Assembly (NCBI RefSeq): GCF_030384885.1 | Contig: NZ_CP128613.1 | Source of the DNA: Escherichia coli | Lineage (GTDB): Bacteria; Pseudomonadota; Gammaproteobacteria; Enterobacterales; Enterobacteriaceae | Reading direction: 5' to 3' (one strand) | Length of the DNA stretch: 64,000 bases | Part shown: positions 1 through 64,000 of the stretch, piece by piece | Position numbering within the stretch: position 1 is the stretch's first letter | Layout of the letters: the number at the start of each line of letters is the position of its first letter | The notes under the pieces: generated by a model | Database searches by the model: none | What the model was told of the DNA's origin: nothing | Seen by the model: the letters and a program-made list of their open reading frames with translations, nothing else | Made by a program: the position numbers and the translations under genes

Positions 1-522
1 TCAAAAGCCACGCCGCTTGGCGCGGTGACTAAGTTTGGCGAGCACGGCAAACGTAAAGCGCGTAAAGATCTTGGCGTCAGTATGATGATGTACGGTCATG
101 TTTATGTGGCGCAGATTTCTCTCGGCGCGCAGCTCAACCAGACGGTGAAAGCGATTCAGGAAGCGGAAGCGTATCCGGGGCCATCGCTGATCATCGCTTA
201 TAGCCCGTGTGAAGAGCATGGTTACGATCTGGCACTCAGTCACGACCAGATGCGCCAACTCACTGCTACCGGCTTCTGGCCGCTATATCGCTTTGATCCG
301 CGTCGTGCCGATGAAGGCAAACTGCCGCTGGCGCTGGATTCACGCCCGCCGTCAGAAGCACTGGAAGAAACGTTACTTCACGAGCAGCGTTTCCGTCGTC
401 TGAATTCGCAGCAGCCAGAAGTGGCAGAACAGTTATGGAAAGATGCCGCAGCTGATTTGCAAAAACGCTATGACTTCCTGGCACAAATGGCCGGAAAAGC
501 GGAAAAAAGCAACACCGATTAA
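1..522 (+). CDS. ydbK: pyruvate:flavodoxin oxidoreductase (PFOR), C-terminal fragment; 5' end lies outside the window
   Basis: Frame-1 ORF runs from the window edge to the stop at 520-522; translation matches the PFOR C-terminus and the gene sits beside micC/ompN as in the K-12 gene order recalled from memory. Confidence 0.85.
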   Translation, partial: SKATPLGAVTKFGEHGKRKARKDLGVSMMMYGHVYVAQISLGAQLNQTVKAIQEAEAYPGPSLIIAYSPCEEHGYDLALSHDQMRQLTATGFWPLYRFDPRRADEGKLPLALDSRPPSEALEETLLHEQRFRRLNSQQPEVAEQLWKDAAADLQKRYDFLAQMAGKAEKSNTD

Positions 523-550
523 ATGCTCTGGATAAGGATTATCCAATTCT

Positions 551-660
551 AAAAAAAAGCCCGGACGACTGTTCGGGCTTGTCTTTTTATATGTTGGAAA
601 ATCAGTGGCAATGCAATGGCCCAACAGAAAATAAAATCTGTGACAATAAAGGCATATAAC
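551..660 (-). ncRNA. micC: MicC small regulatory RNA (Hfq-dependent, targets ompC)
   Basis: Reverse complement of 551..660 reads GTTATATGCCTTTATTGTCACAGATTTTATTTTCTGTTGGGCCATTGCATTGCC...GCCCGAACAGTCGTCCGGGCTTTTTTTT, matching recalled MicC including the terminator hairpin and U-run; lies between ydbK and ompN, divergent from ompN. Confidence 0.85.
559..578. terminator. bidirectional Rho-independent terminator shared by ydbK and micC
   Basis: GC-rich hairpin gcccggacgactgttcgggc flanked by an A-run on one side and a T-rich tract on the other. Confidence 0.75.
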
Positions 661-887
661 CCGCGCAGAATAACGTATAGCAAATTAAAAGTATAATTTT
701 TATTTTGTATGTATTACCTTCAATACATTCACCATACTTATTATCATTTCATAAGAATTATTTGATTAAGATTTAACTTAAGGCGTAACAAATGATATTT
801 ATCGGCTAACGGAACTTCTCCTTTAGGATGTTTTTACTCCCCGAAGCCGGGGTAAAAGGCAAATAAAATAACTAAAGGATTTATTCA

Positions 888-2021
888 ATGAAAAGCAAAG
901 CACTGGCACTCTTAATTCCGTCCCTGCTTGCAGCAGGTGCTGCACATGCAGCCGAAGTTTATAATAAAGACGGCAACAAATTAGATCTGTATGGCAAAGT
1001 TGATGGCCTGCATTATTTTTCTGATAATTCAGCGAAAGATGGCGACCAGAGCTATGCGCGTCTGGGTTTTAAAGGCGAAACCCAAATTAACGATCAACTT
1101 ACTGGCTACGGTCAATGGGAATACAATATTCAGGCAAACAACACTGAATCTTCAAAAAACCAGTCATGGACCCGTCTGGCATTTGCCGGACTGAAATTTG
1201 CAGATTACGGTTCTTTCGATTACGGACGTAATTATGGCGTAATGTACGACATCGAAGGCTGGACCGATATGCTGCCTGAATTTGGCGGTGACTCTTATAC
1301 CAATGCAGACAACTTTATGACTGGTCGTGCCAATGGCGTCGCGACTTATCGTAACACTGATTTCTTCGGTCTGGTAAATGGTCTGAACTTCGCGGTGCAG
1401 TATCAAGGTAACAACGAAGGAGCCAGTAATGGTCAGGAAGGCACCAACAACGGACGTGATGTTCGCCATGAAAACGGTGACGGCTGGGGTCTTTCCACAA
1501 CATATGATTTAGGCATGGGCTTTAGCGCTGGTGCGGCATACACCTCTTCTGACCGCACCAATGACCAGGTTAACCATACTGCGGCGGGTGGTGATAAAGC
1601 AGACGCGTGGACTGCTGGGCTAAAATACGATGCTAACAATATTTACCTGGCAACCATGTATTCAGAAACGCGTAATATGACCCCGTTTGGCGACAGCGAT
1701 TATGCTGTTGCAAACAAAACCCAGAACTTTGAAGTCACTGCACAGTACCAGTTTGATTTTGGTCTGCGTCCGGCAGTCTCTTTCCTGATGTCTAAAGGCC
1801 GTGACCTGCACGCTGCCGGTGGTGCAGACAACCCGGCAGGTGTTGATGATAAAGATCTGGTAAAATACGCCGATGTTGGCGCGACTTACTATTTCAATAA
1901 AAATATGTCCACTTACGTTGACTATAAAATCAACCTGTTGGATGAAGATGACAGCTTCTACGCTGCCAACGGCATCTCTACCGATGATATTGTCGCTTTA
2001 GGTCTGGTTTATCAGTTCTAA
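888..2021 (+). CDS. ompN: outer membrane porin OmpN (OmpC/OmpF family)
   Basis: 377 aa ORF with a signal peptide ([21 protein letters not shown]) followed by [16 protein letters not shown] porin N-terminus and a C-terminal F; RBS aggat upstream. Confidence 0.93.
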
Positions 2022-2030
2022 ATCCTCCTG

Positions 2031-2056
2031 CCCGCTGTTATGGCGGGCTTTTTCTG
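2031..2056 (+). terminator. Rho-independent terminator downstream of ompN
   Basis: Hairpin cccgctgttatggcggg followed by ctttttctg. Confidence 0.7.
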
Positions 2057-2080
2057 CTTATTCTTCCTCCTTTGATCTAA

Positions 2081-2596
<516 letters not shown>

Positions 2597-2602
2597 CACT
2601 AA

Positions 2603-2629
2603 CGCCCGCACATTGCTGCGGGCTTTTTG
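2603..2629 (+). terminator. Rho-independent terminator downstream of uspF
   Basis: Hairpin cgcccgcacattgctgcgggc followed by tttttg. Confidence 0.7.
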
Positions 2630-2771
2630 ATTCATTTCGCAAATGTGCTGACATTTTCCCCTCTAATCCGTACCATACACGCCACAGTTTTTATATCAGA
2701 TTTCTTATGCTGGGCGTTCCGGCATGACGCATACTCTTCTGATGCCATATAACGAATTGAGTCGCTTTTAA

Positions 2772-3707
2772 ATGTCGCAAAATCAAGAAATTAGTAAGAA
2801 AGAACAATACAATCTGAACAAATTACAAAAACGTCTGCGTCGTAACGTGGGCGAAGCCATTGCTGACTTCAATATGATTGAAGAAGGCGATCGCATCATG
2901 GTTTGCCTCTCCGGGGGTAAAGACAGCTATACCATGCTGGAGATTCTGCGCAATTTGCAGCAAAGCGCGCCAATCAATTTTTCGCTGGTGGCTGTTAACC
3001 TCGATCAAAAGCAACCGGGCTTCCCGGAACACGTTCTGCCCGAGTATCTTGAAAAGCTGGGCATTGAGTACAAGATTGTGGAAGAGAACACTTACGGTAT
3101 CGTGAAAGAGAAGATTCCGGAGGGCAAAACCACTTGCTCACTGTGTTCTCGTCTTCGTCGCGGAATTCTTTACCGTACCGCAACGGAACTGGGAGCGACG
3201 AAGATCGCGCTGGGTCACCATCGTGACGATATCCTGCAAACGTTGTTCTTAAATATGTTCTACGGCGGCAAGATGAAAGGTATGCCTCCGAAACTGATGA
3301 GCGATGATGGCAAACATATTGTGATTCGTCCGCTGGCCTACTGCCGCGAGAAAGATATTCAGCGCTTTGCCGATGCAAAAGCGTTCCCGATTATTCCGTG
3401 CAACCTGTGCGGTTCACAACCTAACCTGCAACGTCAGGTGATTGCTGACATGTTGCGTGACTGGGATAAACGTTATCCGGGGCGTATCGAGACGATGTTC
3501 AGCGCGATGCAGAATGTGGTGCCGTCGCATCTGTGCGATACCAACCTGTTCGATTTCAAAGGCATTACCCACGGTTCTGAAGTGGTTAACGGGGGTGATC
3601 TGGCGTTTGATCGCGAAGAGATCCCTCTACAACCGGCGGGTTGGCAGCCTGAAGAAGATGAAAATCAGTTGGATGAGTTACGACTGAATGTGGTTGAAGT
3701 GAAATAA
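2772..3707 (+). CDS. ttcA: tRNA-cytidine(32) 2-sulfurtransferase TtcA
   Basis: 311 aa; PP-loop motif CLSGGKDS and two CxxC pairs (CSLC, CNLC) typical of TtcA. Confidence 0.92.
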
Positions 3708-3795
3708 CCCGGATAGCGCCCGATGCGCAAGCTTATCGGGCTACTCTTATGGAGGCCGGATAAGACGCGGCCAGCGTCGCATCCGGCAATCCCGA
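3708..3795. repeat. REP (repetitive extragenic palindromic) elements, two units
   Basis: ccggatagcgcccgatgcgcaagcttatcgggc and gccggataagacgcggccagcgtcgcatccggc between convergent ttcA and dbpA. Confidence 0.8.
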
Positions 3796-3835
3796 AGAAG
3801 ATGTTTACTCTTGCACCCTGCGATTCAACATTTCA

Positions 3836-5209
3836 TTATTTTAATAACCGCACCCGGCACGTTTTTCCTTTAATCTTCCCGCCCTGTAACTGTTTCCATG
3901 CTTTATGAGCAACAGCCTGACGCACCGCAACATAGACATGCGCCGGATGCACGGCGATTTTGCCAATATCTGCGCCATCAAGCCCGATATCTCCTGTCAG
4001 CGCACCTAATACATCACCCGGGCGCATTTTGGCTTTTTTCCCGCCATCGATACATAACGTTGCCATTTCTGCTTCCAGCGGCACAATGGAACTATTAACT
4101 GGCGGCGTTTGCCAGTTAAGTTTTATCTGCAACATGTCAGAAATGATATTGGCCCGCTGTGCTTCTTCCGGGGCACAGAAACTGATCGCCAGACCGCTAT
4201 TTCCTGCACGCGCTGTACGCCCGATGCGATGTACATGAACTTCAGGGTCCCACGCCAGTTCAAAGTTCACTACCAGCTCAAGCGATTTAATATCAAGACC
4301 ACGCGCAGCAACATCCGTCGCAACCAGCACACGAGCGCTACCGTTAGCAAAACGTACCAGGGTCTGATCGCGGTCACGTTGCTCCAGATCGCCATGTAAC
4401 GACAATGCACTTTGCCCTATGTCATTCAGCGCGTCGCAGACAGCCTGACAATCTTTTTTGGTATTGCAAAACACCACGCAAGAGGATGGCTGATGCAAAC
4501 TTAATAACCGTTGCAACAGCGGAATTTTGCCTTTGCTGGATGTCTCATAAAATTGTTGTTCAATGGGAGGCAGAGCATCTGTTGAGTCAATTTCAATCGC
4601 CAATGGATCGCGTTGCACTCGTCCGCTGATTGCGGTGATGGCTTCCGGCCAGGTTGCCGAAAACAGAAGCGTCTGTCGAGATGCTGGCGCAAAACGGATA
4701 ACATCATCAATGGCATCGCTAAATCCCATATCCAGCATGCGATCGGCTTCATCCATCACCAGCATATTCAACGCATCCAGTGATACCGTGCCTTTTTGCA
4801 GATGGTCCAGCAAACGACCCGGGGTTGCCACGATAATATGCGGCGCATGTTGCAACGAATCACGCTGCATACCGAACGGTTGACCACCGCACAAAGTCAA
4901 AATTTTGGTATTTGGCAGAAAACGCGCCAGCCGACGCAATTCACCTGCCACCTGATCCGCCAGTTCACGCGTAGGGCACAGCACTAAAGCCTGGGTCTGA
5001 AATAGCGACGCATCAATTTTCTGTAGCAGCCCGAGGCCAAAAGCCGCCGTTTTGCCGCTGCCGGTTTTCGCCTGCACGCGAACATCTTTTCCGGCAAGGA
5101 TCGCCGGAAGCGCGGCGGCCTGCACCGGCGTCATAGTTAAATAACCCAACTCATTAAGGTTCGTGAGTTGGGCGGGAGGCAAAACATTCAGGGTAGAAAA
5201 AGCGGTCAC
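3836..5209 (-). CDS. dbpA: ATP-dependent 23S rRNA-specific DEAD-box RNA helicase DbpA
   Basis: 457 aa; Walker A KTGSGKTAAF, DEAD box (VMDEADRMLDMGF), SAT and HRIGRTAR motifs. Confidence 0.93.
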   Translation of the reverse strand: MTAFSTLNVLPPAQLTNLNELGYLTMTPVQAAALPAILAGKDVRVQAKTGSGKTAAFGLGLLQKIDASLFQTQALVLCPTRELADQVAGELRRLARFLPNTKILTLCGGQPFGMQRDSLQHAPHIIVATPGRLLDHLQKGTVSLDALNMLVMDEADRMLDMGFSDAIDDVIRFAPASRQTLLFSATWPEAITAISGRVQRDPLAIEIDSTDALPPIEQQFYETSSKGKIPLLQRLLSLHQPSSCVVFCNTKKDCQAVCDALNDIGQSALSLHGDLEQRDRDQTLVRFANGSARVLVATDVAARGLDIKSLELVVNFELAWDPEVHVHRIGRTARAGNSGLAISFCAPEEAQRANIISDMLQIKLNWQTPPVNSSIVPLEAEMATLCIDGGKKAKMRPGDVLGALTGDIGLDGADIGKIAVHPAHVYVAVRQAVAHKAWKQLQGGKIKGKTCRVRLLK

Positions 5210-5470
5210 AATCTGTTCTCGTGGTCATCGACGCAAAAATTAGCAAGCGCGTATCCTCGCAGATCTACGCTCACGATGCGACAATTTAATCGGTTCTTCA
5301 TCGGGTGGTGGGTCAGGCATGGGTTGCGGGCGAGGGATTGGATCGGGCACTGGAACAGGATCGCCAGGAATCGGTTCAGGGACAGGAATTTGCAAATAAA
5401 TGAGTGTCGTCATATTTCCCTCCGGTCATTGGGTGGACTCTTAAAGGGTAGACGCTGATATATAACAGGC

Positions 5471-5592
5471 AAAAAAAAGCCGACTCATCAAAGTCGGCGT
5501 CGTACGAATCAATTGTGCTATGCAGTAATTCAAAAAAGGAAGTAAGACAATATGGAGCGCAACGCCCATCGCTTGACGTTGCATTCACCTGC
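5471..5592 (-). ncRNA. fnrS: FnrS small RNA (FNR-activated, anaerobic)
   Basis: Reverse complement reads GCAGGTGAATGCAACGTCAAGCGATGGGCGTTGCGCTCCATATTGTCTTACTTCCTTTTTTGAATTACTGCATAGCACAATTGATTCGTACGACGCCGACTTTGATGAGTCGGCTTTTTTTT, matching recalled FnrS with its terminator; located between zntB and dbpA. Confidence 0.85.
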
Positions 5593-5628
5593 AAGAGAGA
5601 TATTGCCCTGAATGGGTAGAGAGTTTAT

Positions 5629-5642
5629 TGACTTCGCTCAAA
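5629..5642 (-). promoter_or_regulatory. FNR box (TTGA-N6-TCAA) centred about 42 bp upstream of the fnrS 5' end
   Basis: ttgacttcgctcaa matches the FNR half-site palindrome at class II promoter spacing relative to the fnrS start. Confidence 0.65.
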
Positions 5643-5687
5643 CTTTGCGGCGTTTTTGTATACAGATAGTAGGGAAAATTGCTGTTG

Positions 5688-6692
<1,005 letters not shown>

Positions 6693-6925
6693 TTATTTTG
6701 TAGTCTAGCCTTCTGGCCCTGTTACGCAACATCTCATCACCCCATTACCCTGAAATGATTAATAAAATTCTGTCTAAATTGAATACAAAAAGCAAAATGC
6801 TTTTCCATATACAAACCGTGTGAAGTGTTAAATAGCGTCTATCATTATCAGAATTATCTGATCATATGACGTGGCTTTATTGCGATCGGATAGCAACAAA
6901 AATTGATAAAAATAACGGGATCTCA

Positions 6926-8158
6926 ATGATTACGCACAACTTCAATACCCTGGACTTACTCACCAGTCCTGTCTGGATCGTTTCGCCCTTTGAGGAACAG
7001 TTAATTTATGCCAACAGCGCGGCGCGACTGTTGATGCAAGACCTCACGTTTAGTCAGCTACGAACCGGTCCCTATTCCGTCTCCTCACAAAAAGAACTGC
7101 CGAAATACCTCTCCGATCTGCAAAACCAACACGATATTATCGAAATCCTCACCGTTCAACGTAAAGAAGAGGAAACAGCATTAAGCTGTCGGCTTGTTTT
7201 GCGAGAGCTGACAGAAGCAGAACCGGTGATTATTTTCGAAGGTATCGAAGCACCGGCAACGCTGGGTTTAAAAGCCAGTCGCTCGGCAAATTATCAGCGC
7301 AAAAAACAAGGTTTTTATGCGCGCTTTTTTCTGACTAACTCTGCACCAATGTTGTTGATTGACCCCTCACGAGATGGCCAAATCGTCGATGCTAACCTCG
7401 CCGCGCTCAATTTCTATGGTTATAACCATGAAACGATGTGCCAGAAACATACCTGGGAAATTAATATGCTCGGGCGTCGCGTCATGCCTATCATGCATGA
7501 AATCTCGCATTTACCCGGTGGTCATAAGCCTTTGAATTTTGTTCATAAACTGGCGGATGGTTCGACTCGTCATGTGCAGACCTATGCTGGGCCGATTGAA
7601 ATTTATGGCGACAAGCTCATGTTATGTATTGTGCATGATATTACGGAGCAAAAACGGCTGGAGGAGCAGCTGGAACATGCTGCCCACCATGACGCGATGA
7701 CCGGATTACTGAATCGGCGCCAGTTTTATCACATTACCGAGCCAGGCCAAATGCAGCACCTCGCCATCACTCAGGATTACAGCTTATTGCTCATCGACAC
7801 CGATCGTTTTAAACACATTAACGATCTCTATGGGCATTCTAAAGGTGATGAGGTGTTATGCGCCCTCGCCCGCACTCTCGAAAGTTGCGCTCGCAAAGGC
7901 GATTTGGTGTTTCGTTGGGGAGGCGAAGAGTTTGTCTTATTGCTACCAAGAACCCCACTGGATACCGCGCTTTCGCTGGCTGAAACTATCCGCGTAAGCG
8001 TGACAAAAGTGAGTATTTCGGGCTTACCACGCTTTACCGTCAGCATTGGTGTGGCGCATCACGAAGGAAATGAAAGCATCGATGAACTGTTTAAACGCGT
8101 TGATGATGCTTTGTATCGGGCGAAAAATGATGGACGCAACCGCGTGCTGGCGGCATAA
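6926..8158 (+). CDS. dgcM: diguanylate cyclase DgcM (PAS-PAS-GGDEF)
   Basis: 410 aa from the ATG at 6926 (MITHNFNTLDLL); C-terminal GGDEF domain with RWGGEEF active-site motif. Confidence 0.88.
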   Translation: MITHNFNTLDLLTSPVWIVSPFEEQLIYANSAARLLMQDLTFSQLRTGPYSVSSQKELPKYLSDLQNQHDIIEILTVQRKEEETALSCRLVLRELTEAEPVIIFEGIEAPATLGLKASRSANYQRKKQGFYARFFLTNSAPMLLIDPSRDGQIVDANLAALNFYGYNHETMCQKHTWEINMLGRRVMPIMHEISHLPGGHKPLNFVHKLADGSTRHVQTYAGPIEIYGDKLMLCIVHDITEQKRLEEQLEHAAHHDAMTGLLNRRQFYHITEPGQMQHLAITQDYSLLLIDTDRFKHINDLYGHSKGDEVLCALARTLESCARKGDLVFRWGGEEFVLLLPRTPLDTALSLAETIRVSVTKVSISGLPRFTVSIGVAHHEGNESIDELFKRVDDALYRAKNDGRNRVLAA

Positions 8159-8178
8159 GCCGCGGATGCGTCTCGAGA

Positions 8179-8742
8179 TCAACGACTGCGCTTAGCGTGG
8201 CGCTCCCAGTTTTCTTGCTTTGCCTGCGCCGTTTTACGTAGTGCGACGTAACACGCCCCGCTGCCGCCATGATGCGGTAGCGCGGTACAATATGCCTGGA
8301 CATCATCAAATTCGGTCAACCAGCGCGCCACATAGCTGCGGACAATATTGGCATGCGATTTATCTTCCCGCCCTTTACCATGAATAATCAGCACATTACG
8401 CAAACCATCCGCCAGGGCTTGTTGAATGAAACTGAACACCATTTTGCGGCACTCTTCCACCGGCTGGCGCAAAAGATTCAGGCTCGCCTGTTGCGGATAT
8501 TTACCACTGCGCAGCTTATCCAGCACCCCATGTTGCAACCCTTCCCGCCGAAACTCCAGCGGCTGGCTTAGCGGGATGATGTCGAGAAATCCGGTGGTGA
8601 GGAAATTATCAAGTTGCAGCGTGTCGATACGCTGCGGCGCACGTTGGTTACGCGTTGGATGCCAGTGGACATCTGTAGCACGTTTCAGCGGCTGGACATC
8701 TTCCATGGCGTCAAGAAACAGCGATTTGTCGTCAAGGTTCAT
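8179..8742 (-). CDS. smrA: Smr-domain DNA endonuclease SmrA
   Basis: 187 aa, C-terminal Smr domain (LIIHGKGRED...); position between dgcM and abgR. Confidence 0.85.
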   Translation of the reverse strand: MNLDDKSLFLDAMEDVQPLKRATDVHWHPTRNQRAPQRIDTLQLDNFLTTGFLDIIPLSQPLEFRREGLQHGVLDKLRSGKYPQQASLNLLRQPVEECRKMVFSFIQQALADGLRNVLIIHGKGREDKSHANIVRSYVARWLTEFDDVQAYCTALPHHGGSGACYVALRKTAQAKQENWERHAKRSR

Positions 8743-8969
8743 GTTACATCCTCCCGCAATTAAGAGCGCGATATGATAACCAGACCGGGTCGGTCCAACA
8801 ACGTATTACCCAAAATTCCAGTAATAAGTTCCAAATGTTGCCGATATTTTAAGCAAAATGCTTATGCATGATTATTCATTCACGATATTAATAATGTAAC
8901 TTATATTTTCGTGAAATCTGTCACTGAAGAAAATTGGCAACTAAAGGTTAAAACCGTTATAACACAGTC

Positions 8970-9064
8970 ACCGGCGCAGAGGAGACCATGCCGGATTTAA
9001 GACGCGGATGCACTGCTGTGTGTACTGTAGAGTCTGGCGGATGTCGACAGACTCTATTTTTTTA
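8970..9064 (+). ncRNA. mcaS: McaS small RNA (IsrA)
   Basis: ACCGGCGCAGAGGAGACCATGCCGGATTTAAGACGCGGATGCACTGCTGTGTGTACTGTAGAGTCTGGCGGATGTCGACAGACTCTATTTTTTT matches recalled McaS including its terminator; convergent with abgR. Confidence 0.8.
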
Positions 9065-9071
9065 TGCAGTT

Positions 9072-9980
9072 TTAACTTTGCAGATAGCCGCATTCTCGCC
9101 GAAATTGCGTGATTAATGACGCGGTCAGTGGTGTCTGGCGACTATCACGCCGCTGAATCAAATAATAGGCCGCTTTCGGTAAAATTTCGCTAACCGGCAA
9201 CATCACCAGCCCCTGTCCGTGCAAGGGATCGCAGCCCATTTCTTCAGGTAGTATGCTGAGAAAATCGCTTTTTGCCACCAGACTGATACAGGCTGAAAAC
9301 GTCTCGCAGACTACGCCGACCTGTGGCGTTTGCGCCTGATCGTCAAGCAATTCACTCAACTGTTTGTAGTAGCTGCCGTGTGGCGTCGGCATTGTCCAGC
9401 TGTAGTCCAGTAACTGTTTGATCGAACGGGCACCAATGGCGGGATGTCCCGGGCGGCAAAAGATCGCGAATTGCTTTTCCAGTAATTTCTCAAAAGTAAA
9501 TTCGTGGTCGTAGGGTCCCTGATAATAGGTATTGATGGTGAAATCCAGTTCTCCCTGGCGCAATTCATTAATCATCGACACCAGTTGCCCTTCCATAATG
9601 CGTACTTTTACCTGCGGATGCTGCTGATGAAAACGAGATATGACAGCTGGCATCAGACTGCGGGAAATACTGGCCCCCATGCCGATATTAATTTGCCCTG
9701 CCAGTTGCCCTTGTCGTTGGCGAATATCCTCTTGCGCTGCGCGCAGCTCTTCAAGAATAAGACTGGCGTGCTGATAAAAACTTTCGCCGGCATCAGTTAA
9801 CGTCACGCCTTTACTACGGCGAAAAAAGAGTTGCGCCGCTAACCCTTCTTCCAGCTCCTGAATAGATTTACTCAGTGCCGGTTGCGACATATTCAACATG
9901 CGGCTCGCTCCGCGAATGCTGCCCTGACGAGCCACTTCAACAAAAGCCCGAATTTGATGAATTTTTACCTGAAAAGCCAT
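9072..9980 (-). CDS. abgR: LysR-family transcriptional regulator AbgR
   Basis: 302 aa; N-terminal HTH (ASRMLNMSQPALSKSIQELEE) and LysR substrate-binding domain; divergent from abgA. Confidence 0.9.
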   Translation of the reverse strand: MAFQVKIHQIRAFVEVARQGSIRGASRMLNMSQPALSKSIQELEEGLAAQLFFRRSKGVTLTDAGESFYQHASLILEELRAAQEDIRQRQGQLAGQINIGMGASISRSLMPAVISRFHQQHPQVKVRIMEGQLVSMINELRQGELDFTINTYYQGPYDHEFTFEKLLEKQFAIFCRPGHPAIGARSIKQLLDYSWTMPTPHGSYYKQLSELLDDQAQTPQVGVVCETFSACISLVAKSDFLSILPEEMGCDPLHGQGLVMLPVSEILPKAAYYLIQRRDSRQTPLTASLITQFRRECGYLQS

Positions 9981-10155
9981 GACGCCACCGATAACCGTTA
10001 TTTATCAGACCAAAGAAACTGGCATCTACTTTAATGCAGATGATTATGTCAGGGTAATTTATGAACGGTTAAAACTGTGAAAAATCAGTTAGTGATAAGT
10101 AAAAACTATCGCTACGTGAACCGGGTCACACTTTTTACTGATGACGGGAAAGGTT

Positions 10156-11466
10156 ATGGAGTCTTTGAATCAATTTATTAATTCGCTTGCCCCAAAATTA
10201 TCGCACTGGCGACGTGATTTTCACCACTATGCAGAGTCTGGCTGGGTGGAATTCCGCACTGCCACCCTTGTTGCGGAAGAATTGCACCAGCTCGGTTATT
10301 CACTGGCGCTGGGCCGCGAAGTCGTTAATGAAAGTAGCCGGATGGGATTACCTGATGAATTCACTCTACAACGCGAATTCGAGCGCGCTCGTCAACAGGG
10401 GGCGCTAGAACAATGGATTGCGGCTTTTGAAGGCGGTTTCACTGGCATCGTCGCCACCCTGGATACCGGTCGCCCCGGTCCGGTGATGGCTTTCCGTGTC
10501 GATATGGACGCGCTGGATCTCAGTGAAGAACGGGATGTCAGCCATCGCCCCTACCGCGACGGTTTTGCGTCATGTAACGCCGGAATGATGCATGCCTGTG
10601 GTCATGATGGACATACCGCTATTGGGCTTGGGCTGGCGCACACCCTTAAACAGTTCGAGTCCGGACTTCACGGCGTCATCAAACTGATTTTTCAGCCTGC
10701 AGAGGAAGGTACGCGTGGCGCGCGGGCGATGGTCGATGCAGGTGTAGTGGATGATGTTGATTATTTTACTGCTGTGCACATTGGCACTGGTGTACCTGCG
10801 GGCACAGTAGTGTGCGGCAGTGATAATTTTATGGCAACAACCAAATTTGACGCGTACTTCACCGGGACCGCCGCTCACGCAGGCGCAAAACCAGAAGATG
10901 GTCACAATGCCTTACTGGCGGCAGCACAAGCAACTCTTGCACTGCATGCAATCGCCCCGCACAGCGAAGGCGCTTCCAGAGTAAACGTGGGCGTTATGCA
11001 GGCAGGAAGCGGTCGTAATGTGGTTCCTGCCTCGGCGTTGCTGAAAGTTGAAACTCGAGGGGTCAGCGACGTCATCAATCAATATGTTTTTGACCGTGCA
11101 CAACAAGCGATTCAGGGCGCAGCAGCCATGTATGGTGTCGGCGTTGAAACTCGGCTGATGGGTGCAGCTACCGCCAGTTCTCCTTCGCCGCAATGGGTCG
11201 CATGGTTACAAAGCCAGGCGGCTCAGGTCGCGGGGGTCAATCAGGCCATTGAACGTGTTGAAGCGCCTGCGGGTTCCGAAGATGCCACATTAATGATGGC
11301 CCGCGTGCAGCGACATCAAGGGCAAGCCTCCTACATGGTATTTGGCACACAGCTGGCGGCAGGTCATCACAACGAAAAATTCGATTTTGACGAGCAGGTT
11401 CTCGCTATTGCCGTCGAAACGCTGGCGCGCACCGCGCTTAATTTTCCCTGGACGCGAGGTATCTGA
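10156..11466 (+). CDS. abgA: p-aminobenzoyl-glutamate hydrolase subunit A (M20 amidohydrolase)
   Basis: 436 aa from the ATG at 10156 (MESLNQFIN); M20 metal-binding motifs (ACGHDGH). Confidence 0.9.
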   Translation: MESLNQFINSLAPKLSHWRRDFHHYAESGWVEFRTATLVAEELHQLGYSLALGREVVNESSRMGLPDEFTLQREFERARQQGALEQWIAAFEGGFTGIVATLDTGRPGPVMAFRVDMDALDLSEERDVSHRPYRDGFASCNAGMMHACGHDGHTAIGLGLAHTLKQFESGLHGVIKLIFQPAEEGTRGARAMVDAGVVDDVDYFTAVHIGTGVPAGTVVCGSDNFMATTKFDAYFTGTAAHAGAKPEDGHNALLAAAQATLALHAIAPHSEGASRVNVGVMQAGSGRNVVPASALLKVETRGVSDVINQYVFDRAQQAIQGAAAMYGVGVETRLMGAATASSPSPQWVAWLQSQAAQVAGVNQAIERVEAPAGSEDATLMMARVQRHQGQASYMVFGTQLAAGHHNEKFDFDEQVLAIAVETLARTALNFPWTRGI

Positions 11467-12911
11467 TGCAGGAAATCTATCGTTTTATCGACGATGCGAT
11501 TGAAGCCGATCGCCAACGTTATACCGATATTGCTGATCAAATCTGGGATCATCCAGAAACACGTTTTGAAGAGTTCTGGTCAGCGGAACATCTGGCTTCG
11601 GCGCTGGAATCTGCAGGCTTCACCGTGACTCGCAACGTAGGCAATATCCCAAATGCCTTTATTGCTTCGTTTGGTCAAGACAAACCGGTTATCGCCTTGC
11701 TGGGGGAATATGACGCCCTGGCAGGTTTAAGTCAGCAAGCAGGTTGCGCGCAGCCTACATCCACGACGCCCGGTGAAAATGGTCACGGTTGCGGACACAA
11801 TTTGCTGGGAACCGCCGCTTTTGCCGCAGCAATAGCCGTCAAGAAATGGCTGGAACAATATGGGCAAGGCGGCACGGTGCGCTTTTATGGTTGTCCTGGC
11901 GAAGAAGGCGGCTCGGGAAAAACGTTCATGGTCCGCGAGGGGTTATTTGATGATGTGGATGCGGCACTCACCTGGCACCCGGAAGCCTTTGCCGGTATGT
12001 TCAATACCCGCACGCTGGCAAATATTCAAGCATCATGGCGCTTTAAAGGGATCGCAGCACATGCTGCAAATTCCCCTCATTTGGGACGCAGCGCCCTTGA
12101 TGCCGTAACGTTGATGACCACTGGCACCAACTTCCTCAACGAACATATTATTGAAAAAGCGCGCGTACACTATGCCATCACAGATAGCGGCGGGATCTCG
12201 CCCAACGTGGTCCAGGCGCAGGCAGAAGTGCTTTATCTTATCCGCGCCCCCGAAATGACCGATGTGCAGCATATTTATGATCGGGTCGCCAAAATCGCCG
12301 AAGGTGCGGCATTGATGACCGAAACCACGGTTGAATGCCGCTTTGACAAAGCCTGTTCCAGTTATCTCCCGAATCGCACCTTAGAAAATGCCATGTACCA
12401 GGCCCTATCCCATTTTGGTACTCCGGAATGGAACTGCGAAGAACTGGCTTTTGCGAAACAAATTCAGGCTACGCTCACCCCCAACGATCGGCAAAACAGT
12501 CTGAATAATATCGCCGCAACCGGTGGCGAAAACGGCAAGGCTTTTGCACTACGTCATCGTGAAACGGTACTGGCGAATGAAGTCGCTCCATATGCCGCCA
12601 CCGATAACGTGCTTGCGGCATCAACTGATGTCGGCGACGTCAGTTGGAAACTGCCTGTTGCCCAGTGTTTCAGCCCCTGTTTCGCCGTCGGTACACCGCT
12701 ACATACGTGGCAACTGGTTAGCCAGGGGCGAACGTCTATTGCTCATAAAGGAATGCTGCTGGCGGCGAAAACTATAGCAGCAACCACACTTAATCTCTTC
12801 ATTGATTCAGGGCTATTGCAAGAATGCCAACAAGAGCATCAGCAAGTTACGGACACGCAACCGTATCACTGCCCTATTCCGAAAAACGTGACACCGTCAC
12901 CTTTAAAATAA
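11466..12911 (+). CDS. abgB: p-aminobenzoyl-glutamate hydrolase subunit B (M20 family)
   Basis: 481 aa; start overlaps the abgA stop (atctgATG), indicating translational coupling. Confidence 0.9.
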   Translation: MQEIYRFIDDAIEADRQRYTDIADQIWDHPETRFEEFWSAEHLASALESAGFTVTRNVGNIPNAFIASFGQDKPVIALLGEYDALAGLSQQAGCAQPTSTTPGENGHGCGHNLLGTAAFAAAIAVKKWLEQYGQGGTVRFYGCPGEEGGSGKTFMVREGLFDDVDAALTWHPEAFAGMFNTRTLANIQASWRFKGIAAHAANSPHLGRSALDAVTLMTTGTNFLNEHIIEKARVHYAITDSGGISPNVVQAQAEVLYLIRAPEMTDVQHIYDRVAKIAEGAALMTETTVECRFDKACSSYLPNRTLENAMYQALSHFGTPEWNCEELAFAKQIQATLTPNDRQNSLNNIAATGGENGKAFALRHRETVLANEVAPYAATDNVLAASTDVGDVSWKLPVAQCFSPCFAVGTPLHTWQLVSQGRTSIAHKGMLLAAKTIAATTLNLFIDSGLLQECQQEHQQVTDTQPYHCPIPKNVTPSPLK

Positions 12912-12941
12912 CAACAACAACGCAAACACAACAATCGAGGA

Positions 12942-14474
12942 ATGCCCATGAGTATGTCATCCATACCGTCGTCCTCCCAATCCGGGAAGCTCTATGGCTG
13001 GGTCGAAAGAATTGGTAACAAGGTTCCCCATCCTTTTTTGCTCTTTATCTATTTGATTATCGTACTCATGGTGACGACGGCAATTTTGTCGGCCTTTGGC
13101 GTCAGTGCGAAAAACCCGACCGATGGTACACCAGTGGTCGTGAAAAACCTGCTCAGTGTGGAAGGATTACACTGGTTTTTACCCAATGTGATTAAAAACT
13201 TTAGCGGTTTTGCCCCACTAGGCGCGATCCTGGCGCTGGTTTTAGGTGCTGGTCTGGCGGAACGCGTCGGCTTACTGCCAGCGCTAATGGTTAAAATGGC
13301 ATCGCATGTTAATGCCCGCTATGCCAGTTATATGGTGTTGTTTATTGCTTTTTTTAGCCATATATCATCCGATGCGGCGTTAGTTATCATGCCACCGATG
13401 GGCGCATTGATTTTTCTGGCGGTGGGCAGGCATCCAGTGGCAGGTTTACTGGCCGCCATTGCAGGCGTCGGTTGCGGCTTTACGGCTAATTTACTGATTG
13501 TCACAACCGACGTGTTGCTGTCGGGGATCAGCACGGAGGCTGCGGCTGCGTTCAATCCGCAAATGCACGTCAGTGTAATTGATAACTGGTATTTTATGGC
13601 CAGCTCCGTAGTCGTACTGACGTTTGTTGGCGGCCTGATAACCGACAAAATCATTGAGCCACGGTTAGGTCAATGGCAGGGAAACAGCGATGAGAAACTG
13701 CAGACATTGACCGAAAGTCAGCGTTTTGGTTTACGCATATCAGGTGTCGTATCGCTACTTTTTATTGCCGCAATTGCGCTGATGGTGATCCCGGAAAATG
13801 GGATATTGCGCGATCCGATTAATCACACCGTGATGCCATCCCCCTTTATTAAAGGTATCGTGCCACTGATCATTCTCTTTTTCTTTGTGGTTTCGCTGGC
13901 TTATGGCATCGCTACCCGCACAATTCGACGTCAGGCGGATTTACCGCATTTAATGATTGAACCGATGAAAGAGATGGCGGGATTTATCGTGATGGTTTTT
14001 CCCCTGGCCCAGTTTGTCGCCATGTTTAACTGGAGCAACATGGGGAAATTCATCGCTGTGGGGCTGACCGATATACTCGAAAGTTCAGGGCTTAGCGGCA
14101 TCCCGGCGTTTGTCGGTCTGGCGTTGCTTTCCTCTTTCTTATGCATGTTTATCGCCAGCGGTTCCGCAATCTGGTCGATTCTGGCCCCCATTTTTGTACC
14201 AATGTTTATGCTACTTGGCTTTCACCCGGCATTTGCGCAAATCCTCTTTCGTATTGCCGACTCATCCGTATTGCCTTTAGCACCGGTATCTCCTTTTGTT
14301 CCACTGTTTCTTGGATTCCTGCAACGCTACAAACCAGACGCGAAACTGGGTACTTACTATTCGTTAGTTTTGCCCTATCCACTTATCTTTTTGGTGGTAT
14401 GGCTGCTGATGTTGCTGGCGTGGTATCTTGTCGGTCTGCCGATAGGTCCGGGGATTTACCCTCGTTTGTCTTAA
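12942..14474 (+). CDS. abgT: p-aminobenzoyl-glutamate transporter AbgT
   Basis: About 508 aa polytopic membrane protein; exact start (12942 or 12948) is uncertain. Confidence 0.9.
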
Positions 14475-14484
14475 GAGAGAACGG

Positions 14485-15000
14485 ATGCTGAGATTACTTG
14501 AAGAAAAAATTGCCACGCCACTAGGTCCACTGTGGGTGATTTGCGATGAGCAATTTCACTTGCGGGCGGTTGAATGGGAAGAGTACAGCGAACGCATGGT
14601 GCAGCTGCTGGACATCCATTACCGCAAAGAAGGCTATGAACGCATTTCTGCCACAAACCCAGGTGGTTTAAGCGACAAGCTTCGTGAATATTTTGCCGGT
14701 AATCTTAGCATTATTGATACGCTTCCCACTGCCACGGGGGGGACGCCATTTCAGCGCGAAGTCTGGAAAACATTACGCACAATCCCCTGCGGGCAGGTAA
14801 TGCATTACGGCCAACTGGCTAAACAATTGGGCCGCCCCGGCGCGGCGCGTGCCGTAGGTGCGGCAAATGGATCGAATCCCATCAGCATTGTTGTGCCTTG
14901 TCATCGGGTCATTGGCAGAAACGGTACCATGACCGGATATGCAGGCGGAGTTCAGCGAAAAGAGTGGTTATTACGCCACGAAGGTTATCTTTTGCTGTAA
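14485..15000 (+). CDS. ogt: methylated-DNA--protein-cysteine methyltransferase Ogt
   Basis: 171 aa; active-site PCHRV motif (VVPCHRVIG). Confidence 0.92.
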
Positions 15001-15161
15001 ACCTTATACAATTTGTGCCAGCTTGTTCACACTTTTATGTAAAGTTACCCTTAACAACTTAAGGGTTTTCAAATAGATAGACATATATTTACATCTAATA
15101 TCGGAATTCTCTGCTGTTAAGGTTTGCTTAGACTTACTTGCTCCCTAAAAAGATGTTAAAA

Positions 15162-15175
15162 TTGACAAATATCAA
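15162..15175 (+). promoter_or_regulatory. FNR box in the fnr promoter (autoregulation site)
   Basis: ttgacaaatatcaa is a near-perfect TTGAT-N4-ATCAA FNR site about 20 bp upstream of the fnr start codon. Confidence 0.7.
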
Positions 15176-15194
15176 TTACGGCTTGAGCAGACCT

Positions 15195-15947
15195 ATGATC
15201 CCGGAAAAGCGAATTATACGGCGCATTCAGTCTGGCGGTTGTGCTATCCATTGCCAGGATTGCAGCATCAGCCAGCTTTGCATCCCGTTCACACTCAACG
15301 AACATGAGCTTGATCAGCTTGATAATATCATTGAGCGAAAGAAGCCTATTCAGAAAGGCCAGACGCTGTTTAAGGCTGGTGATGAACTTAAATCGCTTTA
15401 TGCCATCCGCTCCGGTACGATTAAAAGTTATACCATCACTGAGCAAGGCGACGAGCAAATCACTGGTTTCCATTTAGCAGGCGACCTGGTGGGATTTGAT
15501 GCCATCGGCAGTGGTCATCACCCAAGCTTCGCGCAGGCGCTGGAAACCTCGATGGTATGTGAAATCCCGTTCGAAACGCTGGACGATTTGTCCGGTAAAA
15601 TGCCGAATCTGCGTCAGCAGATGATGCGTCTGATGAGCGGTGAAATCAAAGGCGATCAGGACATGATCCTGCTGTTGTCGAAGAAAAATGCCGAGGAGCG
15701 TCTGGCTGCATTCATCTACAACCTGTCCCGTCGTTTTGCCCAACGCGGCTTCTCCCCTCGTGAATTCCGCCTGACGATGACTCGTGGCGATATCGGTAAC
15801 TATCTGGGCCTGACGGTAGAAACCATCAGCCGTCTGCTGGGTCGCTTCCAGAAAAGCGGTATGCTGGCAGTCAAAGGTAAATACATCACCATCGAAAATA
15901 ACGATGCGCTGGCCCAGCTTGCTGGTCACACGCGTAACGTTGCCTGA
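15195..15947 (+). CDS. fnr: fumarate/nitrate reduction regulator FNR (CRP/FNR family)
   Basis: 250 aa from the ATG at 15195 ([29 protein letters not shown]); N-terminal Cys cluster and C-terminal HTH. Confidence 0.95.
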
Positions 15948-16098
15948 TTTTTCCGCATCACTCACTATCCTTCTGTCATATCATTAAATTTTTCTGATTT
16001 ATTGATCTGGCAGAAGGTTCATCACTGTTTCATTCACCAGATATGGGTTAATCTTTTAATTACAAACTGCGTTGACAGTTGTTGTAAGGAGACCCTGT

Positions 16099-17049
16099 AT
16101 GGCTATGTATCAGAACATGCTCGTTGTTATCGATCCTAACCAGGACGACCAACCAGCATTGCGGCGAGCTGTTTATTTACATCAACGGATTGGTGGCAAA
16201 ATTAAAGCCTTTTTGCCGATCTATGACTTCTCATACGAAATGACCACCCTGCTCTCCCCGGACGAACGTACCGCTATGCGTCAGGGCGTCATCAGCCAGC
16301 GAACAGCCTGGATCCACGAGCAGGCAAAATATTATCTCAATGCTGGCGTTCCCATTGAAATTAAAGTGGTCTGGCATAACCGTCCATTCGAAGCCATCAT
16401 TCAGGAAGTGATCAGCGGCGGACACGATTTGGTGCTAAAAATGGCGCACCAACATGACCGTCTGGAAGCGGTGATTTTTACGCCAACGGACTGGCATCTG
16501 TTACGCAAATGCCCAAGCCCGGTGTGGATGGTGAAAGACCAGCCGTGGCCGGAAGGGGGTAAGGCGCTGGTGGCGGTGAATCTCGCCAGTGAAGAGCCGT
16601 ACCATAATGCGCTCAATGAAAAACTGGTTAAAGAGACGATCGAACTGGCGGAACAAGTTAATCATACCGAAGTTCATCTGGTTGGCGCTTATCCGGTAAC
16701 GCCAATTAATATCGCGATTGAACTGCCGGAATTTGATCCGAGCGTTTATAACGATGCCATTCGTGGGCAACATTTGCTGGCTATGAAAGCCCTGCGGCAG
16801 AAATTCGGTATTAATGAAAACATGACACACGTTGAAAAAGGTCTACCAGAAGAGGTGATTCCTGATTTGGCGGAGCACTTACAGGCGGGGATTGTGGTTC
16901 TGGGAACGGTCGGACGCACCGGTATTTCAGCAGCATTCCTCGGCAACACGGCGGAACAGGTGATTGATCATCTTCGCTGCGACCTGCTGGTCATTAAACC
17001 TGACCAGTATCAGACCCCCGTTGAACTGGATGACGAAGAAGACGATTAA
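16099..17049 (+). CDS. uspE: universal stress protein E (tandem Usp domains)
   Basis: 316 aa from the ATG at 16099 ([14 protein letters not shown]); two Usp domains. Confidence 0.9.
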
Positions 17050-17098
17050 CGACTCTTCAATAACTGACAAGGCCCGAGTTAACGGGCCTATTTTTTAC

Positions 17099-17356
17099 TT
17101 ACTGCTCTTCGCCGCCAAGGAAATAAATTCCCAACGGGATTGCCAGCAACACAGTAAAGACCAGGCTATAAACAAAAATCATTGATGACTGAATCACATA
17201 CATTGATGTCGTCCACTCAGACAGCGGAATATTGTACTGTTCTATCACGCCGCCGATGGTCGCGCGAGTCACAACCGACGCCGCAATAATGAAAACCGCC
17301 AACAAACCAAAGAGAAATTTCTTCCCTTTCGCTGACTTCAGTTTCGCCATAATCAT
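17099..17356 (-). CDS. ynaJ: small inner-membrane protein YnaJ
   Basis: 85 aa, two predicted TM helices; position between uspE and ynaI. Confidence 0.75.
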   Translation of the reverse strand: MIMAKLKSAKGKKFLFGLLAVFIIAASVVTRATIGGVIEQYNIPLSEWTTSMYVIQSSMIFVYSLVFTVLLAIPLGIYFLGGEEQ

Positions 17357-17599
17357 GATGTAATCCTTGTGCAGACAAATTTCTTGTTACCTAACAGTAA
17401 CAATACCATGACATTTCACCGTTGTCTGCTCTGAAAACCTCACCTCTTAGCTGGATTTACAATCAACGCATTGATTAGTTAGCTAATGTTGCTACTTCCT
17501 TCCCTGACTATTGATGATCTGAATGAATTGTCGCGGTAAAATAGCCCCGCCAGGGGTTTCCGGCATGACGACAATTATCTGGAGGAGCCTGATAAAACA

Positions 17600-18631
17600 A
17601 TGATCGCTGAACTGTTTACAAATAATGCGCTTAATCTGGTCATTATTTTCGGTAGCTGCGCAGCATTGATTCTGATGAGCTTTTGGTTTCGCCGCGGAAA
17701 TCGTAAAAGAAAAGGATTTTTATTCCATGCGGTGCAATTTTTAATCTACACCATAATTATCAGTGCTGTTGGTAGCATCATTAATTATGTTATAGAAAAC
17801 TACAAACTCCAATTTATCACTCCAGGCGTTATCGATTTTATCTGTACGTCCCTGATTGCGGTTATTCTGACGATTAAGTTATTTCTGCTGATTAATCAGT
17901 TTGAAAAACAGCAGATTAAAAAAGGTCGCGATATCACCAGTGCGCGGATTATGTCGCGTATCATCAAAATCACCATTATTGTGGTACTTGTTTTGCTTTA
18001 TGGCGAACATTTCGGTATGAGCCTTTCTGGCTTGTTGACCTTTGGTGGTATTGGTGGTCTGGCTGTCGGTATGGCCGGTAAAGATATTTTGAGTAACTTC
18101 TTTTCCGGGATTATGCTCTATTTCGACCGTCCTTTTAGTATTGGCGACTGGATCCGTTCACCGGACAGAAATATCGAAGGTACAGTAGCGGAAATTGGCT
18201 GGCGAATTACCAAAATTACGACCTTTGATAATCGTCCGTTATACGTCCCGAACTCGCTGTTTTCGTCTATCAGCGTAGAAAACCCGGGGCGAATGACCAA
18301 CCGACGTATTACCACGACAATCGGTTTACGTTATGAGGATGCGGCAAAAGTGGGAGCCATTGTCGAAGCCGTACGTGAGATGCTTAAAAATCACCCAGCC
18401 ATCGACCAGCGACAAACCTTACTGGTTTATTTCAACCAGTTTGCTGACTCGTCATTGAATATTATGGTTTATTGCTTTACCAAAACCACAGTATGGGCTG
18501 AATGGCTTGCCGCCCAGCAGGATGTTTATTTGAAGATTATCGATATTGTACAGTCACACGGCGCGGATTTCGCGTTCCCAAGCCAGACGCTGTATATGGA
18601 TAACATTACACCACCAGACCAGGGTCGTTAA
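17600..18631 (+). CDS. ynaI: MscS-family mechanosensitive channel YnaI
   Basis: 343 aa; N-terminal TM helices followed by an MscS-like beta domain. Confidence 0.88.
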
Positions 18632-18676
18632 TTCAGACATCACTGGCGTTACCCACAAGGGTAACGCCAGTTCACA

Positions 18677-20290
18677 TCAATGTTTCACAATATACATAGT
18701 CCGGCTATACGCCACATCTTCCGGGTTATTAATGGGATAACCTTTCAGCCACGGCTTGATTAATCGTCCATTGGTATATTGATAAATTGGTGCAATCGGT
18801 GCTTGCTCCATGAGGATTTTTTCTGCCGCGTTGTAATCGGCATTACGCGCTTTAACGGTATTTTCCGTCGATGCCTGGGCCAAAACTTTGTCGTAGGCCG
18901 GGTTGTTAAAACGTGAAATGTTCCCTGAATGCGTTGACGTTAATAATGTCAGGAAGGTGGAGGGTTCATTATAATCCCCCACCCACGAGGCGCGGATAAC
19001 ATCAAAATTACCTGTATTACGACTATCGATATAGGTTTTCCATTCCTGATTTTGCAGTTTGACATCTACACCAAGGTTCTTTTTCCACATCGATGCCACA
19101 GCAATCGCAATTTTTTGATGGTTTTCTGAAGTATTATACAAAAGCGTCAGCTTCAGCGGTTTTTGCGGACCATAACCGGCTGCGCTCAACAAAGTTTTTG
19201 CCTGCGCATTCAGTTCTTCCTGACTCATTTGTTCAAACGGCGAAGGCTCCGGCGTGAATCCGGCAGTAACATCTGGCGTAAAATGCCACGCTGGTTTTTC
19301 GCCCGTCCCCAACACTTTTTCGGTCATCAGGCGGCGATCTATCGTCATACTTAATGCCAGACGAACGCGCTGATCTGCCGCCGGCCCTTTTTGCGTGTTA
19401 AACGCATAATAATAGGTCCCGAGCTGCGGCGGTGTATAAACCTGCCCCGGAATATCCTTCAACAGCTTCTGATACATATTTTTGGGGAAGGATTCGGTGA
19501 TATCAATATCCCCCGCGAGATAACGCTTAGTGGCTGCGGATTCCTGATTAATTGGCAGGAAGGTCACTTTTTGCAACACCGTTTTGGCGTTATCCCAATA
19601 ATGAGTATTTGGCACCACGACCAGTTTTTCATTGACTACACGCTCTTTAAGAACATAAGCGCCATTGCCGACCAGATTTCCGGGTTTCGTCCACTCTTTC
19701 CCGCTTTCTACGTTAGCTTTTTGCACCGGGAAGAAGGCAAAATTGGCTGTTAAATTCACAAACCACGGCAACGGTTTATCAAGCTGGATTTTCAAAGTAC
19801 GGGCATCAACCGCGGTGACGCCTAGCTGATCAGGCGTAGCTTTACCATCAATAATCGCCTGTGCGTTGTTGATTCCCGCCAGCGCGGCAAACCAGGCAAA
19901 CGGCGACAACGTTTTTGGGTCAACCAGACGTTGCCAGCTGTAGACAAAATCCTGTGCCGTTACCGGTGTGCCATCCGCCCATTTTGCGTTATCGCGCAGG
20001 GTGAAAGTCCAGATACGGTTGTCATTACTTTTCCACTGAGTCGCAACGCCGGGGACAATCTCCCCTTTCTCGTTCTGATTCACCAGTCCTTCAAAAAGAT
20101 CGCGAATGACCTGAATCTCTGGCAGACCCACGGCTTTAGCGGGATCCAGCGACGCAGGCTCATCTTTAATATGGCGCACCAGCTCCTGCTTCTCTGCCAG
20201 TACTGTGCCGCTCGGAACTTCTGCAGCATACGAAAGAGAAATGCTGCTGACCAACAGCGCACAACACGTGACTGAAACAGAGTGCTTCAT
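18677..20290 (-). CDS. mppA: periplasmic murein tripeptide-binding protein MppA
   Basis: 537 aa; signal peptide then an OppA-like family 5 solute-binding protein. Confidence 0.9.
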   Translation of the reverse strand: MKHSVSVTCCALLVSSISLSYAAEVPSGTVLAEKQELVRHIKDEPASLDPAKAVGLPEIQVIRDLFEGLVNQNEKGEIVPGVATQWKSNDNRIWTFTLRDNAKWADGTPVTAQDFVYSWQRLVDPKTLSPFAWFAALAGINNAQAIIDGKATPDQLGVTAVDARTLKIQLDKPLPWFVNLTANFAFFPVQKANVESGKEWTKPGNLVGNGAYVLKERVVNEKLVVVPNTHYWDNAKTVLQKVTFLPINQESAATKRYLAGDIDITESFPKNMYQKLLKDIPGQVYTPPQLGTYYYAFNTQKGPAADQRVRLALSMTIDRRLMTEKVLGTGEKPAWHFTPDVTAGFTPEPSPFEQMSQEELNAQAKTLLSAAGYGPQKPLKLTLLYNTSENHQKIAIAVASMWKKNLGVDVKLQNQEWKTYIDSRNTGNFDVIRASWVGDYNEPSTFLTLLTSTHSGNISRFNNPAYDKVLAQASTENTVKARNADYNAAEKILMEQAPIAPIYQYTNGRLIKPWLKGYPINNPEDVAYSRTMYIVKH

Positions 20291-20472
20291 AAGTTACCCT
20301 CAAACCTGCGTTAATAATCATGCGTAATTATTTGTTTCGCCTTAAAGAAATGCAAACAACTTCCGGCAAAAAAGTGATACAAGATCGATAACATAGCGTT
20401 GAAGAAAAGGATTTGATAATCCGCAAAATTTGCACAACACTGCCTGTAATACTTCCTGAACCAGAGACGATC

Positions 20473-21201
20473 ATGACCGTAACTCGCCCACGCGCCGAAC
20501 GCGGCGCATTTCCGCCCGGTACAGAACATTACGGACGTTCATTATTGGGCGCGCCTTTGATCTGGTTTCCGGCCCCAGCCGCCAGTCACGAAAGTGGTTT
20601 GATTCTGGCTGGCACCCACGGTGATGAAAACTCTTCGGTCGTGACCCTCTCCTGTGCTCTGCGGACATTGACACCGTCTTTGCGCCGCCATCATGTGGTG
20701 CTGTGTGTGAATCCTGACGGCTGCCAGTTAGGGTTACGGGCCAATGCTAATGGCGTGGATTTAAATAGAAACTTTCCGGCAGCAAACTGGAAGGAAGGTG
20801 AAACGGTTTATCGCTGGAACAGCGCCGCTGAAGAACGTGATGTCGTTTTACTGACAGGTGACAAACCTGGCTCCGAACCTGAAACTCAGGCGCTGTGCCA
20901 GCTTATACATCGCATTCAACCTGCCTGGGTGGTCTCATTCCACGATCCACTGGCCTGTATTGAAGACCCCAGACACAGCGAATTAGGTGAATGGCTGGCC
21001 CAGGCGTTTGAATTGCCACTGGTCACCAGCGTCGGTTATGAAACGCCTGGCTCTTTCGGCAGTTGGTGTGCGGATCTCAACCTGCATTGCATCACCGCAG
21101 AGTTTCCGCCCATCTCCTCCGACGAAGCCAGCGAAAAATACCTCTTTGCGATGGCTAACTTGCTGCGCTGGCATCCTAAAGATGCAATGCGCCCGTCGTG
21201 A
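20473..21201 (+). CDS. mpaA: murein peptide amidase A (M14 zinc carboxypeptidase-like)
   Basis: 242 aa from the ATG at 20473 (MTVTRPRAERGAF); HGDE zinc-binding motif. Confidence 0.88.
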   Translation: MTVTRPRAERGAFPPGTEHYGRSLLGAPLIWFPAPAASHESGLILAGTHGDENSSVVTLSCALRTLTPSLRRHHVVLCVNPDGCQLGLRANANGVDLNRNFPAANWKEGETVYRWNSAAEERDVVLLTGDKPGSEPETQALCQLIHRIQPAWVVSFHDPLACIEDPRHSELGEWLAQAFELPLVTSVGYETPGSFGSWCADLNLHCITAEFPPISSDEASEKYLFAMANLLRWHPKDAMRPS

Positions 21202-22141
21202 ATTGAAGCGCCGGTTCCACATCTACCGCCAGCCAGGTCGGTCCGTCAAGATCAGCAAAACTGACCTGCGGCACCAGCGGTAAAGCGGCGTTAATGGCAC
21301 GAGAGGTACACAACATGCAGCCCAGCATCAGACTGAAACCTTGTGCACGTGCTTCAGTCGCCAGCGCCAGCGCTTCCGTCAGGCCACCCGTTTTATCGAG
21401 CTTAATGTTAACCATCTCATAGCGCCCTTTCAGCGCCTTCAGATTGCTACGAGTATGACAACTTTCATCTGCACAAATCGGTAACGGATGAATAAAATTC
21501 TCCAACGCCGCATCGTCCTGCGCAGGAAGCGGTTGTTCAAGCATCGCAACGCCTAAATCCGCCAATAGCTGGCAACGCGCCGCCAACCCTTCTGCACGCC
21601 AGGATTCATTTGCATCAACGATTAGCGTCGCATCGGGTACAGCCGTGCGAATTGCTACCATCCGCTCACTGATAAGATGGTTATCCAGCTTCACTTTCAG
21701 TAATTTCGCGCCTGCCTGCCAGAGTGTTGATGCACTATTGGCCATCTGATCAGGCGTACCGATGACTACCGTCTGGGCAGTGGTGACTGTCTCGGGAAGC
21801 GTTATGCCGATCAAATCAGCCAGCGATTGCTGCTGTTTTCGCGCCGCCAGATCCCACAATGCACAATCCAGCGCATTACGTGCTGCGCCGGCAGGGAGAA
21901 TTTTTTGCAACTCCTCCCGTGTAAGCCCTTTCTCTAATTGCGGCACGACGCTCATAATTTGCGCCATTACCGAGGCATCACTTTCTCCATAACGCGGATA
22001 CGGCGTGCATTCACCGGTGCCTTTAATACCTTCTTCTTCCAGTTCAACCACCACCACGCGCGCTTCACTACGACTTCCCCGAGCAATCACAAACGGGGTA
22101 TGTAAGGGCCAGGCTTCCTCAAATACCTTAACGGTTCTCAT
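21176..22141 (-). CDS. ycjG: L-Ala-D/L-Glu epimerase (enolase superfamily)
   Basis: 321 aa from the ATG at 22141 (MRTVKVFEEAWPLHTPF); 3' end overlaps the mpaA 3' end by 26 bp. Confidence 0.88.
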   Translation of the reverse strand: MRTVKVFEEAWPLHTPFVIARGSRSEARVVVVELEEEGIKGTGECTPYPRYGESDASVMAQIMSVVPQLEKGLTREELQKILPAGAARNALDCALWDLAARKQQQSLADLIGITLPETVTTAQTVVIGTPDQMANSASTLWQAGAKLLKVKLDNHLISERMVAIRTAVPDATLIVDANESWRAEGLAARCQLLADLGVAMLEQPLPAQDDAALENFIHPLPICADESCHTRSNLKALKGRYEMVNIKLDKTGGLTEALALATEARAQGFSLMLGCMLCTSRAINAALPLVPQVSFADLDGPTWLAVDVEPALQFTTGALHL

Positions 22142-22259
22142 CTTTACTCCTTGTTGTCGCGGTGGTCTGCGGATTAAGCGCAAATAGCGTTTGCTGTGTT
22201 ATTGACAGTTAGCATAAACTAGGTGTGACGTTAACTATATGTAAACAGGAAAGATAATC

Positions 22260-22763
22260 ATGTCACAAACCGTTCATTTCCAGGGCAACCCGGTTACAGT
22301 CGCCAATTCCATCCCGCAGGCGGGTAGCAAAGCGCAGACTTTTACTCTCGTGGCAAAAGATCTGTCTGACGTCACCCTCGGTCAGTTTGCGGGTAAACGC
22401 AAAGTGCTGAACATTTTCCCGAGTATTGATACCGGTGTTTGCGCCGCATCAGTACGTAAGTTTAACCAACTGGCAACCGAGATCGACAACACCGTTGTGC
22501 TGTGTATCTCTGCCGATCTGCCGTTCGCCCAGTCTCGTTTCTGCGGCGCAGAAGGTCTGAACAACGTTATCACCCTCTCCACTTTCCGTAACGCTGAATT
22601 CCTGCAAGCCTACGGTGTGGCAATTGCTGATGGCCCACTGAAAGGTCTGGCAGCGCGTGCCGTTGTGGTTATCGATGAAAATGACAATGTGATTTTCAGC
22701 CAGCTGGTTGATGAAATCACCACCGAGCCGGATTACGAAGCAGCTCTGGCTGTACTGCGCTAA
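22260..22763 (+). CDS. tpx: thiol peroxidase Tpx
   Basis: 167 aa; peroxidatic Cys motif (TGVCA) and atypical 2-Cys Prx fold. Confidence 0.93.
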
Positions 22764-22772
22764 ACAACTGTG

Positions 22773-22810
22773 CCGTTCACTGAATCACCACCGGTGAACG
22801 GCAGTTTTTG
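22773..22810 (+). terminator. Rho-independent terminator downstream of tpx
   Basis: Hairpin ccgttcac...gtgaacgg followed by cagtttttg. Confidence 0.65.
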
Positions 22811-22916
22811 ATCTACCAGTCCCATTATTTTCCAGAGTTCCTGCCACTATTCCCCCTAACCGTTGTGCATTAAGATTGCTCTTTGCCATTATTGGCCCAG
22901 CGGAGTGATGACTATT

Positions 22917-24959
22917 ATGGATGATAAACAAATTACGGTCTGGCTTAAACACAATTGCTGTTCAACGGACATTCCTGCCATTGCCGAGGCACTAACGAAC
23001 CATGCAGAATGGCTTTTAGAGCTAGCGCCAGATCCTATTGAACAAGGTTGTTCATGTTTACCGCCGACAGCTGCAGCCGGTATTTTTCTTGGCGCAGCGG
23101 CGATGGTTCACTGCGGCGAGGCTAGTGGTGCAGAAACCTGGCTCGAAGCAGCCATTACTGATTACCATTTCTTTAATCCAAATGGATATAGTTCATGGAG
23201 AGGCAGTACGCCTGTTTTTACAGCATTATCGCGTTACCCGGCATTAAGAATGGTGTTATTTAACGCCGCTTGCGCAATGGAAGACTGGAATAAAGCATCC
23301 GCTGTTCTTGAATCGCTTTTCCATGCCAGCGATGTAACGGAAGATAACCCTGTCGCCCCCAATTTTACCCCTTATGCGCTGAAAGCGTTTATCGCGGATT
23401 ACCACCCGTTAGGGCCTGCTTATTATGATGAAACCTGGTTGCTGGCAAAACAAGCGTGGTTAATTAATGCGGGCGTTCTGGATGAGCGAACCTGTAATAC
23501 CTGGAAGCAATATACCCGCCATTTGCGCCATTTGATCCATAATGCACAGTTTTCCGATGCGATCTCTTTTGTACGCAGTAAAAAAGAACCATTAAATCAT
23601 ATCCATACCTACTCAGACTTTTATCTCTATGCGATTGGTTTATTTTCTTCTACTGATCAGCTAAGTGAAGCGCTAACCTGGGTAAAACAATTAATCCGCA
23701 ACAATGATGGTCATTTCCATGATCTTTTCGTTTCAACTGGCGCAAAGCGCCGAATAAAGCCTGAACTTAGTACCTTGCTGAATAATCTCTTGTACAGCGC
23801 AGAGTTTCAGGCGTTGCAGGATAAATATCTCACCGTCGGACATGATGTTGTGCATTCTGGTCCCTTCATGTCACTTTATGAAAAGGTTCTTGGCGGTAAG
23901 TCCCGAAAGCGCTGCGCGATTAGTCGAAAATTAATCTCACCCGGCGAAGCGGTTTATGAATATCGTCAGCTGGATAGTGTGGAATATATTGCAGCGAAAG
24001 CGGCCTTTCAGACATCTGAGCTAAATAATATCGCCCACCGGCATCATAATGATAGTTATCAGTGGCATGAATTTGCCGTCCAATGGCCTCGTCGGGGTTC
24101 ACTTTCTCACCCAGATATTGCCCGTTATTTGTTTGAGCGCCAGGAAGGAAAATGCTTTGATGCCGCAGAGTTTATACAACTGATTGCGGAACCGTTTGTC
24201 TTTCCGATGCGTTTCATATGGGTTGCCGGGTTGTCCTTTGAATTACATCAGTATCCGGATGCCTATTTCGTAAATGACAATATGGCGGGTGAATTTGTTA
24301 ATCTCTGCTGGATGGCTATGAAATGCGGACATGCTGGCGACATTTTCAAACAACTGGCCCACGAGCCGCATGACGTTGCTGACCCTATTTACGCCATGCT
24401 CGCCACGTTTGACCGCGCTGATTGCCGTAGCGCCGCCGCCGCGCACTTTGGACAACCGGAACTACCGGAAATAATGGCACTGGCTTTCAGTTCGAGGTTA
24501 TCGCTCGACAGCGTCCTTACCATCGCTGAGTTTGGTAAAAATCAGCCGCGATTTTCACATGCGCTAGCAACGGCCCTCCTGCGTTACAACCTGCACATCT
24601 ACTCAAACTATATGCCGCAGGTTAACTGGTACCTTCAGGGGCTGGAACACTATGCTTTGGCAAAAGGCGGTCAACTTTTAAATTTCTTTGTGCATATTCC
24701 AGAACAAATTCCCGTTCTGGCGACCATGCTGGAACATGGCGTATTAGTGCGTGGGATCGGTGAAGGTGCCTATGATGGTTATGATAATTCAGCAAATTCA
24801 TTTCATCATGCCGCCGTGATGCACTGCCTCACGCACGCGCCGGAAAAAGTCCGCTACTGGATGGAAACACCCTGGATTCAGAACTATTTAGTGAATGCGC
24901 CGCTGCGTCAAACGGCGCGCCATGTGGAAGCCTGGCATAAAAAGTTTGGCATCAAATGA
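22917..24959 (+). CDS. hypothetical protein, about 680 aa, no family recognised; probably cytoplasmic, Cys/His-rich N-terminus
   Basis: Single long ORF (table entry 22863..24959, which starts at a TTG); the ATG at 22917 has ggag 11 nt upstream. No signal peptide or TM segment by eye. Sits between convergent tpx and tyrR where recalled K-12 order has no gene. Confidence 0.6.
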   Translation: MDDKQITVWLKHNCCSTDIPAIAEALTNHAEWLLELAPDPIEQGCSCLPPTAAAGIFLGAAAMVHCGEASGAETWLEAAITDYHFFNPNGYSSWRGSTPVFTALSRYPALRMVLFNAACAMEDWNKASAVLESLFHASDVTEDNPVAPNFTPYALKAFIADYHPLGPAYYDETWLLAKQAWLINAGVLDERTCNTWKQYTRHLRHLIHNAQFSDAISFVRSKKEPLNHIHTYSDFYLYAIGLFSSTDQLSEALTWVKQLIRNNDGHFHDLFVSTGAKRRIKPELSTLLNNLLYSAEFQALQDKYLTVGHDVVHSGPFMSLYEKVLGGKSRKRCAISRKLISPGEAVYEYRQLDSVEYIAAKAAFQTSELNNIAHRHHNDSYQWHEFAVQWPRRGSLSHPDIARYLFERQEGKCFDAAEFIQLIAEPFVFPMRFIWVAGLSFELHQYPDAYFVNDNMAGEFVNLCWMAMKCGHAGDIFKQLAHEPHDVADPIYAMLATFDRADCRSAAAAHFGQPELPEIMALAFSSRLSLDSVLTIAEFGKNQPRFSHALATALLRYNLHIYSNYMPQVNWYLQGLEHYALAKGGQLLNFFVHIPEQIPVLATMLEHGVLVRGIGEGAYDGYDNSANSFHHAAVMHCLTHAPEKVRYWMETPWIQNYLVNAPLRQTARHVEAWHKKFGIK

Positions 24960-24996
24960 ACGTTGCCGCTGCGCCTGAACGGCGCAGCCAGCACAA

Positions 24997-26538
24997 TCAC
25001 TCTTCGCTTTTCTTCTGGTTTAAGCCATATTCCCGCAACTTATTGGCAATCGCGGTATGCGAAACGCCGAGACGTTTTGCCAGTTTGCGCGTGCTGGGAT
25101 AATTGCGATAAAGCTGAGTTAATACCGAGCGTTCAAAACGGCTGGTGATTTCGTCCAGCGAACCTTCCATCGCATCTTCGCCCACGGCTACCGTTGCGGC
25201 GTCATAATCCGGTAACAAAATATCCTGTGGACGTAGCTCATAACCGTCCAGTTGTGTCAGTGCGCGATAAATAGCGTTCTTTAACTGCCGCACATTTCCC
25301 GGCCACGCATAACGCGTAAGTACAGTATTCAGGTCAGCGGCCAGTTTCGGACGCGGCACGCCCTGCTCGTCGGCAAAGCGGGCGACGAACAGCTCGGTTA
25401 ACGGCATGATGTCCTGCGGACAGTCACGTAGCGGCGGCAGATTGAGCGTCAACACGTTCAGACGATAATAGAGATCTTCACGGAAAACGCCTTTTTGCAC
25501 CAGTTCGACTAAATTCTTCTGCGTAGCGCAAATAACCCTTACATCGACATGCACTTCATGATCTTCACCAACTCGACGGAAAGTACCATCATTAAGGAAA
25601 CGCAGTAATTTCGCCTGCATCCTTGGCGACATCTCGCCTATCTCATCTAACAGCACCGAACCACCGTTCGCCTGCTCAAAGAACCCTTTTTTACCTTCCG
25701 GAGCATGACCAAACAGTTCACTCTCGACCGCATCTTCCGGTATAGACGCGCAGTTCAGCGCCAGGTAAGGTTTGCCCGCTCGTGGGCTTGCCTGATGGCA
25801 GGCGTAGGCAAAGAGATCTTTACCTGTACCGGTGTCACCCGTAATCAGCAACGGCGCGCTTAGCATCGCCAGTTTCTGCGCCTGTTCGACAACATGCTTC
25901 ATTTTCGGGCTGACGGCGACAATTTGACTGAAGGCACTGACGTCCTGTGCAGCGACATTCTGCAACTGACGGCCCATACGAATCGTCGAGCGCAACATCA
26001 CCACCGCACCGGTCAGAACGTGTTGATCATTTTCATCCTGAAGATAAACAGGCGTAATCTCCATCAGGAAATTCTGCCCATTAATAACGACATGCTCGTT
26101 ATGCGAGTCTTGCGGTTCGCTTTCCAGCCAGCGTAAAAAATTAAAGCCGTTAATTAATTGCGCGGCGGTATGGTTGCGCAGGCGATCCAATTTTTGCCCA
26201 AAAAGCTGACAGCTCGCCGGGTTCGCCATATCCACTTTGCTTTTCATATCAACAGAAAGCACAGGCTCAGGCAACGCCTCCAGTAACGCGCTCAACGCCA
26301 GATGCTCACGTTCGGAAGGCATCCACGGAACAGTGCGCACATCGGTAACACCTGCAATACGGCGTATTTCGGCCATCAGACTGCTGAAACTTTCAAATTC
26401 CAGTTCGGCAAAATTGAGGTAGATTCGCCCAATGGGGTCAATCTCAATACCGCGTAAATCAATGCCTCTTAGCACGAGTAGATCGAGTAATTCGCGGGTC
26501 AGACCGAGTCGGTCTTCACAAAAGACTTCCAGACGCAT
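24997..26538 (-). CDS. tyrR: transcriptional regulator TyrR (sigma54-type AAA+ enhancer-binding family)
   Basis: 513 aa from the ATG at 26538 (MRLEVFCEDRLGLTREL); central AAA+ domain (GDTGTGKD, GAFTGA-like) and C-terminal HTH. Confidence 0.93.
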   Translation of the reverse strand: MRLEVFCEDRLGLTRELLDLLVLRGIDLRGIEIDPIGRIYLNFAELEFESFSSLMAEIRRIAGVTDVRTVPWMPSEREHLALSALLEALPEPVLSVDMKSKVDMANPASCQLFGQKLDRLRNHTAAQLINGFNFLRWLESEPQDSHNEHVVINGQNFLMEITPVYLQDENDQHVLTGAVVMLRSTIRMGRQLQNVAAQDVSAFSQIVAVSPKMKHVVEQAQKLAMLSAPLLITGDTGTGKDLFAYACHQASPRAGKPYLALNCASIPEDAVESELFGHAPEGKKGFFEQANGGSVLLDEIGEMSPRMQAKLLRFLNDGTFRRVGEDHEVHVDVRVICATQKNLVELVQKGVFREDLYYRLNVLTLNLPPLRDCPQDIMPLTELFVARFADEQGVPRPKLAADLNTVLTRYAWPGNVRQLKNAIYRALTQLDGYELRPQDILLPDYDAATVAVGEDAMEGSLDEITSRFERSVLTQLYRNYPSTRKLAKRLGVSHTAIANKLREYGLNQKKSEE

Positions 26539-26608
26539 GGGAACCTTCACCTGAAAAAAGAACAATTAATATGATGATATGACACTATTTGGATAGCAGG
26601 AAGGTTTC

Positions 26609-26626
26609 TGTCAACAATCATTGACA
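26609..26626 (-). promoter_or_regulatory. TyrR box (TGTAAA-N6-TTTACA-like palindrome) in the tyrR promoter
   Basis: tgtcaacaatcattgaca is an 18-bp palindrome matching the TyrR box pattern, upstream of the tyrR start. Confidence 0.55.
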
Positions 26627-26685
26627 CAAAGACGGAAAAACGGGCACTTCGGCGTAAAGATATCCGGTCAGCACCCGATATTGCA

Positions 26686-27747
26686 TTATTTTTCGCTGGG
26701 CGTTTTGCCTTTTTGCAGCGTCTCTTTCACCTGACCGATAAGCTGACGACGGAAATCCCCGAGGCGAGGTTTGTCATCGTCAATCCACGGCAGCGGGCGG
26801 CAAAGCTCCATAGCTTTAATCCCCAGTCGTGCCGTCAGAAGTCCAGCACCAATCCCCTGAGCTGCCCGGGTAGACAAACGCGCAGCGAGATCTTGCGACA
26901 TCCAGTCCATCCCCACTTCGCGCACCAGTTCGCTGGCTCCGGCGAAAGCGATATTCAGCAATACCAGCTTAAACAGGCGCAAACGGCTGTAATATCCCAG
27001 TTCAATGCCATACAGCGTGGCGATGCGATTGATCAAACGCAGATTGCGCCAGGCGATAAATGCCATATCCACCAGCGCCAGCGGGCTAACGGCGATCATT
27101 AACGTTGATTCCGCCGCTGAGCGACTGATTTCGCGCCGCGCCTGGGCATCTAAAACCGGCTGGACCAGATGAGCATACAGGCTGACCACTTCACGATCGT
27201 TCTGCGTTTCATGGATTGAGGCATACCAGCGTTGCAGTGCCGGATGCGACTGGTCGATGCCCGCCTGCTGCGCCAGTTTTTCGCAGAATGCACGGCCTTT
27301 ACCCGTGCCGTGACTGTGCAACAAATCGCGCGCTTCGTCGCGTTCATGGGCGCGCTGTCGCAAGCGCCATAAACGCCGCCACTCTGTTACCACAGAACCT
27401 ACGCCAGCGCCGATAATCAATGCCCCAGCGGCACATCCACCCAGCGCTACCCAATCCTGAGTTTGCCAGGCATTCATCGTCCACTGCACGCCCTGCCCGA
27501 CAACGCTTGCACCAAACAGAGCCAACCCGCCCATCACCATTTTGCGCCACAGGCTGCGTTTCGGACGTAACGCTGCGTCCATCACCGCTTCAACTTGCCC
27601 CTCTTCTTCCTGCGCTTCGTCGAGCGTGGCCGGGGCAAAATTTTGCGCCTGATTTTCGTCAAAGGTCTGCTGCGCCCTGAATTTTGGATTCTGATCGACC
27701 TCCAGTGGACCGTCGAAATCAATACGTGGTTTTAACGGTTCGGTCAT
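26686..27747 (-). CDS. ycjF: UPF0283 inner-membrane protein YcjF
   Basis: 353 aa with predicted TM helices; start overlaps the ycjX stop by 4 bp (operon). Confidence 0.85.
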
Positions 27748-29141
27748 CGCAATTTATCTCCTATTAAAAATTCCAGCGCAGCATCAAGACGAATATGCGG
27801 CAGCGGTTTGTCGACATCCATCACCTGCGGACGAAACGCCTCAAACTGGAAGCCTTGCTTATCCCAGAACGCCTGACCAGGCAAACGTGCGGGAACTTCG
27901 CCAGGATAAACAGTGAGCGGTGCGCCATCGCTGAGTCGATTACCGCGCAGCGCCGGGATTTTCTCACCGTTAACATCAATAATGCCGCTGGTGGTCGCCT
28001 GAACTGACGCCAGCCCCAGGCAGTCCATGCTGATCCCTTCGAACGCCGCATTTTGCCAAGCATCCTGAATCAGTTGTTGCAGTAATGAAACCATATTGGC
28101 GTGCTGATCGATGGTCACATGGTCTGCTTTAGTGGCAGCAAACAATAGCTTATCGATAACCGGCGAAAACAAACGCCGGAACAGGGTTCGCTGCCCGTAG
28201 TGGAAACTTTGCATCAGCTGCGTCAGCGCCAGACGCATATCATTAAATGCCTGTGGCCCACTGTTGAGCGGTTGCAGGCAATCCACCAGCACAATCTGCC
28301 GATCAAAGCGCAGAAAATGATTTTTATAGAACCCCTTCACCACTTTCTCGCAGTAATAATTAAATCGTTCGCGCAGCATTCCGGCATTGGTGTGCTTGTC
28401 GGCCTGTGCAAGTTTTGATTCGCCCCAGGCATCGACATCTGGCCACGGGAAGAATTGCAGCGCGGGCGCACCTGCCATATCGCCCGGCAAGACAAAACGT
28501 CCAGGCTGAATAAAGTGCAGCCCCTGCTGTTTGCAGTGGTGGAGATAATCGGTCCATGCGGCCGCAATGTCTGCAAGACGGTTTTCGTCGGCAGGTGCTA
28601 GTGGGTCCAGCCCTTCGCACATCATTCGCCATTTTGCCGACCATTCGCCGCGCTGACCATTGAGTAAGCCCGTCATCTGGCGCGACCAGCTTAAATAGTC
28701 CTGCGCCAACATCGGCAAGTCGAGTAACCATTCGCCGGGATAATCCACTATCTCCAGATACAACGTGGAAGTGTCTTTGAAGTGACGCAACAGCGAATCG
28801 TTCGATTTATAGCGTAGCGCCAGGCGAATCTCACTGACGCCGCGTGTTGGGGTCGGCCAGGCGGGAGGATCGCCATATAACTGCGCCAGCCCTTCATCGT
28901 AGGTGAAGCGCGGAATGCCAAAGTCACGCTGGGGAATGCGTTTTACGCCCAGCAGGCGCTCTTCACGCACCGCACTTAATAGCGGCAAGCGTGCTCCGGC
29001 ATGAATATTGAGCAACTGATTGACCATCGCAGTGATAAACGCGGTTTTGCCGCTGCGGCTAAGTCCGGTTACAGCGAGGCGCAGATGTCTGTCGACACCC
29101 CGATTCACCAGCGCATTAAGTTCATTTTTAAGTCGCTTCAT
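27744..29141 (-). CDS. ycjX: P-loop NTPase YcjX (DUF463)
   Basis: 465 aa; Walker [11 protein letters not shown] near the N-terminus. Confidence 0.85.
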
Positions 29142-29284
29142 TGCTGTCCTGTGGACCAGAAAAAATCATTCGTAAGGATATGAATGTGGGGGCCATGCCC
29201 TTGATTATCAACTGCCCGTGTTGTCATCTTGAGGGGAACTCCATAAGATGTGCAGCATTCACGTTCGGACGGAGTTCCTGACCT

Positions 29285-30283
29285 ATGTCCCCTACTATTT
29301 ATGATATTGCCAGGGTTGCCGGCGTATCAAAGTCCACCGTATCACGCGTGCTGAATAAGCAAACCAATATCTCCCCGGAAGCGCGCGAAAAAGTGTTACG
29401 GGCCATTGAAGAATTACAGTATCAGCCAAATAAACTGGCCCGCGCGCTGACCTCTTCGGGCTTTGATGCCATTATGGTGATTTCTACCCGTTCGACCAAA
29501 ACTACGGCGGGTAACCCGTTTTTCTCCGAAGTTTTGCATGCCATTACCGCCAAAGCGGAAGATGAGGGTTTCGACGTGATATTGCAGACGTCGCACAACC
29601 CGGCTGAAGACTTACAAAAATGTGAAAGCAAAATTAAGCAGAAAATGATTAAAGGCATTATTATGCTAAGTTCGCCAGCAGATGAGTCTTTTTTCGCCCA
29701 ACTCGATAAATACGATATTCCGGTGGTAGTAATTGGCAAAGTTGAAGGTGAATATGCCCATGTTTATTCTGTCGATACCGATAATTTTGGCGACAGTATT
29801 GCGCTGACCGATGCATTAATTGAAAGTGGACATAAAAATATTGCCTGCCTACATGCTCCGCTTGATGTCCATGTTTCGGTTGACCGCGTTAATGGTTATA
29901 AGCAAAGTCTGGAAGATCATAATATTGCAGTGCGCAATCAGTGGATCGTTGACGGCGGTTATACCCATGAGACAGCACTGCAAGCCGCGCGGGAATTATT
30001 AAGCCAGTCACCGTTGCCTGAGGCAGTGTTTGCTACTGACAGCCTGAAATTAATGAGCATTTATCGTGCGGCGGCAGAGAAAAACATTGCTATTCCGCAG
30101 CAGTTAGCGGTGGTGGGTTATAGTAATGAAACGCTGTCGTTTATATTAACGCCTGCACCGGGCGGCATCGATGTTCCGACGCAGGAGTTAGGTCAACAAA
30201 GCTGCGAGTTATTATTCCGCTTAATTGCCGGAAAACCGTCACCACAAAATATTACCGTTGCCACGCATATGTCGTTGAAATAA
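29285..30283 (+). CDS. ycjW: LacI-family transcriptional regulator YcjW
   Basis: 332 aa; N-terminal HTH ([21 protein letters not shown]) and periplasmic-binding-protein-like domain. Confidence 0.9.
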
Positions 30284-30299
30284 ATGCCAGCTACGTTGC

Positions 30300-30385
30300 C
30301 TGAATGCCGGATGCGATGCTGGCGCATCTTATCCGGCCTACATTTATAAACCGGATAAAGTACTCGCGCCGCATCCGGCAATTTA
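30300..30385. repeat. REP elements between ycjW and ompG
   Basis: gccggatgcgatgctggcgcatcttatccggcctac and ccggataaagtactcgcgccgcatccggc. Confidence 0.8.
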
Positions 30386-30393
30386 GCACATTA

Positions 30394-31299
30394 TCAGAAC
30401 GCGTAATTCACACCGACACCTGCATAATGGAATTTATCGCTATCGCCTTCGTCGTGATCCTGCCACTCAAACGCATATTCCAGCGAAACGGAAAGACCAT
30501 TCTGGAAATCATAACCGTAAAACAAACCAAGACGGTTAAAATCATGGCCTTCACGTTCGATATCATCCTGCCAGTCCCAGTTACTCCAGCGATCCAACCC
30601 AATGCGCGTATACGGCGTCACCGAGTGATTGCCGAGCGTCAACGGTAAATAGGCGCGAATTTCTTGCGTGGAGAATTCACCGTTATTGCGGCTGTCGTCC
30701 ATATTGAAGCCGCGCTCGAGATAATAGTTCACCCGCAAGGCAACCGTTTCGTTGAAAGTATATTGCAGACCCGTTTCCGTTTCGACACGGGTATCAGCAT
30801 AACCGGTCGTGTTCAGATCGTTGGCAAATTTATACATCGACAGCCAACCGTTGAAACGTAAATCGTCAGTCAGTTTCACGTCCCAGTCTGGCGCGATTTT
30901 CCAGCGCTGCATATTTGCCGTGTCTTTACCCGGTTCATCAACATAGTGATAACCATAGTTACGGAAACCACCGGTCAGGCCGAAACTGAAATCATCGCTT
31001 TCGAGAAACTGATAATGCACTTCCAGTTCCGGGCGATCAAACCAGGTTCCACGTTTACCCGCGCTATAATCTACTGGCCCTTCCTGGTAATAAGCCAGCG
31101 ATATTCTCCACGGCCCGTTGGCAGCATTAAAATAGACGGAAGGCTCCGCCAGCCCGTCCATATCTTCGCCATAACCCTCGACGTTTTCTATTTCGTACAT
31201 CGCGCCGATATTAAAGTGCCAGTCTTTTTTTTCCTCAGCCTGTGCGCAGGCCATTCCCGCACACATCACCAGTGCGGTACAGGGTAATAACTTTTTCAT
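30394..31299 (-). CDS. ompG: outer membrane porin OmpG
   Basis: 301 aa; signal peptide then beta-barrel ending in an aromatic residue (YAF). Confidence 0.92.
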   Translation of the reverse strand: MKKLLPCTALVMCAGMACAQAEEKKDWHFNIGAMYEIENVEGYGEDMDGLAEPSVYFNAANGPWRISLAYYQEGPVDYSAGKRGTWFDRPELEVHYQFLESDDFSFGLTGGFRNYGYHYVDEPGKDTANMQRWKIAPDWDVKLTDDLRFNGWLSMYKFANDLNTTGYADTRVETETGLQYTFNETVALRVNYYLERGFNMDDSRNNGEFSTQEIRAYLPLTLGNHSVTPYTRIGLDRWSNWDWQDDIEREGHDFNRLGLFYGYDFQNGLSVSLEYAFEWQDHDEGDSDKFHYAGVGVNYAF

Positions 31300-31343
31300 T
31301 ATTGTTCCTTGTATTATCCTGGGGGAATGCCTTCCCCCTGTAT

Positions 31344-32426
31344 TTAGCGAATTGCTATTTCCGTTTCTGCATCAAAGAAATGACATTTGGTCATATCGAA
31401 ATGAATAGTGACGTTTTCTCCTGCATGATAATCATTTAACGCACCGGCACGGACCACCAGCTCGTGCCCCCCAACCGTGGTGTAGAGCATAAATTCCGCA
31501 CCGGTTAATTCCGCCACGCTAATTTTGGCGGAAATGTTATTTTCCTCTTGCGCATCCGGATGAATATCTTCCGGGCGTATTCCCATCACAATGGGTTTAT
31601 GCAAACTTTCCTGCGTTTTCAGAACCGCTAATTTATCTTCGGGAATGGTTAATTTAAGCGTTTCCGTAACGAATTTATCGCCATCGATCGTGCCGCGAAT
31701 AAAATTCATTGCTGGTGACCCAATAAATCCGGCAACAAACATATTCGCCGGTTGGTTATAGACCGTTTTCGGCGCACCGACCTGCTGAACAATCCCATCC
31801 TTCATAATGACAATCCGCGTCGCCATGGTCATCGCTTCGGTCTGATCGTGGGTCACGTAGATCATGGTGGTGTTCAGTTTCTGATGCAGCTTGCTGATTT
31901 CCGCTCGCATTTGTACGCGCAGCTTGGCATCCAGGTTAGAGAGCGGTTCATCCATTAAAAACACGCCCGCTTCGCGCACAATCGCCCGTCCGAGCGCCAC
32001 ACGCTGGCGTTGCCCGCCGGAAAGCGCGCCCGGCTTGCGTTTCAGGTACTCACGCAGGCCGAGGATTTGCGCCGCCCAGTTAACCCGCTCATCAATCACC
32101 TCTTTGGCGATTTTTTGCATCTTCAGGCCAAACGCCATGTTGTCGTAGACCGTCATATGCGGATACAGCGCGTAGTTCTGGAAAACCATCGCGATATTGC
32201 GCGCTTTGGCCGGAACGTCGTTCATTCGTTTGCCGTCGATCAACAGATCGCCGCCGCTGATCTCCTCAAGCCCGGCAATCATACGCAGCGTCGTCGATTT
32301 ACCGCAGCCCGACGGACCGACAAACACGATGAACTCTTTATCGGCAATCTCCAGGTTGAAGTCCTTCACCACATGCACCTGGTTATCGTAGATCTTTTGA
32401 ATATGTTGTAACGAAAGCTGTGCCAT
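31344..32426 (-). CDS. ycjV: ABC transporter ATP-binding protein (MalK-like), apparently intact
   Basis: 360 aa; Walker A GPSGCGKST, signature LSGGQRQR, Walker B FLMDEP. Confidence 0.88.
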   Translation of the reverse strand: MAQLSLQHIQKIYDNQVHVVKDFNLEIADKEFIVFVGPSGCGKSTTLRMIAGLEEISGGDLLIDGKRMNDVPAKARNIAMVFQNYALYPHMTVYDNMAFGLKMQKIAKEVIDERVNWAAQILGLREYLKRKPGALSGGQRQRVALGRAIVREAGVFLMDEPLSNLDAKLRVQMRAEISKLHQKLNTTMIYVTHDQTEAMTMATRIVIMKDGIVQQVGAPKTVYNQPANMFVAGFIGSPAMNFIRGTIDGDKFVTETLKLTIPEDKLAVLKTQESLHKPIVMGIRPEDIHPDAQEENNISAKISVAELTGAEFMLYTTVGGHELVVRAGALNDYHAGENVTIHFDMTKCHFFDAETEIAIR

Positions 32427-32439
32427 GTTGATTCCTTTG

Positions 32440-33099
32440 CTATACGTTTTGCCAGAAGGCCGATAACCGCGGCCAGGTCAGGGACTCCGTTGAGGGCAAC
32501 AGTAATTGCGCCCCAGTTAAGCCCGCGCCGATCCCCACCGAACGCATACCGCTGGCGTTAATGGCGTCAATGCCCGCCTGCGCATCTTCAATGCCGATAC
32601 ATGCCTGCGGCGGCACGCCCAGCCCGGCACAGGCGGCGAGAAAGATTTCCGGGTCCGGTTTCGAGTGTTTAAGTTGGGAAGCGTCCGCGCAGAAGGTGAA
32701 AAACTCGCGCAGCTCCAGCGCCGCTAAAATTGTTGGGGCATTCAGAGAGACGGAGGCCAGCCCTACCGGGATGCCTTGCGCCCGAAGATCTGCCAGCAAA
32801 GGCCGAATTCCCGGCAGAACAGCGTTAACCGTCAGTTCGCGCAGTGAGTGGACGTAGAGCAGATTTTTGCGATACGCCAGTTGCGCCCGCTCTTGCACGT
32901 TAAAGTCGCCCTCTTTGCCCCCGTGTTGCAGAATGCGCCGCAGGGACTCATCGCGGCTGATCCCTTTTAACGTCTCGTTAAATTGCGCATCGATGCTGAT
33001 GCCGATTTCGGCGGCAATCTGCTGCCATGCCTGGAAGTGCAGATGTGCGGTGTCGGTGATCACGCCATCCAGATCGAAAATTACCCCTTGTAGTTTCAT
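32440..33099 (-). CDS. pgmB: beta-phosphoglucomutase (HAD superfamily)
   Basis: 219 aa; HAD motif [10 protein letters not shown]. Confidence 0.9.
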
Positions 33100-35363
33100 T
33101 CATCCTCCTGATGTTTGGTAGCGGTCCCATTGAAGGGCAAAATAAAATCACCCAAACAGAAAACAGATTCTTCAGTCACGGAAATAAGCTGACCGTTCAA
33201 CCGCATTGAAACGGGCGCAGAAGTTCGAATCGCAATACGCTGCGCGTCGAGAGTGACCTGTAATTCGCAGCCCTGCCAGAACAAAGGGAAAGATAACTGT
33301 TGCCACTGCTCAGGTAACGCTGGGTTCAGATGTAATTCGCCGTCGCGCACGCTGACTCCGGCAAAACCCTGAATCGCCCCCAGCCAGATAGCGCCAGTTG
33401 CGGCGGCATGGATACCGTCATCGCAGCTATGCGGATCAGCACCAAGATCGATTTCACTCCCCTCGCGCCAGAACGGGTAACTCTGCGCAAGCAAGCCACA
33501 ACGCGCGGCAACAATGCCGTGGATCGCTTTACTCAATGACGAGTCGTGAATGGTGCGCGGTTCATAAAATTGCAGATTGGCGAGACACGAGGCCGCTGAA
33601 AATTGTTCCGGTAGCATGTAATTGAGCATCACCACATCGGCCTGCTTGAGGATCTGCATCTCGTTCACTTCTGCGCGTGAATAATCCAGCAGAATGGTTT
33701 GTTTACCTGCCGCCGCTTTGTATTTCGCCAGATCTATCGCCGGTTTCGCCATAAACGAATCATCCTGCGGCAAAACGCCGTCGGGCTGAATTTCTGGCAT
33801 CCACAGCTCTTTGAGGAACATGTCGGCACGATGAATAAACGCATCGTCGCTACAGCCAAACTGGCGAGCAATATTCAGTGCCTGTTGGACGTTGTAGCAG
33901 GCCATATAACTTGTGTATGCGTTATTGTTAACGTGTTCGGTATATTCGTCTGGCCCAATAACATCATGAATTTCCAGACGATCGTTAACCCTTACCGCGC
34001 GGCTAATCCAGAACTTTGCGGTCTCCAGCAGTAGCGCCATGCCTTCGTGAGCAATGAAGCTTTCATCCCCCGTTACCTGCCAGTATTGAATAACCGCCCA
34101 GGCGATATCGGCAACCAGATGATGTTCTGCCTGCGCTGAGGCCACTTTTTGCCGCAGCCCAGTACGAATGTTAATGGCGGCAAATTCCGGCGTTTCTTCT
34201 TCGCCGCTACGTGCGCTCTCCCACGGAAACAGCGCGCCCTGCCAGCCATTGCGTCGCGCTTTCTCCTGCGCGCCAGGCAAGTTGTGCCAGCGATAGCGCA
34301 GTAAACTTCGGGCAATCGTCGGTTCGCTAAACAGATGGAACGGCAGCAGAAACACTTCCGTATCCCAGAAAACGTGGCCTTTGTAGCCTTCGCCGGTTAA
34401 GCCTTTCGCCGCAATGCTGCTACGCTCGTCATGGGCGGGCGTCATAATACGCAAATGATAAAGCGCATAGTCTAACGCCCGCTGAGCGTGCGCATCGCAA
34501 CTGTTTACCGTGATACGACGTTTCTGCCACCATTGCAGCCAGTTTTCTGTGGATGCTGCAAGAAGTTGGTCATAACTCTGCTGCGCGCACATTTCGAGCT
34601 GGCGAAGCGACGCACTGCCCCACTCGTCTAAAGCAGCTTGTCGGTCGTCCCGCCAGTCAATCCACACCCGCTTTTGCAAGGTCAGTGTTTCACCTGTGCG
34701 AAGTTGCGCGCTGGTATGTTGCAGCAAACGGCGCTCTTTTGCGGTATAGCACTGCTGAACGTCACCATCCGCCTGACAGTGACAACTGATTGCCACATCA
34801 CTGCGCCCATCCTGGGTGGTATAGATCCCCTGCATCAAATGCTGACCAAACACCCGCACCTGGGTTTCGTCGAGATGCTGGCGACCGTGGTTGGTTTGCG
34901 TGGCATCAATGCCTGTTGAGATCAGCACTGATGCCTCGGCATCCAGCGGGGTAATACTGATTTCCAGCGCGATCAGCGGCAGTTGATCTGTCGAAACAAA
35001 ACGACGGCTTTCAATGGTGAACCCTGCGCCGTCGCTGGTGCGCCAGATAACACTGCGGCGTAATTCTCCACTGGCAAAGTCAAGCTCACGCTGCCACGCT
35101 TCGCGCGATAACGAAAAAATCTCGCCGTTTAGGGTAATTTCCATTCCCACCACGTCTGGCAGATTCACCAGTTCGTTGATTTCTCCTTTACCCGCTCGAT
35201 GATACAGCCCTGCCAGATACATGCCGCGCGTCTGCCGCGTGTAATCTTCTTCATGGCTGGCACGAAGCCCAAGATAGCCGTTCCCCTGCGCCATTAATGA
35301 GGCATATTTATTCAGGGTATGCTGGCTGAAATGGGGTTCCGTTAATGTTACTGGCCTGGTCAT
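33096..35363 (-). CDS. ycjT: kojibiose phosphorylase (GH65)
   Basis: 755 aa GH65-type protein; start overlaps the ycjS stop. Confidence 0.88.
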
Positions 35364-36415
35364 AATTCCACACGCGTCCCTGTTTCTGCGGATTGATACA
35401 GCGCCGCCACCAGTTGCTGGATGATGTACCCTTGCTCGGCGTCGGCAATCATCACTGGCTTGCCCTGTACGTGATTGATAAAGGCTTCCATGCTGCGCAA
35501 ATGACGGTTGTCGTCGGCCAGTTCCCGTTGCATCAGCGTCATTAATTCACCGTTGTTATCGGTATAGATATGCGCCGGAAACAGCGTGGCTCCCGCTTTA
35601 TCACCGCAAAAGCTGACGTTCATAATCGACTGTTCGCGGATGTTGAGTGCAAATGATGTCTCGAGCCAAAGAATGCCGCCGTTATGAAATTCAATGGTGC
35701 CAAACAGCGAATCTTCGACGCTGTAGGCTGCCGGGTCCCACTCGCCAAATTGACCACAGCTCTTTTGCGGGCCGATCTTTTGAAAGCTGTGCGCATTCAC
35801 GCTTTTCACCGCCGGAAAGCCCAGCACATACATCGCGGCATCCAGCATATGAATGCCAATATCGATCAGCGGGCCGCCGCCCTGCAGTTCTTTATTGGTA
35901 AAGACACCCCAACCGGGAACACCGCAGCGACGCAGGGCGCGGGCGGTCGTGACGTAAATCTCACCCAAAACGCCGTTGGTCACCTGTTCACGCAGTTGTT
36001 GCGTATCAAGGGCAAAACGATGGTGAAAGTCGTAGGCCAGCACCTTGCCCTGTTTACGCGCGGTATCACACATCTCCCGCGCCTGTTCCGGCGTCATGGC
36101 GGGCGGTTTCTCGCACATCACATGGCAGCCTGCCTCCAGCGCCATCAGGGTATGCTCGTAATGAAAACGGTTAGGTGAACAGACGCTTACCACGTCAGGT
36201 TTTACCGCCAGCAGCATGGCCTGCGGATCGTCCCACACGGATGCATTCCCGTATTTCTCTGCCAACGCCTGCGCCTGGGAAAGGCGGCTGTCACAGACAG
36301 CCACCAGTTCCAGATCGTTGCGGGTGCAGTAGTACGAAGCATGAACCTTATCCGCCACCTGGCCCGCGCCTATTATCGCGACCCGCAGCGGAGAGCTTGT
36401 CATTGCACTTTTCAC
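35360..36415 (-). CDS. ycjS: Gfo/Idh/MocA-family NAD-dependent oxidoreductase (glucoside 3-dehydrogenase)
   Basis: 351 aa; Rossmann motif IIGAGQVA at the N-terminus. Confidence 0.88.
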   Translation of the reverse strand: MKSAMTSSPLRVAIIGAGQVADKVHASYYCTRNDLELVAVCDSRLSQAQALAEKYGNASVWDDPQAMLLAVKPDVVSVCSPNRFHYEHTLMALEAGCHVMCEKPPAMTPEQAREMCDTARKQGKVLAYDFHHRFALDTQQLREQVTNGVLGEIYVTTARALRRCGVPGWGVFTNKELQGGGPLIDIGIHMLDAAMYVLGFPAVKSVNAHSFQKIGPQKSCGQFGEWDPAAYSVEDSLFGTIEFHNGGILWLETSFALNIREQSIMNVSFCGDKAGATLFPAHIYTDNNGELMTLMQRELADDNRHLRSMEAFINHVQGKPVMIADAEQGYIIQQLVAALYQSAETGTRVEL

Positions 36416-36424
36416 AAAGACCTC

Positions 36425-37213
36425 TTAGCAGGTGCGCAACCAGGCCAAAGAATCACGGTACGCCTGAGCAGGATCTTCTGCCCGAATGCGCCCTTCATAC
36501 ACCACATAGCCCTGATAGTTATCGGCGCGCAGCTGTTCAAACAGCGCGTGGAAATCGAGGGTGCCGCTGCCCGGCTGGTAGCGATGGTTATCCGCAATAT
36601 GCACATGACCGAGCAGGTCGCGGTTGTCATGCAGCGCCTGCGCCAGGTTATCTTCTTCGATATTCATGTGATAGAAATCGCCGATAATCTGCACATGTTT
36701 AAGATCGTTTTCGACGATGTAACGGCGGGCATCGGCGAGGGTGTTGATCATGTGATCCTGATAACGGTTTAACGGTTCGAGATACACCACCGTTCCGGTA
36801 CGTGCGGCCACCTTTTCCAGGAAACGAAGGGAATCGCTCACCATTTGACGATCGCCGTCCAGGCTGCGCGGCGAGGTCATCGGCGGTAAGCGAAAGGTAA
36901 ACATGCCCCACGCTGCCGGAACGACAATACCTTTGCCGCCCACTTCCGCCAGCGCCTCAAGAATGCGCTCGATCTGCTTTAAACCATTAAGACGACGCTC
37001 TTCGATAAAGTCGCCAATCCAGCCGTCATAGCCGCCGCAGGCGGTGGTCACCGGTAAACCGGTTTCTTTGATCGCTGCTTTGACTTCTTCGATATTGTTG
37101 ACCAGCAGTTTGCCGTCAATTTCAAAACCATCAAATCCCATCTCTTTGATATAACGAAATTTCTCCAGAATATTTTCCGGAAAGAACGCCTGATTCTGTG
37201 TGCCGATTTTCAT
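36425..37213 (-). CDS. ycjR: sugar phosphate isomerase/epimerase family protein (3-keto-glucoside epimerase)
   Basis: 262 aa xylose isomerase-like TIM barrel. Confidence 0.85.
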   Translation of the reverse strand: MKIGTQNQAFFPENILEKFRYIKEMGFDGFEIDGKLLVNNIEEVKAAIKETGLPVTTACGGYDGWIGDFIEERRLNGLKQIERILEALAEVGGKGIVVPAAWGMFTFRLPPMTSPRSLDGDRQMVSDSLRFLEKVAARTGTVVYLEPLNRYQDHMINTLADARRYIVENDLKHVQIIGDFYHMNIEEDNLAQALHDNRDLLGHVHIADNHRYQPGSGTLDFHALFEQLRADNYQGYVVYEGRIRAEDPAQAYRDSLAWLRTC

Positions 37214-37229
37214 TTTTCCGTCCTTAGAA

Positions 37230-38282
37230 TTAAAAAGTTACGCCCATTTTGATGCTCTGTTCCGGATGCTGGTCGACATACTGCATGTAGCTTTCCGGGC
37301 TGTTAGCAAAGGTCACCACCGGGTCGATTAAATCTTCACAATTGAGATAACCGTTCATCAGCAGTTCCCAGCAGGTTTCTTCAATACGCTTGCGACTCCA
37401 GCGCGGATAATCCGGGTTCGGTTCACTGCACGCACGAGAGAAGACAATTTTGGCGTTGTTGAAATGCGCTTCACGTCCGAGGTTGAAACCTTCGGCAAAT
37501 GGTTTGGCAAATGCGACATACGAGATGGTGCCGCCATAAGCCAGGCCGCGCAGTGCCGATTGCAGCGCGTCGGCGTAGCCGCTGGTTTCGATAATCACAT
37601 CGGCACCCTGCTTGCCGGTCAGCGTTTTAATCTCTTTGCCTACATCTGTGCCAATGGGGTTAAGGCAGAAATCCGCCCCGTGGCGACGGGCAATATCACA
37701 GCGATGAGCGATAGGATCGACACCAATCACCACCGACGCGCCAGCGCGTTTTGCCAGTTGAATGGCAATTTGACCAATCGCGCCAAGCCCTACCACCACC
37801 ACAAAATCGCCCACGCGCACGTTGGCATCGCGCACGCCGCTCATGGCAAACTGCGCCGGGTCGTAACAGACGGCGTTTTTCCACGAGCTACCTTGCGGCA
37901 TCTTGCGCAGTTTGTAGTTATTCACCGCGTTAATGATGACCGTTTCGGAAAGCGGGCCGTAGCCGCATACGCTGTCACCCACCGCGTAGTCGGTAACGTC
38001 GCTGCCGCACTCGATAATGTCGCCAACCACCATGTTGCCAAGCTGGAACTTGCCAAACTCAATGCCGCGCGGCGCATCTGCCGGACGGGGGGTGAACATC
38101 TGCCATTCGCCATTAAAGTCTTCATCGATAAACGGGCTGGCGGCGCGGAAATCGACCACTTCCGTCCCGTGCTTCGGCGCGCCGAACCGCACGCGGATCT
38201 TCACTTCATTGGCTGAAATCGCCCTGTCTTCATACTCCACCAACGCGGCAACGCGCGGTGCTGTGGCTACTAACTTTTTCAT
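37230..38282 (-). CDS. ycjQ: zinc-binding alcohol dehydrogenase family protein
   Basis: 350 aa; MDR fold with GLGAIG Rossmann motif. Confidence 0.85.
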   Translation of the reverse strand: MKKLVATAPRVAALVEYEDRAISANEVKIRVRFGAPKHGTEVVDFRAASPFIDEDFNGEWQMFTPRPADAPRGIEFGKFQLGNMVVGDIIECGSDVTDYAVGDSVCGYGPLSETVIINAVNNYKLRKMPQGSSWKNAVCYDPAQFAMSGVRDANVRVGDFVVVVGLGAIGQIAIQLAKRAGASVVIGVDPIAHRCDIARRHGADFCLNPIGTDVGKEIKTLTGKQGADVIIETSGYADALQSALRGLAYGGTISYVAFAKPFAEGFNLGREAHFNNAKIVFSRACSEPNPDYPRWSRKRIEETCWELLMNGYLNCEDLIDPVVTFANSPESYMQYVDQHPEQSIKMGVTF

Positions 38283-38312
38283 GTAAAACTCCTTGTCAAG
38301 AAACTGGCCGCT

Positions 38313-39155
38313 TTAGCCCTTCACGCCACCGGCGGTCAAACCACTCTTAATAAAACGTTCCGAAAGTGCATACATAATCACCACCGGCAATGCGGTCACC
38401 AGCGAGGCCGCCATCATTCGGCCCCAGATGTAATCAGGGGTACTGAACAGCGCGTTCAGGCCTACCGGTAAAGTGAAATTGCTGGCGCTGGAGAGGAAAA
38501 TCGAGGCAAACAGATAGTCGTTCCACGCCACCATAAAGCAGTAGACGAACACGGATATCAGCCCGGACATCGCCAGCGGTACCGTGATGCGGAAGATGAT
38601 TTGCAGCCGGTTGAGGCCATCCATCATCGCCGCTTCTTCGATTTCATCGGGGATGGTGTCGAAGTAGCTTTTCAGCATAAACACGGCGGTAGGCAGGGTT
38701 TGCGTCACCATGGTGATGATCAGCGCCATCTCGGTGTCGTAAACGCCAAGCGCGGTGATGATTTTGAACAGCGGCACCACCAGCAAAATGCCGGAGAACA
38801 TGTACACCGTGTAGAAGCTGGCGTTGATGGTCATTCGCCCTTTAAAGCGCAGGCGGGAAAGCGCGTAAGCCCCGAGAATGCCGAGAAATACTGCTATCAC
38901 GGATGAAACTACCGACACCACCATGCTGTTACGGAAATAATCGACAAACGGGAAAATCACCGGGTTAAAAATGTCGACGTAATACTCCAGCGTCCACTGC
39001 TGTGGCAGCAGCGTAGGATGCAGCGAGATCGCCTCTTTCGCGCTTTTGAACGAGGTCATCAGCATCACAAAAAACGGAAACAACGTGATGATGAGAAACA
39101 GCGCCAGCCCGCAGTAAAAACCGATGCGACTGAGTGTGCGTTTATTTGTTGCCAT
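38313..39155 (-). CDS. ycjP: ABC transporter permease (MalG-like)
   Basis: 280 aa polytopic membrane protein; part of the ycjM-V cluster. Confidence 0.88.
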   Translation of the reverse strand: MATNKRTLSRIGFYCGLALFLIITLFPFFVMLMTSFKSAKEAISLHPTLLPQQWTLEYYVDIFNPVIFPFVDYFRNSMVVSVVSSVIAVFLGILGAYALSRLRFKGRMTINASFYTVYMFSGILLVVPLFKIITALGVYDTEMALIITMVTQTLPTAVFMLKSYFDTIPDEIEEAAMMDGLNRLQIIFRITVPLAMSGLISVFVYCFMVAWNDYLFASIFLSSASNFTLPVGLNALFSTPDYIWGRMMAASLVTALPVVIMYALSERFIKSGLTAGGVKG

Positions 39156-40022
39156 TGAGGTTCACCCGTTTTCTGGTCAGCAGAATGACAGCGAAAATAA
39201 TGATGAAGAGCACCACCGAGATCGCCGCCGCTTTCCCTAAGTCATTAAAGGCAAAGGCGGTTTTGTAGAGATAGACGCCGAGAATATCGACCTTGGTCGT
39301 CAGCAAATAAACGTCAGCGAACATGTAGAACATCCAGATGGTACGCAGAGTCACCACCGTCGCCAGGACCGGCATAATCGCGGGCAGCGTGACGATGCGA
39401 AACCGTTGCCAGGCATTCGCGCCGTCCATCTCTGCCGCTTCGTACAACGATTTATCAATGGTCTGCAAAATCGCCAGAAACGAGATAAAGGCATACGGGA
39501 GTAGCGCCAGATGGCGAACAGCACCACCAGCACAAAACTACTGCCCGGGTTATCGAACCACAGCGGCGCCTGCTCATAGAGATGCAGAAGATCGACGCCG
39601 AGGTAGTTCACAATGCCGTAGCCGTTGTTGAACATGTATTTCCAGGCGAACACCAGCGAAATGGATGGCGTTACGTAGGAGAGGATCACCAACGAACGCG
39701 CGGTTTTGCGCAGGCGAAACTCGCGGTTGAAAAACATCGCCACCGCCAGCCCGAGCACGGTGCTACCTGCCACCACCAGCGCGGTATACCAGACCGTCAT
39801 CCACAGCGAGTGCCAGAAGCCGGGATCGGAGAGAATACGCACATAGTTGCTCACCCCAACAAACGTTGACTCGATGTTGGGATTGAGCGGCAGACGTAAA
39901 AAACTGATTTCGATATTCGACACCATTGGCCACGCCACCAGACCGCCCAGCAGTAATAAGCTGGGCGCGAGAAGCAGCAGCGCAAAGGGCATATCGGAAC
40001 GACCTGAAAAAAGCCTGTTCAT
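39142..40022 (-). pseudogene. ycjO: ABC transporter permease YcjO, interrupted by a -1 frameshift near 39510
   Basis: Two overlapping ORFs (39351..40022, N-terminal part; 39142..39468, C-terminal part) each carry a recognisable part of one MalF-like permease; the reading frame breaks after ...FAIWRY. Confidence 0.75.
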
Positions 40023-40042
40023 TGCGGATTCCTGTCCTGGGA

Positions 40043-41335
40043 TTAGTGCTGTTCGATCAGTTCATCCAGCTTTTTCTGGCTCGCTTGCAGCGTGGTTGAG
40101 AGATCGGCTTTCCCCACGGTGACGTTATGCACCATTGAACTCACCACACCAGACCCCGTGACATCGCCCATGCGGGTAAAGTTTTTGTCCCCTACCGCAC
40201 CAAAGACCTGAATGTTTGGCAGTTCGCTAATCAACTGATTCGGCAAGTCTCCCAGCGCCTTAATCACGTCGTTATCTTTCCAGGTGGCAGTCGTCACAAC
40301 CGCTTTGTTAACCGGCAGCGCCGCGCCTGGCGACATCATCACCCAGTCGGCAATGTTGTCCGCCTGCTCCATAAAGGTGACAAATTTTTCTGCCGCTTCC
40401 GTCTCTTCGCTCTTTTGCCCGGCGGTAATGGTCAGCGAGGTCAACATGCCGTAGACCGCCGAGTTTTTCTCGGTTGGCACCACGAAACCGACATTTTTCG
40501 GGTCACCTTCTTTAATCACAGCCGGAAGGATATAGGTGGAGTAAATCGCCATCGGCGCGGTGCCGTTCATAAAGGCGTCTTTCACTTCCATAATGTCGTT
40601 AGAACCCGGCATGGTGTTGGCAGCAAGGTCGCGGTAATAGGTCAGCGCCTGCATCATCTCCGGCGTATCAAGGGTGATTTTGCCTTCGGCGTTAAAAACG
40701 TTGGCCTGATTGGATAACGCAAACTGGGAGAACGATTGTTCCGTCAGTACGCTTTCTGCCGTCGGAAGAGCAATACCGTATTTTTTATTCGCCGGATCGT
40801 TCAGTTTCTGTGCGACATCCAGCAACTGTTGCCAGTTTTTCGGCTCATCCAGCCCGGCTTTTGCCAGCACATCTTTGCGATACCAGATACCGCCAATCCA
40901 TGCGCTGACAGGAACACCAGTCCAGGCGCTACCATCTTCGGTGCGCACAATCCGTAGAACGCCGTCATAAAACGCGCCTTCACCGACATTACTGATGACC
41001 GTAGCAACCGCTTTGCGATCGATAAGCTGTTCTTTGTCCATCACTTTCGCGTAGTCATGGCTGGTTTCGATCACTTCCGGCAGCGAGCCGCTACGGGAAA
41101 GGGTGATGACTTTGGTGTTATAGGCATCTTCTTCCACCGGCACCTGTTTAACAGTGATGCCTGGGTTTTCTTTTTCAAAACGCGCAATTAACTGACTAAT
41201 TACCGCCTGGCGTTCCTGTTCCACCGAAGAATGCATAAACTCGATGGAGACATTCGTTTTATTTTCTTCTTTACAGCCTGAAATCAGGGCGCAGGAAACC
41301 AGTGCTGATAACAGCACGATTTTTGATTTAATCAT
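40043..41335 (-). CDS. ycjN: ABC transporter periplasmic sugar-binding protein
   Basis: 430 aa; lipoprotein-like signal (LSALVSCALISGC) and family 1 solute-binding protein. Confidence 0.88.
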   Translation of the reverse strand: MIKSKIVLLSALVSCALISGCKEENKTNVSIEFMHSSVEQERQAVISQLIARFEKENPGITVKQVPVEEDAYNTKVITLSRSGSLPEVIETSHDYAKVMDKEQLIDRKAVATVISNVGEGAFYDGVLRIVRTEDGSAWTGVPVSAWIGGIWYRKDVLAKAGLDEPKNWQQLLDVAQKLNDPANKKYGIALPTAESVLTEQSFSQFALSNQANVFNAEGKITLDTPEMMQALTYYRDLAANTMPGSNDIMEVKDAFMNGTAPMAIYSTYILPAVIKEGDPKNVGFVVPTEKNSAVYGMLTSLTITAGQKSEETEAAEKFVTFMEQADNIADWVMMSPGAALPVNKAVVTTATWKDNDVIKALGDLPNQLISELPNIQVFGAVGDKNFTRMGDVTGSGVVSSMVHNVTVGKADLSTTLQASQKKLDELIEQH

Positions 41336-41348
41336 GAGATGTTCCTTT

Positions 41349-43028
41349 TTATTTAATCCACATAACCTGCCAGGGGCGCAGCGTTATTTCATTACCCACT
41401 ATATCAACTTCACTAATCAGATCCCGACCGTGCAGGTCAGTAATATTTATATGCTGAATATTTTCACCGACATTAAACAATCCTGTCAGACAATTACCAT
41501 CCGCGTTGCTTCTTTGAATACGCATTACGGATGAATTAACCGTATCGATGGTAAAATCATTATCTGGATGAAACTCGTTATGACTGCGACGAATTTTAAT
41601 TAGTCGCGACAATTCATGATATACCGCGTGCCTTAACGTCGCTTTATTGTTCAGTTCGGTCGTGATCTCTTCGCTGGTGTATTTTTTACGGTTAATCGCA
41701 CGGTTATATCCCAGTTTTTCGACACCTGCGTAATCATTACGCGAGCCCAGAATACTTTGAATATATATCGCTGGCACACCGGGGAAAATTAACAAAATCG
41801 CATGGGCAAGGATAAACCGGGCACAGCGTTCTTCGTCACTGCAATCGCGATGGCTCAATGCGTCCATGTAGGTCACATTCATTTCATACGGACTGCGCGT
41901 ACCATCGGGATTATTTTTCCAGTTTACTAATGCCCCTTCCTGCTGTAACGCCTCGACTAGCGCTAATATCTCGCTTTCAGGCAACAAGCCTCGCAGTGGG
42001 TTAAGTCCAATACCATCATGAGACGCGAGGAAGTTAAACCAGGTGGTTTTGCTGGAAGGCAACGTCAGACTTTGCGCCCACTGGCACAGCGCCTCGACGT
42101 TCTGTTTTTGCACCGCATGTAACACCAGCGGCGGCAGTGAGAACTGGTACACCATATGCGCTTCGTCATCGCCGTTGCCAAAGTAAGCAATGTTGTCTTT
42201 ATGCGGGACATTGGTCTCAGTAATGATGACTGTCCCCGGCGCGACGCTATCAGTAATGGCGCGTAACAGTTTGATAATTTGATGTGTTTTATCCAGGTGG
42301 ATGCAACTCGTTCCCGGCTCTTTCCACATAAAGCCAACGGCATCCAGACGGACATACTCTGCGCCTTTTTCCAGGTAACACAACAGCACATCTACCATCG
42401 CCAGTAATACATCTGGGCTGCGATAATTGAGGTCAATTTGATCGTCGCTAAAGGTGGTCCATAAATGGCGCGTTGAATGATCGCGCATCTGGAATGGCGT
42501 TAATAACGGTAACGCACGCGGGCGAGTGACGGCGCTGAGATCGGTTTGCGGGTCAACGGCAATAAAAAAATCTTCAAAACCTGGCTGCTGTTGTAAATAG
42601 TTTTTAAACCATTCACTTTTTGCCGACATATGGTTGCAGACAAAATCAAACATTAAATGACTGCATTCACCGAGTTGCTGAATATCCTGCCACTCCCCCG
42701 CTTCACTGGCGACCTGATGATAATCAATTACCGAAAAGCCATCATCAGATGACCATGGATAAAACGGCAACAAATGAACATGTGAAAAAATGCTTTGCAG
42801 CCAGTGATGGTAAAACTGATTAAATGTGGGTAGTGGTTTTAAATCATTACTGTGAAATTGATCGGCATAGGTAATTAACACGACATCACTTTCATCCCAG
42901 TGTTTTTTACGTCGCTGTGTAATTAATCTTTTCGCACTCTCAAGACGCGTTACAAGTTTCTGTAAATGAGTCGCGGTAAATGTTCCACCGTAGATTTCGT
43001 CCAGGTAATCCGTAATTTTCTGTTTCAT
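41349..43028 (-). CDS. ycjM: glucosylglycerate phosphorylase (GH13 sucrose phosphorylase-like)
   Basis: 559 aa from the ATG at 43028 (MKQKITDYLDEIYGG); GH13 catalytic regions. Confidence 0.88.
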   Translation of the reverse strand: MKQKITDYLDEIYGGTFTATHLQKLVTRLESAKRLITQRRKKHWDESDVVLITYADQFHSNDLKPLPTFNQFYHHWLQSIFSHVHLLPFYPWSSDDGFSVIDYHQVASEAGEWQDIQQLGECSHLMFDFVCNHMSAKSEWFKNYLQQQPGFEDFFIAVDPQTDLSAVTRPRALPLLTPFQMRDHSTRHLWTTFSDDQIDLNYRSPDVLLAMVDVLLCYLEKGAEYVRLDAVGFMWKEPGTSCIHLDKTHQIIKLLRAITDSVAPGTVIITETNVPHKDNIAYFGNGDDEAHMVYQFSLPPLVLHAVQKQNVEALCQWAQSLTLPSSKTTWFNFLASHDGIGLNPLRGLLPESEILALVEALQQEGALVNWKNNPDGTRSPYEMNVTYMDALSHRDCSDEERCARFILAHAILLIFPGVPAIYIQSILGSRNDYAGVEKLGYNRAINRKKYTSEEITTELNNKATLRHAVYHELSRLIKIRRSHNEFHPDNDFTIDTVNSSVMRIQRSNADGNCLTGLFNVGENIQHINITDLHGRDLISEVDIVGNEITLRPWQVMWIK

Positions 43029-43200
43029 GTTGCCTTTCCGTGGTAGCGGTCCCATGAAACGAGAGACTACTCCGCAGAAAATAAACTGTCAATTGAGCAC
43101 AAGGGTTTTAGTCACGCAGGAAATCATTTTTTACCAGGGAAAAAGCGTATTTGTGAGCTGACGCAAATAATCTATGGGGATGTAAATAAGGTGTGACAGA

Positions 43201-43224
43201 AAAAGTAAACGGCGCATAAGCGCC
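43201..43224 (-). terminator. Rho-independent terminator downstream of pspE
   Basis: Minus-strand hairpin GGCGCTTATGCGCC followed by GTTTACTTTT. Confidence 0.6.
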
Positions 43225-43241
43225 GCTTAGGGGGGATTCTT

Positions 43242-43556
43242 TTAACCTTTGACCTTCGGCATTGCGATGTCTTTCAGGCCGCCAGCGTTCTCAACGTGGG
43301 TATATCCCATCTCGCTAAGGATCTCTTTTGCCTGCCCTGACTGGCGTCCGGCATTGCAATACACTTTCACGGTGTCGTTTTTATCCGGAACGGCGGTGGC
43401 AATGCGCTCTTTCACTTCCTTCAGGGGAATATTGATGGCTCCCTGAACGTGCTCTTGCTGATACTGCTCTGGAACACGAACATCGATCCAGTGTTCAGCG
43501 GCGAAAACGGGCAGTGAAAACACCACTGTCAGAGCAAGTAAGCCTTTTTTAAACAT
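43242..43556 (-). CDS. pspE: thiosulfate sulfurtransferase PspE (rhodanese)
   Basis: 104 aa; signal peptide and rhodanese active-site Cys (VYCNAGRQSGQ). Confidence 0.92.
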   Translation of the reverse strand: MFKKGLLALTVVFSLPVFAAEHWIDVRVPEQYQQEHVQGAINIPLKEVKERIATAVPDKNDTVKVYCNAGRQSGQAKEILSEMGYTHVENAGGLKDIAMPKVKG

Positions 43557-43630
43557 GTAAGCGTCCTTCTATGGATGAAAATTGCCATCCATAATACGCC
43601 TTAGCTTTAACAATTTTTGCGAAACTCCCC

Positions 43631-43852
43631 TCACCTTTTATAACGCTGCGCCAGTTTATTGGCAGCCCGACTTAACAGCGGTTCCAGCGCCACGGCCAGC
43701 AACATTTTCAGCGGTCGGCGAGCAACTGATTTTATCGCCCAACCAGCTACACCCGCCGGGCCATAGCGCAGTGCGGTAAGAAGTACCAGCTTGCCTGCTA
43801 ATTTGAAACCAGGCTTCACCTTTTGCCCGGCCTGTTGCCAGCGAGTATTCAT
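43631..43852 (-). CDS. pspD: phage shock protein D
   Basis: 73 aa starting [15 protein letters not shown]. Confidence 0.88.
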
Positions 43853-43860
43853 AACTTTCC

Positions 43861-44220
43861 TCACAGTTGACGGAAACGGCTACGTAACGTGAAAGTATCG
43901 GAAGTGACATAACGTTCCATCTCGCGTAAACGCGTTTCACTGGCCGCCAGTTCACGGTCGACATCATCCAGCAATTCGCTGCTGGAAGGTAGCTGCTCAC
44001 CAAAGGCCATGTTGTCCGGCATTGGATCAAGCGCAAATGACAAAATGATGTAAGCAACCAGGGTAAACAGCGCCAGACCGAAGAAAATCGACAGCACCAC
44101 CAGGATACGCACCAGTTTTACCGGTACATCAAAATAGTTGGCAATCCCGGCGCAGACGCCACGTACCATGCCCTGCTGTGGAATACGCCATAATTTTTTA
44201 TTGAGATTAATACCCGCCAT
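43861..44220 (-). CDS. pspC: phage shock protein C
   Basis: 119 aa, single TM; start overlaps the pspB stop. Confidence 0.9.
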
Positions 44221-44444
44221 TAGCGATCCCTCCAGTTCGGATGTTCTGCATCAAGAATGGATTCCAGTGCCTGAATACGTTCGCGCATCCGTTTTGCTTC
44301 ATCAGCCAGTTGCGCTAATCGTTGCTGCTCACTTTGCGACAATTCACCGCGACCGGAACGATTGCTGTAATGCAGCCATAACCAGATCGGTAAAACAAAC
44401 AGCACAAAAATGGTTAACGGAATAGCCAGAAATAGCGCGCTCAT
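44220..44444 (-). CDS. pspB: phage shock protein B
   Basis: 74 aa, N-terminal TM helix. Confidence 0.9.
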   Translation of the reverse strand: MSALFLAIPLTIFVLFVLPIWLWLHYSNRSGRGELSQSEQQRLAQLADEAKRMRERIQALESILDAEHPNWRDR

Positions 44445-44497
44445 AAGTACTCCTTAGACGATGAGCGGCGGCGCGTTCGGACGCCGCCTGGATGTTA

Positions 44498-45238
<741 letters not shown>

Positions 45239-45332
45239 TTATCTTTTTGATTTATAAAGATCTGATTGAAGAATCAACAGCAACATGCCAGGATGAGTTA
45301 GCGAATTACACTAACAAGTGGCGAATTTCATC

Positions 45333-46310
45333 ATGGCAGAATACAAAGATAATTTACTCGGTGAGGCGAACAGCTTTCTCGAAGTGCTGGAACAGGTTTC
45401 GCATCTCGCACCGCTGGACAAACCGGTGCTCATCATCGGCGAGCGCGGCACAGGTAAAGAGCTGATTGCCAGCCGTCTGCATTATCTCTCCTCCCGTTGG
45501 CAGGGGCCGTTTATTTCCCTTAACTGCGCGGCGTTAAATGAAAATCTGCTGGATTCCGAACTGTTTGGTCACGAAGCGGGCGCGTTTACCGGTGCGCAAA
45601 AACGTCATCCAGGGAGATTTGAACGTGCCGACGGCGGTACGCTATTTCTTGATGAACTCGCTACGGCACCGATGATGGTACAGGAGAAATTATTGCGCGT
45701 GATTGAGTACGGTGAACTGGAGCGCGTTGGCGGCAGCCAGCCATTGCAGGTGAATGTGCGGTTAGTATGCGCGACGAATGCCGATCTCCCCGCGATGGTC
45801 AATGAAGGTACTTTTCGCGCTGACCTGCTCGACCGGCTGGCTTTCGATGTAGTGCAACTGCCGCCCCTGCGCGAGCGCGAAAGCGACATTATGCTGATGG
45901 CAGAACACTTTGCCATTCAGATGTGTCGGGAAATCAAGCTGCCTCTGTTCCCGGGTTTTACGGAGCGCGCCAGAGAAACATTGCTGAATTATCGCTGGCC
46001 GGGAAATATTCGTGAATTGAAAAACGTGGTGGAACGTTCAGTGTATCGCCACGGCACCAGCGAGTATCCGCTGGATGAAATTATTATTGATCCCTTTAAA
46101 CGGCGTCCACCTGAAGAACCCATCGCCGTTCCAGAAAACACTTCACTTCCGACGCTGCCACTGGATTTACGTGAGTTTCAGATGCAGCAGGAAAAAGAGT
46201 TGCTGCAACTCAGTTTGCAACAAGGGAAATATAACCAGAAGCGCGCGGCTGAATTACTGGGGTTAACCTATCATCAGTTCCGCGCGTTGTTGAAAAAGCA
46301 CCAGATTTAG
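45333..46310 (+). CDS. pspF: psp operon transcriptional activator PspF (sigma54 AAA+ activator)
   Basis: 325 aa from the ATG at 45333 (MAEYKDNLLGEAN); GAFTGA motif and C-terminal HTH. Confidence 0.93.
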   Translation: MAEYKDNLLGEANSFLEVLEQVSHLAPLDKPVLIIGERGTGKELIASRLHYLSSRWQGPFISLNCAALNENLLDSELFGHEAGAFTGAQKRHPGRFERADGGTLFLDELATAPMMVQEKLLRVIEYGELERVGGSQPLQVNVRLVCATNADLPAMVNEGTFRADLLDRLAFDVVQLPPLRERESDIMLMAEHFAIQMCREIKLPLFPGFTERARETLLNYRWPGNIRELKNVVERSVYRHGTSEYPLDEIIIDPFKRRPPEEPIAVPENTSLPTLPLDLREFQMQQEKELLQLSLQQGKYNQKRAAELLGLTYHQFRALLKKHQI

Positions 46311-46425
46311 CGAAGTTGGGCAATACAACTTGCCGGATGCGGCGTGAACGCCTTATCCGGCATACATAATCAATACGTCGTTTGCAGGCCTGATAAGCGC
46401 AGCGCATCAGACATTATTGCGTTGG
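46311..46425. repeat. REP elements between pspF and puuE
   Basis: gccggatgcggcgtgaacgccttatccggcatac and gcctgataagcgcagcgcatcaggc. Confidence 0.8.
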
Positions 46426-46429
46426 GCTA

Positions 46430-47695
46430 TTAATCGCTCAGCGCATCCTGCAATATTTTCATTGCCGCATCGAATTGCGCATCCGGGATGGTCAGCGGAT
46501 ACAGGAAGCGAATCACGTTGCCGTATGCGCCACAGGTCAGCAGGAGCAGCCCCTGCGCCAGCGCGCGTTGCTGGATTTTCTGTGCAATCGCCGCTGACGG
46601 CTCGCCCGTTTGCGGATCGTTAAACTCTGCCGCAATCATCGACCCCAGACCGCGTACCGCCGCGATGGCCGGAACGCTTTCTTTGGCATCAATCAACGTA
46701 TTTGTCAGACGCTGGCCCAGTTGATTAGCGCGTTCGCAAAGGGATTCTTTGTCGATAATGTTGAGCACCGCGTGCGCGGCAGCCACCGCCAGCGGGTTCC
46801 CGGCGTAGGTACCACCAAGCCCGCCCGGCGCGGGCGCGTCCATGATATTCGCGTTACCGACCACGCCCGAAAGCGGCATCCCGCCCGCGAGGCTTTTCGC
46901 CATCGTCATTAAGTCCGGCTTATCGGCGTAGTGATCCATGGCAAACAGTTTACCGGTACGCGCAAAGCCGCTTTGCACTTCATCGGCAATCATCACAATA
47001 CCGTGCTCGTCGCACAGGCGGCGAATGGCGGCAACCAGCTCTTTTGGCGCAACGTTGAAACCGCCTTCGCCCTGCACCGGTTCGAAAATAATCGCCGCCA
47101 CCTGCTTCGCTTCAATGTCCGATTTAAACAAGCGTTCGATGGCATCGAGGGAGTCCTGCGTTGAAACGCCATGTAAATCTGACGGATAAGGTACGTGATA
47201 CACCGAACCGGGGAACGGGCCGAAGCCGATTTTGTACGGCGCGACCTTTCCGGTCAGCGCCATGGTCATATATGTACGACCGTGGAAGCCGCCGCTAAAC
47301 GCAATCACGCCAGGGCGTCCGGTATGGGCGCGGGCGATTTTCACCGCGTTCTCCACCGCTTCCGCACCGGTGGTGAAGAACGCAGTTTTAGCCTGCCCGC
47401 TCACCGGGGCAAGGGCGTTGATTTTCTCCGCCAGGGTGACGTAGCTTTCGTACGGCACAATCTGATACGCCGTGTGGGTAAACTGTTGCAATTGCTGCTC
47501 CACCGCCGCGACCAGATCAGGGTGGCGATGCCCGGTATTCAGCACCGCAATGCCTGCGGCGAAATCGATATATTCGTTGCCCTCTACATCCTTCAGCGTG
47601 GCGTTTTCTGCCGACTGGGCGAAGAAGTTACACATCACGCCAACCCCGCGTGGGGTAGCAGAAAGACGACGCTGATGGAATTCATTGTTGCTCAT
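46430..47695 (-). CDS. puuE: 4-aminobutyrate aminotransferase PuuE (class III PLP aminotransferase)
   Basis: 421 aa class III aminotransferase. Confidence 0.9.
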   Translation of the reverse strand: MSNNEFHQRRLSATPRGVGVMCNFFAQSAENATLKDVEGNEYIDFAAGIAVLNTGHRHPDLVAAVEQQLQQFTHTAYQIVPYESYVTLAEKINALAPVSGQAKTAFFTTGAEAVENAVKIARAHTGRPGVIAFSGGFHGRTYMTMALTGKVAPYKIGFGPFPGSVYHVPYPSDLHGVSTQDSLDAIERLFKSDIEAKQVAAIIFEPVQGEGGFNVAPKELVAAIRRLCDEHGIVMIADEVQSGFARTGKLFAMDHYADKPDLMTMAKSLAGGMPLSGVVGNANIMDAPAPGGLGGTYAGNPLAVAAAHAVLNIIDKESLCERANQLGQRLTNTLIDAKESVPAIAAVRGLGSMIAAEFNDPQTGEPSAAIAQKIQQRALAQGLLLLTCGAYGNVIRFLYPLTIPDAQFDAAMKILQDALSD

Positions 47696-47732
47696 GTTTC
47701 ACACCTTTTGACTCTTCACTGTTAATCGGAAA

Positions 47733-49013
47733 TTAAACGCCCAGACGATCGCGCAAGCTGTAATAAGCCGCGCCCATCGCGGTAAATGGCACGCGCAGCG
47801 TGCGCCCGCCGGGGAACGGGTAATGCGGCAGATTGGCGAAGGCGTCGAAGCGTTCGGCGTCACCGCGCAGCAGTTCAGCAATCAAACGCCCGGCAAGATG
47901 GGTACAGGTGACGCCGTGGCCGCTGTAACCCTGCATGTAATAGATGTTGGTATCAAGGCGACCGAACTGCGGCATGCGCGACAAGGTCAGCAGGAAGTTG
48001 CCCGTCCAGCGGTAATCAATTTTCACGCCCTTCAGCTGCGGGAAGGTCTTCAGCAGTTTCGGCACAACAAGACGCTCAACGTCATCCGGGTCGCGCGCGC
48101 CGTAGACCACGCCGCCACCGTACAGCAGGCGGTTATCGGCAGTCAGGCGGTAGTAATCAAGAAGATAGTTACAGTCTTCCACACAGTAGTTTTTCGGGAT
48201 CAGCGAACGGGCTAAATCTTCCGACAGCCGCTCGGTGGTGATCACCTGCGTGCCGCACGGCATGCTGCGTTTCGCCAGTTCCGGCTCTACTTTATCGCCC
48301 AGATACGCATTCCCGGCGACAATCACATACTTCGCCGTCACCTGACCATTGGCAGTCCGCACCACGGCTGGCGTGGTGTGCTGGATCTGCGTCACGGCGG
48401 AAAGCTCATACACGCGCCCGCCGTTCAGGCGAATGGCATCGGCTTCACCAATGGCGAGGTTTAGCGGATGAATATGCCCACCGCTGTGATCCAGCAGCGC
48501 ACCAGTGTAGCGATCGCTGGCGACCTCGCGGCGAATAGCGTTGGCGTCCAGCAGCTCCAGCTGTTTATTGCCGTAGCGTTCCCAGTTCTCTTTCTGCTCT
48601 TCGAGTGTGGCGAGTTGTTTATCATTCATCGCCACAAACAGGCCGCCGGGGCGATAGTCGCAGTCAATCTGATAACGTTTGATACGTTCGCGGATGATCT
48701 CGCCACCCTCGAACATCATGCTGCCGAGCATACGGGCGGTATCCATGCCGTAGCTTTTTTCGATAACGTCGATGTCGCGGCTGTAGGAGTTCACAAGCTG
48801 CCCGCCGTTGCGTCCGCTTGCGCCGAAGCCGATGCGTGAGGCTTCAAGAACCACCACATCAAAGCCCGCTTCCGCCAGATGCAGCGCGGAGGAAAGCCCG
48901 GTATAGCCGCCGCCGACCACGCAAACGTCGCAGGAAATCGACTCATTCAGCGTGTCGAATGGCGCGTATTTATTCGCACTGGCGGCGTAATAACTGCTGG
49001 TATGTTCGGTCAT
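47733..49013 (-). CDS. puuB: gamma-glutamylputrescine oxidase (FAD-dependent)
   Basis: 426 aa; FAD-binding GGGYTG near the N-terminus. Confidence 0.9.
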   Translation of the reverse strand: MTEHTSSYYAASANKYAPFDTLNESISCDVCVVGGGYTGLSSALHLAEAGFDVVVLEASRIGFGASGRNGGQLVNSYSRDIDVIEKSYGMDTARMLGSMMFEGGEIIRERIKRYQIDCDYRPGGLFVAMNDKQLATLEEQKENWERYGNKQLELLDANAIRREVASDRYTGALLDHSGGHIHPLNLAIGEADAIRLNGGRVYELSAVTQIQHTTPAVVRTANGQVTAKYVIVAGNAYLGDKVEPELAKRSMPCGTQVITTERLSEDLARSLIPKNYCVEDCNYLLDYYRLTADNRLLYGGGVVYGARDPDDVERLVVPKLLKTFPQLKGVKIDYRWTGNFLLTLSRMPQFGRLDTNIYYMQGYSGHGVTCTHLAGRLIAELLRGDAERFDAFANLPHYPFPGGRTLRVPFTAMGAAYYSLRDRLGV

Positions 49014-49014
49014 T

Positions 49015-50502
49015 TCAGGCCTCCAGGCTTATCCAGATGGTTTTCAGTTCGGTGAATTTTTCAAGGGCGTGCAGGGATTTGTCGCGACCGTTGCCGCTCT
49101 GCTTATAGCCGCCAAACGGCACGGTCATATCACCGTCGTTGTAGTTATTGACGAAGACGGAACCGGCTTTCAGGCGGCGACTCATGCGGTGCGCGCGGGA
49201 GAGGTCGCGTGTCCATACCGCCGCGCCAAGTCCGTACTGGCTGTCGTTGGCAAGCTGTAGCGCCTGCTCTTCTGCTGTGAAACGCGTGACCACCAGCACC
49301 GGGCCGAAAATCTCTTCGCGACTTAAGGACGCATTCGGGTCCACATCCACAAAGATGGTCGGGCCGATGGCCGCAGCCAGCTCGGCGTTACGGCCATCCA
49401 GCAGCAGTTGCCCTTTGCTTTCGCCTTCCCGAATAAAGCTATGCACCGAGTCAGCGTGGGCGCAGTCGATTAAGGTGCCCATGGTGGTCGCGGGATCAAG
49501 CGGATGCCCCGGCTGCCAGTTTTGCGCCTGCTGTTTTAACAGGTCTAAGAATTCATCGGCGATGCTATCTTCCAGCAACAAACGCGTTCCGGCGATGCAC
49601 ACCTGGCCCTGGTTATAAAAGATGCCCGCGGCGGTGGCACTCGCTGCCTGTTGCAGATCCGGGCAGTCGGCGAAAACGATGTTGGCGCTTTTGCCGCCCG
49701 CTTCCAGCCAGACGCGTTTCATGTTGCTGTCGCCTGCATCTTTCAGCAGTTGTTTCCCGGTGCGGGTCGAGCCGGTAAAGGCGATAACGTCGATATCGTT
49801 ATGACGCGACAGCGCCTGGCCCGCTTCATGACCAAAACCCGTCACCACGTTCAGCACACCATCCGGCAGACCTGCTTCTTTCGCCAGCCCGGCGAGACGA
49901 ATCGCGCTAAGCGGTGATTTTTCAGACGGTTTTAGAATCACGCTGTTTCCCGCCGCCAGCGCCGGGCCGAGTTTCCAGCAAGTCAGCAGCAGCGGGAAGT
50001 TCCACGGCACGATGGCGGCAATCACGCCGACCGGTTCACGCACGATCATCGCCAGCTCATGGCTACTGGTGGTCGCCACTTCGCCATACACTTTGTCGAT
50101 GGCTTCGGCGTACCAGCGAATGGCGCGCGCCGCGCCGGGAATATCATCACGCAGGCTGTGACAAATTGGTTTGCCGGTGTCGAGCGTTTCCAGCAGCGCC
50201 AGCTCTTCGGCGTGGGCTTCCATTAAATCGGCGAGTTTATTCAGTACCGCTTTACGTTTTGCCGGAGAAGAGTGTGACCAGTCGCCGCGTTCAAATACGC
50301 CGCGTGCTGCGCTCACCGCACGGTCGATATCGACGCTCTTGCCGCGGGCAATTTTCGCCAGCGGTGCCTGGGTGACCGGATCAACGGTTTCAAAAGTTTC
50401 ATTTTCCGCCGCAGCAGTATATTCACCGTTAATAAATAAGCGGGTTTCAATGGCGAGACTTAACGCTTTATCCTGCCAGTAAGCCAGATGATGAAAATTC
50501 AT
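49015..50502 (-). CDS. puuC: NAD(P)-dependent aldehyde dehydrogenase PuuC
   Basis: 495 aa from the ATG at 50502 (MNFHHLAYWQDK); ALDH motifs including catalytic Cys (QGQVCIAG). Confidence 0.9.
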   Translation of the reverse strand: MNFHHLAYWQDKALSLAIETRLFINGEYTAAAENETFETVDPVTQAPLAKIARGKSVDIDRAVSAARGVFERGDWSHSSPAKRKAVLNKLADLMEAHAEELALLETLDTGKPICHSLRDDIPGAARAIRWYAEAIDKVYGEVATTSSHELAMIVREPVGVIAAIVPWNFPLLLTCWKLGPALAAGNSVILKPSEKSPLSAIRLAGLAKEAGLPDGVLNVVTGFGHEAGQALSRHNDIDVIAFTGSTRTGKQLLKDAGDSNMKRVWLEAGGKSANIVFADCPDLQQAASATAAGIFYNQGQVCIAGTRLLLEDSIADEFLDLLKQQAQNWQPGHPLDPATTMGTLIDCAHADSVHSFIREGESKGQLLLDGRNAELAAAIGPTIFVDVDPNASLSREEIFGPVLVVTRFTAEEQALQLANDSQYGLGAAVWTRDLSRAHRMSRRLKAGSVFVNNYNDGDMTVPFGGYKQSGNGRDKSLHALEKFTELKTIWISLEA

Positions 50503-50651
50503 TATGACTCCTGTTTCACGTGTATCAGATATATGCAGTTTGTGAACGTCAGGGCGCAGAGATCCCCGGGCCGCATGCCCGTTTATTTCTGGCGACATTC
50601 TTTATGGATTGCCGGGCGCATTGCGCTTACCCGGCTTACAGAACAAAAAGA

Positions 50652-51209
50652 TTAAAACGTGGTGGGCGTATGGGCGCTGATAATTCGGCAAATACCTGCC
50701 GACGTATTACTGAAACTGTGCGGGATGCCGGTATTAATGGCATAACTTTGCCCCGCGACGAGGTGGTAATCCTGACCATTAATCGTCAGAACAATTTCAC
50801 CTTCCAGTACAGTGCCTATTTCCTCACCCTGATGCTTAATTCTTTCCCCAGTGGTTGTACCCGGCTGGTAAGTTTCAAAGATCATCGCCAGCGTGCGATT
50901 CGGGTTACCGTTATGAACCAGCTTCATTGACACACCCTGACTGCCCATCTCAATTAAGTCGTCCTGATTAATGACGACCTGTGGCTCATCAGGTTTTTCC
51001 GGCTCGGAAAAGAATTCCGAGAGTGACAGACCATACACCTTCAGCAGCTTTTGCAGCGTACTGATGGCAGGGCTGACTTTATCTTGTTCTATCGTACTGA
51101 TAGCACTGTGAGTCAGCCCGGAGAGTTCGGCGGCACGACGTTGTGAAAGCCCCTGCTGCTGGCGGATTTCCGACAAGCGTTTTCCTGGCGCCAGTCCCTC
51201 ATCACTCAT
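50652..51209 (-). CDS. puuR: HTH-type repressor PuuR (XRE HTH plus cupin)
   Basis: 185 aa; N-terminal XRE HTH and C-terminal cupin. Confidence 0.9.
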   Translation of the reverse strand: MSDEGLAPGKRLSEIRQQQGLSQRRAAELSGLTHSAISTIEQDKVSPAISTLQKLLKVYGLSLSEFFSEPEKPDEPQVVINQDDLIEMGSQGVSMKLVHNGNPNRTLAMIFETYQPGTTTGERIKHQGEEIGTVLEGEIVLTINGQDYHLVAGQSYAINTGIPHSFSNTSAGICRIISAHTPTTF

Positions 51210-51235
51210 ATTTGCATTTCCTTAAACTGTAGTGG

Positions 51236-52000
51236 TCAGAGTCGCTGTTTTTCAGCGATATGGTGCTGACAAGCGGTGATAAAGCCCTCGAACAATATAC
51301 GCGAAAGCGCGTACTCGCTACTGTTCCATTCCGGGTGCCACTGTACGCCCAGCGCAAAAGGATGATTGATGACGCTAACCGCCTCAACTAAGCCATCCGG
51401 TGAGCGAGCTTCAACACGCAACCGTGGGCTAACGACCTTCGCCCCTTGTCCATGCAGAGAGTTTACCCAAAAGTTGCTACATTCAGGTAACAACGCAGAC
51501 AGCAATCCCCCCTCTTCAACCTGAACTTCATGCGACGGTGCATATTGCTGTTCCACCGGCAGTTCGGGATCTTCCCGATGTTCCAGCAATTCAGGCTGTT
51601 CGCACAGCTTGCGATGCAACGAACCACCGGTTGCCACCACCAGTTCCTGTAAACCCCGGCAGATGGCGAAAATGGGGATGCGCCTTTCGAGTGCGGCATT
51701 AATTAACGCCATGCTCAGAAGATCACGCCCGGGATCGGCGTCAGGCTCATCGCCGTTTTCACCATATAGGTGCGGCTGCACATTGCTGGGACTACCAGGA
51801 AGATAAATACCATCGAGTTTCGGCAAAAGTTGTTCAAGTAATGACGGTTCCGCCAGCGCATGTGGCAGCGCAATTGGCAAGCCGCCTGCGTGGATGATGG
51901 CATTCAGGTACTTTTCTTGCAGAGTCTGGGTCGCATGACCCTTAAGCCTGTTCCTGCACATTACGACACCGATAACCGGATTGTTCATTATATTTTCCAT
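51236..52000 (-). CDS. puuD: gamma-glutamyl-gamma-aminobutyrate hydrolase PuuD (class I glutamine amidotransferase-like)
   Basis: 254 aa from the ATG at 52000 (MENIMNNPVIGVVMC). Confidence 0.88.
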   Translation of the reverse strand: MENIMNNPVIGVVMCRNRLKGHATQTLQEKYLNAIIHAGGLPIALPHALAEPSLLEQLLPKLDGIYLPGSPSNVQPHLYGENGDEPDADPGRDLLSMALINAALERRIPIFAICRGLQELVVATGGSLHRKLCEQPELLEHREDPELPVEQQYAPSHEVQVEEGGLLSALLPECSNFWVNSLHGQGAKVVSPRLRVEARSPDGLVEAVSVINHPFALGVQWHPEWNSSEYALSRILFEGFITACQHHIAEKQRL

Positions 52001-52211
52001 GCTCAATCTCACAAAGTGGACTAAATTATCGCCATTACTGCGCTTTAAATGACCTTTATGTTCAATATTTTTTCAATCTAGCAGCGAGTTTTCATTTTTG
52101 CAAACTCAATTTAACATTTGACAAACATTTAGTTTGCATACAGATTCGAATGGTGGTCATTATATTTTACGCTTTGATAACGAGCGGAAAACAAACCAAA
52201 GGCGAAGAATT

Positions 52212-53630
52212 ATGGAAACCAATATCGTTGAAGTAGAGAACTTTGTTCAGCAGTCAGAAGAGAGGCGGGGTAGCGCCTTTACGCAGGAAGTGAAACGCTA
52301 CCTGGAGCGCTACCCGAATACGCAATATGTTGATGTTTTACTTACCGATTTGAATGGTTGTTTTCGTGGAAAACGTATTCCTGTTTCAAGCCTGAAGAAG
52401 CTCGAGAAAGGGTGTTATTTCCCGGCCTCGGTGTTTGCAATGGATATTCTGGGCAACGTAGTAGAAGAAGCGGGTCTGGGTCAGGAAATGGGCGAGCCGG
52501 ATCGTACCTGTGTTCCTATTCTCGGTTCCTTAACCCCATCTGCCGCCGATCCAGAGTTTATCGGTCAGATGCTCCTGACCATGGTCGATGAAGATGGCGC
52601 TCCCTTTGACGTTGAGCCGCGGAACGTTCTTAACCGCCTGTGGCAGCAGCTGCGCCAGCGCGGATTGTTCCCGGTTGTAGCGGTAGAGCTGGAGTTCTAT
52701 TTACTGGATCGCCAGCGCGACGCTGAAGGGTATCTGCAACCGCCCTGCGCGCCCGGCACCGATGACCGCAATACACAAAGTCAGGTTTACTCAGTTGATA
52801 ACCTCAACCACTTCGCCGACGTGCTCAATGATATTGATGAGCTGGCGCAGTTACAGCTGATTCCGGCAGATGGCGCGGTCGCCGAGGCCTCGCCAGGTCA
52901 GTTTGAAATCAATCTTTACCATACCGATAACGTGCTGGAAGCTTGCGATGATGCGCTGGCACTAAAACGCCTGGTGCGTCTGATGGCAGAAAAGCATAAG
53001 ATGCACGCCACTTTTATGGCGAAGCCGTATGAAGAGCACGCGGGCAGCGGGATGCATATCCATATCAGTATGCAAAATAATCGTGGCGAGAACGTGCTTT
53101 CTGACGCGGAAGGCGAAGATTCGCCGCTGCTGAAAAAGATGCTCGCCGGGATGATTGACCTGATGCCGTCATCAATGGCGTTGCTGGCACCAAACGTGAA
53201 CTCGTATCGCCGCTTCCAGCCGGGGATGTATGTACCGACGCAGGCGTCGTGGGGCCATAACAACCGCACCGTCGCCCTGCGCATTCCCTGCGGCGATCGC
53301 CATAATCACCGCGTGGAATATCGCGTGGCGGGTGCCGATGCCAACCCGTATTTGGTGATGGCAGCGATTTTTGCCGGTATTTTGCATGGCCTTGATAACG
53401 AACTGCCATTACAGGAAGAAGTCGAAGGCAACGGGCTGGAACAGGAAGGCTTACCCTTCCCGATTCGCCAGAGCGATGCCCTGGGTGAGTTTATCGAGAA
53501 TGATCACCTGCGCCGCTATTTAGGCGAACGCTTCTGCCATGTCTATCACGCCTGTAAAAATGATGAGCTGTTGCAGTTTGAGCGCCTCATCACAGAAACA
53601 GAAATTGAGTGGATGTTGAAAAACGCGTAA
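52212..53630 (+). CDS. puuA: glutamate--putrescine ligase PuuA (glutamine synthetase family)
   Basis: 472 aa from the ATG at 52212 (METNIVEVENFV); GS-type catalytic domain. Confidence 0.9.
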   Translation: METNIVEVENFVQQSEERRGSAFTQEVKRYLERYPNTQYVDVLLTDLNGCFRGKRIPVSSLKKLEKGCYFPASVFAMDILGNVVEEAGLGQEMGEPDRTCVPILGSLTPSAADPEFIGQMLLTMVDEDGAPFDVEPRNVLNRLWQQLRQRGLFPVVAVELEFYLLDRQRDAEGYLQPPCAPGTDDRNTQSQVYSVDNLNHFADVLNDIDELAQLQLIPADGAVAEASPGQFEINLYHTDNVLEACDDALALKRLVRLMAEKHKMHATFMAKPYEEHAGSGMHIHISMQNNRGENVLSDAEGEDSPLLKKMLAGMIDLMPSSMALLAPNVNSYRRFQPGMYVPTQASWGHNNRTVALRIPCGDRHNHRVEYRVAGADANPYLVMAAIFAGILHGLDNELPLQEEVEGNGLEQEGLPFPIRQSDALGEFIENDHLRRYLGERFCHVYHACKNDELLQFERLITETEIEWMLKNA

Positions 53631-53932
53631 TACCCCTTGCGGGGTTGTTTCAGCGGCCTGAGCGGAGCCAGGCCTGACATTTGCTGGTAATCCAGACATT
53701 TCCCGGATGTCGCGTTATGGAGCGCAGGCGGCAACGGGCTTCCGTTAACGATTAAGACTGTGACGAGGAAATGAGATGATGCCGATGATTAAATCCCCGC
53801 ATGGCGAGGGAGGCTGCGTATGCGCCCCTCCTGCGACTGACTGGACTCCGCCCCCTTTGCTTCCCTTGCTAAACAGGTTTGATTTCAGGTCGATACGACC
53901 GCAAACCTTATTACGCAGGGGAGGCAGCAATT

Positions 53933-55318
53933 ATGGCTATTAATTCACCACTGAATATTGCTGCGCAACCCGGCAAAACCCGTCTGCGAAAATCACTGAA
54001 ATTGTGGCAGGTGGTGATGATGGGTCTGGCCTATCTCACGCCGATGACTGTGTTCGATACCTTTGGCATTGTTTCCGGCATTAGCGACGGTCACGTTCCG
54101 GCGTCCTATTTGCTGGCGCTGGCGGGTGTGCTGTTTACCGCGATCAGCTACGGCAAACTGGTTCGCCAGTTTCCGGAGGCCGGTTCGGCCTATACCTACG
54201 CGCAAAAGTCGATTAACCCGCACGTCGGATTTATGGTCGGCTGGTCATCGCTGCTGGATTATCTCTTTTTGCCGATGATCAACGTTTTGTTGGCGAAAAT
54301 CTATCTCTCCGCCCTCTTCCCGGAAGTGCCGCCGTGGGTGTGGGTGGTAACCTTCGTCGCCATTTTAACCGCCGCGAATCTGAAGAGCGTCAACCTGGTG
54401 GCTAACTTCAATACCCTGTTTGTGCTGGTGCAGATTTCCATCATGTTGGTGTTTATCTTCCTGGTGGTTCAGGGGCTGCATAAAGGAGAAGGCGTTGGCA
54501 CCGTCTGGTCGCTTCAGCCGTTTATCAGCGAGAACGCACACCTGATCCCGATTATTACCGGGGCGACGATTGTCTGTTTCTCGTTCCTCGGTTTCGATGC
54601 GGTGACCACGCTTTCGGAAGAGACGCCGGACGCCGCACGCGTGATCCCGAAAGCCATCTTCCTGACGGCGGTATACGGCGGCGTTATCTTTATCGCGGCG
54701 TCGTTCTTTATGCAGCTGTTCTTCCCGGATATCAGCCGCTTTAAAGATCCGGACGCCGCACTGCCGGAAATCGCACTGTACGTTGGCGGCAAGTTGTTCC
54801 AGTCGATTTTCCTCTGCACGACGTTTGTGAACACGTTAGCGTCTGGCCTGGCGTCACATGCCAGCGTGTCGCGTCTGCTGTATGTGATGGGGCGCGACAA
54901 TGTGTTTCCGGAACGCGTGTTTGGCTATGTGCACCCGAAATGGCGGACTCCGGCACTGAATGTCATTATGGTCGGGATTGTCGCGTTGTCAGCGCTGTTC
55001 TTTGATTTAGTCACCGCGACAGCATTGATTAACTTCGGTGCTCTGGTGGCGTTTACCTTCGTTAACCTGTCGGTGTTTAATCATTTCTGGCGGCGTAAAG
55101 GAATGAATAAAAGCTGGAAGGATCACTTCCACTATTTGCTGATGCCGCTGGTTGGCGCGCTGACGGTGGGTGTGCTGTGGGTTAACCTCGAGTCAACGTC
55201 ACTGACACTCGGTCTGGTATGGGCTTCATTAGGCGGCGCATATTTGTGGTATCTGATCCGCCGCTATCGCAAAGTGCCGTTGTATGATGGTGACAGAACG
55301 CCGGTGAGCGAAACGTAA
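53933..55318 (+). CDS. puuP: putrescine importer PuuP (APC family)
   Basis: 461 aa from the ATG at 53933 ([12 protein letters not shown]); 12-TM amino acid/polyamine permease. Confidence 0.88.
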
Positions 55319-55327
55319 TAGTCGGAT

Positions 55328-55368
55328 GCGCGGCGCATTATCCTGCCTGAGGGTAATGCGCCGCGCCA
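55328..55368 (+). terminator. long GC-rich palindrome downstream of puuP (terminator or REP-like)
   Basis: gcgcggcgcattatcctgcctgagggtaatgcgccgcgc; no clear T-run follows. Confidence 0.4.
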
Positions 55369-55451
55369 TTAACTATAAAAAGATGTATGACCCGGATCAC
55401 GAGTGCTATCATCCGCCCTTATGCTTAGCGCATTAACCCCAGGGGCAAATA

Positions 55452-55697
55452 ATGAACCACGATATCCCGCTAAAATATTTTGATATTGCCGATGAGTACG
55501 CGACCGAATGCGCAGAGCCTGTCGCAGACGCAGAACGCACACCGCTGGCCCACTACTTCCAGTTACTGCTCACCCGTTTGATGAACAATGAAGAGATCAG
55601 CGAAGAAGCCCAACATGAAATGGCTGCTGAAGCGGGGATTAATCCCGTACGCATTGATGAGATCGCAGAGTTTTTGAATCAATGGGGTAATGAGTAA
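55452..55697 (+). CDS. ymjA: small protein YmjA (DUF2543)
   Basis: 81 aa starting [19 protein letters not shown]; position between puuP and sapA. Confidence 0.8.
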
Positions 55698-55730
55698 TTA
55701 TTTCATTGCAGACGCTCGGTCAGTATCGTT

Positions 55731-55790
55731 GCCCGGATAAAGCGTTCACGCCGCATCCGGCTAAAAATGACACGCACTGCAGCGTGCTTT
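55731..55790. repeat. REP element between ymjA and sapA
   Basis: gcccggataaagcgttcacgccgcatccggc followed by a short hairpin. Confidence 0.7.
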
Positions 55791-56009
55791 AATGGGTTTC
55801 TCACGATCGTACCGCTCTGCTCCTCGCTAAGTTGTTCTGTGAGTTATAGTTATAGAGAAATCACGGGTACGAATGTTGAACAGATGGCGACGTCACCTGT
55901 TCAACGACCAACCACACGGCCCTCATTACGACCCCTGAACACAAACGGTAATGGCAAATGTCATTAAATATTAGTAAGATAGCCTCTTTACATAAAATCC
56001 CTTAATATT

Positions 56010-57653
56010 ATGCGCCAGGTATTATCGTCTCTTTTGGTGATTGCTGGACTTGTGAGTGGTCAGGCAATCGCCGCGCCTGAATCCCCCCCGCATGCTGATA
56101 TCCGCGACAGCGGTTTTGTCTATTGCGTCAGCGGGCAAGTCAACACCTTTAACCCATCCAAAGCGAGCAGTGGGTTAATTGTCGATACCCTTGCCGCCCA
56201 GTTTTATGATCGACTGCTGGATGTCGATCCCTATACCTATCGCCTGATGCCGGAACTTGCCGAAAGCTGGGAAGTGCTCGACAACGGCGCGACCTATCGC
56301 TTCCACCTGCGTCGCGATGTTCCGTTTCAAAAAACCGACTGGTTTACTCCCACTCGTAAAATGAATGCCGACGATGTGGTGTTTACCTTCCAGCGAATTT
56401 TTGACCGTAACAACCCGTGGCATAACGTCAACGGCAGCAACTTTCCCTACTTCGACAGCCTGCAATTTGCCGATAACGTTAAAAGCGTTCGCAAACTGGA
56501 TAATCATACCGTTGAGTTCCGACTCGCCCAGCCGGATGCTTCTTTTTTGTGGCACCTGGCGACCCATTATGCATCGGTCATGTCGGCAGAATATGCCGGG
56601 AAGTTAGAGAAAGAAGATCGCCAGGAGCAACTCGACCGTCAACCGGTTGGCACTGGACCGTATCAGTTATCGGAATACCGCGCCGGGCAATTTATTCGCC
56701 TACAACGTCATGATGACTTCTGGCGCGGCAAACCGTTAATGCCGCAGGTGGTGGTGGATTTAGGCTCCGGCGGTACCGGACGTCTGTCGAAACTCCTGAC
56801 CGGGGAGTGCGACGTTCTGGCCTGGCCTGCTGCCAGTCAGCTATCCATTTTGCGTGACGACCCACGCTTGCGTTTAACGCTGCGCCCGGGGATGAATGTC
56901 GCCTATCTGGCATTTAACACTGCTAAACCGCCGCTAAATAATCCCGCTGTCCGCCATGCGCTGGCACTGGCGATCAATAACCAGCGTCTGATGCAATCCA
57001 TCTATTATGGTACGGCTGAAACGGCAGCCTCTATTTTACCGCGTGCCTCGTGGGCCTATGACAACGAGGCTAAAATTACTGAATACAACCCGGCGAAATC
57101 GCGCGAACAGTTGAAGGCGTTAGGGCTGGAAAACTTAACGCTGAAACTGTGGGTGCCCACACGTTCGCAGGCGTGGAACCCCAGTCCACTGAAAACCGCC
57201 GAACTGATTCAGGCGGATATGGCGCAGGTTGGCGTAAAAGTGGTGATTGTGCCGGTAGAAGGTCGTTTTCAGGAGGCGCGGTTGATGGATATGAGCCATG
57301 ATCTGACATTATCCGGTTGGGCGACAGACAGTAACGATCCGGACAGTTTCTTTCGTCCGCTACTGAGCTGCGCAGCAATACATTCCCAGACCAACCTCGC
57401 CCACTGGTGCGATCCGAAATTCGACAGCGTGTTGCGTAAGGCGCTCTCCTCGCAACAGCTGGCGGCGCGTATTGAAGCCTATGACGAAGCGCAAAGTATT
57501 CTGGCGCAGGAATTGCCCATTTTGCCGCTGGCGTCGTCATTGCGCTTGCAAGCCTACCGTTACGATATCAAAGGGCTGGTTCTTAGCCCGTTTGGTAACG
57601 CCTCCTTTGCTGGTGTGTATCGCGAGAAACAGGATGAGGTGAAAAAACCATGA
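56010..57653 (+). CDS. sapA: periplasmic binding protein SapA (peptide/putrescine ABC system)
   Basis: 547 aa; signal peptide and family 5 solute-binding protein. Confidence 0.92.
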
Positions 57654-58615
57654 TTATCTTCACCTTACGCCGCATTTTGTTATTGATTGTCACCTTGTTC
57701 CTGCTGACGTTCGTTGGCTTTAGCTTGAGCTATTTCACCCCACATGCGCCGTTACAAGGCGCGTCACTGTGGAATGCCTGGGTGTTCTGGTTTAATGGTC
57801 TGATCCACTGGGATTTTGGTGTTTCCAGCATTAACGGTCAACCGATTGCCGAACAGTTAAAAGAGGTCTTCCCGGCGACGATGGAACTGTGCATCCTCGC
57901 CTTCGGTTTTGCGCTGATTGTTGGCATCCCCGTAGGGATGATTGCCGGGATTACGCGCCATAAGTGGCAGGATAACTTGATCAACGCCATCGCCTTACTG
58001 GGCTTTTCCATCCCGGTGTTCTGGCTGGCGCTTCTGTTGACGCTATTTTGTTCACTCACGCTAGGTTGGTTGCCCGTTTCAGGGCGTTTCGATCTGCTCT
58101 ACGAAGTGAAACCGATTACCGGTTTTGCGTTGATTGATGCCTGGCTTTCGGACTCACCATGGCGGGATGAAATGGTCATGAGCGCAATCCGCCATATGAT
58201 ATTGCCCGTGATCACCCTGTCGGTTGCGCCAACAACTGAAGTGATCCGACTGATGCGTATCAGCACAATCGAAGTGTATGACCAGAACTATGTTAAAGCG
58301 GCGGCGACCCGCGGTTTGTCGCGCTTTACTATTTTGCGTCGCCATGTTCTGCATAACGCGTTACCTCCGGTTATTCCTCGCCTGGGCTTACAGTTTTCTA
58401 CCATGCTGACGCTGGCGATGATCACCGAAATGGTTTTTAGCTGGCCGGGTTTAGGGCGCTGGTTAATTAACGCCATCCGCCAGCAAGATTACGCGGCCAT
58501 TTCCGCCGGAGTGATGGTGTGTGGCTCACTGGTCATTATTGTTAACGTGATTTCTGATATTTTGGGTGCCATGGCTAACCCTCTGAAACATAAGGAATGG
58601 TATGCCTTACGATAG
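57650..58615 (+). CDS. sapB: ABC permease SapB
   Basis: 321 aa; start overlaps the sapA stop. Confidence 0.92.
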
Positions 58616-59492
58616 CGTATACAGCGAAAAGCGCCCGCCGGGCACGCTGCGTACCGCCTGGCGCAAATTTTATAGTGATGCCTCTGCGATGGTCGGTCTG
58701 TACGGCTGCGCGGGACTGGCTGTACTGTGTATTTTTGGTGGCTGGTTTGCGCCTTACGGAATCGATCAGCAATTTCTCGGCTATCAATTATTGCCGCCGT
58801 CATGGTCACGCTATGGCGAAGTTTCTTTCTTCCTGGGGACTGACGACCTCGGACGCGATGTTTTAAGTCGTTTACTGAGTGGAGCTGCACCAACCGTGGG
58901 GGGGGCATTTGTGGTGACGCTTGCAGCGACAATCTGTGGCCTGGTACTTGGCACCTTTGCCGGGTCGACGCACGGTCTACGCTCAGCAGTACTAAACCAT
59001 ATTCTGGATACCTTACTAGCGATCCCTTCTCTGCTGCTGGCAATTATCGTTGTAGCGTTTGCCGGACCGAGTTTGTCGCACGCCATGTTTGCTGTCTGGC
59101 TGGCGCTGCTGCCGCGTATGGTACGTTCAATTTACAGCATGGTGCATGATGAACTGGAAAAAGAGTATGTTATCGCCGCCCGTCTGGATGGCGCATCAAC
59201 GCTGAATATTCTCTGGTTTGCGGTGATGCCTAACATCACCGCCGGGCTGGTCACCGAAATCACCCGCGCACTGTCGATGGCAATTCTTGACATCGCCGCG
59301 CTGGGCTTTCTCGATCTCGGCGCACAACTCCCCTCGCCTGAATGGGGAGCGATGCTCGGTGATGCGCTGGAACTGATTTATGTCGCCCCGTGGACTGTCA
59401 TGCTGCCAGGTGCGGCAATTATGATTAGCGTGCTGTTGGTTAACCTCCTTGGCGACGGTGTTCGTCGTGCAATTATTGCGGGGGTGGAATAA
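58602..59492 (+). CDS. sapC: ABC permease SapC
   Basis: 296 aa; overlaps sapB by 14 bp. Confidence 0.92.
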
Positions 59493-60484
59493 TGCCATTA
59501 CTCGATATTCGTAACCTGACCATTGAATTTAAAACCGGTGATGAGTGGGTTAAAGCCGTCGACCGCGTAAGTATGACCTTAACCGAAGGTGAAATCCGCG
59601 GTCTTGTTGGCGAATCCGGTTCCGGCAAAAGTTTGATTGCAAAAGCAATTTGTGGGGTGAATAAAGATAACTGGCGTGTTACTGCTGACCGTATGCGTTT
59701 TGATGATATCGATTTGCTGCGTCTCTCCGCACGCGAACGGCGCAAGCTGGTTGGTCACAACGTGTCGATGATTTTCCAAGAACCGCAGTCTTGTCTTGAC
59801 CCTTCAGAACGTGTGGGTCGCCAGTTGATGCAAAACATCCCAGCCTGGACCTATAAAGGCCGTTGGTGGCAGCGTTTTGGCTGGCGCAAACGCCGTGCCA
59901 TTGAACTTCTGCACCGTGTGGGGATTAAAGATCACAAAGATGCAATGCGCAGTTTTCCCTATGAGTTGACCGAAGGTGAATGTCAGAAAGTGATGATAGC
60001 CATTGCACTGGCGAATCAACCGCGTCTGCTGATTGCTGACGAACCGACAAACTCAATGGAGCCAACAACCCAGGCGCAAATCTTTCGCCTGCTGACGCGT
60101 CTCAACCAAAACAGCAATACCACTATTTTGCTTATCAGCCATGACTTACAAATGCTTAGCCAATGGGCGGATAAAATTAACGTGCTTTACTGCGGTCAAA
60201 CGGTGGAAACCGCGCCGAGTAAGGAGTTGGTGACAATGCCACATCATCCCTATACCCAGGCGCTGATCCGCGCGATACCAGACTTCGGCAGCGCGATGCC
60301 GCATAAAAGTCGCCTCAATACGCTGCCCGGCGCTATCCCACTGCTGGAACAGTTACCGATTGGGTGTCGTCTGGGGCCGCGTTGCCCGTATGCACAACGA
60401 GAATGCATTGTGACGCCACGTTTGACGGGGGCGAAAAATCATCTCTATGCCTGTCATTTCCCGCTGAACATGGAGAAAGAGTGA
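59492..60484 (+). CDS. sapD: ABC ATP-binding protein SapD
   Basis: 330 aa; Walker A GESGSGKS. Confidence 0.92.
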
Positions 60485-60485
60485 G

Positions 60486-61292
60486 ATGATCGAAACGCTG
60501 CTTGAAGTGCGTAATTTAAGTAAAACGTTCCGCTACCGGACCGGCTGGTTTCGTCGTCAGACCGTAGAAGCGGTAAAACCCTTGAGCTTTACGCTACGTG
60601 AAGGCCAGACACTGGCGATCATTGGCGAGAATGGTTCTGGTAAATCCACGCTGGCGAAAATGCTGGCGGGAATGATAGAACCGACCAGCGGCGAGTTATT
60701 GATTGACGATCATCCGCTGCATTTTGGCGATTATTCCTTCCGTAGTCAGCGTATTCGCATGATTTTTCAGGATCCTTCGACCTCGTTGAATCCCCGTCAA
60801 CGTATCTCGCAGATTCTTGATTTTCCACTGCGCTTGAACACCGATCTGGAACCTGAACAGCGTCGGAAACAGATTATTGAAACAATGCGGATGGTTGGGC
60901 TGCTACCGGATCACGTCAGTTACTATCCGCATATGTTGGCACCCGGGCAAAAACAGCGTCTGGGGCTGGCGCGCGCGCTGATATTGCGTCCAAAAGTGAT
61001 TATTGCCGATGAAGCCCTCGCCTCACTGGATATGTCGATGCGTTCGCAGTTGATTAATCTGATGCTGGAGTTACAGGAAAAACAGGGCATTTCGTATATT
61101 TATGTCACCCAGCATATTGGGATGATGAAGCACATTAGCGACCAGGTACTGGTGATGCATCAGGGCGAGGTTGTCGAGCGAGGTAGTACTGCGGATGTGC
61201 TCGCCTCTCCGCTGCACGACCTCACTAAACGACTGATTGCCGGTCATTTTGGCGAGGCATTGACGGCGGATGCGTGGCGTAAGGACCGTTAA
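60486..61292 (+). CDS. sapF: ABC ATP-binding protein SapF
   Basis: 268 aa; Walker A GENGSGKST. Confidence 0.92.
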   Translation: MIETLLEVRNLSKTFRYRTGWFRRQTVEAVKPLSFTLREGQTLAIIGENGSGKSTLAKMLAGMIEPTSGELLIDDHPLHFGDYSFRSQRIRMIFQDPSTSLNPRQRISQILDFPLRLNTDLEPEQRRKQIIETMRMVGLLPDHVSYYPHMLAPGQKQRLGLARALILRPKVIIADEALASLDMSMRSQLINLMLELQEKQGISYIYVTQHIGMMKHISDQVLVMHQGEVVERGSTADVLASPLHDLTKRLIAGHFGEALTADAWRKDR

Positions 61293-61362
61293 TTTTCTGA
61301 ATCAAGCTTGCAGAATATTCACCTCATTCTGACAGGGAAATTCATCCTGTCAGAATGAAGGG

Positions 61363-61809
61363 ATGGATAAAATAAAAGCAAATGCCCGCGATTTAAGACG
61401 CAACCTCACCCCGCAGGAGCGAAAGTTCTGGCGATATCTTCGCAGCCGACGTTTTGCTGATTTCAAATTTCGCCGTCAACATCCGGTGGGGAATTACATT
61501 CTCGATTTTGCCTGTTGCTCTGCACGTTTAGCGGTAGAGCTTGATGGTGGGCAACATGATTCAGCTATCGCGTATGATACCAGGCGCACGCGCTGGCTTG
61601 AGTCCCAGGGCTGGACCGTGCTGCGTTTCTGGAATAACGAGATCGATCATAATGAAGAGGCGGTTCTGGGGGAGATTCTGCAGGAACTGAACCGCCGGTC
61701 ACCCTCACCCCAACCCTCTCCCCAGAGGGGCGAGGGGGCTGTATGTGCCTGTTTGTTGCTGCGCAGGCAAATGAACAAGCGGTGCCGGGGATCATTCTGC
61801 AGGAACTGA
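61363..61809 (+). CDS. ycjD: DUF559 (endonuclease-like) protein YcjD; C-terminal end uncertain because the ORF runs into a repeat
   Basis: N-terminal ~110 aa read as the conserved protein; the last ~35 codons (PSPQPSPQRGEGAVCAC...) are encoded by the repeat at 61671..61930. Confidence 0.7.
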   Translation: MDKIKANARDLRRNLTPQERKFWRYLRSRRFADFKFRRQHPVGNYILDFACCSARLAVELDGGQHDSAIAYDTRRTRWLESQGWTVLRFWNNEIDHNEEAVLGEILQELNRRSPSPQPSPQRGEGAVCACLLLRRQMNKRCRGSFCRN

Positions 61810-61930
61810 GCCGCCTGTTACCCTCTCCCTGAAAGGGCATGGGGGCTGTATGTGCCTGTTTGTTGCTGGGGTGACAACGCGCACAATCGGTCCCCTCGCC
61901 CCTCTGGGGAGAGGGTTAGGGTGAGGGGAA
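61671..61930. repeat. composite repeat: ~37-bp inverted repeats flanking a tandem direct duplication (MITE-like)
   Basis: ccctcaccccaaccctctccccagaggggcgaggggg (61701..61737) pairs with its near-perfect reverse complement cccctcgcccctctggggagagggttagggtgagggg (61892..61928); between them attctgcaggaactga(a/g)ccgcc and gggggctgtatgtgcctgtttgttgctg each occur twice. Confidence 0.7.
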
Positions 61931-62080
61931 AAGCGCACACCCGTGCCCACATTCCTGCCAACTATAGCCACCCACAGCCAGGTTGATTATAATAACCGTT
62001 TATCTGTTCGTACTGTTTACTAAAACGACGAATCGCCTGATTTTCAGGCACAACAAGCATCAACAATAAGGATTAAAGCT

Positions 62081-62869
62081 ATGGGTTTTCTTTCCGGTAA
62101 GCGCATTCTGGTAACCGGTGTTGCCAGCAAACTGTCCATCGCCTACGGTATCGCTCAGGCGATGCACCGCGAAGGAGCTGAACTGGCATTCACCTACCAG
62201 AACGACAAACTGAAAGGCCGCGTAGAAGAATTTGCCGCTCAATTGGGTTCTGACATCGTTCTGCAGTGCGATGTTGCCGAAGATGCCAGCATCGACACCA
62301 TGTTCGCTGAACTGGGGAAAGTTTGGCCGAAATTTGACGGTTTCGTACACTCTATTGGTTTTGCACCTGGCGATCAGCTGGATGGTGACTATGTTAACGC
62401 CGTTACTCGTGAAGGCTTCAAAATTGCCCACGACATCAGCTCCTACAGCTTCGTTGCAATGGCAAAAGCTTGCCGCTCCATGCTGAATCCGGGCTCTGCC
62501 CTGCTGACCCTTTCCTACCTTGGCGCTGAGCGCGCTATCCCGAACTACAACGTTATGGGTCTGGCAAAAGCGTCTCTGGAAGCGAACGTGCGCTATATGG
62601 CGAACGCGATGGGTCCGGAAGGTGTGCGTGTTAACGCCATCTCTGCTGGTCCGATCCGTACTCTGGCGGCTTCCGGTATCAAAGACTTCCGCAAAATGCT
62701 GGCTCATTGCGAAGCCGTTACCCCGATTCGTCGCACCGTTACCATCGAAGACGTCGGTAACTCCGCAGCGTTCCTGTGCTCCGATCTCTCTGCCGGTATC
62801 TCCGGTGAAGTGGTCCACGTTGACGGCGGTTTCAGCATCGCTGCAATGAACGAACTCGAACTGAAATAA
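62081..62869 (+). CDS. fabI: enoyl-[acyl-carrier-protein] reductase (NADH) FabI
   Basis: 262 aa starting [40 protein letters not shown]; SDR fold. Confidence 0.96.
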
Positions 62870-62887
62870 TCGTTCTGTTGGTCAAGA

Positions 62888-62915
62888 TGGGCGGCGTTCT
62901 GCCGCCCGTTATCTC
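62888..62915 (+). terminator. probable terminator downstream of fabI
   Basis: Hairpin gggcggcgttctgccgccc followed by a T-containing tract. Confidence 0.55.
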
Positions 62916-63012
62916 TGTTATACCTTTCTGATATTTGTTATCGCCGATCCGTCTTTCTCCCCTTCCCGCCTTGCGTCAGGATAACGATTTCCTTTACGAC
63001 CAAGGAGCGCCC

Positions 63013-64000
63013 ATGGAACAACGCCACATCACCGGCAAAAGCCACTGGTATCATGAAACGCAATCCAGTACTGCGGAGAATGACGTTCTGCCTCTGGTCC
63101 CGGAAGCCGCAAAGGTTCGCGATCCCTTTCTGCTCGACGTGATCCTTGATGAAGAAACGCTGGCCCCCTTCCTTTCATGGATGGTCCCGGCGCGCATTCT
63201 TGCAGCGGAGTTGTTCCCTGACCAGCTTACTGTGACCCGTTCACAGACCTTCACCGCTTATGAACGTTTGTCGACGGCCCTGACGGTTGCTCAGGTTTGC
63301 GGCGTCCAGCGGTTGTGCAACTACTATTCGGCGCGACTTACACCGCTCCCCGGACCTGATTCCTCCAGGGAAAGCAATCATCGACTGGCACAAATCACGC
63401 AATATGCCCGTCAACTGGCCAGCTCGCCTTCAATAATCGACAACCGATCGCGCCAGCATCTGAATGACGTCGGTCTTACTGCCTGGGACTGTGTGATTAT
63501 CAACCAAATCGTTGGTTTTATTGGCTTTCAGGCGCGGGCAATGGCGACATTTCAGGCTTATCTCGGGCATCCGGTACGCTGGTTACCCGGTCTGGAGATA
63601 CAAAAGTACGCCGACACGTCACTGTTTACGGTTGAATCAATACGCTGGCGAAGCTGCTATGAGGTGGAAAAACTCCCTGAAGAACAGACAAAAAGTTCAA
63701 CTGCAGAACTGTGCCAACTGGCTGAAACGCTCTCTCTCCACCCTAATTCACTTTCCCTTCTCGAAAAGTTGTTAAACAGCACACGGGTCAATACACAGCC
63801 GGATAATAAGCTTGCGGCGTTGTTATGCGCGCGTATTAATGGCAGTCCTGCTTGTTTTGCCGCCTGTATAAATTCATCAAATGAATATAAAAAAATCAGC
63901 CCCCTTCTCCGTAAGGGCGAAAATGAAATTAACCAATGGGCTGACCGTGATTCTGTTGAGCGCGCTACCGTTCAGGCGATACAATGGCTGACCCGAGCAC
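63013..64000 (+). CDS. yciW: CMD-family (carboxymuconolactone decarboxylase-like) protein YciW, 5' portion; 3' end outside the window
   Basis: Open frame from the ATG at 63013 ([17 protein letters not shown]...) to the window edge with no stop; absent from the ORF table only because no stop codon falls inside the window. Confidence 0.8.

Follow-up and report, generated by a model that had tools for sequence, protein, structure and literature searches.

Positions 2796-2821 of the window are almost certainly the unoccupied attB of Rac-type lambdoid prophages, with uspF, the spacer and ttcA in their native, uninterrupted state. The window, i.e. the whole 64,000-nt stretch of DNA analysed here, is part of an E. 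coli chromosome (GCF_030384885.1, NZ_CP128613.1) and matched strain 2013C-4282 (NZ_CP027579.1) over its full length at 99.6% identity. Its gene run starts with the end of nifJ/ydbK, followed by ompN, uspF, ttcA, dbpA, zntB, dgcM and smrA, and continues with abg genes, ogt, fnr, sap genes and fabI. The features of the junction are the following:

2162..2596, plus strand: uspF (universal stress protein F), an ORF named uspF in the 2013C-4282 annotation; left neighbour of the site
2597..2771, plus strand: native uspF-ttcA spacer of 175 bp, contiguous with the uspF-side DNA of K-12 and holding the native ttcA upstream region
2604..2633, plus strand: terminator-like hairpin and T run just 3' of uspF, from a consensus scan only
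2648..2676, plus strand: weak sigma-70-like promoter candidate 5' of ttcA (CTGACA-17-TACCAT, 9/12 matches)
2772..3707, plus strand: ttcA, intact, with an ATG start and the native ('ancient', TtcA') N-terminus MSQNQEIS; 311-aa ORF, annotated ttcA
2772..2822, plus strand: stretch equivalent to ttcC', the native ttcA 5' end that is cut off from its gene in K-12, from alignment
2779..2821, plus strand: extended att similarity, where the window aligns with both K-12 junctions
2796..2821, plus strand: 26-bp predicted attB core AAGAAAGAACAATACAATCTGAACAA, within ttcA codons 9-17 (nt 25-50); 25/26 bases match the K-12 core
2813, plus strand: synonymous T/C polymorphism in the core (AAT vs AAC, Asn14); T, the minority allele, in the window and C in both K-12 att copies

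Both genes bordering the junction displayed the expected domain signatures. The uspF product matched the Pfam Usp family (E 3.6e-31). The ttcA product is predicted to be the PP-loop tRNA 2-thiocytidine(32) synthetase TtcA: it matched PF01171 (PP-loop ATP_bind_3; E 7.7e-14, 52.3 bits vs a cut-off of 27), carried the SGGKDS motif at residues 47-52 and was full-length, its 311 aa equalling the K-12 protein (936-nt gene). The spacer between them is ordinary native DNA, distinct from the att site. The hairpin following uspF has a stem of 7 bp, 6 of them G-C, GCCCGCACATTGCTGCGGGC, then TTTTTGATTC. The promoter scan of the spacer returned 1 candidate vs 0.6 expected by chance, which is not above chance. 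Likewise, Rfam and tRNA scans yielded nothing at the uspF-ttcA junction and no tRNA gene in the window. Elsewhere, MicC (543-663, minus strand), FnrS (5475-5592, minus strand) and McaS (8970-9065, plus strand) occurred at their usual K-12 positions as full-length Rfam matches, which is ordinary.

The organization of this locus in K-12 MG1655 (NC_000913.3) provided the reference. There, the cryptic prophage Rac (1411899-1434958, ~23 kb) is located between ttcA (b1344) and the ttcC' pseudogene (b4638), a 51-nt fragment lying 176 bp from uspF (b1376). According to the annotation, intR, a tyrosine recombinase gene, immediately precedes ttcA and has the same orientation. In this lysogen ttcA is thus preceded by intR and 51 bp of phage DNA, the prophage parting the native spacer from ttcA. 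More generally, lysogens such as K-12 display an intR-bearing phage that separates uspF from ttcA and has a copy of the 26-bp core on either side.

The window was compared with K-12 by megablast, and the junctions were then aligned in register in a three-way alignment. Positions 4-2821 matched the uspF side of K-12 (98.1% identity) and positions 2779-9721 its ttcA side (97.4% identity). Both blocks were collinear and overlapped by 43 bp at 2779-2821, the 23 kb of Rac that lie between them in K-12 being missing from the window. The uspF-side junction of K-12 tracked the window up to 2821 and then passed into phage DNA (GTAAGGGC); the ttcA-side junction consisted of phage DNA ending in AATAATGCAAGAAAATCAACAAATTACA and tracked the window from 2796 on. 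The sole stretch exactly common to both K-12 junctions was a 26-bp sequence, AAGAAAGAACAATACAACCTGAACAA, corresponding to window 2796-2821. The K-12 ttcC' pseudogene matched window 2772-2822 at all positions but two, having C at 2813 (T in the window) and G at 2822 (A in the window). In genomes where the locus is split, the ttcA-side match began at query position 690, i.e. at window position 2779.

These comparisons agreed with most of what the sequence-only reading had put forward. Its statement that Rac separates uspF from ttcA in K-12 is confirmed by the NC_000913.3 annotation, and its gap of ~175 bp is exact, since uspF ends at 2596 and the ttcA ATG is at 2772. The interval that it gave for the site, 2597-2800, points to the correct locus but needs correction, as the alignment with K-12 located the core at 2796-2821 and only the first 5 core bases fall inside that interval.

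The same 26 bp, at ttcA nt 25-50, are labelled 'attP' in GenBank entry KU052037.1 (phage Rac-SA53). A free-phage attP was sought by comparing the reconstructed K-12 attP with a phage collection, in which no record spanned both arms contiguously over a long stretch. Because no such phage record was found, the attP reconstruction rests on the two junctions and not on a sequenced circular phage. The best hits were prophage-derived entries with host DNA: KU052037.1 includes 771 nt of host ttcA, and ON032529.1 ('Salmonella phage SPF_0923') includes host ydbK, ompN and uspF, then sitABC. They are therefore prophage excerpts whose record ends are not phage termini.

The N-terminus of TtcA also set the window apart from K-12. 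The window protein begins like the K-12 ttcC' fragment (MSQNQEIS type), whereas K-12 TtcA begins with MQENQQITKKEQ, which is phage-supplied; the two proteins differ at residues 2, 3, 6 and 8 (MSQNQEIS vs MQENQQIT), i.e. by S2Q, Q3E, E6Q and S8T from native to lysogen TtcA. At the DNA level, the intR-proximal end of the phage mimics the ttcA start (ATG + 24 bases, 7 unlike native), and the 7 phage-type differences fall at 2775-2778, 2787 and 2794-2795, upstream of the core. All 7 positions (2775-2795) were in the native state in the window, and no phage-derived base was visible.

These observations fit the work of Liu et al. (2015, Sci Rep 5:16074, PMC4632033), which showed that Rac excises in K-12 and that YdaQ/XisR, which binds attR, is its excisionase. 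Owing to an imperfect match between the left and right attachment sites, excision alters TtcA at four N-terminal residues, and TtcA in strains lacking Rac-like prophages is of this post-excision 'ancient' type, TtcA' (PMC4632033). The window TtcA has precisely the TtcA' form obtained by these authors after Rac excision. In their experiments, TtcA' gave a lower metabolic rate under carbenicillin than lysogen TtcA, and overproduced ancestral TtcA was reported to cope less well with carbenicillin (PMC4632033).

No phage material was detected around the site. The Rac interior gave no match in the 64-kb window by blastn (word size 11, E<=1e-3), nor did any of 24 Rac proteins, including IntR, XisR, RecE, RecT, KilR and RacR, by tblastn (E<=1e-3). 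With up to 3 mismatches allowed, the 26-bp core was found only once, so the window holds no att duplication. The annotation of 2013C-4282 over the matching region consists of housekeeping genes only. Signs that would speak for an occupied site, namely integrase or Rac sequence at 2597-2821 and a second core nearby, were both looked for and neither was found. The locus, the core, its single copy free of prophage DNA and the native N-terminus all take the form that an unoccupied attB displays at the sequence level. The earlier proposals of a window devoid of integrase, phage genes and att duplication, and of a native N-terminus, were both borne out, the former by the blastn, tblastn and core searches, the latter by identity with K-12 ttcC' and difference from K-12 TtcA. 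The view of the junction as an empty Rac site is likewise supported by collinearity with both K-12 flanks, the absence of Rac and this N-terminus.

The following scheme would connect the two states of the locus. By analogy with lambda-type integrases, IntR is expected to perform strand exchange within the 26-bp identity. Since the phage brings a mimic of the ttcA start with it, ttcA is still a complete gene after insertion, with four residues altered and phage DNA replacing the native spacer upstream; the native ttcA start is stranded beside uspF as the 51-nt ttcC'. Excision by IntR and XisR would, on the same analogy, reverse the insertion and restore the exact window sequence; this reversal was confirmed by experiment for K-12 (Liu et al. 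2015, PMC4632033). With no prophage present, ttcA would be transcribed from its own spacer, vs intR and 51 bp of phage DNA upstream in lysogens. The window accordingly encodes the ancestral TtcA, and its ttcA retains the native upstream region. As a target for future integration, the attB looks competent, and the same core allele (T2813) occurs in prophage junctions of other genomes.

The distribution of junction states was examined in 5426 complete E. coli genomes. An uninterrupted uspF-ttcA junction, as in the window, was present in 2487 of them (46%), a K-12-type intR directly upstream of ttcA in 1860 (34%) and a 2.3-kb decayed remnant between uspF and ttcA in 1044 (19%), the three states together covering 5391 of the 5426 genomes. 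An independent count of uspF-side junctions (1822 + 42 = 1864) agreed with the 1860 intR-ttcA junctions. The empty junction is the commonest single state and in no way unusual. In the E. coli genome collection, 10 matches to the uspF-ttcA query were located on plasmid-labelled records.

In the remnant class, the fixed 2.3-kb relic combines a sit-like metal-transporter pseudogene with a DUF1627 fragment and the final 231 nt of a Rac-type integrase gene. The ttcC' fragment and ~95 bp of native spacer are deleted, homology to the window ending at 2676, and ttcA retains the phage-type N-terminus. Strain YP3 provides an example, with the remnant at 5959-8283 of the locus, corresponding to window 2676/2779. 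This class may account for the 'exception' recorded in 2015, CFT073, which has a phage-type N-terminus and no prophage (Liu et al. 2015, PMC4632033). A different disruption was encountered among the genomes outside the three classes, in strain CAVP776, where an IS1 (8695-9408 of the locus) is inserted 13 bases into ttcA, at window position 2784. Beyond it lies unrelated DNA (an MFS transporter, a BCCT transporter and DUF977/DUF1627 phage genes), which indicates that the junction was broken by an IS-associated rearrangement rather than by a simple Rac insertion. Occupancy also varied within serotype O157:H7: strains 1130 and Balcarce_24.2 displayed empty sites, and other O157:H7 strains carried intR at ttcA (PNUSAE146131 in our comparison), a mixture that points to recent gain or loss.

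How the site came to be empty is a separate question. It might once have been occupied and then cured by precise IntR/XisR excision, and would in that case be secondarily empty; excision of Rac from K-12 regenerates exactly the window sequence and the TtcA N-terminus, and occupancy is patchy within the single serotype O157:H7, which implies frequent gain and/or loss. Yet precise excision is scarless, which makes a cured site indistinguishable by sequence from a never-occupied one, and the seven positions at 2775-2795 that distinguish phage-type from native DNA are all native, without a phage-derived base. We regard a cured site as unlikely, albeit clearly more plausible than the readings discussed below.

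The base at 2813 offered another possible reason for an empty site. This position lies within the 26-bp core and is C in both K-12 att copies; a sample of 8 empty sites had T in 2 cases and C in 6. Both alleles were counted in the 5426 genomes with 55-nt probes, designed in such a way that every 28-base BLAST seed must include the polymorphic base. The T allele was recorded in 136 genomes, 42 times as a uspF-side prophage junction, and the C allele in 3934 genomes, 1822 times within a junction. Junctions accordingly made up 31% of T genomes (42/136) vs 46% of C genomes (1822/3934), these being raw frequencies confounded by phylogeny. In strain L73, the core with T leads into ynaM, ydfK, pinR, tfaR and a tail-fibre gene, a gene order identifying a genuine Rac-type prophage at this core.

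It is very improbable that T2813 renders attB refractory to Rac-type integration and that the site is empty for this reason. The location of the base within the core, its divergence from K-12 and the lower junction share of T genomes would favour such an effect, but 42 genomes carry T in a full uspF-side prophage junction, as verified in L73, so T2813 is no block to lysogeny; moreover, most empty sites carry C (~2100 genomes), and phylogeny confounds the raw difference in frequency. T2813 was hence rejected as the reason for the empty site. A milder version, in which T2813 would reduce Rac-type integration efficiency without abolishing it and thereby define a partly refractory attB allele, seems highly doubtful as well; if true, it would make T2813 a host-side polymorphism shaping which strains gain Rac-like prophages.

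Lastly, a decayed Rac remnant in place of a clean empty site has practically no chance of being the correct description, for although remnants are common (~19% of genomes, 2.3 kb, phage-type TtcA N-terminus), the window has only its 175-bp native spacer and native N-terminus, with no integrase fragment and no extra DNA, and the K-12 alignments refuted it.

Other differences from K-12 were recorded further along the window, the most unusual item being unrelated to the empty Rac site. It is a 680-aa ORF (22917-24959, plus strand) between tpx and tyrR, two genes only 43 bp apart in K-12; the ~2.2-kb tpx-tyrR insert occurred in 30 of the 5426 complete E. coli genomes. The ORF had no Pfam, NCBIfam or PADLOC match, and its relatives amounted to 8 protein clusters among 5.8 billion, all 'hypothetical' and from E. 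coli and Salmonella. The one Salmonella homologue examined for its context (P0004) is located in an island that also holds a TsiV-family (type VI immunity) gene, DUF4034 and DUF1266 genes, and fragments of IS elements. The AlphaFold2 model was all-helical and poor (pLDDT 60), and Foldseek against the PDB returned generic helical-repeat matches only, no full-length match reaching a TM-score of 0.2. The remaining differences lie at window 17357-17599, 20291-20472 and 31345-32427. Compared with K-12, the window is without the IS5 between ynaI and ynaJ and without the ymjC-ymjD-ycjY-pgrR block between mppA and mpaA, and its ycjV (ABC transporter ATPase) is intact vs a pseudogene in K-12.

The empty ttcA site is real, ordinary and known, its essentials having been described by Liu et al. 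(2015, PMC4632033). The empty site itself, the replacement of the TtcA N-terminus by a phage-borne one and the ttcC' relic have all been in print since 2015 and form part of the K-12 annotation. The present case has little significance beyond correct annotation, apart from designating the strain as a potential recipient for Rac-type phages at the ttcA site. The 2015 paper surveyed 27 strains (PMC4632033), a survey that the census widens to 5426 genomes. Small additions are the three-state census, the remnant class and a minority core allele compatible with lysogeny.

The closest known counterpart of the unoccupied attB described here is that of K-12 after Rac excision (ttcA' allele; Liu et al. 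2015, PMC4632033). Both have the same uspF-ttcA locus, the same core position (ttcA nt 25-50) and the same start of TtcA, and both lack prophage DNA. They differ by T instead of C at 2813, which is synonymous, and by window flanks that are 97-98% identical rather than identical to K-12, indicating a different E. coli lineage. The same ttcA target is used by CP-933R (EDL933), Sp10 (Sakai) and Rac-SA53 (KU052037.1); their sites are occupied, the window being the empty counterpart. A related arrangement is encountered at icd, where phage 21 and e14 integrate at the 3' end and carry a replacement end, the host gene staying intact. In both systems the phage duplicates the end of the gene that it interrupts. 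Yet, unlike icd, where the 3' end is replaced, ttcA has its 5' end replaced, so that insertion alters the upstream control region as well as the N-terminus.

Follow-up and report, generated by a model that had tools for sequence, protein, structure and literature searches.

The ynaJ-ynaI locus

The window, by which we mean the whole 64-kb stretch of DNA that was analysed, belongs to an Escherichia coli chromosome and runs in reverse orientation relative to K-12 MG1655. Its gene order in this part is abgT-ogt-fnr-uspE-ynaJ / ynaI-mppA, and the following features surround the point at which ynaJ and ynaI diverge:

17099-17356, minus strand: ynaJ, 85 aa, DUF2534 small membrane protein (Pfam E=4.5e-41), the left boundary gene
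17357-17599, no strand assigned: divergent intergenic spacer between ynaJ and ynaI, exactly 243 bp, 42% GC, without insertion sequence
17475-17486, no strand assigned: YTAR cluster, with three sites in direct succession (TTAG-TTAG-CTAA) and a perfect palindrome in its final 8 nt (17479-17486, TTAGCTAA)
17479-17482, minus strand (CTAA; TTAG on the plus strand): unoccupied IS5 target tetranucleotide, the insertion point of IS5F in K-12 and of ISKpn26 in strain Eco_23-3571, and the site of a BLAST segment overlap
17600-18631, plus strand: ynaI, 343 aa with MscS-type channel domains, a low-conductance mechanosensitive channel of the MscS family, the right boundary gene

The target of IS5 is YTAR, and a 4-bp target duplication is expected upon insertion. 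The target tetranucleotide listed above precedes the ATG of ynaI by 121 bp and that of ynaJ by 126 bp, the latter distance being counted from the duplicated copy in K-12. The 40 nt around the YTAR cluster have a GC content of 35%, compared with 51% for the window. The cluster is native sequence: it is identical in the K-12 flanks, in Eco_23-3571 and in the outgroup Escherichia sp.

The spacer itself is plain. It has no ORF of its own of 40 aa or more, and two ORFs that start within ynaJ overrun its edge. Its inverted repeats are limited to four 8-nt pairs, a number at chance level, and none of these is found at the spacer ends. An Rfam scan of 16900-17800 (E<=1) gave no match, and a sigma-70 consensus scan of 17000-17700 detected no promoter-like site, so that the ynaJ and ynaI promoters were not placed by consensus. 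An imperfect stem-loop on the plus strand (17527-17575; outer arms AATTGTCG and CGACAATT, inner hairpin GCCCCGCCAGGGG) closely precedes the Shine-Dalgarno sequence of ynaI. It was considered as an RNA element and rejected, because its stability is not significant against shuffled sequences (MFE -23.6 kcal/mol, z = -1.82; 11 of 200 shuffles fold equally well) and none of the three substitutions in the outgroup Escherichia sp. MOD1-EC7003 is compensatory. On the minus strand, the inner hairpin is also terminator-like by score.

The occupied allele of K-12

The initial annotation had placed a copy of IS5 between ynaI and ynaJ in K-12, and the annotation of NC_000913.3 bears this out: the entry "insertion sequence:IS5F" (1396044-1397238, 1195 bp, with insH4, b1331) is placed between ynaI (b1330) and ynaJ (b1332). 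The K-12 element is thus not at a different locus but sits in the same ynaI-ynaJ spacer. This copy is well documented. The K-12 strain BW25113 has 11 native IS5 loci, ynaI/ynaJ among them; the copy there is 100% identical to wild-type IS5 and has been deleted experimentally (PMC11677980). Another report (PMC2072959) speaks of "the known IS5 element b1331 to the right of ynaI".

The K-12 and window copies of ynaJ and of ynaI are equal in length. The spacer measures 1442 bp in K-12; this is the sum of 243 bp, the 1195 bp of IS5F and the 4 bp of a CTAA target duplication. At the junctions, K-12 reads ...TTAGCTAA / IS5F / CTAACTAATCAATG..., as compared with ...TTAGCTAACTAATCAATG... on the minus strand of the window, and K-12 therefore has one CTAA extra. 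When IS5F and one CTAA are removed from the K-12 sequence, the two spacers align over 243 versus 243 bp without gaps and are identical at 241 of the 243 positions, the two differences being located at 17395-17396. When the window is compared by BLAST with 95 kb of K-12, the alignment is broken at exactly this point in the spacer, and the two segments overlap at 17479-17482. Across the region, the identity between window and K-12 is 94.6-98.1%.

Absence of IS5 from the window

The searches of the window were uniformly negative for IS5. The terminal repeat GGAAGGTGCGAAYAAG (in the IS5 family, 16-bp terminal inverted repeats of the form GGAAGGTGCGAA(C/T)AAG) had no matches across the 64 kb even when 3 mismatches were allowed, and not one 20-mer of the K-12 IS5F is present anywhere in the 64 kb. 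The spacer (17357-17599) does not contain an ORF for a DDE transposase (insH, about 326-338 aa). A YTAR tetranucleotide is found once at the orthologous position (CTAA, minus strand, 17479-17482), and a 4-bp YTAR duplication flanking an element was not found in the window: it reads AGCTAACTAATC where K-12 reads AGCTAA[IS5F]CTAACTAATC. The tandem TTAGTTAG of the window is native sequence, and Escherichia sp. MOD1-EC7003 has the same tandem. The ORF, repeat and 20-mer searches thus agree with the initial description of a plain 243-bp interval that is free of transposase ORFs and terminal inverted repeats, and the lack of an insertion sequence in the ynaJ-ynaI spacer is confirmed.

Distribution of the empty and occupied alleles

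The survey covered 5,426 complete genomes of E. coli, and the locus is present in 5,422 of them. In 5,057 of these (93%), a stretch of 120 bp with the target at its centre is uninterrupted. The junction search, which used a 60-nt query and a strict E-value, returned 355 of the 5,422 genomes with the K-12 junction between flank and IS5, plus one partial match; in about 9 genomes, the site is not uninterrupted and an IS5-type junction is lacking as well. From the 355 junction-positive genomes, 59 were sampled evenly and checked for strain identity. All 59 were K-12 laboratory derivatives or K-12-like, with genomes of 4.5-4.8 Mb, and they included MG1655, W3110-type strains, DH1, DH5alpha, C600, J53, HB101, XL1-Blue, EMG2, O16:H48, Keio strains and transconjugant recipients.

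The one partial match among the 5,426 genomes is the monkey isolate E. coli Eco_23-3571. Its element is of the ISKpn26 type (L002, NZ_CM176496.1, 3031-4226), belongs to the IS5 family, is 1196 bp long and is 91.4% identical to IS5F. It represents an independent insertion.

Close relatives of the window strain, such as 2013C-4282 and 2017-02-2CC, have no IS5 at 17479-17482 and are 100% collinear with it. Outside E. coli, Escherichia sp. MOD1-EC7003 has an intact target and an ungapped spacer (96.9% identical) in which TTAGTTAGCTAA is kept; over the flanking 5.4 kb, its identity to the window is about 95%. This outgroup is a single species: an exact 22-mer search through 100,044 genomes, one per species, returned no other, and that search is silent on occupancy in the rest.

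Most E. coli genomes and the one outgroup species are thus empty, and in the 59 genomes sampled the occupied state is found in K-12 derivatives only. The 5,057 empty genomes, the empty outgroup and this restriction to K-12 support the view that the empty state is ancestral and the IS5F allele a derived exception of the K-12 lineage. The designation of the window sequence as a pre-insertion allele, which had been made from the sequence of the window and background on the K-12 locus, is supported by this distribution together with the collinearity.

History of the site

Precise excision of a former IS5 copy would restore a single CTAA and leave exactly the sequence of the window, and the site has been hit independently at least twice, which means that past occupancy is not impossible. 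Such a history would require a gain and an exact loss, two events where zero suffice. The occupied allele is seen just in K-12 laboratory derivatives (59 of 355 sampled) and in one unrelated ISKpn26 event, and the window is only 94.6-98% identical to K-12 across the region. The empty state in 93% of genomes, in the outgroup species and in the close relatives 2013C-4282 and 2017-02-2CC argues against excision as well, as does the lack of any IS5 sequence in the 64 kb. We consider excision very improbable. On parsimony, it is nearly certain from these sequence comparisons that the spacer is ancestral and uninterrupted, and that the window lineage never received the IS5F insertion.

For the K-12 lineage, the following course of events can be proposed. 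The IS5 transposase would have made staggered cuts at CTAA, the 1195-bp IS5F would have been inserted, and gap repair would have produced the second CTAA. This would have been a single event in the ancestor of the K-12 laboratory strains. Collinearity, the single as opposed to the duplicated target, the distribution in the population and the state of the outgroup are direct observations. We infer two things: the transposition chemistry, a staggered cut followed by gap repair, for which we draw on what is established about IS5 and its YTAR target duplication, and the one-time insertion in the ancestor of the K-12 laboratory strains.

The occurrence of two different elements, IS5F and ISKpn26, at an identical tetranucleotide and with the same CTAA duplication raises the question of whether the IS5 family favours the CTAA at 17479-17482 for landing, given that this tetranucleotide is embedded in a palindromic, AT-rich stretch (TTAGTTAGCTAA) within a divergent promoter region, and whether the empty allele is poised for recurrent insertion. 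The low GC content near the target (35% versus 51% for the window) would fit. However, there are two events only, the observation was made post hoc, and no other IS5-type junction at the site was found among the 5,426 genomes. Moreover, the spacer has five YTAR sites, which gives a chance of about 1 in 5 that an insertion uses the same site once it lands in the spacer. We therefore regard a preferred landing site as a doubtful proposition, and the further statement that the TTAGTTAGCTAA motif (17475-17486) is a recurrent IS5-family hotspot in the divergent control region of ynaJ and ynaI as slightly more doubtful still. If it were true, strains with the empty allele would be prone to IS5-mediated rewiring of ynaI and ynaJ and, with a second copy, to fnr loss.

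The significance of the finding is very small. The empty site itself brings no new biology; it is an already documented strain polymorphism and nothing new. The window does not have a special allele; it shows the widespread ancestral condition, from which K-12 departs. It is the K-12 reference that is atypical at this locus. IS5F (b1331) is a feature of the K-12 laboratory lineage and not of the control region that ynaJ and ynaI normally have in the species. The point is useful to anyone who applies promoter maps of K-12, or its expression data for these two genes, to natural isolates.

Other differences in the window

Close to the spacer, IS200C, an element about 0.7 kb long, is found in at least seven genomes (H34-H40). 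Its insertion point is between uspE and ynaJ (window ~17089-17096), where it directly follows the terminator hairpin of uspE (17070-17089) on the 3' side. These alleles were considered as occupants of the ynaJ-ynaI spacer and rejected, since the element sits on the other side of ynaJ.

Between tpx and tyrR, the window has a segment of 2.2 kb (22758-24998) that is found neither in K-12 nor in Escherichia sp. MOD1-EC7003. It contains an ORF on the plus strand (22863-24959) of 698 aa, which is annotated by RefSeq as "hypothetical protein" WP_106907512.1 in strain 2013C-4282 and has no match in Pfam, NCBIfam or PADLOC. Of the 5,426 complete genomes surveyed, only 32 have the segment, with identities of 90-99.5%; in the 8 genomes listed of these 32, it adjoins tyrR in all 8 and also spans tpx in 7. 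The 698-aa ORF is a rare orphan accessory gene and the most notable side observation of this analysis.

Several K-12 segments have no counterpart in the window. The cryptic prophage Rac (K-12 1411899-1434958) is absent, and its K-12 flanks join at window 2779-2821 with a 43-nt overlap, which is an empty attachment site where ttcA ends. K-12 1390724-1393139 (ymjC, ymjD, ycjY and pgrR) is absent as well, with the result that mppA and mpaA are direct neighbours; at the junction (window 20348-20377), the BLAST segments overlap by 30 nt. Because 2013C-4282 and Escherichia sp. MOD1-EC7003 share the mppA-mpaA arrangement, K-12 may be the inserted state, and the ymjC-ymjD-ycjY-pgrR block may be an insertion in K-12. 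About 120 bp of K-12 between puuR and puuC (1362518-1362639) have no counterpart at window 50603-50605. Across 24999-50605, the identity between window and K-12 is unusually low (94.6%).

Comparison with known systems

The ISKpn26 of Eco_23-3571 uses the same spacer and tetranucleotide as the IS5F of K-12, and its CTAA duplication and junctions are also the same. It differs from IS5F in being another element in the opposite orientation, and it is absent from the window.

In some K-12 stocks, IS5 copies at this locus are involved in the loss of fnr. In a W3110 stock, a second IS5 adjoining ogt recombines with b1331, and ynaJ, uspE and fnr are deleted (PMC2072959). PMC3149613 cites Sawers 2005 (J Bacteriol 187:2609) on the presence, in certain K-12 strains, of IS5 upstream of fnr. 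The same ynaJ-uspE-fnr block occupies about 15200-17356 in the window. The K-12 deletion needs the b1331 IS5 and a second IS5 near ogt/fnr, whereas the window has neither; as it is without any IS5, the route to fnr loss by IS5 recombination is absent from it.

The closest comparison is with IS5F/insH4 of K-12 MG1655, which is found at the orthologous locus. The flanks are the same save for 2 substitutions, and the exact target tetranucleotide is present in the window. Compared with the IS5F allele, both the element of 1195 bp and the second copy of CTAA are missing from the window, which thus represents the unoccupied allele of this locus.

Follow-up and report, generated by a model that had tools for sequence, protein, structure and literature searches.

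The 182-bp mppA–mpaA intergenic region of an Escherichia genome as a probable ancestral empty site for the pgrR cassette of E. coli

In Escherichia coli K-12 MG1655 the genes run in the order mpaA–ymjC–ymjD–ycjY, pgrR and mppA following on the opposite strand, and the gap between mpaA and mppA measures 2,628 bp. The murein-tripeptide catabolic gene cluster is reportedly discussed by Maqbool et al. in a paper of 2012. The regulon of the LysR-type regulator PgrR is given as ycjG, ycjXF-tyrR and ycjY-ymjDC-mpaA, a list in which mppA does not appear (PMC5934670, summarising Shimada et al. 2013), and the PgrR site obtained by SELEX lies in the ycjY/ycjZ spacer (PMC5934670); PgrR is further described to repress its own promoter (PMC10505187) and to lower mpaA expression in rich medium (PMC9928106). 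A PgrR-controlled mpaA locus of the K-12 type has PgrR, the ycjY/pgrR operator and read-through from ycjY into mpaA, whereas the locus described here is without all three.

This locus lies in a stretch of 64,000 nucleotides of Escherichia DNA (contig NZ_CP128613.1), which is called the window in the following. It has in common with K-12 the genes mppA, mpaA, ycjG, tpx and tyrR, in the same orientation and with 99% protein identity, as well as the core mppA promoter region and the 125 bp upstream of mpaA, but a 2,446-bp segment (pgrR, ycjY, ymjD and ymjC') and the second copy of a short repeat are absent; the predicted promoters of the two genes stand back to back in the window and 2.6 kb apart in K-12. 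Other Enterobacteriaceae (E. albertii, E. whittamii, Citrobacter, Enterobacter, Klebsiella, Kluyvera) possess the same divergent pair, with the same order, orientation, spacer length and conserved blocks, and differ from the window by nucleotide divergence only, the structure being unchanged. The junction seen in the window is also common to the complete genomes resembling the clade I genomes of Okuno et al. A LysR-regulated hydrolase/reductase cassette of Klebsiella and Raoultella represents the source type of the DNA missing from the window, which itself holds none of it. Finally, in Salmonella enterica subsp. arizonae and diarizonae another foreign segment sits in the same mppA–mpaA spacer; the mpaA-proximal conserved blocks are kept there, the cargo consists of cytolethal distending toxin genes and the mppA-proximal boundary lies at other nucleotides, and this segment, too, is absent from the window.

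We conclude that the window very probably carries the cassette-free, ancestral allele of the mppA–mpaA locus, as retained in Escherichia cryptic clade I, and that E. coli sensu stricto gained the cassette. The finding is real but ordinary: it is a presence/absence polymorphism of a known kind, with nothing new in kind, and the cassette-free arrangement is already annotated in many public genomes.

The divergent gene pair and its control region

The genes and the spacer occupy the following positions of the window:

18677..20290, minus strand: mppA, murein tripeptide-binding protein gene, intact, 537 aa (annotated by RefSeq in NZ_CP027579.1, where this stretch is identical)
20291..20472, no strand: mppA/mpaA intergenic (promoter) region, 182 bp, uninterrupted and divergent (sequence read directly)
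20473..21201, plus strand: mpaA, murein tripeptide amidase gene, intact, 242 aa (NF007897, RefSeq annotation)
21176..22141, minus strand: ycjG, L-Ala-D/L-Glu epimerase gene (NCBIfam equivalog NF011708, 676 bits)

MppA matches the Pfam family SBP_bac_5 (E = 3.6e-94), MpaA scores 478.7 bits against the NCBIfam equivalog NF007897 and thereby exceeds its cut-off of 157, and the identity of 99% to the K-12 protein extends in each case over the full length. The start codon of mppA is found at 20288–20290 (minus strand) and the ATG of mpaA begins at 20473, while ycjG is convergent with mpaA and overlaps it at the 3' end. Across the mppA–mpaA locus the sequence of strain 2013C-4282 equals that of the window base for base, and its RefSeq gene order is ynaI, mppA, mpaA, ycjG, tpx, a hypothetical gene and tyrR. 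No open reading frames touch the spacer other than two mechanical ones, of which one lies at 20311–20529 (minus strand) and one extends mpaA from a TTG at 20413, and no Rfam family matched within 20100–20700.

The original prediction had described mppA and mpaA as direct divergent neighbours with a spacer of about 180 bp, from which the ycjY and pgrR genes of the K-12 order were missing. The K-12 order given was correct, as MG1655 has ymjC, ymjD, ycjY and pgrR between mpaA and mppA, and so was the description of the window: reading the sequence and the ORFs directly gives the 182-bp spacer, and tblastn with K-12 PgrR, YcjY, YmjC and YmjD over the 64-kb window returned two matches only, neither of them an orthologue of PgrR or YcjY. 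One of these, found with PgrR (9564–9965, 26% identity), belongs to the LysR family and is abgR. The other is limited to 18 residues of YmjC (20335–20388), since the C-terminal end of 'ymjC' in K-12 results from translation of ancestral intergenic DNA. It had also been stated that no LysR-type ORF is present, which holds for the spacer but not for the window; abgR (about 9071–9979, minus strand) is the sole LysR-type gene there and is unrelated to the present finding.

The search for pgrR and ycjY elsewhere, suggested together with the prediction, was carried out in the nearest complete genome, 2013C-4282. On its chromosome, a distant blastn search with a chimeric query (a lineage-specific gene joined to K-12 pgrR) gave one match, to the lineage-specific part, and none for pgrR, and neither of its two plasmids gave a tblastn hit to PgrR, YcjY or YmjC. 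A genome-wide absence of pgrR is therefore indicated for this nearest relative, one step from the window's own strain. In the window itself the ycjY/pgrR spacer, which is the PgrR operator region, is missing along with the whole insert, and no ycjY(-ymjD-ymjC) upstream of and co-oriented with mpaA was found. Since pgrR, the operator region and the ycjY operon are all missing, mpaA cannot be under PgrR control of the K-12 type, and the anatomy of the locus supports the earlier claim to this effect; neither PgrR, nor a PgrR operator, nor read-through from the ycjY promoter would act on mpaA in the window. The prediction further had mppA under PgrR control, which goes beyond the regulon listed in the literature consulted.

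Conservation within the spacer was taken from an alignment of 76 loci from about 15 genera. It contains five conserved blocks, which are all present in the window at 20326–20444, in the order AATTATTTGTTTC, AAATGCAAA, AAGTGAT, ATTTGAT and TTTGCACAACACTGCC. The candidate promoter elements are:

20327..20356, minus strand: predicted mppA sigma-70 promoter (-35 TTTGCA at 20356–20351, 18-nt spacer, -10 AATAAT at 20332–20327)
20406..20418, plus strand: block AAA..ATTTGAT, conserved over the 76 loci, with the candidate mpaA -35 TTGATA at 20413–20418
20429..20444, plus strand: 16-nt block TTTGCACAACACTGCC, with the candidate mpaA -10 AACACT at 20436–20441

The first of these is the sole promoter-like site from a scan of 20200–20560, and both of its hexamers lie within blocks that are at least 95% conserved over the 76 loci; we infer that it functions as the mppA promoter. 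For mpaA, spacing and conservation point to a weak candidate, TTGATA – 17 nt – AACACT. Every position of TTTGCACAACACTGCC is at least 80% conserved in the same alignment, most of them at least 95%, and the block is also found upstream of mpaA in the loci of Salmonella arizonae and diarizonae. As it is longer than a -10 element requires, it may in addition be an operator or another regulator-binding site.

Two further candidates were rejected. A sigma-54 promoter, based on reading the minus strand of a conserved block as GGCAGTGTTGTGCAAA, has a GG-to-GC spacing one base under the consensus in a hand alignment. A CRP motif, CGTGAACCGGGTCACA, is given for 'ycjZ/mppA' from ChIP in ETEC H10407 (PMC4287617); it was not found at up to four mismatches in K-12, O157, NC101 or the window, and the top CRP-like match in the spacer reaches just 7/10. 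Promoter data for mppA or mpaA were not found in the further papers searched.

The insertion in E. coli and the direction of change

A scan for MpaA with one genome per bacterial species gave 80 loci. At 75 of these, mppA directly adjoins mpaA in divergent orientation across a spacer of 138–233 bp, the taxa with this short spacer including E. albertii, E. whittamii, Citrobacter, Enterobacter and Klebsiella; ycjY/pgrR stand between the two genes, as in K-12, at a single locus, that of Escherichia sp. E1V33. Six cassette-free Escherichia sequences (the window, E. albertii, E. whittamii, Escherichia sp. MOD1-EC7003 and two 'E. coli' records diverging by 8–15%) share a spacer length of precisely 182 bp and can be aligned to one another with no gap. 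Because this spacer is shared by such a majority of species loci and by all the cassette-free Escherichia, it is taken as the ancestral enterobacterial arrangement, from which the K-12 state is derived by insertion, and 20291–20472 accordingly reads as the 'empty site' for the pgrR cassette. The prediction had implied a loss from a K-12-like norm, and here it fails: it is K-12 that carries an insertion. Its account of the gene order, of the absence and of mpaA lying outside PgrR control thus stands, and the direction of change is the reverse of what it supposed.

The site of insertion can be located on the window by a sequence present there once:

20348..20384, no strand: target sequence AAATGCAAACAACTTCCGGCAAAAAAGTGATACAAGA, about 37 bp, single copy in the window (defined from K-12, O157, NC101, JCM5491 and E1V33)

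In all cassette-bearing versions compared, AAATGCAAACAACTTCCGGCAAAAAAGTGATACAAGA is duplicated and forms an imperfect direct repeat on either side of the insert, the insertion point being equivalent to 20384|20385 of the window. The flanking repeats have an identical core of 12–17 nt at their start in every occupied allele examined. One of the K-12 copies is situated 57 bp upstream of mppA and the other 125 bp upstream of mpaA, the mpaA-side copy supplying the last codons of the annotated 'ymjC'; in O157 the flanking direct repeat was reported independently by a repeat finder (family D2), with a spacing of 3,990 bp. The insertion has a size of 2.4–4.0 kb across E. coli, and the mppA–mpaA interval extends from the K-12 value given above to 3,293 bp in B2 and 4,172 bp in O157. 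The G+C content of the insert is 44.7–44.9%, compared with 55% for mpaA and 53% for ycjG. Terminal inverted repeats, transposase genes and integrase genes were looked for in the insert, and none was found.

The O157:H7 insert consists of a 75-bp queH fragment, pgrR, ycjY, a frameshifted second alpha/beta-hydrolase gene and an intact 212-aa NmrA-like SDR gene, and the B2 insert is without the second hydrolase. The ymjC and ymjD genes of K-12 are the residue of a 665-bp deletion that extends from inside the SDR gene up to where the right repeat begins, and 'ymjC' joins the initial ~46 codons of the NmrA-like SDR gene to DNA of the ancestral spacer (7681–7934 of the K-12 locus record vs 6197–7000 of the long form). 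Both can thus be regarded as decay remnants of the cassette. We also observed that the 665-bp deletion ends no more than 1–2 nt from where the right target repeat begins, and that the right repeat copy of K-12 has G where the long forms have A.

The insertion point sits between both core promoters, and the duplicated 37 bp takes in the -35 element of mppA; therefore both genes would have retained their core promoter. On the other hand, the insertion would have severed mppA from all DNA upstream of 20384 and would have given mpaA a co-oriented upstream operon.

Taken together, these data suggest the following course of events. The genes for murein-tripeptide uptake and breakdown would originally have been transcribed divergently from a single compact 182-bp control region, in the midst of which the lineage leading to E. 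coli sensu stricto would have taken up, on its stem, a foreign segment made of pgrR, divergent from two alpha/beta-hydrolase genes (the first being ycjY) and an NmrA-like reductase gene, with duplication of about 37 bp of the target. Clade I probably never received the cassette. Both alleles would then have persisted and would later have been swapped by homologous recombination in the mppA and mpaA flanks. Judging from its anatomy, the window would have its mpaA transcribed solely from the local promoter, and mppA would keep its full upstream region.

Lineage, haplotypes and alternative explanations

Over 13.2 kb compared, the window differs from 2013C-4282 by 22 mismatches, all of them at 23539–25485, and the two are exactly equal over 51000–57000; identity to K-12 is about 96% across the whole 64 kb, without local divergence around the locus. 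Complete genomes of the strains 2013C-4282 and EC42405 have been published under Escherichia cryptic clade I, whose ANI to its sister group, E. coli sensu stricto, exceeds 95.9% (Okuno et al. 2023, PMC10100065). The near-identity to the former, together with an identity to K-12 that matches the published ANI, leads us to assign the window to clade I. The mppA–mpaA locus is not discussed in the passages searched in PMC10100065. Clade I strains with STEC virulence genes are described in that article, with which the 118.8-kb plasmid NZ_CP027581.1 of 2013C-4282, a virulence plasmid with ehxCABD, espP, saa and iha, is consistent.

The flanks are present in 5,418 of the 5,426 complete E. coli genomes; 5,244 contain the insert and 173 a contiguous junction, by which 5,417 of the 5,418 flank-bearing genomes are accounted for. 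The junction of the window type (98.9–100% identity) occurs in 16 genomes, almost all of them the same strains that are nearest to the window 30 kb away, and these 16 are by this token assigned to clade I. The remaining ~157 contiguous junctions include at least 44 at 97.5% identity, several ST648 strains (phylogroup F) among them. At least one genome with a clade I background, RMDEC465, carries the cassette, so that clade I mostly, rather than invariably, keeps the empty site. In another clade-I-like genome, MFDS1019527, a prophage with an adjacent tyrosine integrase gene lies inside mppA, about 66 nt after the start codon (10218–10465 of the locus record), and the 182-bp spacer and mpaA are intact in spite of it.

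The main alternative is that the lineage once had the cassette and lost it by recombination or slippage between the ~37-bp repeats, which we consider unlikely. Such repeats, with their identical core, are present in every occupied allele examined, and the cassette is decaying within E. coli, as seen from the frameshifted second hydrolase of O157 and the deletions in B2 and K-12. The excision product would, moreover, look exactly like the window: the single repeat copy at 20348–20384 is equally expected after excision and at a site that was never occupied. Precise excision across the repeat would restore an ancestral-looking site, and the proposal that clade I never had the cassette is consequently built on parsimony, a single linked SNP and the depth of the haplotypes. 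Against it stand the cassette in RMDEC465 and a tree of the right flank, in which the window allele falls inside the E. coli cluster and is not strictly basal. The SNP is position 20390, which is A in all empty alleles and all outgroups, the window included, and G in all occupied alleles. In the left flank (20296–20319) the window differs from all occupied alleles at eight sites, and its best occupied match over 20348–21000 is 96.8%; the flanks of the window thus match no occupied haplotype. As every outgroup is empty and clade I is the sister group of E. coli sensu stricto, a loss needs one extra event over retention.

The haplotypes also bear on the remaining contiguous junctions. The ST648 allele follows the occupied type as far as 20319, but from the junction onwards into mpaA it follows the window, and eight derived mpaA sites that neither the occupied alleles nor the outgroup possess are common to the window, Z0117EC0005 and ST648. 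The occupied-type left flank had at first been read as a sign that the 173 empty alleles arose from independent recent deletions, a reading that SNP tracing rejected: since the derived window haplotype runs from the junction into mpaA, the ST648 allele is a recombinant with the same old empty haplotype and not a fresh deletion. In RMDEC465, whose background is clade I, the long cassette lies in a tract resembling sensu stricto that begins at about 19030, spans the junction and extends into the mpaA–ycjG region, and this genome has gained the cassette by introgression. E1V33 has an insert of the K-12 type between whittamii-like flanks, which points to acquisition through recombination. These mosaic flanks show that homologous recombination has carried empty and occupied alleles between a whittamii-like lineage, clade I and E. 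coli sensu stricto.

Exchange in both directions (the cassette gained by RMDEC465 and E1V33, the clade-I-like right flank of ST648) makes it conceivable that the lineage of the window had the cassette and then received an empty allele across mppA–mpaA from another Escherichia lineage. We hold this to be very unlikely. The window allele is 4.8–5.6% distant from MOD1-EC7003, and its distance to each of the other Escherichia species compared is 8.6% or more, so that no donor is evident. The uniform identity to K-12 over the 64 kb, with no local divergence, and the association of the junction type with the clade I background in 16 genomes also stand against a replacement. A mis-assembly or collapse of a repeat-flanked segment, for which nothing more than the short repeats of the occupied alleles could be invoked, has a negligible probability, as the same junction is found in 173 independent complete genomes and 75 other species and a 37-bp repeat would not collapse in long-read assemblies.

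Origin of the cassette and neighbouring observations

Orthologues of PgrR with 87–89% identity are found in Klebsiella, Raoultella, Kluyvera, Enterobacter, Citrobacter, Salmonella and Pantoea, some of them on plasmids. On six contigs of the Klebsiella/Raoultella type with two of these orthologues (88% identity) the gene is always divergent from the same five genes (at about 2282–7900), which encode two alpha/beta hydrolases, an NmrA-like SDR, an adh_short SDR and an Old Yellow Enzyme (OYE). The context of this cassette varies and includes molybdoenzyme genes, a conjugative element (TraG, TraC, RAQPRD) and an ars operon. The E. coli insert aligns with the cassette of the Klebsiella/Raoultella type at 79% DNA identity over 3.6 kb, from the stop codon of pgrR to 71 bp beyond the third gene, where the alignment ends. 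From these comparisons the E. coli insertion is identified as a copy, truncated at its 3' end, of a LysR–hydrolase–reductase cassette that moves among Enterobacteriaceae, and PgrR looks like the dedicated regulator of this cassette. The link between PgrR and mpaA in E. coli would then be owed to the landing place of the truncated copy.

In the arizonae and diarizonae subspecies of Salmonella, the spacer contains three genes with the domains CdtA/C, CdtB-like (Exo_endo_phos) and CdtA/C (4848–8000 and 4562–8000 of the respective locus records). By its domain content, a toxin locus of the cdtABC type thus occupies the same intergenic region as the pgrR cassette of E. coli. A joint reading of these observations, to which we give about an even chance, is that PgrR is an 'accidental' regulator of peptidoglycan recycling, a foreign cassette having captured mpaA by read-through and split the promoters, that clade I provides natural cassette-free controls, and that the spacer is a recurrent landing site. 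A limited literature check found no paper that proposes PgrR as a captured foreign regulator.

For work on other strains, this means that the K-12 regulons (PgrR with ycjY-ymjDC-mpaA, ycjG and ycjXF-tyrR) are not transferable to clade I or to strains of the ST648 type. Cassette-free strains offer a clean test both of the ancestral regulation of the murein-tripeptide genes and of the conserved block TTTGCACAACACTGCC, and the locus illustrates clearly how Escherichia lineages exchange an insertion allele and the corresponding empty allele when the flanking genes recombine.

Some further differences were noted in the neighbourhood. Between tpx and tyrR, which are adjacent in K-12, the window has a 680-aa ORF (22917–24959, plus strand) that is annotated as 'hypothetical protein' and gave no match in searches of Pfam, NCBIfam and PADLOC. 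It is found in about 32 complete E. coli genomes with 93.6–99.4% identity, cassette-free and cassette-bearing alike, and is sometimes split or interrupted by IS600. The patch 23539–25485 that holds all the mismatches to 2013C-4282 covers this hypothetical ORF and the 3' end of tyrR, which suggests a small recombination tract or a hypervariable gene. The IS5 copy that K-12 has between ynaI and ynaJ is absent at 17479–17482 of the window, and positions 1–2778 have no match in K-12 1,340,000–1,425,000, a region that includes the first part of the Rac prophage. Finally, the 1-kb bin at 61001–62000 is just 85% identical to K-12.

Follow-up and report, generated by a model that had tools for sequence, protein, structure and literature searches.

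In the window, the 64,000-nt stretch of Escherichia coli DNA (contig NZ_CP128613.1) that was analysed, the genes mpaA and ycjG lie on opposite strands and have 26 bp in common at their stop-proximal ends. This tail-to-tail overlap of coding sequences (CDSs) is real but unremarkable, and it was probably brought about by the movement of a stop codon and not by selection for antisense control. The overlap as such is already known from the K-12 reference annotation and from a catalogue of excludons published in 2025.

Results

The mpaA gene (20473..21201, + strand) encodes a murein tripeptide amidase of 242 aa and ycjG (21176..22141, − strand) an L-Ala-D/L-Glu epimerase of 321 aa, both assignments being based on the ORF list, the RefSeq annotation, NCBIfam and the PDB. 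The overlap at 21176..21201 is in phase 123:132, i.e. codon position 2 of mpaA stands opposite position 3 of ycjG. It is bounded on one side by the ycjG stop codon TAG (21176..21178, − strand, the complement of CTA) and on the other by the mpaA stop codon TGA (21199..21201, + strand), which is TAA in most Citrobacter and Salmonella. The ORF list and the reading of the sequence agree on the C-terminal ends, ...RWHPKDAMRPS* for MpaA and ...FTTGALHL* for YcjG, and both stops are the first in-frame stops of their genes. In NZ_CP027579.1, RefSeq annotates mpaA and ycjG at the window's own coordinates, and the RefSeq annotation of K-12 MG1655 contains the same 26-bp overlap (ycjG 1388930..1389895, mpaA 1389870..1390598). 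The 26-bp convergent 3' overlap described in an earlier note on this DNA is thus confirmed by the ORF list, the sequence and RefSeq in both genomes, and its statement that the genes are on opposite strands without intergenic space agrees with the ORF list and the sequence. The note had named other true stop positions as the circumstance that would remove the overlap; this does not apply, as both stops are the first in frame. With opposite strands and stop-proximal ends that have 26 bp in common, the two genes form a convergent overlapping CDS pair.

Of 5426 complete E. coli genomes, 5414 contain the junction, as judged by a 181-bp probe at an identity of at least 95%; mpaA and ycjG were both annotated under the probe in every sampled match. 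The window's own junction allele (21100-21280) is unusual: an identity of at least 99% is reached in 3 of the 5414 genomes, the others lying at 95–99%. The annotation of E. coli EFF60 (NZ_CP086678.1, 4785367-4786094) gives mpaA as a frameshifted pseudogene.

That mpaA and ycjG are genuine genes with full-length products can be seen from the NCBIfam equivalogs, the structures 5HXD and 1JPD, and orthologues in 80 species. Against the equivalog NF007897, MpaA reaches 478.7 bits (cut-off 157); the match comprises residues 1-236 on a profile of 237 positions, and the last 6 residues are located outside the profile. PDB entry 5HXD is near-identical to MpaA over residues 1-237 and its deposited chain ends at residue 237, a limit that may be due to the design of the construct; the homology to the Vibrio MpaA (4AXV) ends at residue 235 of the window's protein. 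For YcjG, 676.3 bits were obtained against the equivalog NF011708 (cut-off 343) with 321/321 covered, and PDB entry 1JPD is near-identical over 1-321. The end of the 5HXD chain and the 237 positions of the family profile could be taken to mean that one annotated stop is not the real end of its protein, so that no true overlap exists. We give this reading almost no credence. Both ends are fixed by the first in-frame stop, for which there are no alternative positions as there are for a start codon, and even an MpaA of 237 aa would still end inside ycjG, since codon 237 ends at 21183, past the ycjG stop at 21176. Further, the crystal chain of 1JPD as well as the profile extend to L321, the last residue of YcjG, and K-12 and all sampled E. 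coli genomes are annotated in the same way. With unambiguous stops, and with structures and profiles in agreement, an annotation artefact was rejected.

Which of the two reading frames is under constraint was addressed by the per-site variation of 23 canonical sequences of the 26-bp class from Escherichia, Citrobacter and Salmonella. The variable sites of the overlap in these 23 sequences, 21179, 21185, 21188, 21191, 21194 and 21200, are third positions of ycjG and second positions of mpaA, and the third positions of mpaA are almost invariant there. Directly upstream of the overlap the variation occurs at mpaA third positions, as usual. The protein ends show the same picture. In 22 Escherichia, Citrobacter and Salmonella loci the last 8 aa of MpaA are 57% identical to those of the window, compared to 93.6% for the whole protein, and 16 distinct tails occur; the last 8 residues of YcjG are 86% identical, compared to 88.6% for the whole protein. 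Judged from these comparisons, the constrained reading frame of the overlap is the ycjG C-terminus (..FTTGxLHL). The substitution pattern, the tail identities and the limits of profiles and structures together indicate that the overlap belongs to ycjG and that the MpaA tail is a passenger. Residues 236-242 of MpaA (KDAMRPS, 21178..21198, + strand) can be described as a frameshifted, unconstrained C-terminal run-on, and this tail is probably functionally neutral. At position 21189 one base sets a residue in both proteins: G, as in the window, gives M239 in MpaA and A318 in YcjG, and T, as in K-12, gives I239 and E318. The G of the window is unique among the 23 sequences compared.

To follow the overlap through the Enterobacteriaceae, the best 80 of 215 loci (one genome per species, all from this family) were compared, and each gene was scanned from its aligned start to its first in-frame stop. 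The two genes are convergent in all of these loci. An overlap of 10 bp occurs in 44 of them, among others in Enterobacter, Klebsiella, Raoultella, Kluyvera, Leclercia, Lelliottia and Kosakonia, and one of 26 bp in 27, from Escherichia, Citrobacter and Salmonella. Overlaps of 4 bp (three loci), 33 bp (one) and 47 bp (one) are rarer, and in five loci the genes are separated by inserts. In C. koseri NCTC10786 ycjG is a pseudogene with a premature stop.

When representative junctions are aligned, exactly one gap column separates the 26-bp class from the 10-bp and 4-bp classes, and this column lies in the ycjG stop codon. The 26-bp class reads CCT-AAAGATG, the 10-bp class CCTCAGAGATG and the 4-bp class CCTTAAAGGTG; on the ycjG strand, the column distinguishes TAGG (26-bp class) from TGAGG (10-bp and 4-bp classes). 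In the 10-bp state, which is that of most genera, MpaA has 237–239 aa and CCT CAG AGA TGA is read against TCA. One base less in the ycjG stop, with TAG kept in place, results in a frameshifted MpaA tail and a change in length from 237 to 242 aa. Because the state with the base is spread over many genera, we infer that the 26-bp state is due to a 1-nt deletion, which arose in the lineage of Escherichia, Salmonella and Citrobacter; this rests on parsimony and the known phylogeny and not on a computed tree, the direction of the indel leaning on the phylogeny of the Enterobacteriaceae. An ancestral overlap of 10 bp would thus have lost one base inside the ycjG stop (TGAGG to TAGG). The ycjG stop would have been kept at the same place, with the last codons of mpaA being frameshifted and its TGA falling out of frame. 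Translation of mpaA would then run to the next stop, giving a protein of 242 aa and an overlap of 26 bp.

A further change of this kind is found in the C. youngae group, where a CTA to CTT substitution removes the ycjG stop and at once creates a TGA for mpaA. As a result MpaA has 235 aa and YcjG 328 aa, and the overlap again amounts to 26 bp but is non-homologous, lying 21 bp upstream. The loss of the ycjG stop alone, in C. youngae ATCC 29220, leads to the 47-bp overlap. The substitution in the C. youngae group shows that stops at this junction move freely.

In four genomes (L040, L047, L050 and L052) an insert of 284–331 bp is located between the two stops, at 3730-4013 in L040 and at equivalent places in the other three. 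The inserts carry a small ORF that is co-directional with ycjG and has a hydrophobic tail. In L040 it comprises 39 aa (MVDWEEEGVSTQEVLTKRMIDTVGLVILLAVVMAVLCFV), and this ORF gave no match in Pfam or NCBIfam. A perfect bidirectional hairpin terminator consisting of A-tract, hairpin and U-tract (AAAAAAACCCGCC...GGCGGGCTTTTTTTT) is present in the inserts of L040, L047 and L050, and at the same position the insert of L052 has a different palindrome. In L043 an 88-bp REP-like palindromic insert separates mpaA and ycjG.

The neighbourhood of the pair differs between strains. In the window, mppA adjoins mpaA directly across a divergent intergenic region (20291-20472). A segment of about 2.4 kb, ymjC-ymjD-ycjY-pgrR, occupies the mppA-mpaA site in K-12 and, altogether, in about 97% of complete E. 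coli genomes. The uninterrupted form was found in 173 of 5418 E. coli genomes. A direct repeat of about 30 bp borders the segment on either side in K-12 and is present as a single copy in the window (20348-20377). In 76 of 82 loci mppA was found in the 3-kb flank and ycjY/pgrR were not detected there; where coordinates were inspected among these 76, mppA lies about 180 bp upstream of mpaA. Of the two forms, the mppA-mpaA arrangement of the window appears to be the ancestral one, and that of K-12 an insertion specific to E. coli. The strain of the window is also without PgrR, in K-12 a repressor of ycjG and mpaA (PMC5934670). A third local arrangement is seen in E. coli EFF60, with an SDR family oxidoreductase upstream of mpaA.

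Between tpx and tyrR the window contains a hypothetical CDS of 680 aa (22917-24959, + strand) that is absent from K-12. It is confined to 32 of the 5426 complete E. coli genomes, in all of which it is chromosomal; part of it has a slightly lower GC content (0.43), and searches of Pfam, NCBIfam and PADLOC gave no match. Over positions 1-23539 the window is base-for-base identical to strain 2013C-4282 (NZ_CP027579.1); from 23540 on scattered SNPs occur relative to this genome, as well as an indel near 29166. The divergence past 23539 means either that the window stems from another genome closely related to this one, or that a recombination boundary lies within the 680-aa CDS.

A scan for intrinsic terminators by consensus over 18500-23000 revealed no terminator-like hairpin downstream of either stop. 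Within the partner genes no terminator-like site was found on the + strand between 21202 and 22141 or on the − strand between 20473 and 21175, and hence no bidirectional intrinsic terminator. The RNA folds of four junction segments, on both strands, were no better than those of shuffled sequences (z −0.2 to −1.1). As there is neither intergenic space nor a hairpin terminator, each transcript must enter the partner gene.

For one direction published K-12 data are available. In supplementary file 2 of Adams et al. (2021, PMC7815308), a Rho termination region of the class 'antisense mpaA' is entered for position 1390286 on the + strand. On addition of bicyclomycin the downstream reads rose from 14 to 68, with a Rho score of 3.94 and p = 7.2e-5. 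The position is approximate, being derived from 800-nt windows, and the read counts at the locus are low with 47 reads per 800 nt (PMC7815308). In K-12 ycjG is on the + strand and its stop is at 1389895, so that ycjG-strand RNA extends about 390 nt (391) into antisense mpaA before Rho acts. Position 1390286 of K-12 maps to about 20785 in the window. There, a C-rich, G-poor, rut-like tract is located on the − strand at 20682..20863, +313 to +494 past the ycjG stop, with a C/G ratio of 1.4–1.8; it is the only such tract in the RNA past the ycjG stop and brackets the mapped position. On the + strand a C-rich, G-poor tract at 21306..21721, +105 to +520 past the mpaA stop and antisense to ycjG (C/G 1.4–1.9), is predicted as a zone of Rho loading and termination. 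The composition expected of Rho terminators, an untranslated, C-rich and G-poor RNA, is thus found on both strands. The Term-seq tables of Adams et al. (PMC7815308) contain no 3' end or Rho region that names ycjG, nor do mpaA, ycjG or tpx occur in the SMRT-Cappable-seq supplements.

In the absence of hairpin terminators each RNA polymerase would run into the antisense strand of the partner gene, and the antisense RNA, being untranslated and C-rich, would be ended there by Rho. By its composition, mpaA-strand RNA is likely to be terminated by Rho inside antisense ycjG. The situation is the same as that of the Rho-terminated read-through antisense transcripts of Adams et al. (2021, PMC7815308), with a bicyclomycin-sensitive region antisense to mpaA, past ycjG. 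This region is one of many of the 'antisense' class in their table, and the window has a tract with C in excess of G at the matching place; the published data differ in that they cover one direction, come from a K-12 strain and give an approximate position. The pair also shares with bidirectional intrinsic terminators and collision-assisted termination (Wang et al., 2022 preprint, 10.1101/2022.10.23.513370) that both convergent transcripts end in one short stretch, but the junction of the window is without a stem-loop.

Read-in transcription is therefore real in K-12, and in the window the geometry requires it. The expectation of the earlier note that transcription of each gene reads into the other holds, given the geometry and the lack of hairpins, and the Rho region as well as the transcript overlap, both reported for K-12, agree with it. 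Its remark that the arrangement leaves no room for terminators is correct as far as intergenic space and intrinsic terminators are concerned, but not for Rho-dependent termination, which works inside the antisense of the partner.

At the other end of mpaA, a K-12 Term-seq 3' end is located 39 nt inside the gene (1390559, − strand; PMC7815308, supplementary files 1 and 3), corresponding to about 20512 on the + strand of the window. The hairpin GCGCCGAACGCGGCGC followed by AUUUCC is present in the window at this place, too, and may be a site of premature termination or attenuation at the start of mpaA.

Discussion

Convergent CDS overlaps are a regular feature of E. coli, with 58 (PMC2174442) or 75 (PMC4161906) cases counted. 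They are attributed to the mutation of stop codons in both studies, and phase 123:132 is the commonest one for convergent overlaps of at least 5 nt (PMC2174442). The pair mpaA/ycjG corresponds to the stop-codon-mutation model (Lillo & Krakauer 2007, PMC2174442; Huvet & Stumpf 2014, PMC4161906) in its strands, its 3'-3' overlap and its phase. The origin is also the same, namely a stop that is lost or shifted, followed by run-on to the next in-frame stop; there is no essential difference, the event here being a 1-nt indel inside the stop of the partner. Across antisense ycjG the mpaA frame contains stops at 15 of 321 codons, and at this density a run-on of a few codons, five in this case, is expected by chance. 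Eight convergent pairs are annotated in the first 50 kb of NZ_CP027579.1 (whose coordinates are offset from those of the window beyond about 29 kb); only mpaA/ycjG overlaps, the others being separated by gaps of 20–128 bp. The overlap is ordinary and no more than chance would give.

Regulatory readings of the junction start from the ExcludonFinder catalogue of Sanmartin et al. (NAR 2025, PMC12288877). Its 165 convergent excludons include ycjG-mpaA, its 16 divergent ones include tpx-ycjG, and one of the three noncontiguous operons that it gives for E. coli (Table 1) is mpaA-ycjG-tpx. A call follows a boundary rule of 50% of gene coverage and must recur in at least 50% of the 58 RNA-seq samples; according to the authors, convergent pairs could not feasibly be validated by p19 dsRNA, and higher synteny and less single-cell co-expression are characteristic of excludon pairs taken as a class. 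That the spacerless junction of the mppA-mpaA-ycjG-tpx cluster is a selected device for antisense coupling, as excludon or as noncontiguous operon, appears improbable to us. A functional excludon would imply that the junction is kept since transcription of one gene represses the other; this we regard as unlikely, and equally doubtful is the proposed route, in which polymerase collision or RNase III cleavage of an mRNA duplex tunes the MpaA:YcjG ratio. The convergent, spacerless arrangement in about 75 of the 80 Enterobacteriaceae loci (best 80 of 215) would fit such a function, as would the listing among the 165 pairs in at least 50% of the 58 samples, the class-wide synteny and co-expression figures (both PMC12288877), and the approximately 390 nt of ycjG-strand RNA antisense to mpaA (PMC7815308). 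For overlapping CDSs, however, expression of both genes almost suffices for such a call, as the transcript overlap follows trivially from the overlap of the CDSs, so that the listing adds little. It rests on transcript coverage, and PMC12288877 gives no pair-specific test. Convergent excludons and mpaA/ycjG have in common that neighbouring transcripts on opposite strands overlap, but excludons are defined by one gene suppressing the other, whereas mpaA/ycjG is listed on account of its transcript overlap and its genes are co-regulated in K-12, where ycjG and the ycjY-ymjDC-mpaA unit are both in the regulon of a single repressor, PgrR (PMC5934670). Against selection for the junction also speak the drift in length and sequence of the overlap (4, 10, 26, 33 and 47 bp), the five lineages with a terminator-bearing or REP-like insert, and the low read counts at the locus. 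MpaA and YcjG reportedly act consecutively in one pathway, and for consecutive enzymes mutual exclusion would be counterproductive. The antisense interference suggested in the earlier note is thus permitted by the geometry only and looks unlikely as a means of regulation. Sense/antisense pairing or polymerase collision is probably a by-product, and a weak one because both genes are expressed at low levels.

Even less likely, in our view, is a noncontiguous operon in which transcripts from mpaA would continue through all of antisense ycjG and reach tpx; the two outer genes would then be co-transcribed, with ycjG silenced meanwhile. Apart from its place among the three such operons of E. coli in PMC12288877, this reading could draw on the lack of Term-seq 3' ends on the mpaA strand from the stop of mpaA as far as the tpx end (PMC7815308), and on the mppA-mpaA-ycjG-tpx order, which is conserved in 76 of 82 loci. 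As mpaA is weakly expressed, however, a lack of mapped ends is uninformative, and the antisense-ycjG RNA of about 940 nt is C-rich and G-poor from +105 to +520, a composition on which Rho acts. Nor is a thiol peroxidase, to our knowledge, functionally connected with the recycling of murein peptides. In the accessible portion of PMC12288877, moreover, the class appears to follow from convergent plus divergent coverage overlap, and no long-read or pair-specific support is described there. If a coupling of either kind were true, read-through would set the ratio of two consecutive enzymes or link mpaA to tpx; the length of the overlap would then be free to drift, and only the absence of a terminator would matter.

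Our preferred reading remains the movement of a stop codon. An 'excludon' listing comes close to being automatic for overlapping CDSs and should not be read as regulation. The junction of mpaA and ycjG provides a worked example of how one base lost in one stop regenerates that stop and frameshifts the tail of the partner. As the relatives in Citrobacter and position 21189 of the window illustrate, one substitution can swap which of the two genes is extended, and one SNP changes both proteins.

What the first reader, a model, noticed from the sequence alone, without database searches (positions are those of the whole stretch)
22811..24996. Unrecognised ~2.0 kb gene between convergent tpx and tyrR
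A single ~680-codon ORF fills the space between the tpx terminator and the tyrR stop. In the K-12 gene order as I recall it, tpx and tyrR are immediate convergent neighbours, so this looks like a strain-specific accessory gene inside an otherwise rigidly conserved core block. The protein has no signal peptide or TM helix by eye, a Cys-rich N-terminus (HNCCSTD, GCSCLPP, VHCGE), many His/Trp/Tyr, and none of the catalytic motifs I can recognise (no Walker A, HExxH or DEAD). Several stretches look more AT-rich than neighbouring core genes, which would fit horizontal acquisition. It is a single gene, not an operon; its function (defence, toxin-like, metabolic) cannot be called from sequence by eye.
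Basis: partly seen in the sequence, partly recalled or inferred. Interest (0 to 1): 0.75.

Follow-up and report, generated by a model that had tools for sequence, protein, structure and literature searches.

The report
Rare uncharacterised gene, likely orphan immunity protein
A real 680-codon gene found in under 1% of E. coli genomes sits between tpx and tyrR; it belongs to a small unannotated protein family whose relatives in other bacteria repeatedly lie among toxin-immunity genes, so it is most likely a stand-alone protective protein against toxins injected by competing bacteria, though this has not been tested.

Summary
A 680-aa CDS (22917-24959, +) fills a 2.24-kb segment that replaces the 54 bp between tpx and tyrR found in typical E. 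coli. Only 30-32 of 5,426 complete E. coli genomes carry it, always at this site, and about a third of the copies are split or hit by IS600. No library recognises it (Pfam, NCBIfam, PADLOC, PHROGs, PDB sequences). A profile search finds only 131 cluster representatives among 1.84 billion proteins.

No neighbouring gene is conserved across the family. In 6 of 13 independent loci, however, relatives lie among T6SS or polymorphic-toxin immunity genes (TsiV, Tli4_C, Tsi3, SUKH/SMI1_KNR4, DKNYY) or just downstream of a pretoxin-HINT remnant. One of these loci is a published Salmonella T6SS-associated islet site.

Best reading (confidence about 0.45): an orphan immunity-type binding protein. Interest is moderate.

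The parts
22758..24998 (.). Lineage-specific segment that replaces the 54-bp tpx-tyrR junction of typical E. coli
   Evidence: blastn and MAFFT against EDL933: homology ends at 22757 and resumes at 24999. Present in 30-32 of 5,426 genomes.
22768..22809 (+). Hairpin (10-12 bp stem, 13-nt loop) followed by TTTTT: a likely intrinsic terminator for tpx, different from the K-12-type terminator
   Evidence: Perfect 10-nt inverted repeat 22771-22780 / 22794-22803 (I21). RNAfold dG -20.6 kcal/mol. Sequence. The consensus scan missed it because the loop exceeds 8 nt.
22902..22905 (+). GGAG, a possible Shine-Dalgarno sequence 11 nt upstream of the ATG at 22917
   Evidence: Read directly from the sequence. 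Inferred, not tested.
22917..24959 (+). CDS of the uncharacterised 680-aa protein (stop included)
   Evidence: The exact protein is on record on 58 public contigs as 'hypothetical protein'.
22917..23831 (+). N-terminal alpha-helical TPR/PPR-like repeat region (aa 1-305). It is accessory: absent from the ~355-aa core-only members and replaced by ankyrin repeats in two members.
23865..24011 (+). Small three-stranded beta module (aa ~317-365, motif GGKxRKRCxxSxxxIxPGE). It looks like a degenerate CCHC zinc-finger-like module: C333 is kept, while the other three ligand positions are S336, A360 and A363.
24012..24956 (+). C-terminal all-helical conserved domain (aa 366-680; motifs KCG[HY], ADPIYAMLATFD, RYNLHLYSNYxPQVxW, QLLxFFxHxPE) with no solved-structure counterpart
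24962..24992 (.). GC-rich hairpin between the stop of the new gene and the stop of tyrR, with no T-run on either strand
   Evidence: RNAfold dG -19.7 kcal/mol. Sequence.

Best explanation
The gene encodes a cytoplasmic, non-enzymatic binding protein from the gene pool of inter-bacterial conflict. It is most likely an 'orphan' immunity protein that neutralises, by direct binding, a protein toxin delivered into the cell by competitors through a T6SS, Rhs or another polymorphic-toxin system.

Shown:
- It is a real, rare, single-gene insert.
- It belongs to a small unannotated family with a TPR-like N-terminus and an autonomous ~370-aa core of unknown fold.
- Relatives recur in arrays of immunity genes.
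- It evolves under relaxed but purifying selection, and many E. coli copies are decaying.

Inferred:
- The TPR-like region and/or the core bind a cognate toxin and block it.
- The E. coli copy, having no toxin gene beside it, would protect only against toxins made by other strains.
- The small beta module descends from a CCHC zinc finger that has lost its metal ligands in the enterobacterial branch, so it probably serves as a structural or binding element and not as a metal site.

The toxin partner and any protective effect are unknown.
For: 1. Guilt by association in independent genomes. Six of 13 informative loci carry immunity or toxin markers next to a family member:
- Salmonella yegQ-locus islet, with TsiV. 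That locus was described, for its Typhi and Paratyphi C islet types, as a mosaic of T6SS/CDI genes with orphan immunity genes (PMC7400221).
- An enterobacterial contig with Tli4_C, an ankyrin protein and paralogous small ORFs.
- L026, with SUKH_6/SMI1_KNR4 directly downstream and DKNYY upstream in a same-strand array.
- L027, with DKNYY and Tsi3.
- A Sinorhizobium conjugative plasmid, with SMI1/KNR4 x2, DUF1963 x2 and DUF3396.
- L032, with a pretoxin-HINT remnant ending 182 nt upstream.
2. These arrangements match the 'heterogeneous polyimmunity loci' of Zhang et al. 2012, which also note SUKH arrays and ankyrin/TPR fusions to immunity domains (PMC3482391). Two family members carry N-terminal ankyrin repeats.
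3. Tandem paralogs occur in L011, one of them frameshifted.
4. Residues conserved across the family are mostly G, P, L, F, W and Y, with no invariant catalytic-type set.
5. There is no signal peptide or TM segment.
6. Population pattern: 0.6% of E. coli genomes, with 10 of 32 copies split or IS600-disrupted. dN/dS is 0.31-0.34 against 0.005-0.15 in flanking genes.
7. The family is absent from phage genomes and from antiphage-system models.
Against: - No family member was found directly downstream of an intact, identifiable toxin gene. The one pretoxin-HINT neighbour lacks a toxin domain and is missing from the sister contig.
- Seven of 13 loci, including the E. coli site itself, show no immunity-type neighbours.
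- 680 aa is large for an immunity protein.
- The core is well conserved across phyla (alignable over ~370 aa at 20-30% identity), which would also fit a conserved biochemical role.
- The family matches none of the Pfam Imm/Tsi/SUKH models.
- The association was not compared with a measured background rate.
- Expression in E. coli is unknown. A strong terminator precedes the gene, and the promoter scan found no site between the tpx terminator and the ATG.
Confidence: 0.45

Rival explanations
1. It is a conflict-system gene of another type, for example a single-gene antiphage or DNA-damage sensor. The zinc-finger-like module (PARP-type fingers sense DNA breaks) would detect nucleic acid, the helical domains would signal or sequester, and the co-location with immunity genes would only reflect general 'conflict islands'.
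For: A local structural match of the beta module to PARP-1 zinc fingers, with a full CCHC set in eight distant members. Sub-threshold PARP-1 sequence hits. One locus lies near a type I restriction HsdR gene and a UvrD-like helicase, and another near an AAA_14/DUF4143 ATPase. The fold is otherwise unknown.
Confidence: 0.15
2. It is itself a toxin or effector module of a polymorphic-toxin system.
For: Proximity to a pretoxin-HINT ORF in L032, and residence in T6SS-associated islets.
Against: It is always a separate ORF with its own conserved N-terminus. It has no PAAR, Rhs, VgrG, LXG or MIX trafficking domain. In E. coli it stands alone with no adjacent candidate immunity gene, which an active toxin would need. 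It has no catalytic-type invariant residues.
Confidence: 0.05
3. It is a housekeeping-type accessory enzyme or regulator unrelated to conflict, or in E. coli simply a functionless remnant drifting towards loss.
For: No conserved partner gene. Seven of 13 loci have ordinary metabolic or regulatory neighbours. A third of the E. coli copies are disrupted. Selection is relaxed.
Against: dN/dS of about 0.32 still indicates constraint, and intact 680-aa copies persist in lineages whose tyrR and ycjF differ at dS of about 0.2. There is no enzyme-like motif or fold match. The recurrence of immunity-type neighbours in six unrelated loci would have to be coincidence.
Confidence: 0.25

Closest known systems
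Orphan immunity genes in polyimmunity loci and acquired interbacterial defence (AID) clusters (Zhang et al. 2012, PMC3482391; Ross et al., bioRxiv 10.1101/471110; Salmonella SAIDI-1 and the related yegQ islets, PMC7400221)
   Same: Cytoplasmic protein with no cognate toxin gene in cis. Patchy, strain-specific distribution with frequent decay. Relatives embedded in same-strand arrays with SUKH/SMI1_KNR4, Tsi3, TsiV, Tli4_C and DKNYY genes. Ankyrin- and TPR-type repeats attached, as reported for immunity domains.
   Different: No sequence or profile match to any described immunity family. Much larger (680 aa) than typical immunity proteins. In E. coli it is a lone gene between core genes and not part of an array. 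No toxin partner is known and no protection has been shown.
PARP-type zinc finger (zf-PARP, Pfam PF00645)
   Different: The Pfam model does not match any member. The window protein keeps only the first Cys (C333; S336, A360 and A363 elsewhere). No DNA-binding evidence exists. The resemblance is local and weak.
TPR/PPR-like helical repeat scaffolds
   Different: Pfam gives no significant TPR call (best i-E-value 6.2). This region is dispensable in the family, since core-only members exist, so it does not define the family.
DUF4034 (Pfam PF13226) proteins, including the ~700-aa gene flanking the Salmonella yegQ islet
   Same: Similar length. Two distant AFDB relatives of the family are labelled 'DUF4034 domain-containing'. 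A DUF4034 gene lies a few kb from the Salmonella homolog.
   Different: None of 45 family members scanned hits PF13226. BLASTP and hhalign between the family and the Salmonella DUF4034 protein are negative (E 0.3-0.5).

Membership tests
Polymorphic-toxin / T6SS immunity proteins (functional class) | Encoded immediately downstream of, and co-transcribed with, a cognate toxin gene in at least some genomes | tested here: inconclusive
   In L032 a PT-HINT ORF ends 182 nt upstream, but it has no toxin domain and is absent from sister contig L033. No intact toxin was seen upstream in the 13 loci. SPC1575 (Rhs)-SPC1576 (TPR) in the Paratyphi C islet is a lead that could not be verified.
Polymorphic-toxin / T6SS immunity proteins (functional class) | Residence in polyimmunity or AID-type arrays with recognised immunity families | tested here: met
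   TsiV, Tli4_C plus Ank, SUKH_6/SMI1_KNR4 plus DKNYY, Tsi3 plus DKNYY, and SMI1/KNR4 x2 plus DUF3396. That is 5 loci, or 6 counting the PT-HINT remnant, out of 13. It is not met at the E. coli site itself.
Polymorphic-toxin / T6SS immunity proteins (functional class) | Binds and neutralises its toxin, protecting cells from intoxication | not testable with these tools
   Needs competition assays and binding experiments.
Polymorphic-toxin / T6SS immunity proteins (functional class) | Sequence membership in a described immunity family (Pfam Imm*, SUKH, Tsi/Tli/Tai and similar) | tested here: not met
   No Pfam hit in the query, in 35 diverse members or in 10 core-only members, apart from Ank in two fusions. 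No NCBIfam, PADLOC or PHROG hit.
zf-PARP (PF00645) | Match to the Pfam profile | tested here: not met
   No hit in the CCHC-bearing members. PDB profile search gives PARP-1 only at E of about 0.5.
zf-PARP (PF00645) | C-x2-C...H-x2-C zinc ligands | tested here: not met
   The window protein has C333, S336, A360 and A363. The full set is present in only 8 distant members.
zf-PARP (PF00645) | Fold similarity to solved PARP fingers | tested here: inconclusive
Known antiphage defence systems (PADLOC-DB v2) | Match to a defence-system protein model | tested here: not met
   0 families for the query and two homologs at E up to 1.
Mobile element cargo (IS, transposon or prophage) | Terminal inverted or direct repeats, an integrase or transposase, or presence on phages | tested here: not met
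   Only short chance-level repeats at the borders. No mobility gene in the insert. No phage hit and one distant plasmid hit.

The most novel reading that the evidence does not exclude
The ~370-aa core is a new protein fold that defines a new kind of single-gene conflict or sensing system. It would descend from a PARP-like CCHC zinc-finger protein and would not act as a passive toxin binder: for example, it could sense DNA breaks or a toxin's product and thereby protect the cell.
Probability: 0.12. Interest if true: 0.7.

Novelty: new member of a known kind. Interest (0 to 1): 0.42.

Why it matters
If the reading is right, this adds an unannotated and structurally unprecedented family to the catalogue of immunity proteins. 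It would also show that a lone immunity gene can persist for a long time between core genes of E. coli, outside any island. Such genes influence which strains survive contact-dependent killing in the gut. Finding its toxin partner would reveal an effector class currently invisible to annotation.

In practical terms, about 130 clusters of 'hypothetical proteins' in Escherichia, Salmonella, rhizobia, Bacteroidota and other groups would gain a testable function. The high-confidence core model with no PDB counterpart is a reasonable target for structure determination.

If the reading is wrong, the gene remains a well-defined orphan family with a clear domain map.

Tried and rejected
- Sequence libraries, all negative: Pfam (query, 35 members, 10 core-only members), NCBIfam, PADLOC, PHROGs and PDB sequences.
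- The DUF4034 link suggested by AFDB names was rejected by BLASTP, hhalign and the Pfam scans.
- Relatedness of upstream small ORFs: those in L009 and L016 are unrelated to each other, a joint alignment with the L003 ORF found nothing shared, and the L009 and L016 ORFs look like exported proteins, not toxin cassettes. I ran no further search on them.
- L026's 508-aa upstream gene is not a paralog.
- L034's upstream ORF is a solute-binding protein, not a toxin.
- The genome-contig scan gave only 2 loci and the metagenome scan only 4, because the degenerate patterns were strict.
- Searching the Salmonella paper's supplements for SPC1575/SPC1576 found nothing. A literature search for DUF4034 found no papers.
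- The scans found no promoter-like site between the tpx terminator and the ATG, no terminator-like site in the insert, and no Rfam match. No transposon-like ends were found.
- A recent horizontal import was considered and rejected on dS and on the shared junctions.

Full report
**1. What is there**

The six-frame ORF list shows one long ORF on the + strand, 22863..24959. The start consistent with the NCBI annotation of the nearly identical strain 2013C-4282 (WP_106907512.1, 'hypothetical protein', 680 aa) and with the N-termini of all close homologs is the ATG at 22917. A GGAG lies 11 nt upstream of it.

Directly after the tpx stop there is a perfect 10-bp inverted repeat with a 13-nt loop, followed by TTTTT (RNAfold dG -20.6 kcal/mol). 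This is a plausible tpx terminator and differs from the K-12-type one. A second GC-rich hairpin (dG -19.7) lies between the stop of the new gene and the stop of tyrR.

The promoter scan found no sigma-70-like site between the tpx terminator and the ATG. By eye, TTGTGC-18-CATTAT at 22863-22892 is at best a weak candidate. No Rfam family matches the region at E up to 1.

**2. Presence and absence**

- The flanks match 5,414 of 5,426 complete E. coli genomes. The gene itself matches only 32, and only 30 of those over at least 80% of its length. All are chromosomal and all lie between tpx and tyrR.
- Against the empty site of EDL933, homology stops at 22757 and resumes at 24999. About 2,241 nt replace 54 nt, and the tpx product ends AVLR instead of AVLKA. 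Four carriers checked share that 167-aa tpx form, and three of them have the identical protein WP_000084388.1.
- Only short, chance-level repeats sit at the borders, and no mobility gene lies inside the insert.
- Ten of the 32 copies are disrupted. Six are annotated as two ORFs; the split was confirmed in 2014C-3011, where the ORFs are 276 and 1,428 nt. Four carry IS600.

**3. Age and selection**

Between the window and two divergent carrier alleles (A34 and GF4-3):

| Gene(s) | dN | dS | dN/dS |
|---|---|---|---|
| New gene | 0.025-0.043 | 0.079-0.134 | 0.31-0.34 |
| ycjG, tpx, tyrR, ycjF | 0-0.010 | 0.041-0.229 | 0.005-0.15 |

The gene's silent divergence does not exceed that of its flanks, so it has diverged together with the locus and is old there. 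Its protein is under relaxed but still purifying selection.

GC is 47.1% and GC3 44.9%, against 51.0% for the window. That is low but not unique among window genes.

The whole window is 90-98% identical to EDL933 in 1-kb bins. Its tyrR-ycjF segment is at least 99% identical to only three genomes in the collection. The window therefore comes from a deep-branching E. coli lineage. 'Recent horizontal acquisition' is not the best description. A single old insertion followed by loss, or spread with the flanks by recombination, fits better, but I cannot choose between those.

**4. The family**

- No hit in Pfam, NCBIfam, PADLOC or PHROGs, and no hit to PDB sequences.
- A word-indexed search of 5.8 billion proteins found only ten clusters, in E. 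coli, Salmonella enterica and other bacteria, at 39-90% identity.
- A profile search of 1.84 billion cluster representatives found 131 hits. All named members are 'hypothetical protein'.
- Two N-terminal fusions carry ankyrin repeats. No other member has any Pfam domain.
- Several members of about 355 aa consist only of the C-terminal part. The region corresponding to residues ~306-680 is therefore an autonomous domain, and the N-terminal ~300 residues are accessory.
- There is no hit in 50,697 phage genomes and one hit among 72,556 plasmids.
- A pattern-based scan of 100,044 species-representative genomes returned two loci, though the patterns were strict.

**5. Structure**

I therefore describe this as a degenerate CCHC zinc-finger-like module with a PARP-finger-like shape, not as a zf-PARP domain.

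Family-wide conserved positions are mainly G, P, L, F, W and Y, with a few polar ones (K328, C333, R350, D415, R527, Y557, H560). No invariant catalytic-looking set emerges.

The protein has no TM or signal segment.

**6. Genomic context elsewhere**

No neighbour is conserved across the family, which fits a stand-alone gene. One theme does recur.

- In Salmonella the homolog lies in an islet between yegQ and a ~700-aa gene, together with a TsiV-family gene and IS fragments. That site is the 'yegQ locus' of Barretto and Fowler. They interpret the islets they describe there (Typhi and Paratyphi C types) as mosaics of T6SS/CDI genes, and the Typhi islet as rich in orphan immunity genes. The Paratyphi C-type islet contains an Rhs-core gene (SPC1575) followed by a 'TPR' gene (SPC1576) (PMC7400221). 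The L003 islet shares the IS1 InsA fragment with that type but otherwise differs from it. I could not verify that SPC1576 is the homolog.
- An enterobacterial contig has hrpA, a 171-aa exported ORF, the homolog, a Tli4_C fragment, small ORFs, an ankyrin protein and three ~285-aa ORFs.
- L026 has a same-strand array with DKNYY, then a 508-aa gene, then the homolog, then a SUKH_6/SMI1_KNR4 gene.
- L027 has DKNYY, Tsi3, small ORFs and then the homolog.
- A Sinorhizobium conjugative plasmid places the homolog among two SMI1/KNR4, two DUF1963 and one DUF3396 gene.
- L032 has a 261-aa ORF with a complete pretoxin-HINT domain (PF07591, residues 48-233) and only about 28 residues after it. It ends 182 nt upstream of a family member that aligns to the window protein at 27% identity over 484 residues (E 3e-45). 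In sister contig L033 the HINT cassette is replaced by unrelated DNA.
- L011 carries two tandem paralogs, the upstream one frameshifted within the beta module.

The other seven loci, including the E. coli site, show ordinary neighbours.

Arrays of unrelated immunity genes ('heterogeneous polyimmunity loci'), SUKH paralog arrays and ankyrin/TPR fusions to immunity domains are described by Zhang et al. 2012 (PMC3482391). Arrays of orphan immunity genes that protect gut bacteria are described by Ross et al. (bioRxiv 10.1101/471110).

**7. Interpretation**

The most economical reading is that this family belongs to the toxin-immunity gene pool and that the E. coli gene is an orphan immunity-type protein. 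It would be a cytoplasmic binder that blocks an incoming toxin, kept only where such toxins are met and decaying elsewhere.

The steps 'binds a toxin' and 'protects' are inferred. No intact cognate toxin was seen, the protein is unusually large for the class, and the enrichment was not measured against a background. I put this reading at about 0.45.

Rivals:
- A different conflict or sensing function built on the zinc-finger-like module (0.15).
- A non-conflict accessory function, or a drifting remnant (0.25).
- A toxin (0.05). This is unlikely because the gene stands alone and has no trafficking domain.

**8. Novelty and score**

The gene is not in any curated family, and its core has no solved structural relative. 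The kind of thing it most likely is, an orphan immunity gene, is well known. I rate it 'new member of a known kind' and give it moderate interest (0.42).

The most novel reading not excluded is a new fold defining a new single-gene sensing or defence system (probability about 0.12).

Noticed in passing
window 5500-52300 (whole alignable part): The window is only 90-98% identical to EDL933 in 1-kb bins. The lowest values, about 0.90-0.92, are at 33-36 kb (ycjT/ycjS) and 41-42 kb (ycjM). tyrR-ycjF is at least 99% identical to just 3 of 5,426 genomes. The window therefore comes from a deep-branching E. coli lineage.
   Followed up: partly
window 20290-20473 (between mppA and mpaA): About 3.9 kb present in EDL933 (pgrR, two alpha/beta-hydrolase genes and an SDR gene) is absent here, so mppA and mpaA are adjacent. 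Carrier strain A34 has part of that segment.
   Followed up: no
window 12948-14474 (abgT) and 40043-43055 (ycjN, ycjM): These genes are intact in the window and in strain 2013C-4282. In EDL933, abgT is split by IS1203, ycjM is frameshifted and ycjN has an internal stop.
   Followed up: no
window 22715-22725 and 22783-22793; 22768-22779 and 24976-24987: An exact 11-nt direct repeat, AATCACCACCG, occurs inside the tpx 3' end and again in the loop of the new terminator hairpin. A 12-nt imperfect inverted repeat links the two hairpins that bracket the insert. These may be recombination footprints or chance.
   Followed up: no
L011 3305-7484: Two tandem paralogs of the family. The upstream copy is frameshifted within the beta module into 358-aa and 344-aa ORFs, and the downstream copy (676 aa) is intact.
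   Followed up: yes
L032 2424-5771 and L033 334-2876: NAD-salvage genes lie directly upstream of the family member in two related metagenomic contigs: an ORF with nucleotidyltransferase- and Nudix-like sequence (nadM-like by my reading of the translation) and an NAMPT/nadV gene. A pretoxin-HINT remnant sits between them in L032 only; L033 has 937 nt of unrelated DNA there.
   Followed up: partly
L003 13114-17878: The Salmonella yegQ islet is bounded by a conserved minus-strand cluster that includes a 703-aa DUF4034 gene and a 238-aa DUF1266 gene of unknown function. The DUF4034 protein is unrelated to the family studied here by BLASTP and hhalign.
   Followed up: partly
L009 7449-7964 and L016 6486-6992: The small ORFs immediately upstream of family members have signal-peptide or lipoprotein-like N-termini, as many periplasmic T6SS immunity proteins do. 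They are unrelated to each other.
   Followed up: partly

Follow-up and report, generated by a model that had tools for sequence, protein, structure and literature searches.

We found that the permease gene ycjO carries a single-base deletion in a 64,000-nucleotide stretch of Escherichia coli DNA (contig NZ_CP128613.1 of assembly GCF_030384885.1; hereafter the window). In all likelihood, this is a recent mutation that would inactivate the Ycj importer, the ATPase gene ycjV of the same strain is normal, and the lesions found in the ycj genes across E. coli are young, lineage-specific losses that arise sporadically in a catabolic locus dispensable under some conditions and follow no special pattern.

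The ycj cluster in the window

The window contains the E. coli ycjMNOPQRSTUV-ompG/ycjW sugar-utilisation cluster and comes from a lineage near strain 2013C-4282 (Table 1). The gene order was found to be collinear with that of E. coli K-12 (ompN-uspF-ttcA ... fnr-ynaI-mppA-tyrR-ycjXF-ycjW-ompG-ycjV...ycjM-pspE...A-pspF-puu-sap-fabI). Previous work on the products of the cluster identified YcjT as a kojibiose phosphorylase, YcjU as a beta-phosphoglucomutase, YcjM as a glucosylglycerate phosphorylase, and YcjQRS as glucoside/3-keto-glucoside enzymes, and a ligand screen of YcjN in the same work was negative (PMC11543891). The repressor of the cluster is YcjW, for which sites have been mapped 5' of ycjM as well as in the ycjT-ycjU interval, and which lets go of DNA in vitro in the presence of kojibiose (PMC6599011).

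About 55 genes are common to the window and K-12. Approximately 50 of these were aligned end to end, and ycjO was the only disrupted gene among them, a finding at odds with widespread decay of the genome or an assembly of low quality. A Shigella-like background of general decay was rejected as an explanation, as no IS elements were seen in the 64-kb window and no second broken gene was found there.

Table 1 Features of the ycj cluster and of the ycjO and ycjV lesion sites in the window.
Feature	Position	Strand	Description
ycjW	29285-30283	+	LacI-type repressor of the cluster, intact; function per PMC6599011
ompG	30394-31299	-	Porin, intact
ycjV	31344-32426	-	ABC ATPase of 360 aa, intact; the YcjNOP-V importer's nucleotide-binding subunit
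G6 homopolymer in ycjV	31467-31472	-	Site of the G6->G5 frameshift of K-12 and some wild strains; G6 (intact) in the window
ycjU/pgmB	32440-33099	-	Catabolic enzyme, intact
ycjT	33096-35363	-	Catabolic enzyme, intact
ycjS	35360-36415	-	Catabolic enzyme, intact
ycjR	36425-37213	-	Catabolic enzyme, intact
ycjQ	37230-38282	-	Catabolic enzyme, intact
ycjP	38313-39155	-	Second permease, intact
ycjO	39142-40022	-	Pseudogene, MalF/MalG-type permease
ycjO C-terminal remnant ORF	39142-39468	-	108 aa, original frame, TTG start; EAA loop and TM5-6
Truncated ycjO product	39351-40022	-	223 aa (174 native and 49 out-of-frame)
ycjO frameshift site	39499-39501	-	Single T at 39500; intact alleles have TT
ycjN	40043-41335	-	Substrate-binding lipoprotein, intact
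ycjM	41349-43028	-	Glucosylglycerate phosphorylase, intact; longest ORF reaches 43055
Recombination mosaic tract	23540-39885	.	About 16 kb with 234 of the 238 SNPs versus 2013C-4282; ends inside ycjO

A single-base deletion in ycjO

The ycjO gene of the window is 881 nt long, compared with 882 nt in K-12. Alignment of the two genes located the difference to a single-base deletion (TT->T) at gene position 523, in codon 175 (TTC). The base that is missing is a T of 'TACTTCCCG' at window position 39500, and the intact sequence 'CGCTACTTCCCG' reads 'CGCTACTCCCG' in the window. The reading frame is thereby interrupted relative to intact orthologues, with five in-frame stops downstream. The first-pass annotation had proposed that the cluster of this strain carries a different lesion from that of K-12, in ycjO instead of ycjV, and the alignments agree with this.

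To characterize the effect on the protein, we compared the domain content of the intact and truncated products. K-12 YcjO matches the Pfam domain BPD_transp_1 at residues 88-280 (83 bits). No Pfam match was found in the 223-aa product of the window, and the remnant ORF matches profile positions 76-170 only. No single polypeptide in the window spans BPD_transp_1 with its EAA loop, and the break precedes the EAAEMDGA motif. In total, the deletion removes about 40% of the permease, the EAA loop included. Codon 175 appears to fall in TM4, the fourth hydrophobic segment as placed by eye, upstream of both the EAA loop and the final pair of TM helices. The C-terminal remnant is probably not expressed.

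The ATPase gene ycjV is intact

The first-pass annotation had described ycjV as encoding a complete 360-aa ATPase with all nucleotide-binding motifs, with coordinates that coincide exactly with the ORF at 31344-32426, and our analysis bore this out. The motifs present are Walker A GPSGCGKS (residue 37), the Q-loop VFQ (81-83), LSGGQ (135), Walker B VFLMDE (155), the D-loop SNLD (163), and the H-switch VTHD (191). The Pfam domains ABC_tran (110.5 bits), OB_MalK (54.8 bits), and TOBE_2 (42.0 bits) were all detected above their gathering scores, and this ABC_tran, OB_MalK, and TOBE layout is shared with MalK of MalFGK2. The closest solved structure is Bacillus subtilis MsmX (6yir), which aligned over the full length (E = 1e-148), and MalK (1q12) also aligned end to end. 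YcjV passed the NCBIfam model NF008653 of the UgpC subfamily (484.5 bits, cut-off 432) but remained below the cut-off of the MalK equivalog NF008233 (430 vs 568 bits). YcjV thus resembles MalK without being MalK itself, and it belongs with the ABC importer ATPases of the MalK/UgpC/MsmX (CUT1) type.

The YcjV protein of the window is identical at 357 of 360 residues to WP_000057985.1, an E. coli YcjV for which ATPase activity has been reported; in B. subtilis, YcjV could not replace MsmX (PMC7658222). Given the complete set of motifs and the 99% identity to an ATPase-active protein, the YcjV of the window is probably functional as an ATPase.

The K-12 ycjV frameshift and the G6 run

According to the first-pass annotation, ycjV is annotated as a disrupted gene in K-12, and this was confirmed. 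K-12 ycjV is labelled 'frameshifted' in the RefSeq annotation, our alignment shows G5 where the window has G6 (gene positions 955-960), one G having been lost, and the engineering literature names the K-12 site 'the pseudogene ycjV locus' (PMC10380740). The K-12 product consists of 320 native and 2 aberrant amino acids. It lacks the last 40 amino acids, which form part of the TOBE domain, and keeps the whole nucleotide-binding domain.

The intact ycjV of the window is the wild-type state, as ycjV is intact in nearly all E. coli and K-12 is the exception. A full-length ycjV match was found in 4980 out of 5426 complete genomes. The K-12 G5 allele, searched as a perfect match of 81 bp, was found in 369 out of 4995 genomes, and almost all of the 65 G5 matches listed were K-12 laboratory derivatives. 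All sampled genomes without the K-12 G5 allele retained G6 in ycjV. In the assembly collection, the K-12 YcjV product was found in 13,815 blocks. Strain QML220614 carries the exact K-12 ycjV haplotype but with G6, and the K-12 lesion is therefore derived.

Two carriers of G5 that are not K-12 were found among the matches listed, namely 2014C-3051, from human stool (5.6 Mb), and 08-00022, from bagged lettuce (5.2 Mb). The ycjV genes of both are annotated as 'frameshifted', and they differ from K-12 ycjV by 21 and 5 SNPs, respectively. The assembly collection lists the 322-aa product of these two strains (A232, G273) in 229 blocks, which indicates that it is real and natural. The G6->G5 change is found on three ycjV haplotypes that are 5-21 SNPs apart, and all of them share one sequence over nt 853-1083, up to the end of the gene. 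Independent slippage in the G-run is a plausible origin of G5 in the wild strains, and a single event spread by recombination is also compatible with these data.

We then compared the K-12 ycjV' pseudogene (b1318) with the ycjO pseudogene of the window. The two are alike in that the same transporter is affected, by a single-base deletion, in one subunit, with the rest of the cluster intact. However, the subunit that was hit is the ATPase in K-12 and the permease in the window, and the site is a G6 homopolymer in the former and a TT dinucleotide in the latter. The loss comprises the last 40 amino acids of YcjV in K-12 and about 40% of YcjO, including the EAA loop, in the window. For the protein, the K-12 lesion is the less severe of the two, as the nucleotide-binding domain remains whole. 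In addition, the K-12 ycjV allele is well known (PMC10380740), whereas our literature search found no paper describing an E. coli ycjO pseudogene.

Lesions of the cluster across E. coli

To place the two frameshifts in context, we surveyed the cluster in other E. coli genomes. The survey scored changes in length as well as large lesions, using evenly spaced sets of 30-60 genomes. The ycjN-O-P span measured exactly 3024 bp, which is the length in the window plus the missing base, in 59 out of 60 evenly spaced genomes. The remaining genome, strain a7, has retained only 6% of ycjNOP. Coverage of ycjNOP below 80% was found in 22 out of 5001 genomes. The whole ycjM-ycjW segment is absent from about 8% of genomes, in which pspE adjoins ycjX with about 100 bp of unrelated spacer between them. 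Individual lesions included a Mu-like prophage within ycjO of the O157:H7 strain NE 1092-2, an IS3 in ycjS of QML220614, a nonsense codon in ycjS of NZ_CP078573.1, which is a close relative of the window, and a partial ycjV in DXMF6-3R. A protein-database survey for truncated YcjO was uninformative, as clusters at 90% identity absorb truncated variants and the list consisted mostly of orthologues from other genera. The only E. coli YcjO variants visible in that survey were a few rare proteins, 262-268 aa long, together with fusion products.

These observations bear on whether the Ycj importer is lost recurrently, either by selection (against the import of a toxic sugar or the cost of expression) or through a mutational hot spot, with K-12 and the window as two samples of the process. 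Several of the lesions are what such a process would produce: the G6->G5 change in ycjV of K-12 and on different haplotypes of the wild strains 2014C-3051 and 08-00022, the prophage insertion in ycjO, the loss of ycjNOP in a7, the partial ycjV of DXMF6-3R, the two ycjS lesions, and the genomes without the ycjM-ycjW segment. However, no lesion extends beyond a narrow lineage, ycjNOP is of full length in all but one of the 60 sampled genomes, and the shared 3' haplotype of the G5 alleles fits one event followed by recombination.

As a control, we examined sapBCD, a transporter locus of similar length in the same window. A length deviation of 1 bp was found in 2 out of 59 sampled genomes, one of which is 2013C-4282, where sapC is annotated as frameshifted, and partial coverage was found in 8 out of 5421 genomes. 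Small lesions were not found in ycjNOP (0/59, against 2/59 in sapBCD) and large ones were found in 22/5001 genomes (against 8/5421), so that the lesion frequency is not above that of the control in these small samples, in which nonsense substitutions are uncounted and a modest excess of ycj lesions could have been missed. Single-base length lesions are no fewer in sapBCD than in the ycj genes, contrary to what recurrent loss of the importer would lead one to expect. The dN/dS values between the window and K-12 were 0.000 for ycjO, 0.014 for ycjV, 0.015 for ycjN, and 0.048 for ycjP. Values of 0-0.05 indicate strong long-term purifying selection on the transporter genes, with no relaxed or positive selection, and this long-term constraint also speaks against recurrent loss. 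We consider recurrent loss driven by selection or by a hot spot to be unlikely. It is similarly unlikely that E. coli loses the Ycj importer preferentially, whether by repeated selection against its substrate or as a contingency-like switch at the G-run of ycjV.

The first-pass annotation had suggested recurrent independent inactivation of this transporter. The part of this suggestion that stands is that several independent lesions exist in unrelated lineages; a notable pattern does not emerge, given the sapBCD control, the dN/dS values, and the 59 out of 60 intact ycjNOP spans. It had also proposed comparing the integrity of ycjV and ycjO across genomes. In that comparison intact genes are the norm, both for ycjV (4980/5426 full-length) and for ycjNOP (59/60), and lesions occur in other lineages as well. 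The only traits that are specific to the cluster are the mutable G6 run in ycjV and the presence/absence polymorphism of the cluster as a whole. The ycj lesions look like the usual background of pseudogenes that are young and specific to a lineage, with a mutable homopolymer in ycjV in addition.

The ycjO deletion is real and recent

We next considered whether the ycjO frameshift could be a sequencing or assembly artefact in a gene that is truly intact, a concern that the first-pass annotation had also raised. The lesion is a one-base deletion, and the 4981 complete E. coli RefSeq genomes having the site all lack it, with best matches at 98.8%, corresponding to one gap. In 2013C-4282, the complete genome nearest to the window, the site is intact. 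Each of these points would fit an artefact. However, the exact 223-aa product was called on 15 contigs of other assemblies or sequencing runs, comprising GCA_904842275.1, the Logan assemblies ERR13369355, SRR35948513, and SRR34938331, and 11 similar places. The four carrier loci that we retrieved were 99.99-100% identical to the window, with 0-2 SNPs. The carriers L012 and L013 differed from the window by 1 and 2 SNPs, respectively, which indicates that they are separate isolates of one clone. Moreover, the deletion site is a TT dinucleotide and not a long homopolymer, and no frame error was found in any other checked gene of the 64-kb window. In view of the 15 contigs, the SNP-distinct isolates, the dinucleotide site, and the lack of other frame errors, an artefact is very unlikely.

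We then examined the age and origin of the allele. With the T reinserted, the YcjO protein of the window is 100% identical to that of K-12 and 2013C-4282 (WP_001080790.1), and the ycjO genes of the window and K-12 differ by 28 synonymous and 0 non-synonymous changes. Outside the mosaic tract, strain 2013C-4282, isolated from human stool in the USA, is near-identical to the window, with 3 SNPs and one 1-bp indel over 20 kb; the near-identical stretches lie at 14-23.5 kb and 39.9-59 kb. A second genome, GCA_004115955.1 (L007), differs from the window at 36-42.4 kb by 2 SNPs and the indel, and its ycjO is intact. Import of the frameshift together with the mosaic tract of about 16 kb was rejected, as GCA_004115955.1 has the same ycjO haplotype in an intact form. 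The ycj cluster of the window has no second lesion besides that in ycjO. The identity of the repaired protein to that of K-12, the near-identical intact relative, and the lack of a second lesion point to a recent de novo origin. Judged from these sequence comparisons, the ycjO deletion arose de novo, is very recent, and is confined to a narrow clone.

Predicted consequences for the importer

In permeases of type I ABC importers such as MalFGK2, the EAA loop docks the ATPase. As in MalF and MalG, an EAA loop is present in the BPD_transp_1 permeases YcjO and YcjP. The deletion in the window shifts the frame at what appears to be the middle of TM4 and adds 49 aberrant residues before a stop, so that the product lacks the EAA loop and TM5-TM6. 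By analogy with MalFGK2, such a protein would be unable to pair with YcjP or to dock YcjV, and the YcjN/YcjOP/YcjV importer would be inactive because of the missing EAA loop and TM5-6. YcjV, YcjN, and YcjP would then be left as intact orphans.

The deletion may also affect the expression of other genes in the cluster. The start of ycjP normally overlaps the stop of ycjO by 14 nt, and in the window translation of ycjO ends 196 nt before the start of ycjP. This early stop could lower the expression of ycjP and the genes downstream through lost translational coupling and polarity. If the YcjW site between ycjT and ycjU marks an internal promoter, expression of ycjU-ycjV-ompG could persist.

It is very unlikely that the frameshifted ycjO remains functional, either as a split permease assembled from two pieces or by ribosomes returning to the frame. 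Split membrane proteins do at times assemble, and the 108-aa ORF in the original frame, with a TTG start at 39468, includes the EAA loop along with the final two TM helices. However, the break lies inside TM4, residues 175-185 are absent from both pieces, and the downstream product called by the gene caller is 77 aa long and starts after the EAA loop. A return to the frame is opposed by the lack of a slippery sequence or homopolymer at the site, and recoding was rejected because there is no slippery sequence there.

Significance of the ycjO and ycjV alleles

The ycjO allele of the window is new, yet it is an ordinary young lineage-specific frameshift pseudogene. It resembles the lineage-specific E. 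coli pseudogenes of accessory sugar loci in that it is young, is restricted to a narrow clone, and belongs to a cluster that is absent from some genomes. Nothing sets it apart from such pseudogenes, and sporadic lesions of a single base occur likewise in sapBCD (for example sapC in 2013C-4282). For genome scanning, ycjO can serve to calibrate what an ordinary young pseudogene looks like, being genuine and no commoner than in a control transporter.

The comparison also bears on work with K-12, on which almost all functional studies of the ycj genes rely. K-12 is a natural ycjV mutant, which is a caveat for such studies. Two recent papers on YcjN present YcjV as the ATPase of the transporter and leave its pseudogene state in K-12 unmentioned. 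The failure of MG1655 to grow with kojibiose as its only source of carbon (PMC6599011) could partly reflect a dead importer. The lineage of the window together with the intact 2013C-4282 or GCA_004115955.1 forms a natural permease-minus/wild-type pair, and K-12 together with QML220614-type strains forms an ATPase-minus/wild-type pair. Both pairs of natural strains are usable in the search for the substrate of the importer.

Divergence of the tyrR-ycj region

The ycj sugar-utilisation genes are unusually divergent between the window and the laboratory reference K-12. Identity to K-12 was 90.8% for ycjT and 92.3% for ycjN, compared with ~96-99% for the flanking genes. Against 2013C-4282, the closest complete genome to the window lineage, 234 SNPs were packed into a ~16 kb tract (23540-39885), and against GCA_004115955.1 (locus L007) 96 SNPs were packed into a ~5.7 kb tract (29332-35038). 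Beyond these SNP-dense tracts the window was nearly identical to both of these closely related genomes, and the differences were confined to discrete tracts. The tyrR-ycj region looks like a recombination mosaic. The ycjX-ycjW intergenic region contains an A-run, CCAGAAAAAATC (29153-29160), which lies upstream of both of these divergently oriented genes and is polymorphic in length among the loci. Most other loci carried one additional base or a 10-bp insertion at this site.

Gene content outside the ycj cluster

An ORF between tpx and tyrR, absent from K-12, had no matches in Pfam, NCBIfam, or PADLOC, and its counterpart in 2013C-4282 (WP_106907512.1) is annotated as a hypothetical protein. 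The GC content at 23-24 kb, within the ORF, was ~0.45, compared with ~0.52 in adjacent stretches. Among the E. coli loci compared with the window, the ORF was found in L002, L003, L007, L008, and L010 and was missing from some others. The ORF appears to be an orphan accessory gene at a variable site.

At 20290-20473 the window lacks ~2.4 kb that K-12 has, comprising pgrR, ycjY, and a remnant of ymjC, and mppA is directly followed by mpaA in both the window and 2013C-4282. No Rac prophage was found at ttcA in the window, where ttcA is preceded by a classical porin gene and a Usp-family gene. In K-12 an IS5 element adjoins ynaI, whereas the window has no IS5 beside this gene.

Features of the window outside the ycj cluster
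Feature	Coordinates	Strand	Remarks
Classical porin gene	888-2021		Porin_1; before ttcA
Usp-family gene	2090-2596		before ttcA
ttcA	2772-3707
ORF, 680-698 aa	22863-24959	+	annotated start 22917; flanked by tpx and tyrR
sapC	58602-59492		intact

In sapBCD, the control ABC transporter, 2013C-4282 carried a 1-bp deletion at window position 58898, in sapC, a gene annotated as frameshifted in that genome, and TUM13064 showed a similar 1-bp length deviation. Both changes could be genuine, or they could reflect homopolymer errors in long reads.

Absence and decay of the ycj cluster

The entire 14-kb ycjW-ycjM segment (window ~29150-43240) was missing from ~425 of 5426 complete E. coli genomes (~8%). 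In such genomes (e.g., NMBU_W05E18; locus L019, 4143-4260) pspE and ycjX were ~118 bp apart, separated by a spacer of ~100 bp of unrelated sequence. Their flanks were 98.2-98.6% identical to the window, which is nearer than those of most cluster-bearing genomes.

GCA_019269295.1 (L006; CP078573.1, 4.73 Mb) is closely related to the window lineage, being identical to the window at 20.3-22.8 kb and nearly identical at 25-29 kb and 36-42 kb. Its ycjS (locus coordinates 6012-7067) contains a nonsense codon, and its ycjM gene call is shortened to 429 aa. This constitutes a second, independent event of ycj-cluster decay in the clade of the window lineage.

Follow-up and report, generated by a model that had tools for sequence, protein, structure and literature searches.

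The question raised by this locus is whether ycjO, a permease gene of the ycjM-V sugar cluster of Escherichia coli, has truly been inactivated in the 64,000-nucleotide stretch of contig NZ_CP128613.1 analysed here (hereafter the window), or whether it only appears to be broken. The evidence assembled below makes it very probable that ycjO is here a frameshift pseudogene which arose through a genuine, recent and lineage-specific one-base deletion, with the importer inactive, and that the event represents ordinary decay of a dispensable accessory locus.

A single missing base in ycjO

On the minus strand at 39142-40022 a one-base deletion splits ycjO into a 223-codon 5' ORF and an out-of-frame 3' remnant (Table 1). 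The original prediction had described the two parts of one permease as overlapping ORFs in different frames, and exactly these two, 39351..40022 and 39142..39468, are present in the ORF list, overlapping each other in different frames. The latter, on the minus strand with a TTG start at 39468, encodes 108 aa with the C-terminal end LLTRKRVNLNGNK (...RKRVNLNGNK). The prediction of one missing base likewise held, as the window copy aligns with three annotated E. coli ycjO copies of 882 nt with one 1-nt gap. Against the intact ycjO of 2020CK-00188 and SMS-3-5 the reference reads CGCTACTTCCCG and the window CGCTAC-TCCCG, and the same single gap is seen against ycjO of K-12 and 2013C-4282. Alignment to the orthologs identifies the lost base as a T from a TT doublet at ycjO nt 523/524 in codon Phe175 (window 39500/39501), window 39500 being the T left over from the doublet. 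The lesion is thus TT to T and, as had been noted from the letters alone, the site is no long homopolymer. The sequence initially named for the frame break, gcatacgggagtagcg (plus strand, 39491-39506), does hold the site, whereas the coordinates assigned to it, 39505-39515, were approximately 5-10 nt too high.

Re-insertion of one T restores the ortholog: the resulting protein of 293 aa shows 100% identity with YcjO of K-12 (NP_415827.1 / WP_001080790.1) and also with the SMS-3-5 and 2013C-4282 proteins. The proposed comparison with ycjO of other strains gave the same picture, a continuous ORF in the orthologs and a single gap in the window copy; a continuous 882-nt gene for 293 aa is annotated in 2020CK-00188, SMS-3-5, 2013C-4282 and K-12. 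A megablast search with the ycjO region (39100-40060) found it in 4992 of 5426 complete RefSeq E. coli genomes, always under the annotation ycjO and between ycjN and ycjP, with at least 80% of the query covered in 4968, while the 961-nt probe was without a match in 434 of the 5426 (~8%). Across this region the references hold 962 nt, compared to 961 nt in the window, in all matches listed.

Table 1. Features of the ycjO region and of the surrounding gene cluster (window coordinates).
Feature	Coordinates	Strand	Remarks
ycjO pseudogene, whole former coding region	39142..40022	-	881 nt instead of 882; end-to-end alignment
1-nt deletion site	39500..39501	-	codon 175 TTC; wild type CTACTTCCCG, window CTACTCCCG
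ycjO 5' ORF	39351..40022	-	223 aa, starts MNRLFSGRSDMPF / MNRLFSGRSDMPFALLLLAPS; stop TGA 39351-39353
ycjO 3' remnant, original frame, residues 176-293	39142..39499	-	second half of predicted TM4, EAA loop, TM5, TM6
ycjP, second permease	38313..39155	-	intact, 280 aa
ycjN, YcjNOPV substrate-binding lipoprotein	40043..41335	-	intact, 430 aa
ycjV, ATPase of the same transporter	31344..32426	-	intact here, 360 aa
ycjM, glucosylglycerate phosphorylase; heads the ycjMNOPQRSTUV-ompG operon	41349..43028	-	intact
ycjW, LacI-type operon repressor	29285..30283	+	intact, 332 aa

The gene cluster around the lesion

The ycjMNOPQRSTUV-ompG operon is repressed by YcjW, for which a second operator is located between ycjT and ycjU (PMC6599011). 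The other eleven genes of the cluster are intact and all of full length in the window, in agreement with the original prediction. Those not listed in Table 1 encode proteins of 301 aa (ompG), 219 aa (ycjU/pgmB), 755 aa (ycjT), 351 aa (ycjS), 262 aa (ycjR) and 350 aa (ycjQ), and the ORF lengths of the cluster equal those annotated in 2013C-4282. YcjN is the substrate-binding protein of the ycjNOPV transporter, and bound none of the sugars screened (JBC 2024, PMC11543891). A passage in PMC6599011 that cites Mukherjee et al. 2018 states that K-12 does not grow in minimal medium with kojibiose as sole carbon source.

Predicted consequences for the permease and the importer

The assignment of ycjO to the MalF-type permeases is borne out by the intact ortholog, which carries the PF00528 domain (BPD_transp_1) at residues 88-280 and of which residues 8-279 (272 residues) align with SugA from the trehalose importer of mycobacteria (chain 7cad_A, E 4.6e-29) as well as with MalF. 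The mutant product consists of 174 native YcjO residues followed by a 49-residue out-of-frame tail, which is strongly basic (14 Arg/Lys, no Asp/Glu). A Kyte-Doolittle hydropathy peak at residues 171-177, taken as the predicted TM4 with the break at residue 175 inside it, is gone in the mutant together with two C-terminal peaks; the segment lines up with transmembrane helix 4 of the SugA/MalF-type permeases. Downstream of the break, and hence absent from the product, are the second half of the predicted TM4, the cytoplasmic EAA coupling loop LYEAAEMDGANAWQRFRIVTLP (at approximately residues 192-213 in the SugA/MalF alignment) and TM5-TM6. The PF00528 domain is split over two frames, with no Pfam hit on record for the 223-aa product and a hit carried by the 108-aa ORF. 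The 3' remnant is without a credible ribosome-binding site of its own.

It is known from type-I ABC importers, MalFGK2 among them, that the ATPase is docked through the EAA loop that each permease carries. As this loop and the later helices are lost, the fragment presumably cannot form a working permease. It would thus be unable to pair with YcjP and YcjV, leaving the YcjN-YcjO-YcjP-YcjV importer inactive, and the YcjNOPV importer is, as far as can be judged from the sequence, most likely dead in this lineage. The earlier expectation that an importer lacking this permease would be non-functional is in this respect well founded. YcjM, Q, R, S, T and U, the porin OmpG and the repressor YcjW would still be encoded, while the dedicated uptake route would be gone. 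Effects on the genes downstream may also be envisaged. The ycjP start (ATG) and the normal ycjO stop share an overlap of 14 nt, and the new stop lies 196 nt upstream; the translational coupling between ycjO and ycjP would therefore be lost. Conceivably, the early stop in ycjO may also lower the expression of downstream genes by polarity, although any such effect would be limited if the additional YcjW site in the ycjT-ycjU interval marks an internal promoter.

Lineage, rarity and age of the allele

The closest complete genome is that of E. coli 2013C-4282, to which positions 1-15225 of the window are 100% identical, and which is among the completely sequenced genomes of Escherichia cryptic clade I (PMC10100065). 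The ycj cluster of the window is 94.0% identical to that of K-12, in keeping with such a placement, and the host strain of the window is, by genome comparison, an E. coli strain of cryptic clade I closely related to 2013C-4282.

No exact match to a 61-nt probe centred on the deletion was found among 4980 complete RefSeq E. coli genomes, a result to be read strictly as such, since a genome with the deletion and a nearby SNP would score 98.4%, as would one with ycjO intact. The allele is hence a rare one. Within ycjO there are 10 nucleotide differences to 2013C-4282, all of which are synonymous; 2020CK-00188 shares the window haplotype in the 3' ~560 nt of the gene and has the TT intact. As all 10 differences are synonymous and the repaired protein is unchanged, the lesion must be recent. 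Purifying selection thus acted on the gene up to a single, recent event, and secondary decay is absent. The deletion is common to a small clonal lineage. No discussion of ycjO pseudogenes was found in the literature searched, where the allele is accordingly undescribed, yet it is already present in public databases.

Between positions 15000 and 64000 of the window (49 kb) only three indels distinguish it from 2013C-4282; apart from the ycjO deletion, these are located in an A-run of the ycjX-ycjW intergenic region and in a G-run of sapC. The A-run (29154-29165), situated in the divergent promoter region of ycjX and the repressor gene ycjW, reads A6 in the window, A7 in 2013C-4282 and A8 with a 10-nt insertion in K-12. 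The G-run at window 58898 is G8 with sapC intact, while 2013C-4282 has G7 and sapC annotated as a frameshifted pseudogene, a difference which could be due to a variable homopolymer or to an error in the reference.

A total of 239 mismatches separate the window from 2013C-4282, with none in 1-23539, 235 in 23540-39885 and four in 40000-64000. The tract 23540-39885, which extends over approximately 16.4 kb from upstream of tyrR to ycjO and diverges by approximately 1.4% from 2013C-4282, looks like a tract of homologous recombination. Its right edge falls inside ycjO, where the last SNP (39885) is located at a distance of approximately 385 nt from the deletion. Identity to the tract did not exceed 98.7% in any complete genome, and no donor was found among these. 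An ORF of 680 aa (22917-24959, plus strand) is located between tpx and tyrR, a position at which K-12 is not known to have a gene. It is annotated as 'hypothetical protein' in 2013C-4282 and related genomes, and gave no NCBIfam, PADLOC or significant Pfam match. A contig assembled from run SRR35948513 agrees perfectly with the window as far as ycjO nt ~810 and then ends in 30 unrelated bases (contig 3811-3840), which could represent a graph-end artefact or a junction in the sample.

Alternative readings: sequencing error, recoding and adaptive loss

In the original prediction a true mutation was held to be plausible, with an assembly error retained as the alternative. The choice is settled in favour of the former by independent assemblies and by a window otherwise clean of damaging indels. 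Single-base indels are the commonest assembly error, and an intact ycjO from which the base-caller or assembler dropped a T would be of just this type. However, the exact sequence of the 223-aa frameshift product is found in NCBI (CAD6063160.1) and also in public runs assembled by Logan. It occurs on 15 contigs or more (ten of 50-200 kb and two of >200 kb), which may partly reflect re-sequenced, very closely related isolates or one outbreak clone. Three separately assembled runs from two archives, in addition to the NCBI assembly, carry the deletion in identical flanking DNA, and align with the window through the deletion without gaps: ERR13369355 (6,672 bases, 1 mismatch), SRR35948513 (3,810 bases, 0 mismatches) and SRR34938331 (1,011 bases, 0 mismatches). 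The site is moreover a TT doublet and no homopolymer run. Since there are so few indels in 49 kb, a noisy assembly is unlikely; the ycjO deletion is the only coding indel relative to 2013C-4282 that damages a window gene, the other two damaging none. An error is thus highly improbable and, given the indel count and the independent assemblies with the exact product, effectively refuted. Nor does the frameshift appear to be bypassed by programmed -1 frameshifting, by transcriptional slippage or by the assembly of the N-terminal fragment with an internally started C-terminal one, any of which would still yield a full-length or functional YcjO. The 3' remnant remains open throughout, the two frames share 187 nt (gene nt 486-672), and split membrane proteins are sometimes able to reassemble, all of which could speak for such a rescue. 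The perfect 3' frame is, however, explained by the recent date of the lesion, and the 187-nt overlap contains neither an X XXY YYZ heptamer in any frame nor, in this frame-restoring stretch, a homopolymer of five or more. Also, no Shine-Dalgarno sequence is recognizable at the internal starts TTG 39468, ATG 39429 and ATG 39375, and the cut falls in the middle of a transmembrane helix, both of which argue against a rescue. The two-frame layout is furthermore not conserved, given the lack of an exact probe match in the 4980 complete genomes, which is the opposite of what is expected of a programmed site. Recoding was rejected on the scan for heptamers, homopolymers and internal starts and on this non-conservation, and production of a full-length or functional YcjO is considered exceedingly improbable.

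Granted that the deletion is real and the gene dead, inactivation of YcjNOPV may have been selected in some niches, so that selection rather than drift raised the deletion in the lineage; possible drivers are the avoidance of harmful glucoside uptake or the saving of membrane and ATP cost. Repeated independent lesions would be consistent with this. A look-up of the 108-aa C-terminal ORF in public E. coli/Shigella assemblies returned ten further loci with a differently broken ycjO. At least six other lesions are thereby represented: the nonsense changes W172* (five loci), Y174* and S181*, an 8-bp deletion at nt 485, an insertion of IS1 at nt ~551-558, and a double indel. To these may be added three more 223-aa products of the same 90% cluster, caused by three other 1-nt deletions slightly upstream (each on one Logan contig, and some possibly errors), as well as the ycjV lesion of K-12. 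The intact cluster enzymes of the window also fit with a selected loss of the importer. However, the look-up by the C-terminal ORF is an ascertainment that returns broken genes only, and the clustering of the lesions at codons ~170-200 arises because such a look-up can return nothing else. Neither the window allele nor W172* has an exact match among the complete RefSeq E. coli genomes, W172* probably residing in Shigella or in draft assemblies not belonging to that set, and the individual null alleles seem not to extend beyond small clones, as predicted by drift. The 100% conservation of YcjO between clade I and K-12, despite a DNA divergence of approximately 6% across the cluster, further indicates that purifying selection is the norm. 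Adaptive loss in this lineage is therefore regarded as very unlikely, and only a slight probability, if marginally higher, is given to the loss of the YcjNOPV importer being recurrently selected in Escherichia. If the latter were true, the transporter would be a burden in certain niches, and the cluster enzymes would have an intracellular role independent of the importer, for instance in the recycling of glucosylglycerate or of compatible solutes of the kojibiose type.

Significance and comparison with known systems

The preferred reading, a recent one-base deletion followed by loss of the importer, is an event of a familiar kind, the decay through a frameshift, in one lineage, of a gene for a dispensable accessory transporter, and its mechanism is not new. 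That the locus is dispensable is supported by the other ycjO lesions in public assemblies, by the ycjV pseudogene of K-12 and by the 434 complete genomes that lack a match to the ycjO probe. Some practical consequences follow. CAD6063160.1, named as an ordinary transporter protein, is actually the 5' fragment of a pseudogene. Strains of this sublineage should be avoided in substrate experiments on the ycjM-V pathway, or be used deliberately as natural nulls, and the ycjO deletion offers a clean single-site marker for typing of the clone.

Intact YcjO resembles the MalF/SugA/UgpA-type permeases (PF00528) in its domain, in its six-helix hydropathy pattern and in its EAA loop, whereas of the six helices only the first three and a half are encoded by the window allele. 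The other ycjO null alleles share with it the death of the same gene and an identical 108-aa C-terminal ORF left behind, but they are independent events in more divergent ycjO backgrounds, 95-97% identical to the reference used, and none of them is the TT to T change. A further parallel is provided by ycjV/ymjB of K-12 MG1655 (b1318/b4524), where likewise one base has been deleted and one subunit of YcjNOPV lost, with the remaining cluster intact. The run at window 31472 in ycjV is C6, compared to C5 in K-12 MG1655, which explains the pseudogene annotated there. The two cases differ in that the K-12 deletion affects the ATPase gene and a C-run, while that of the window affects a permease gene and a TT doublet; an ATPase might be replaced by a paralogue, which is much less likely for a permease. 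The cryptic-clade-I sublineage (ycjO null) and K-12 (ycjV null) thus form a natural pair.
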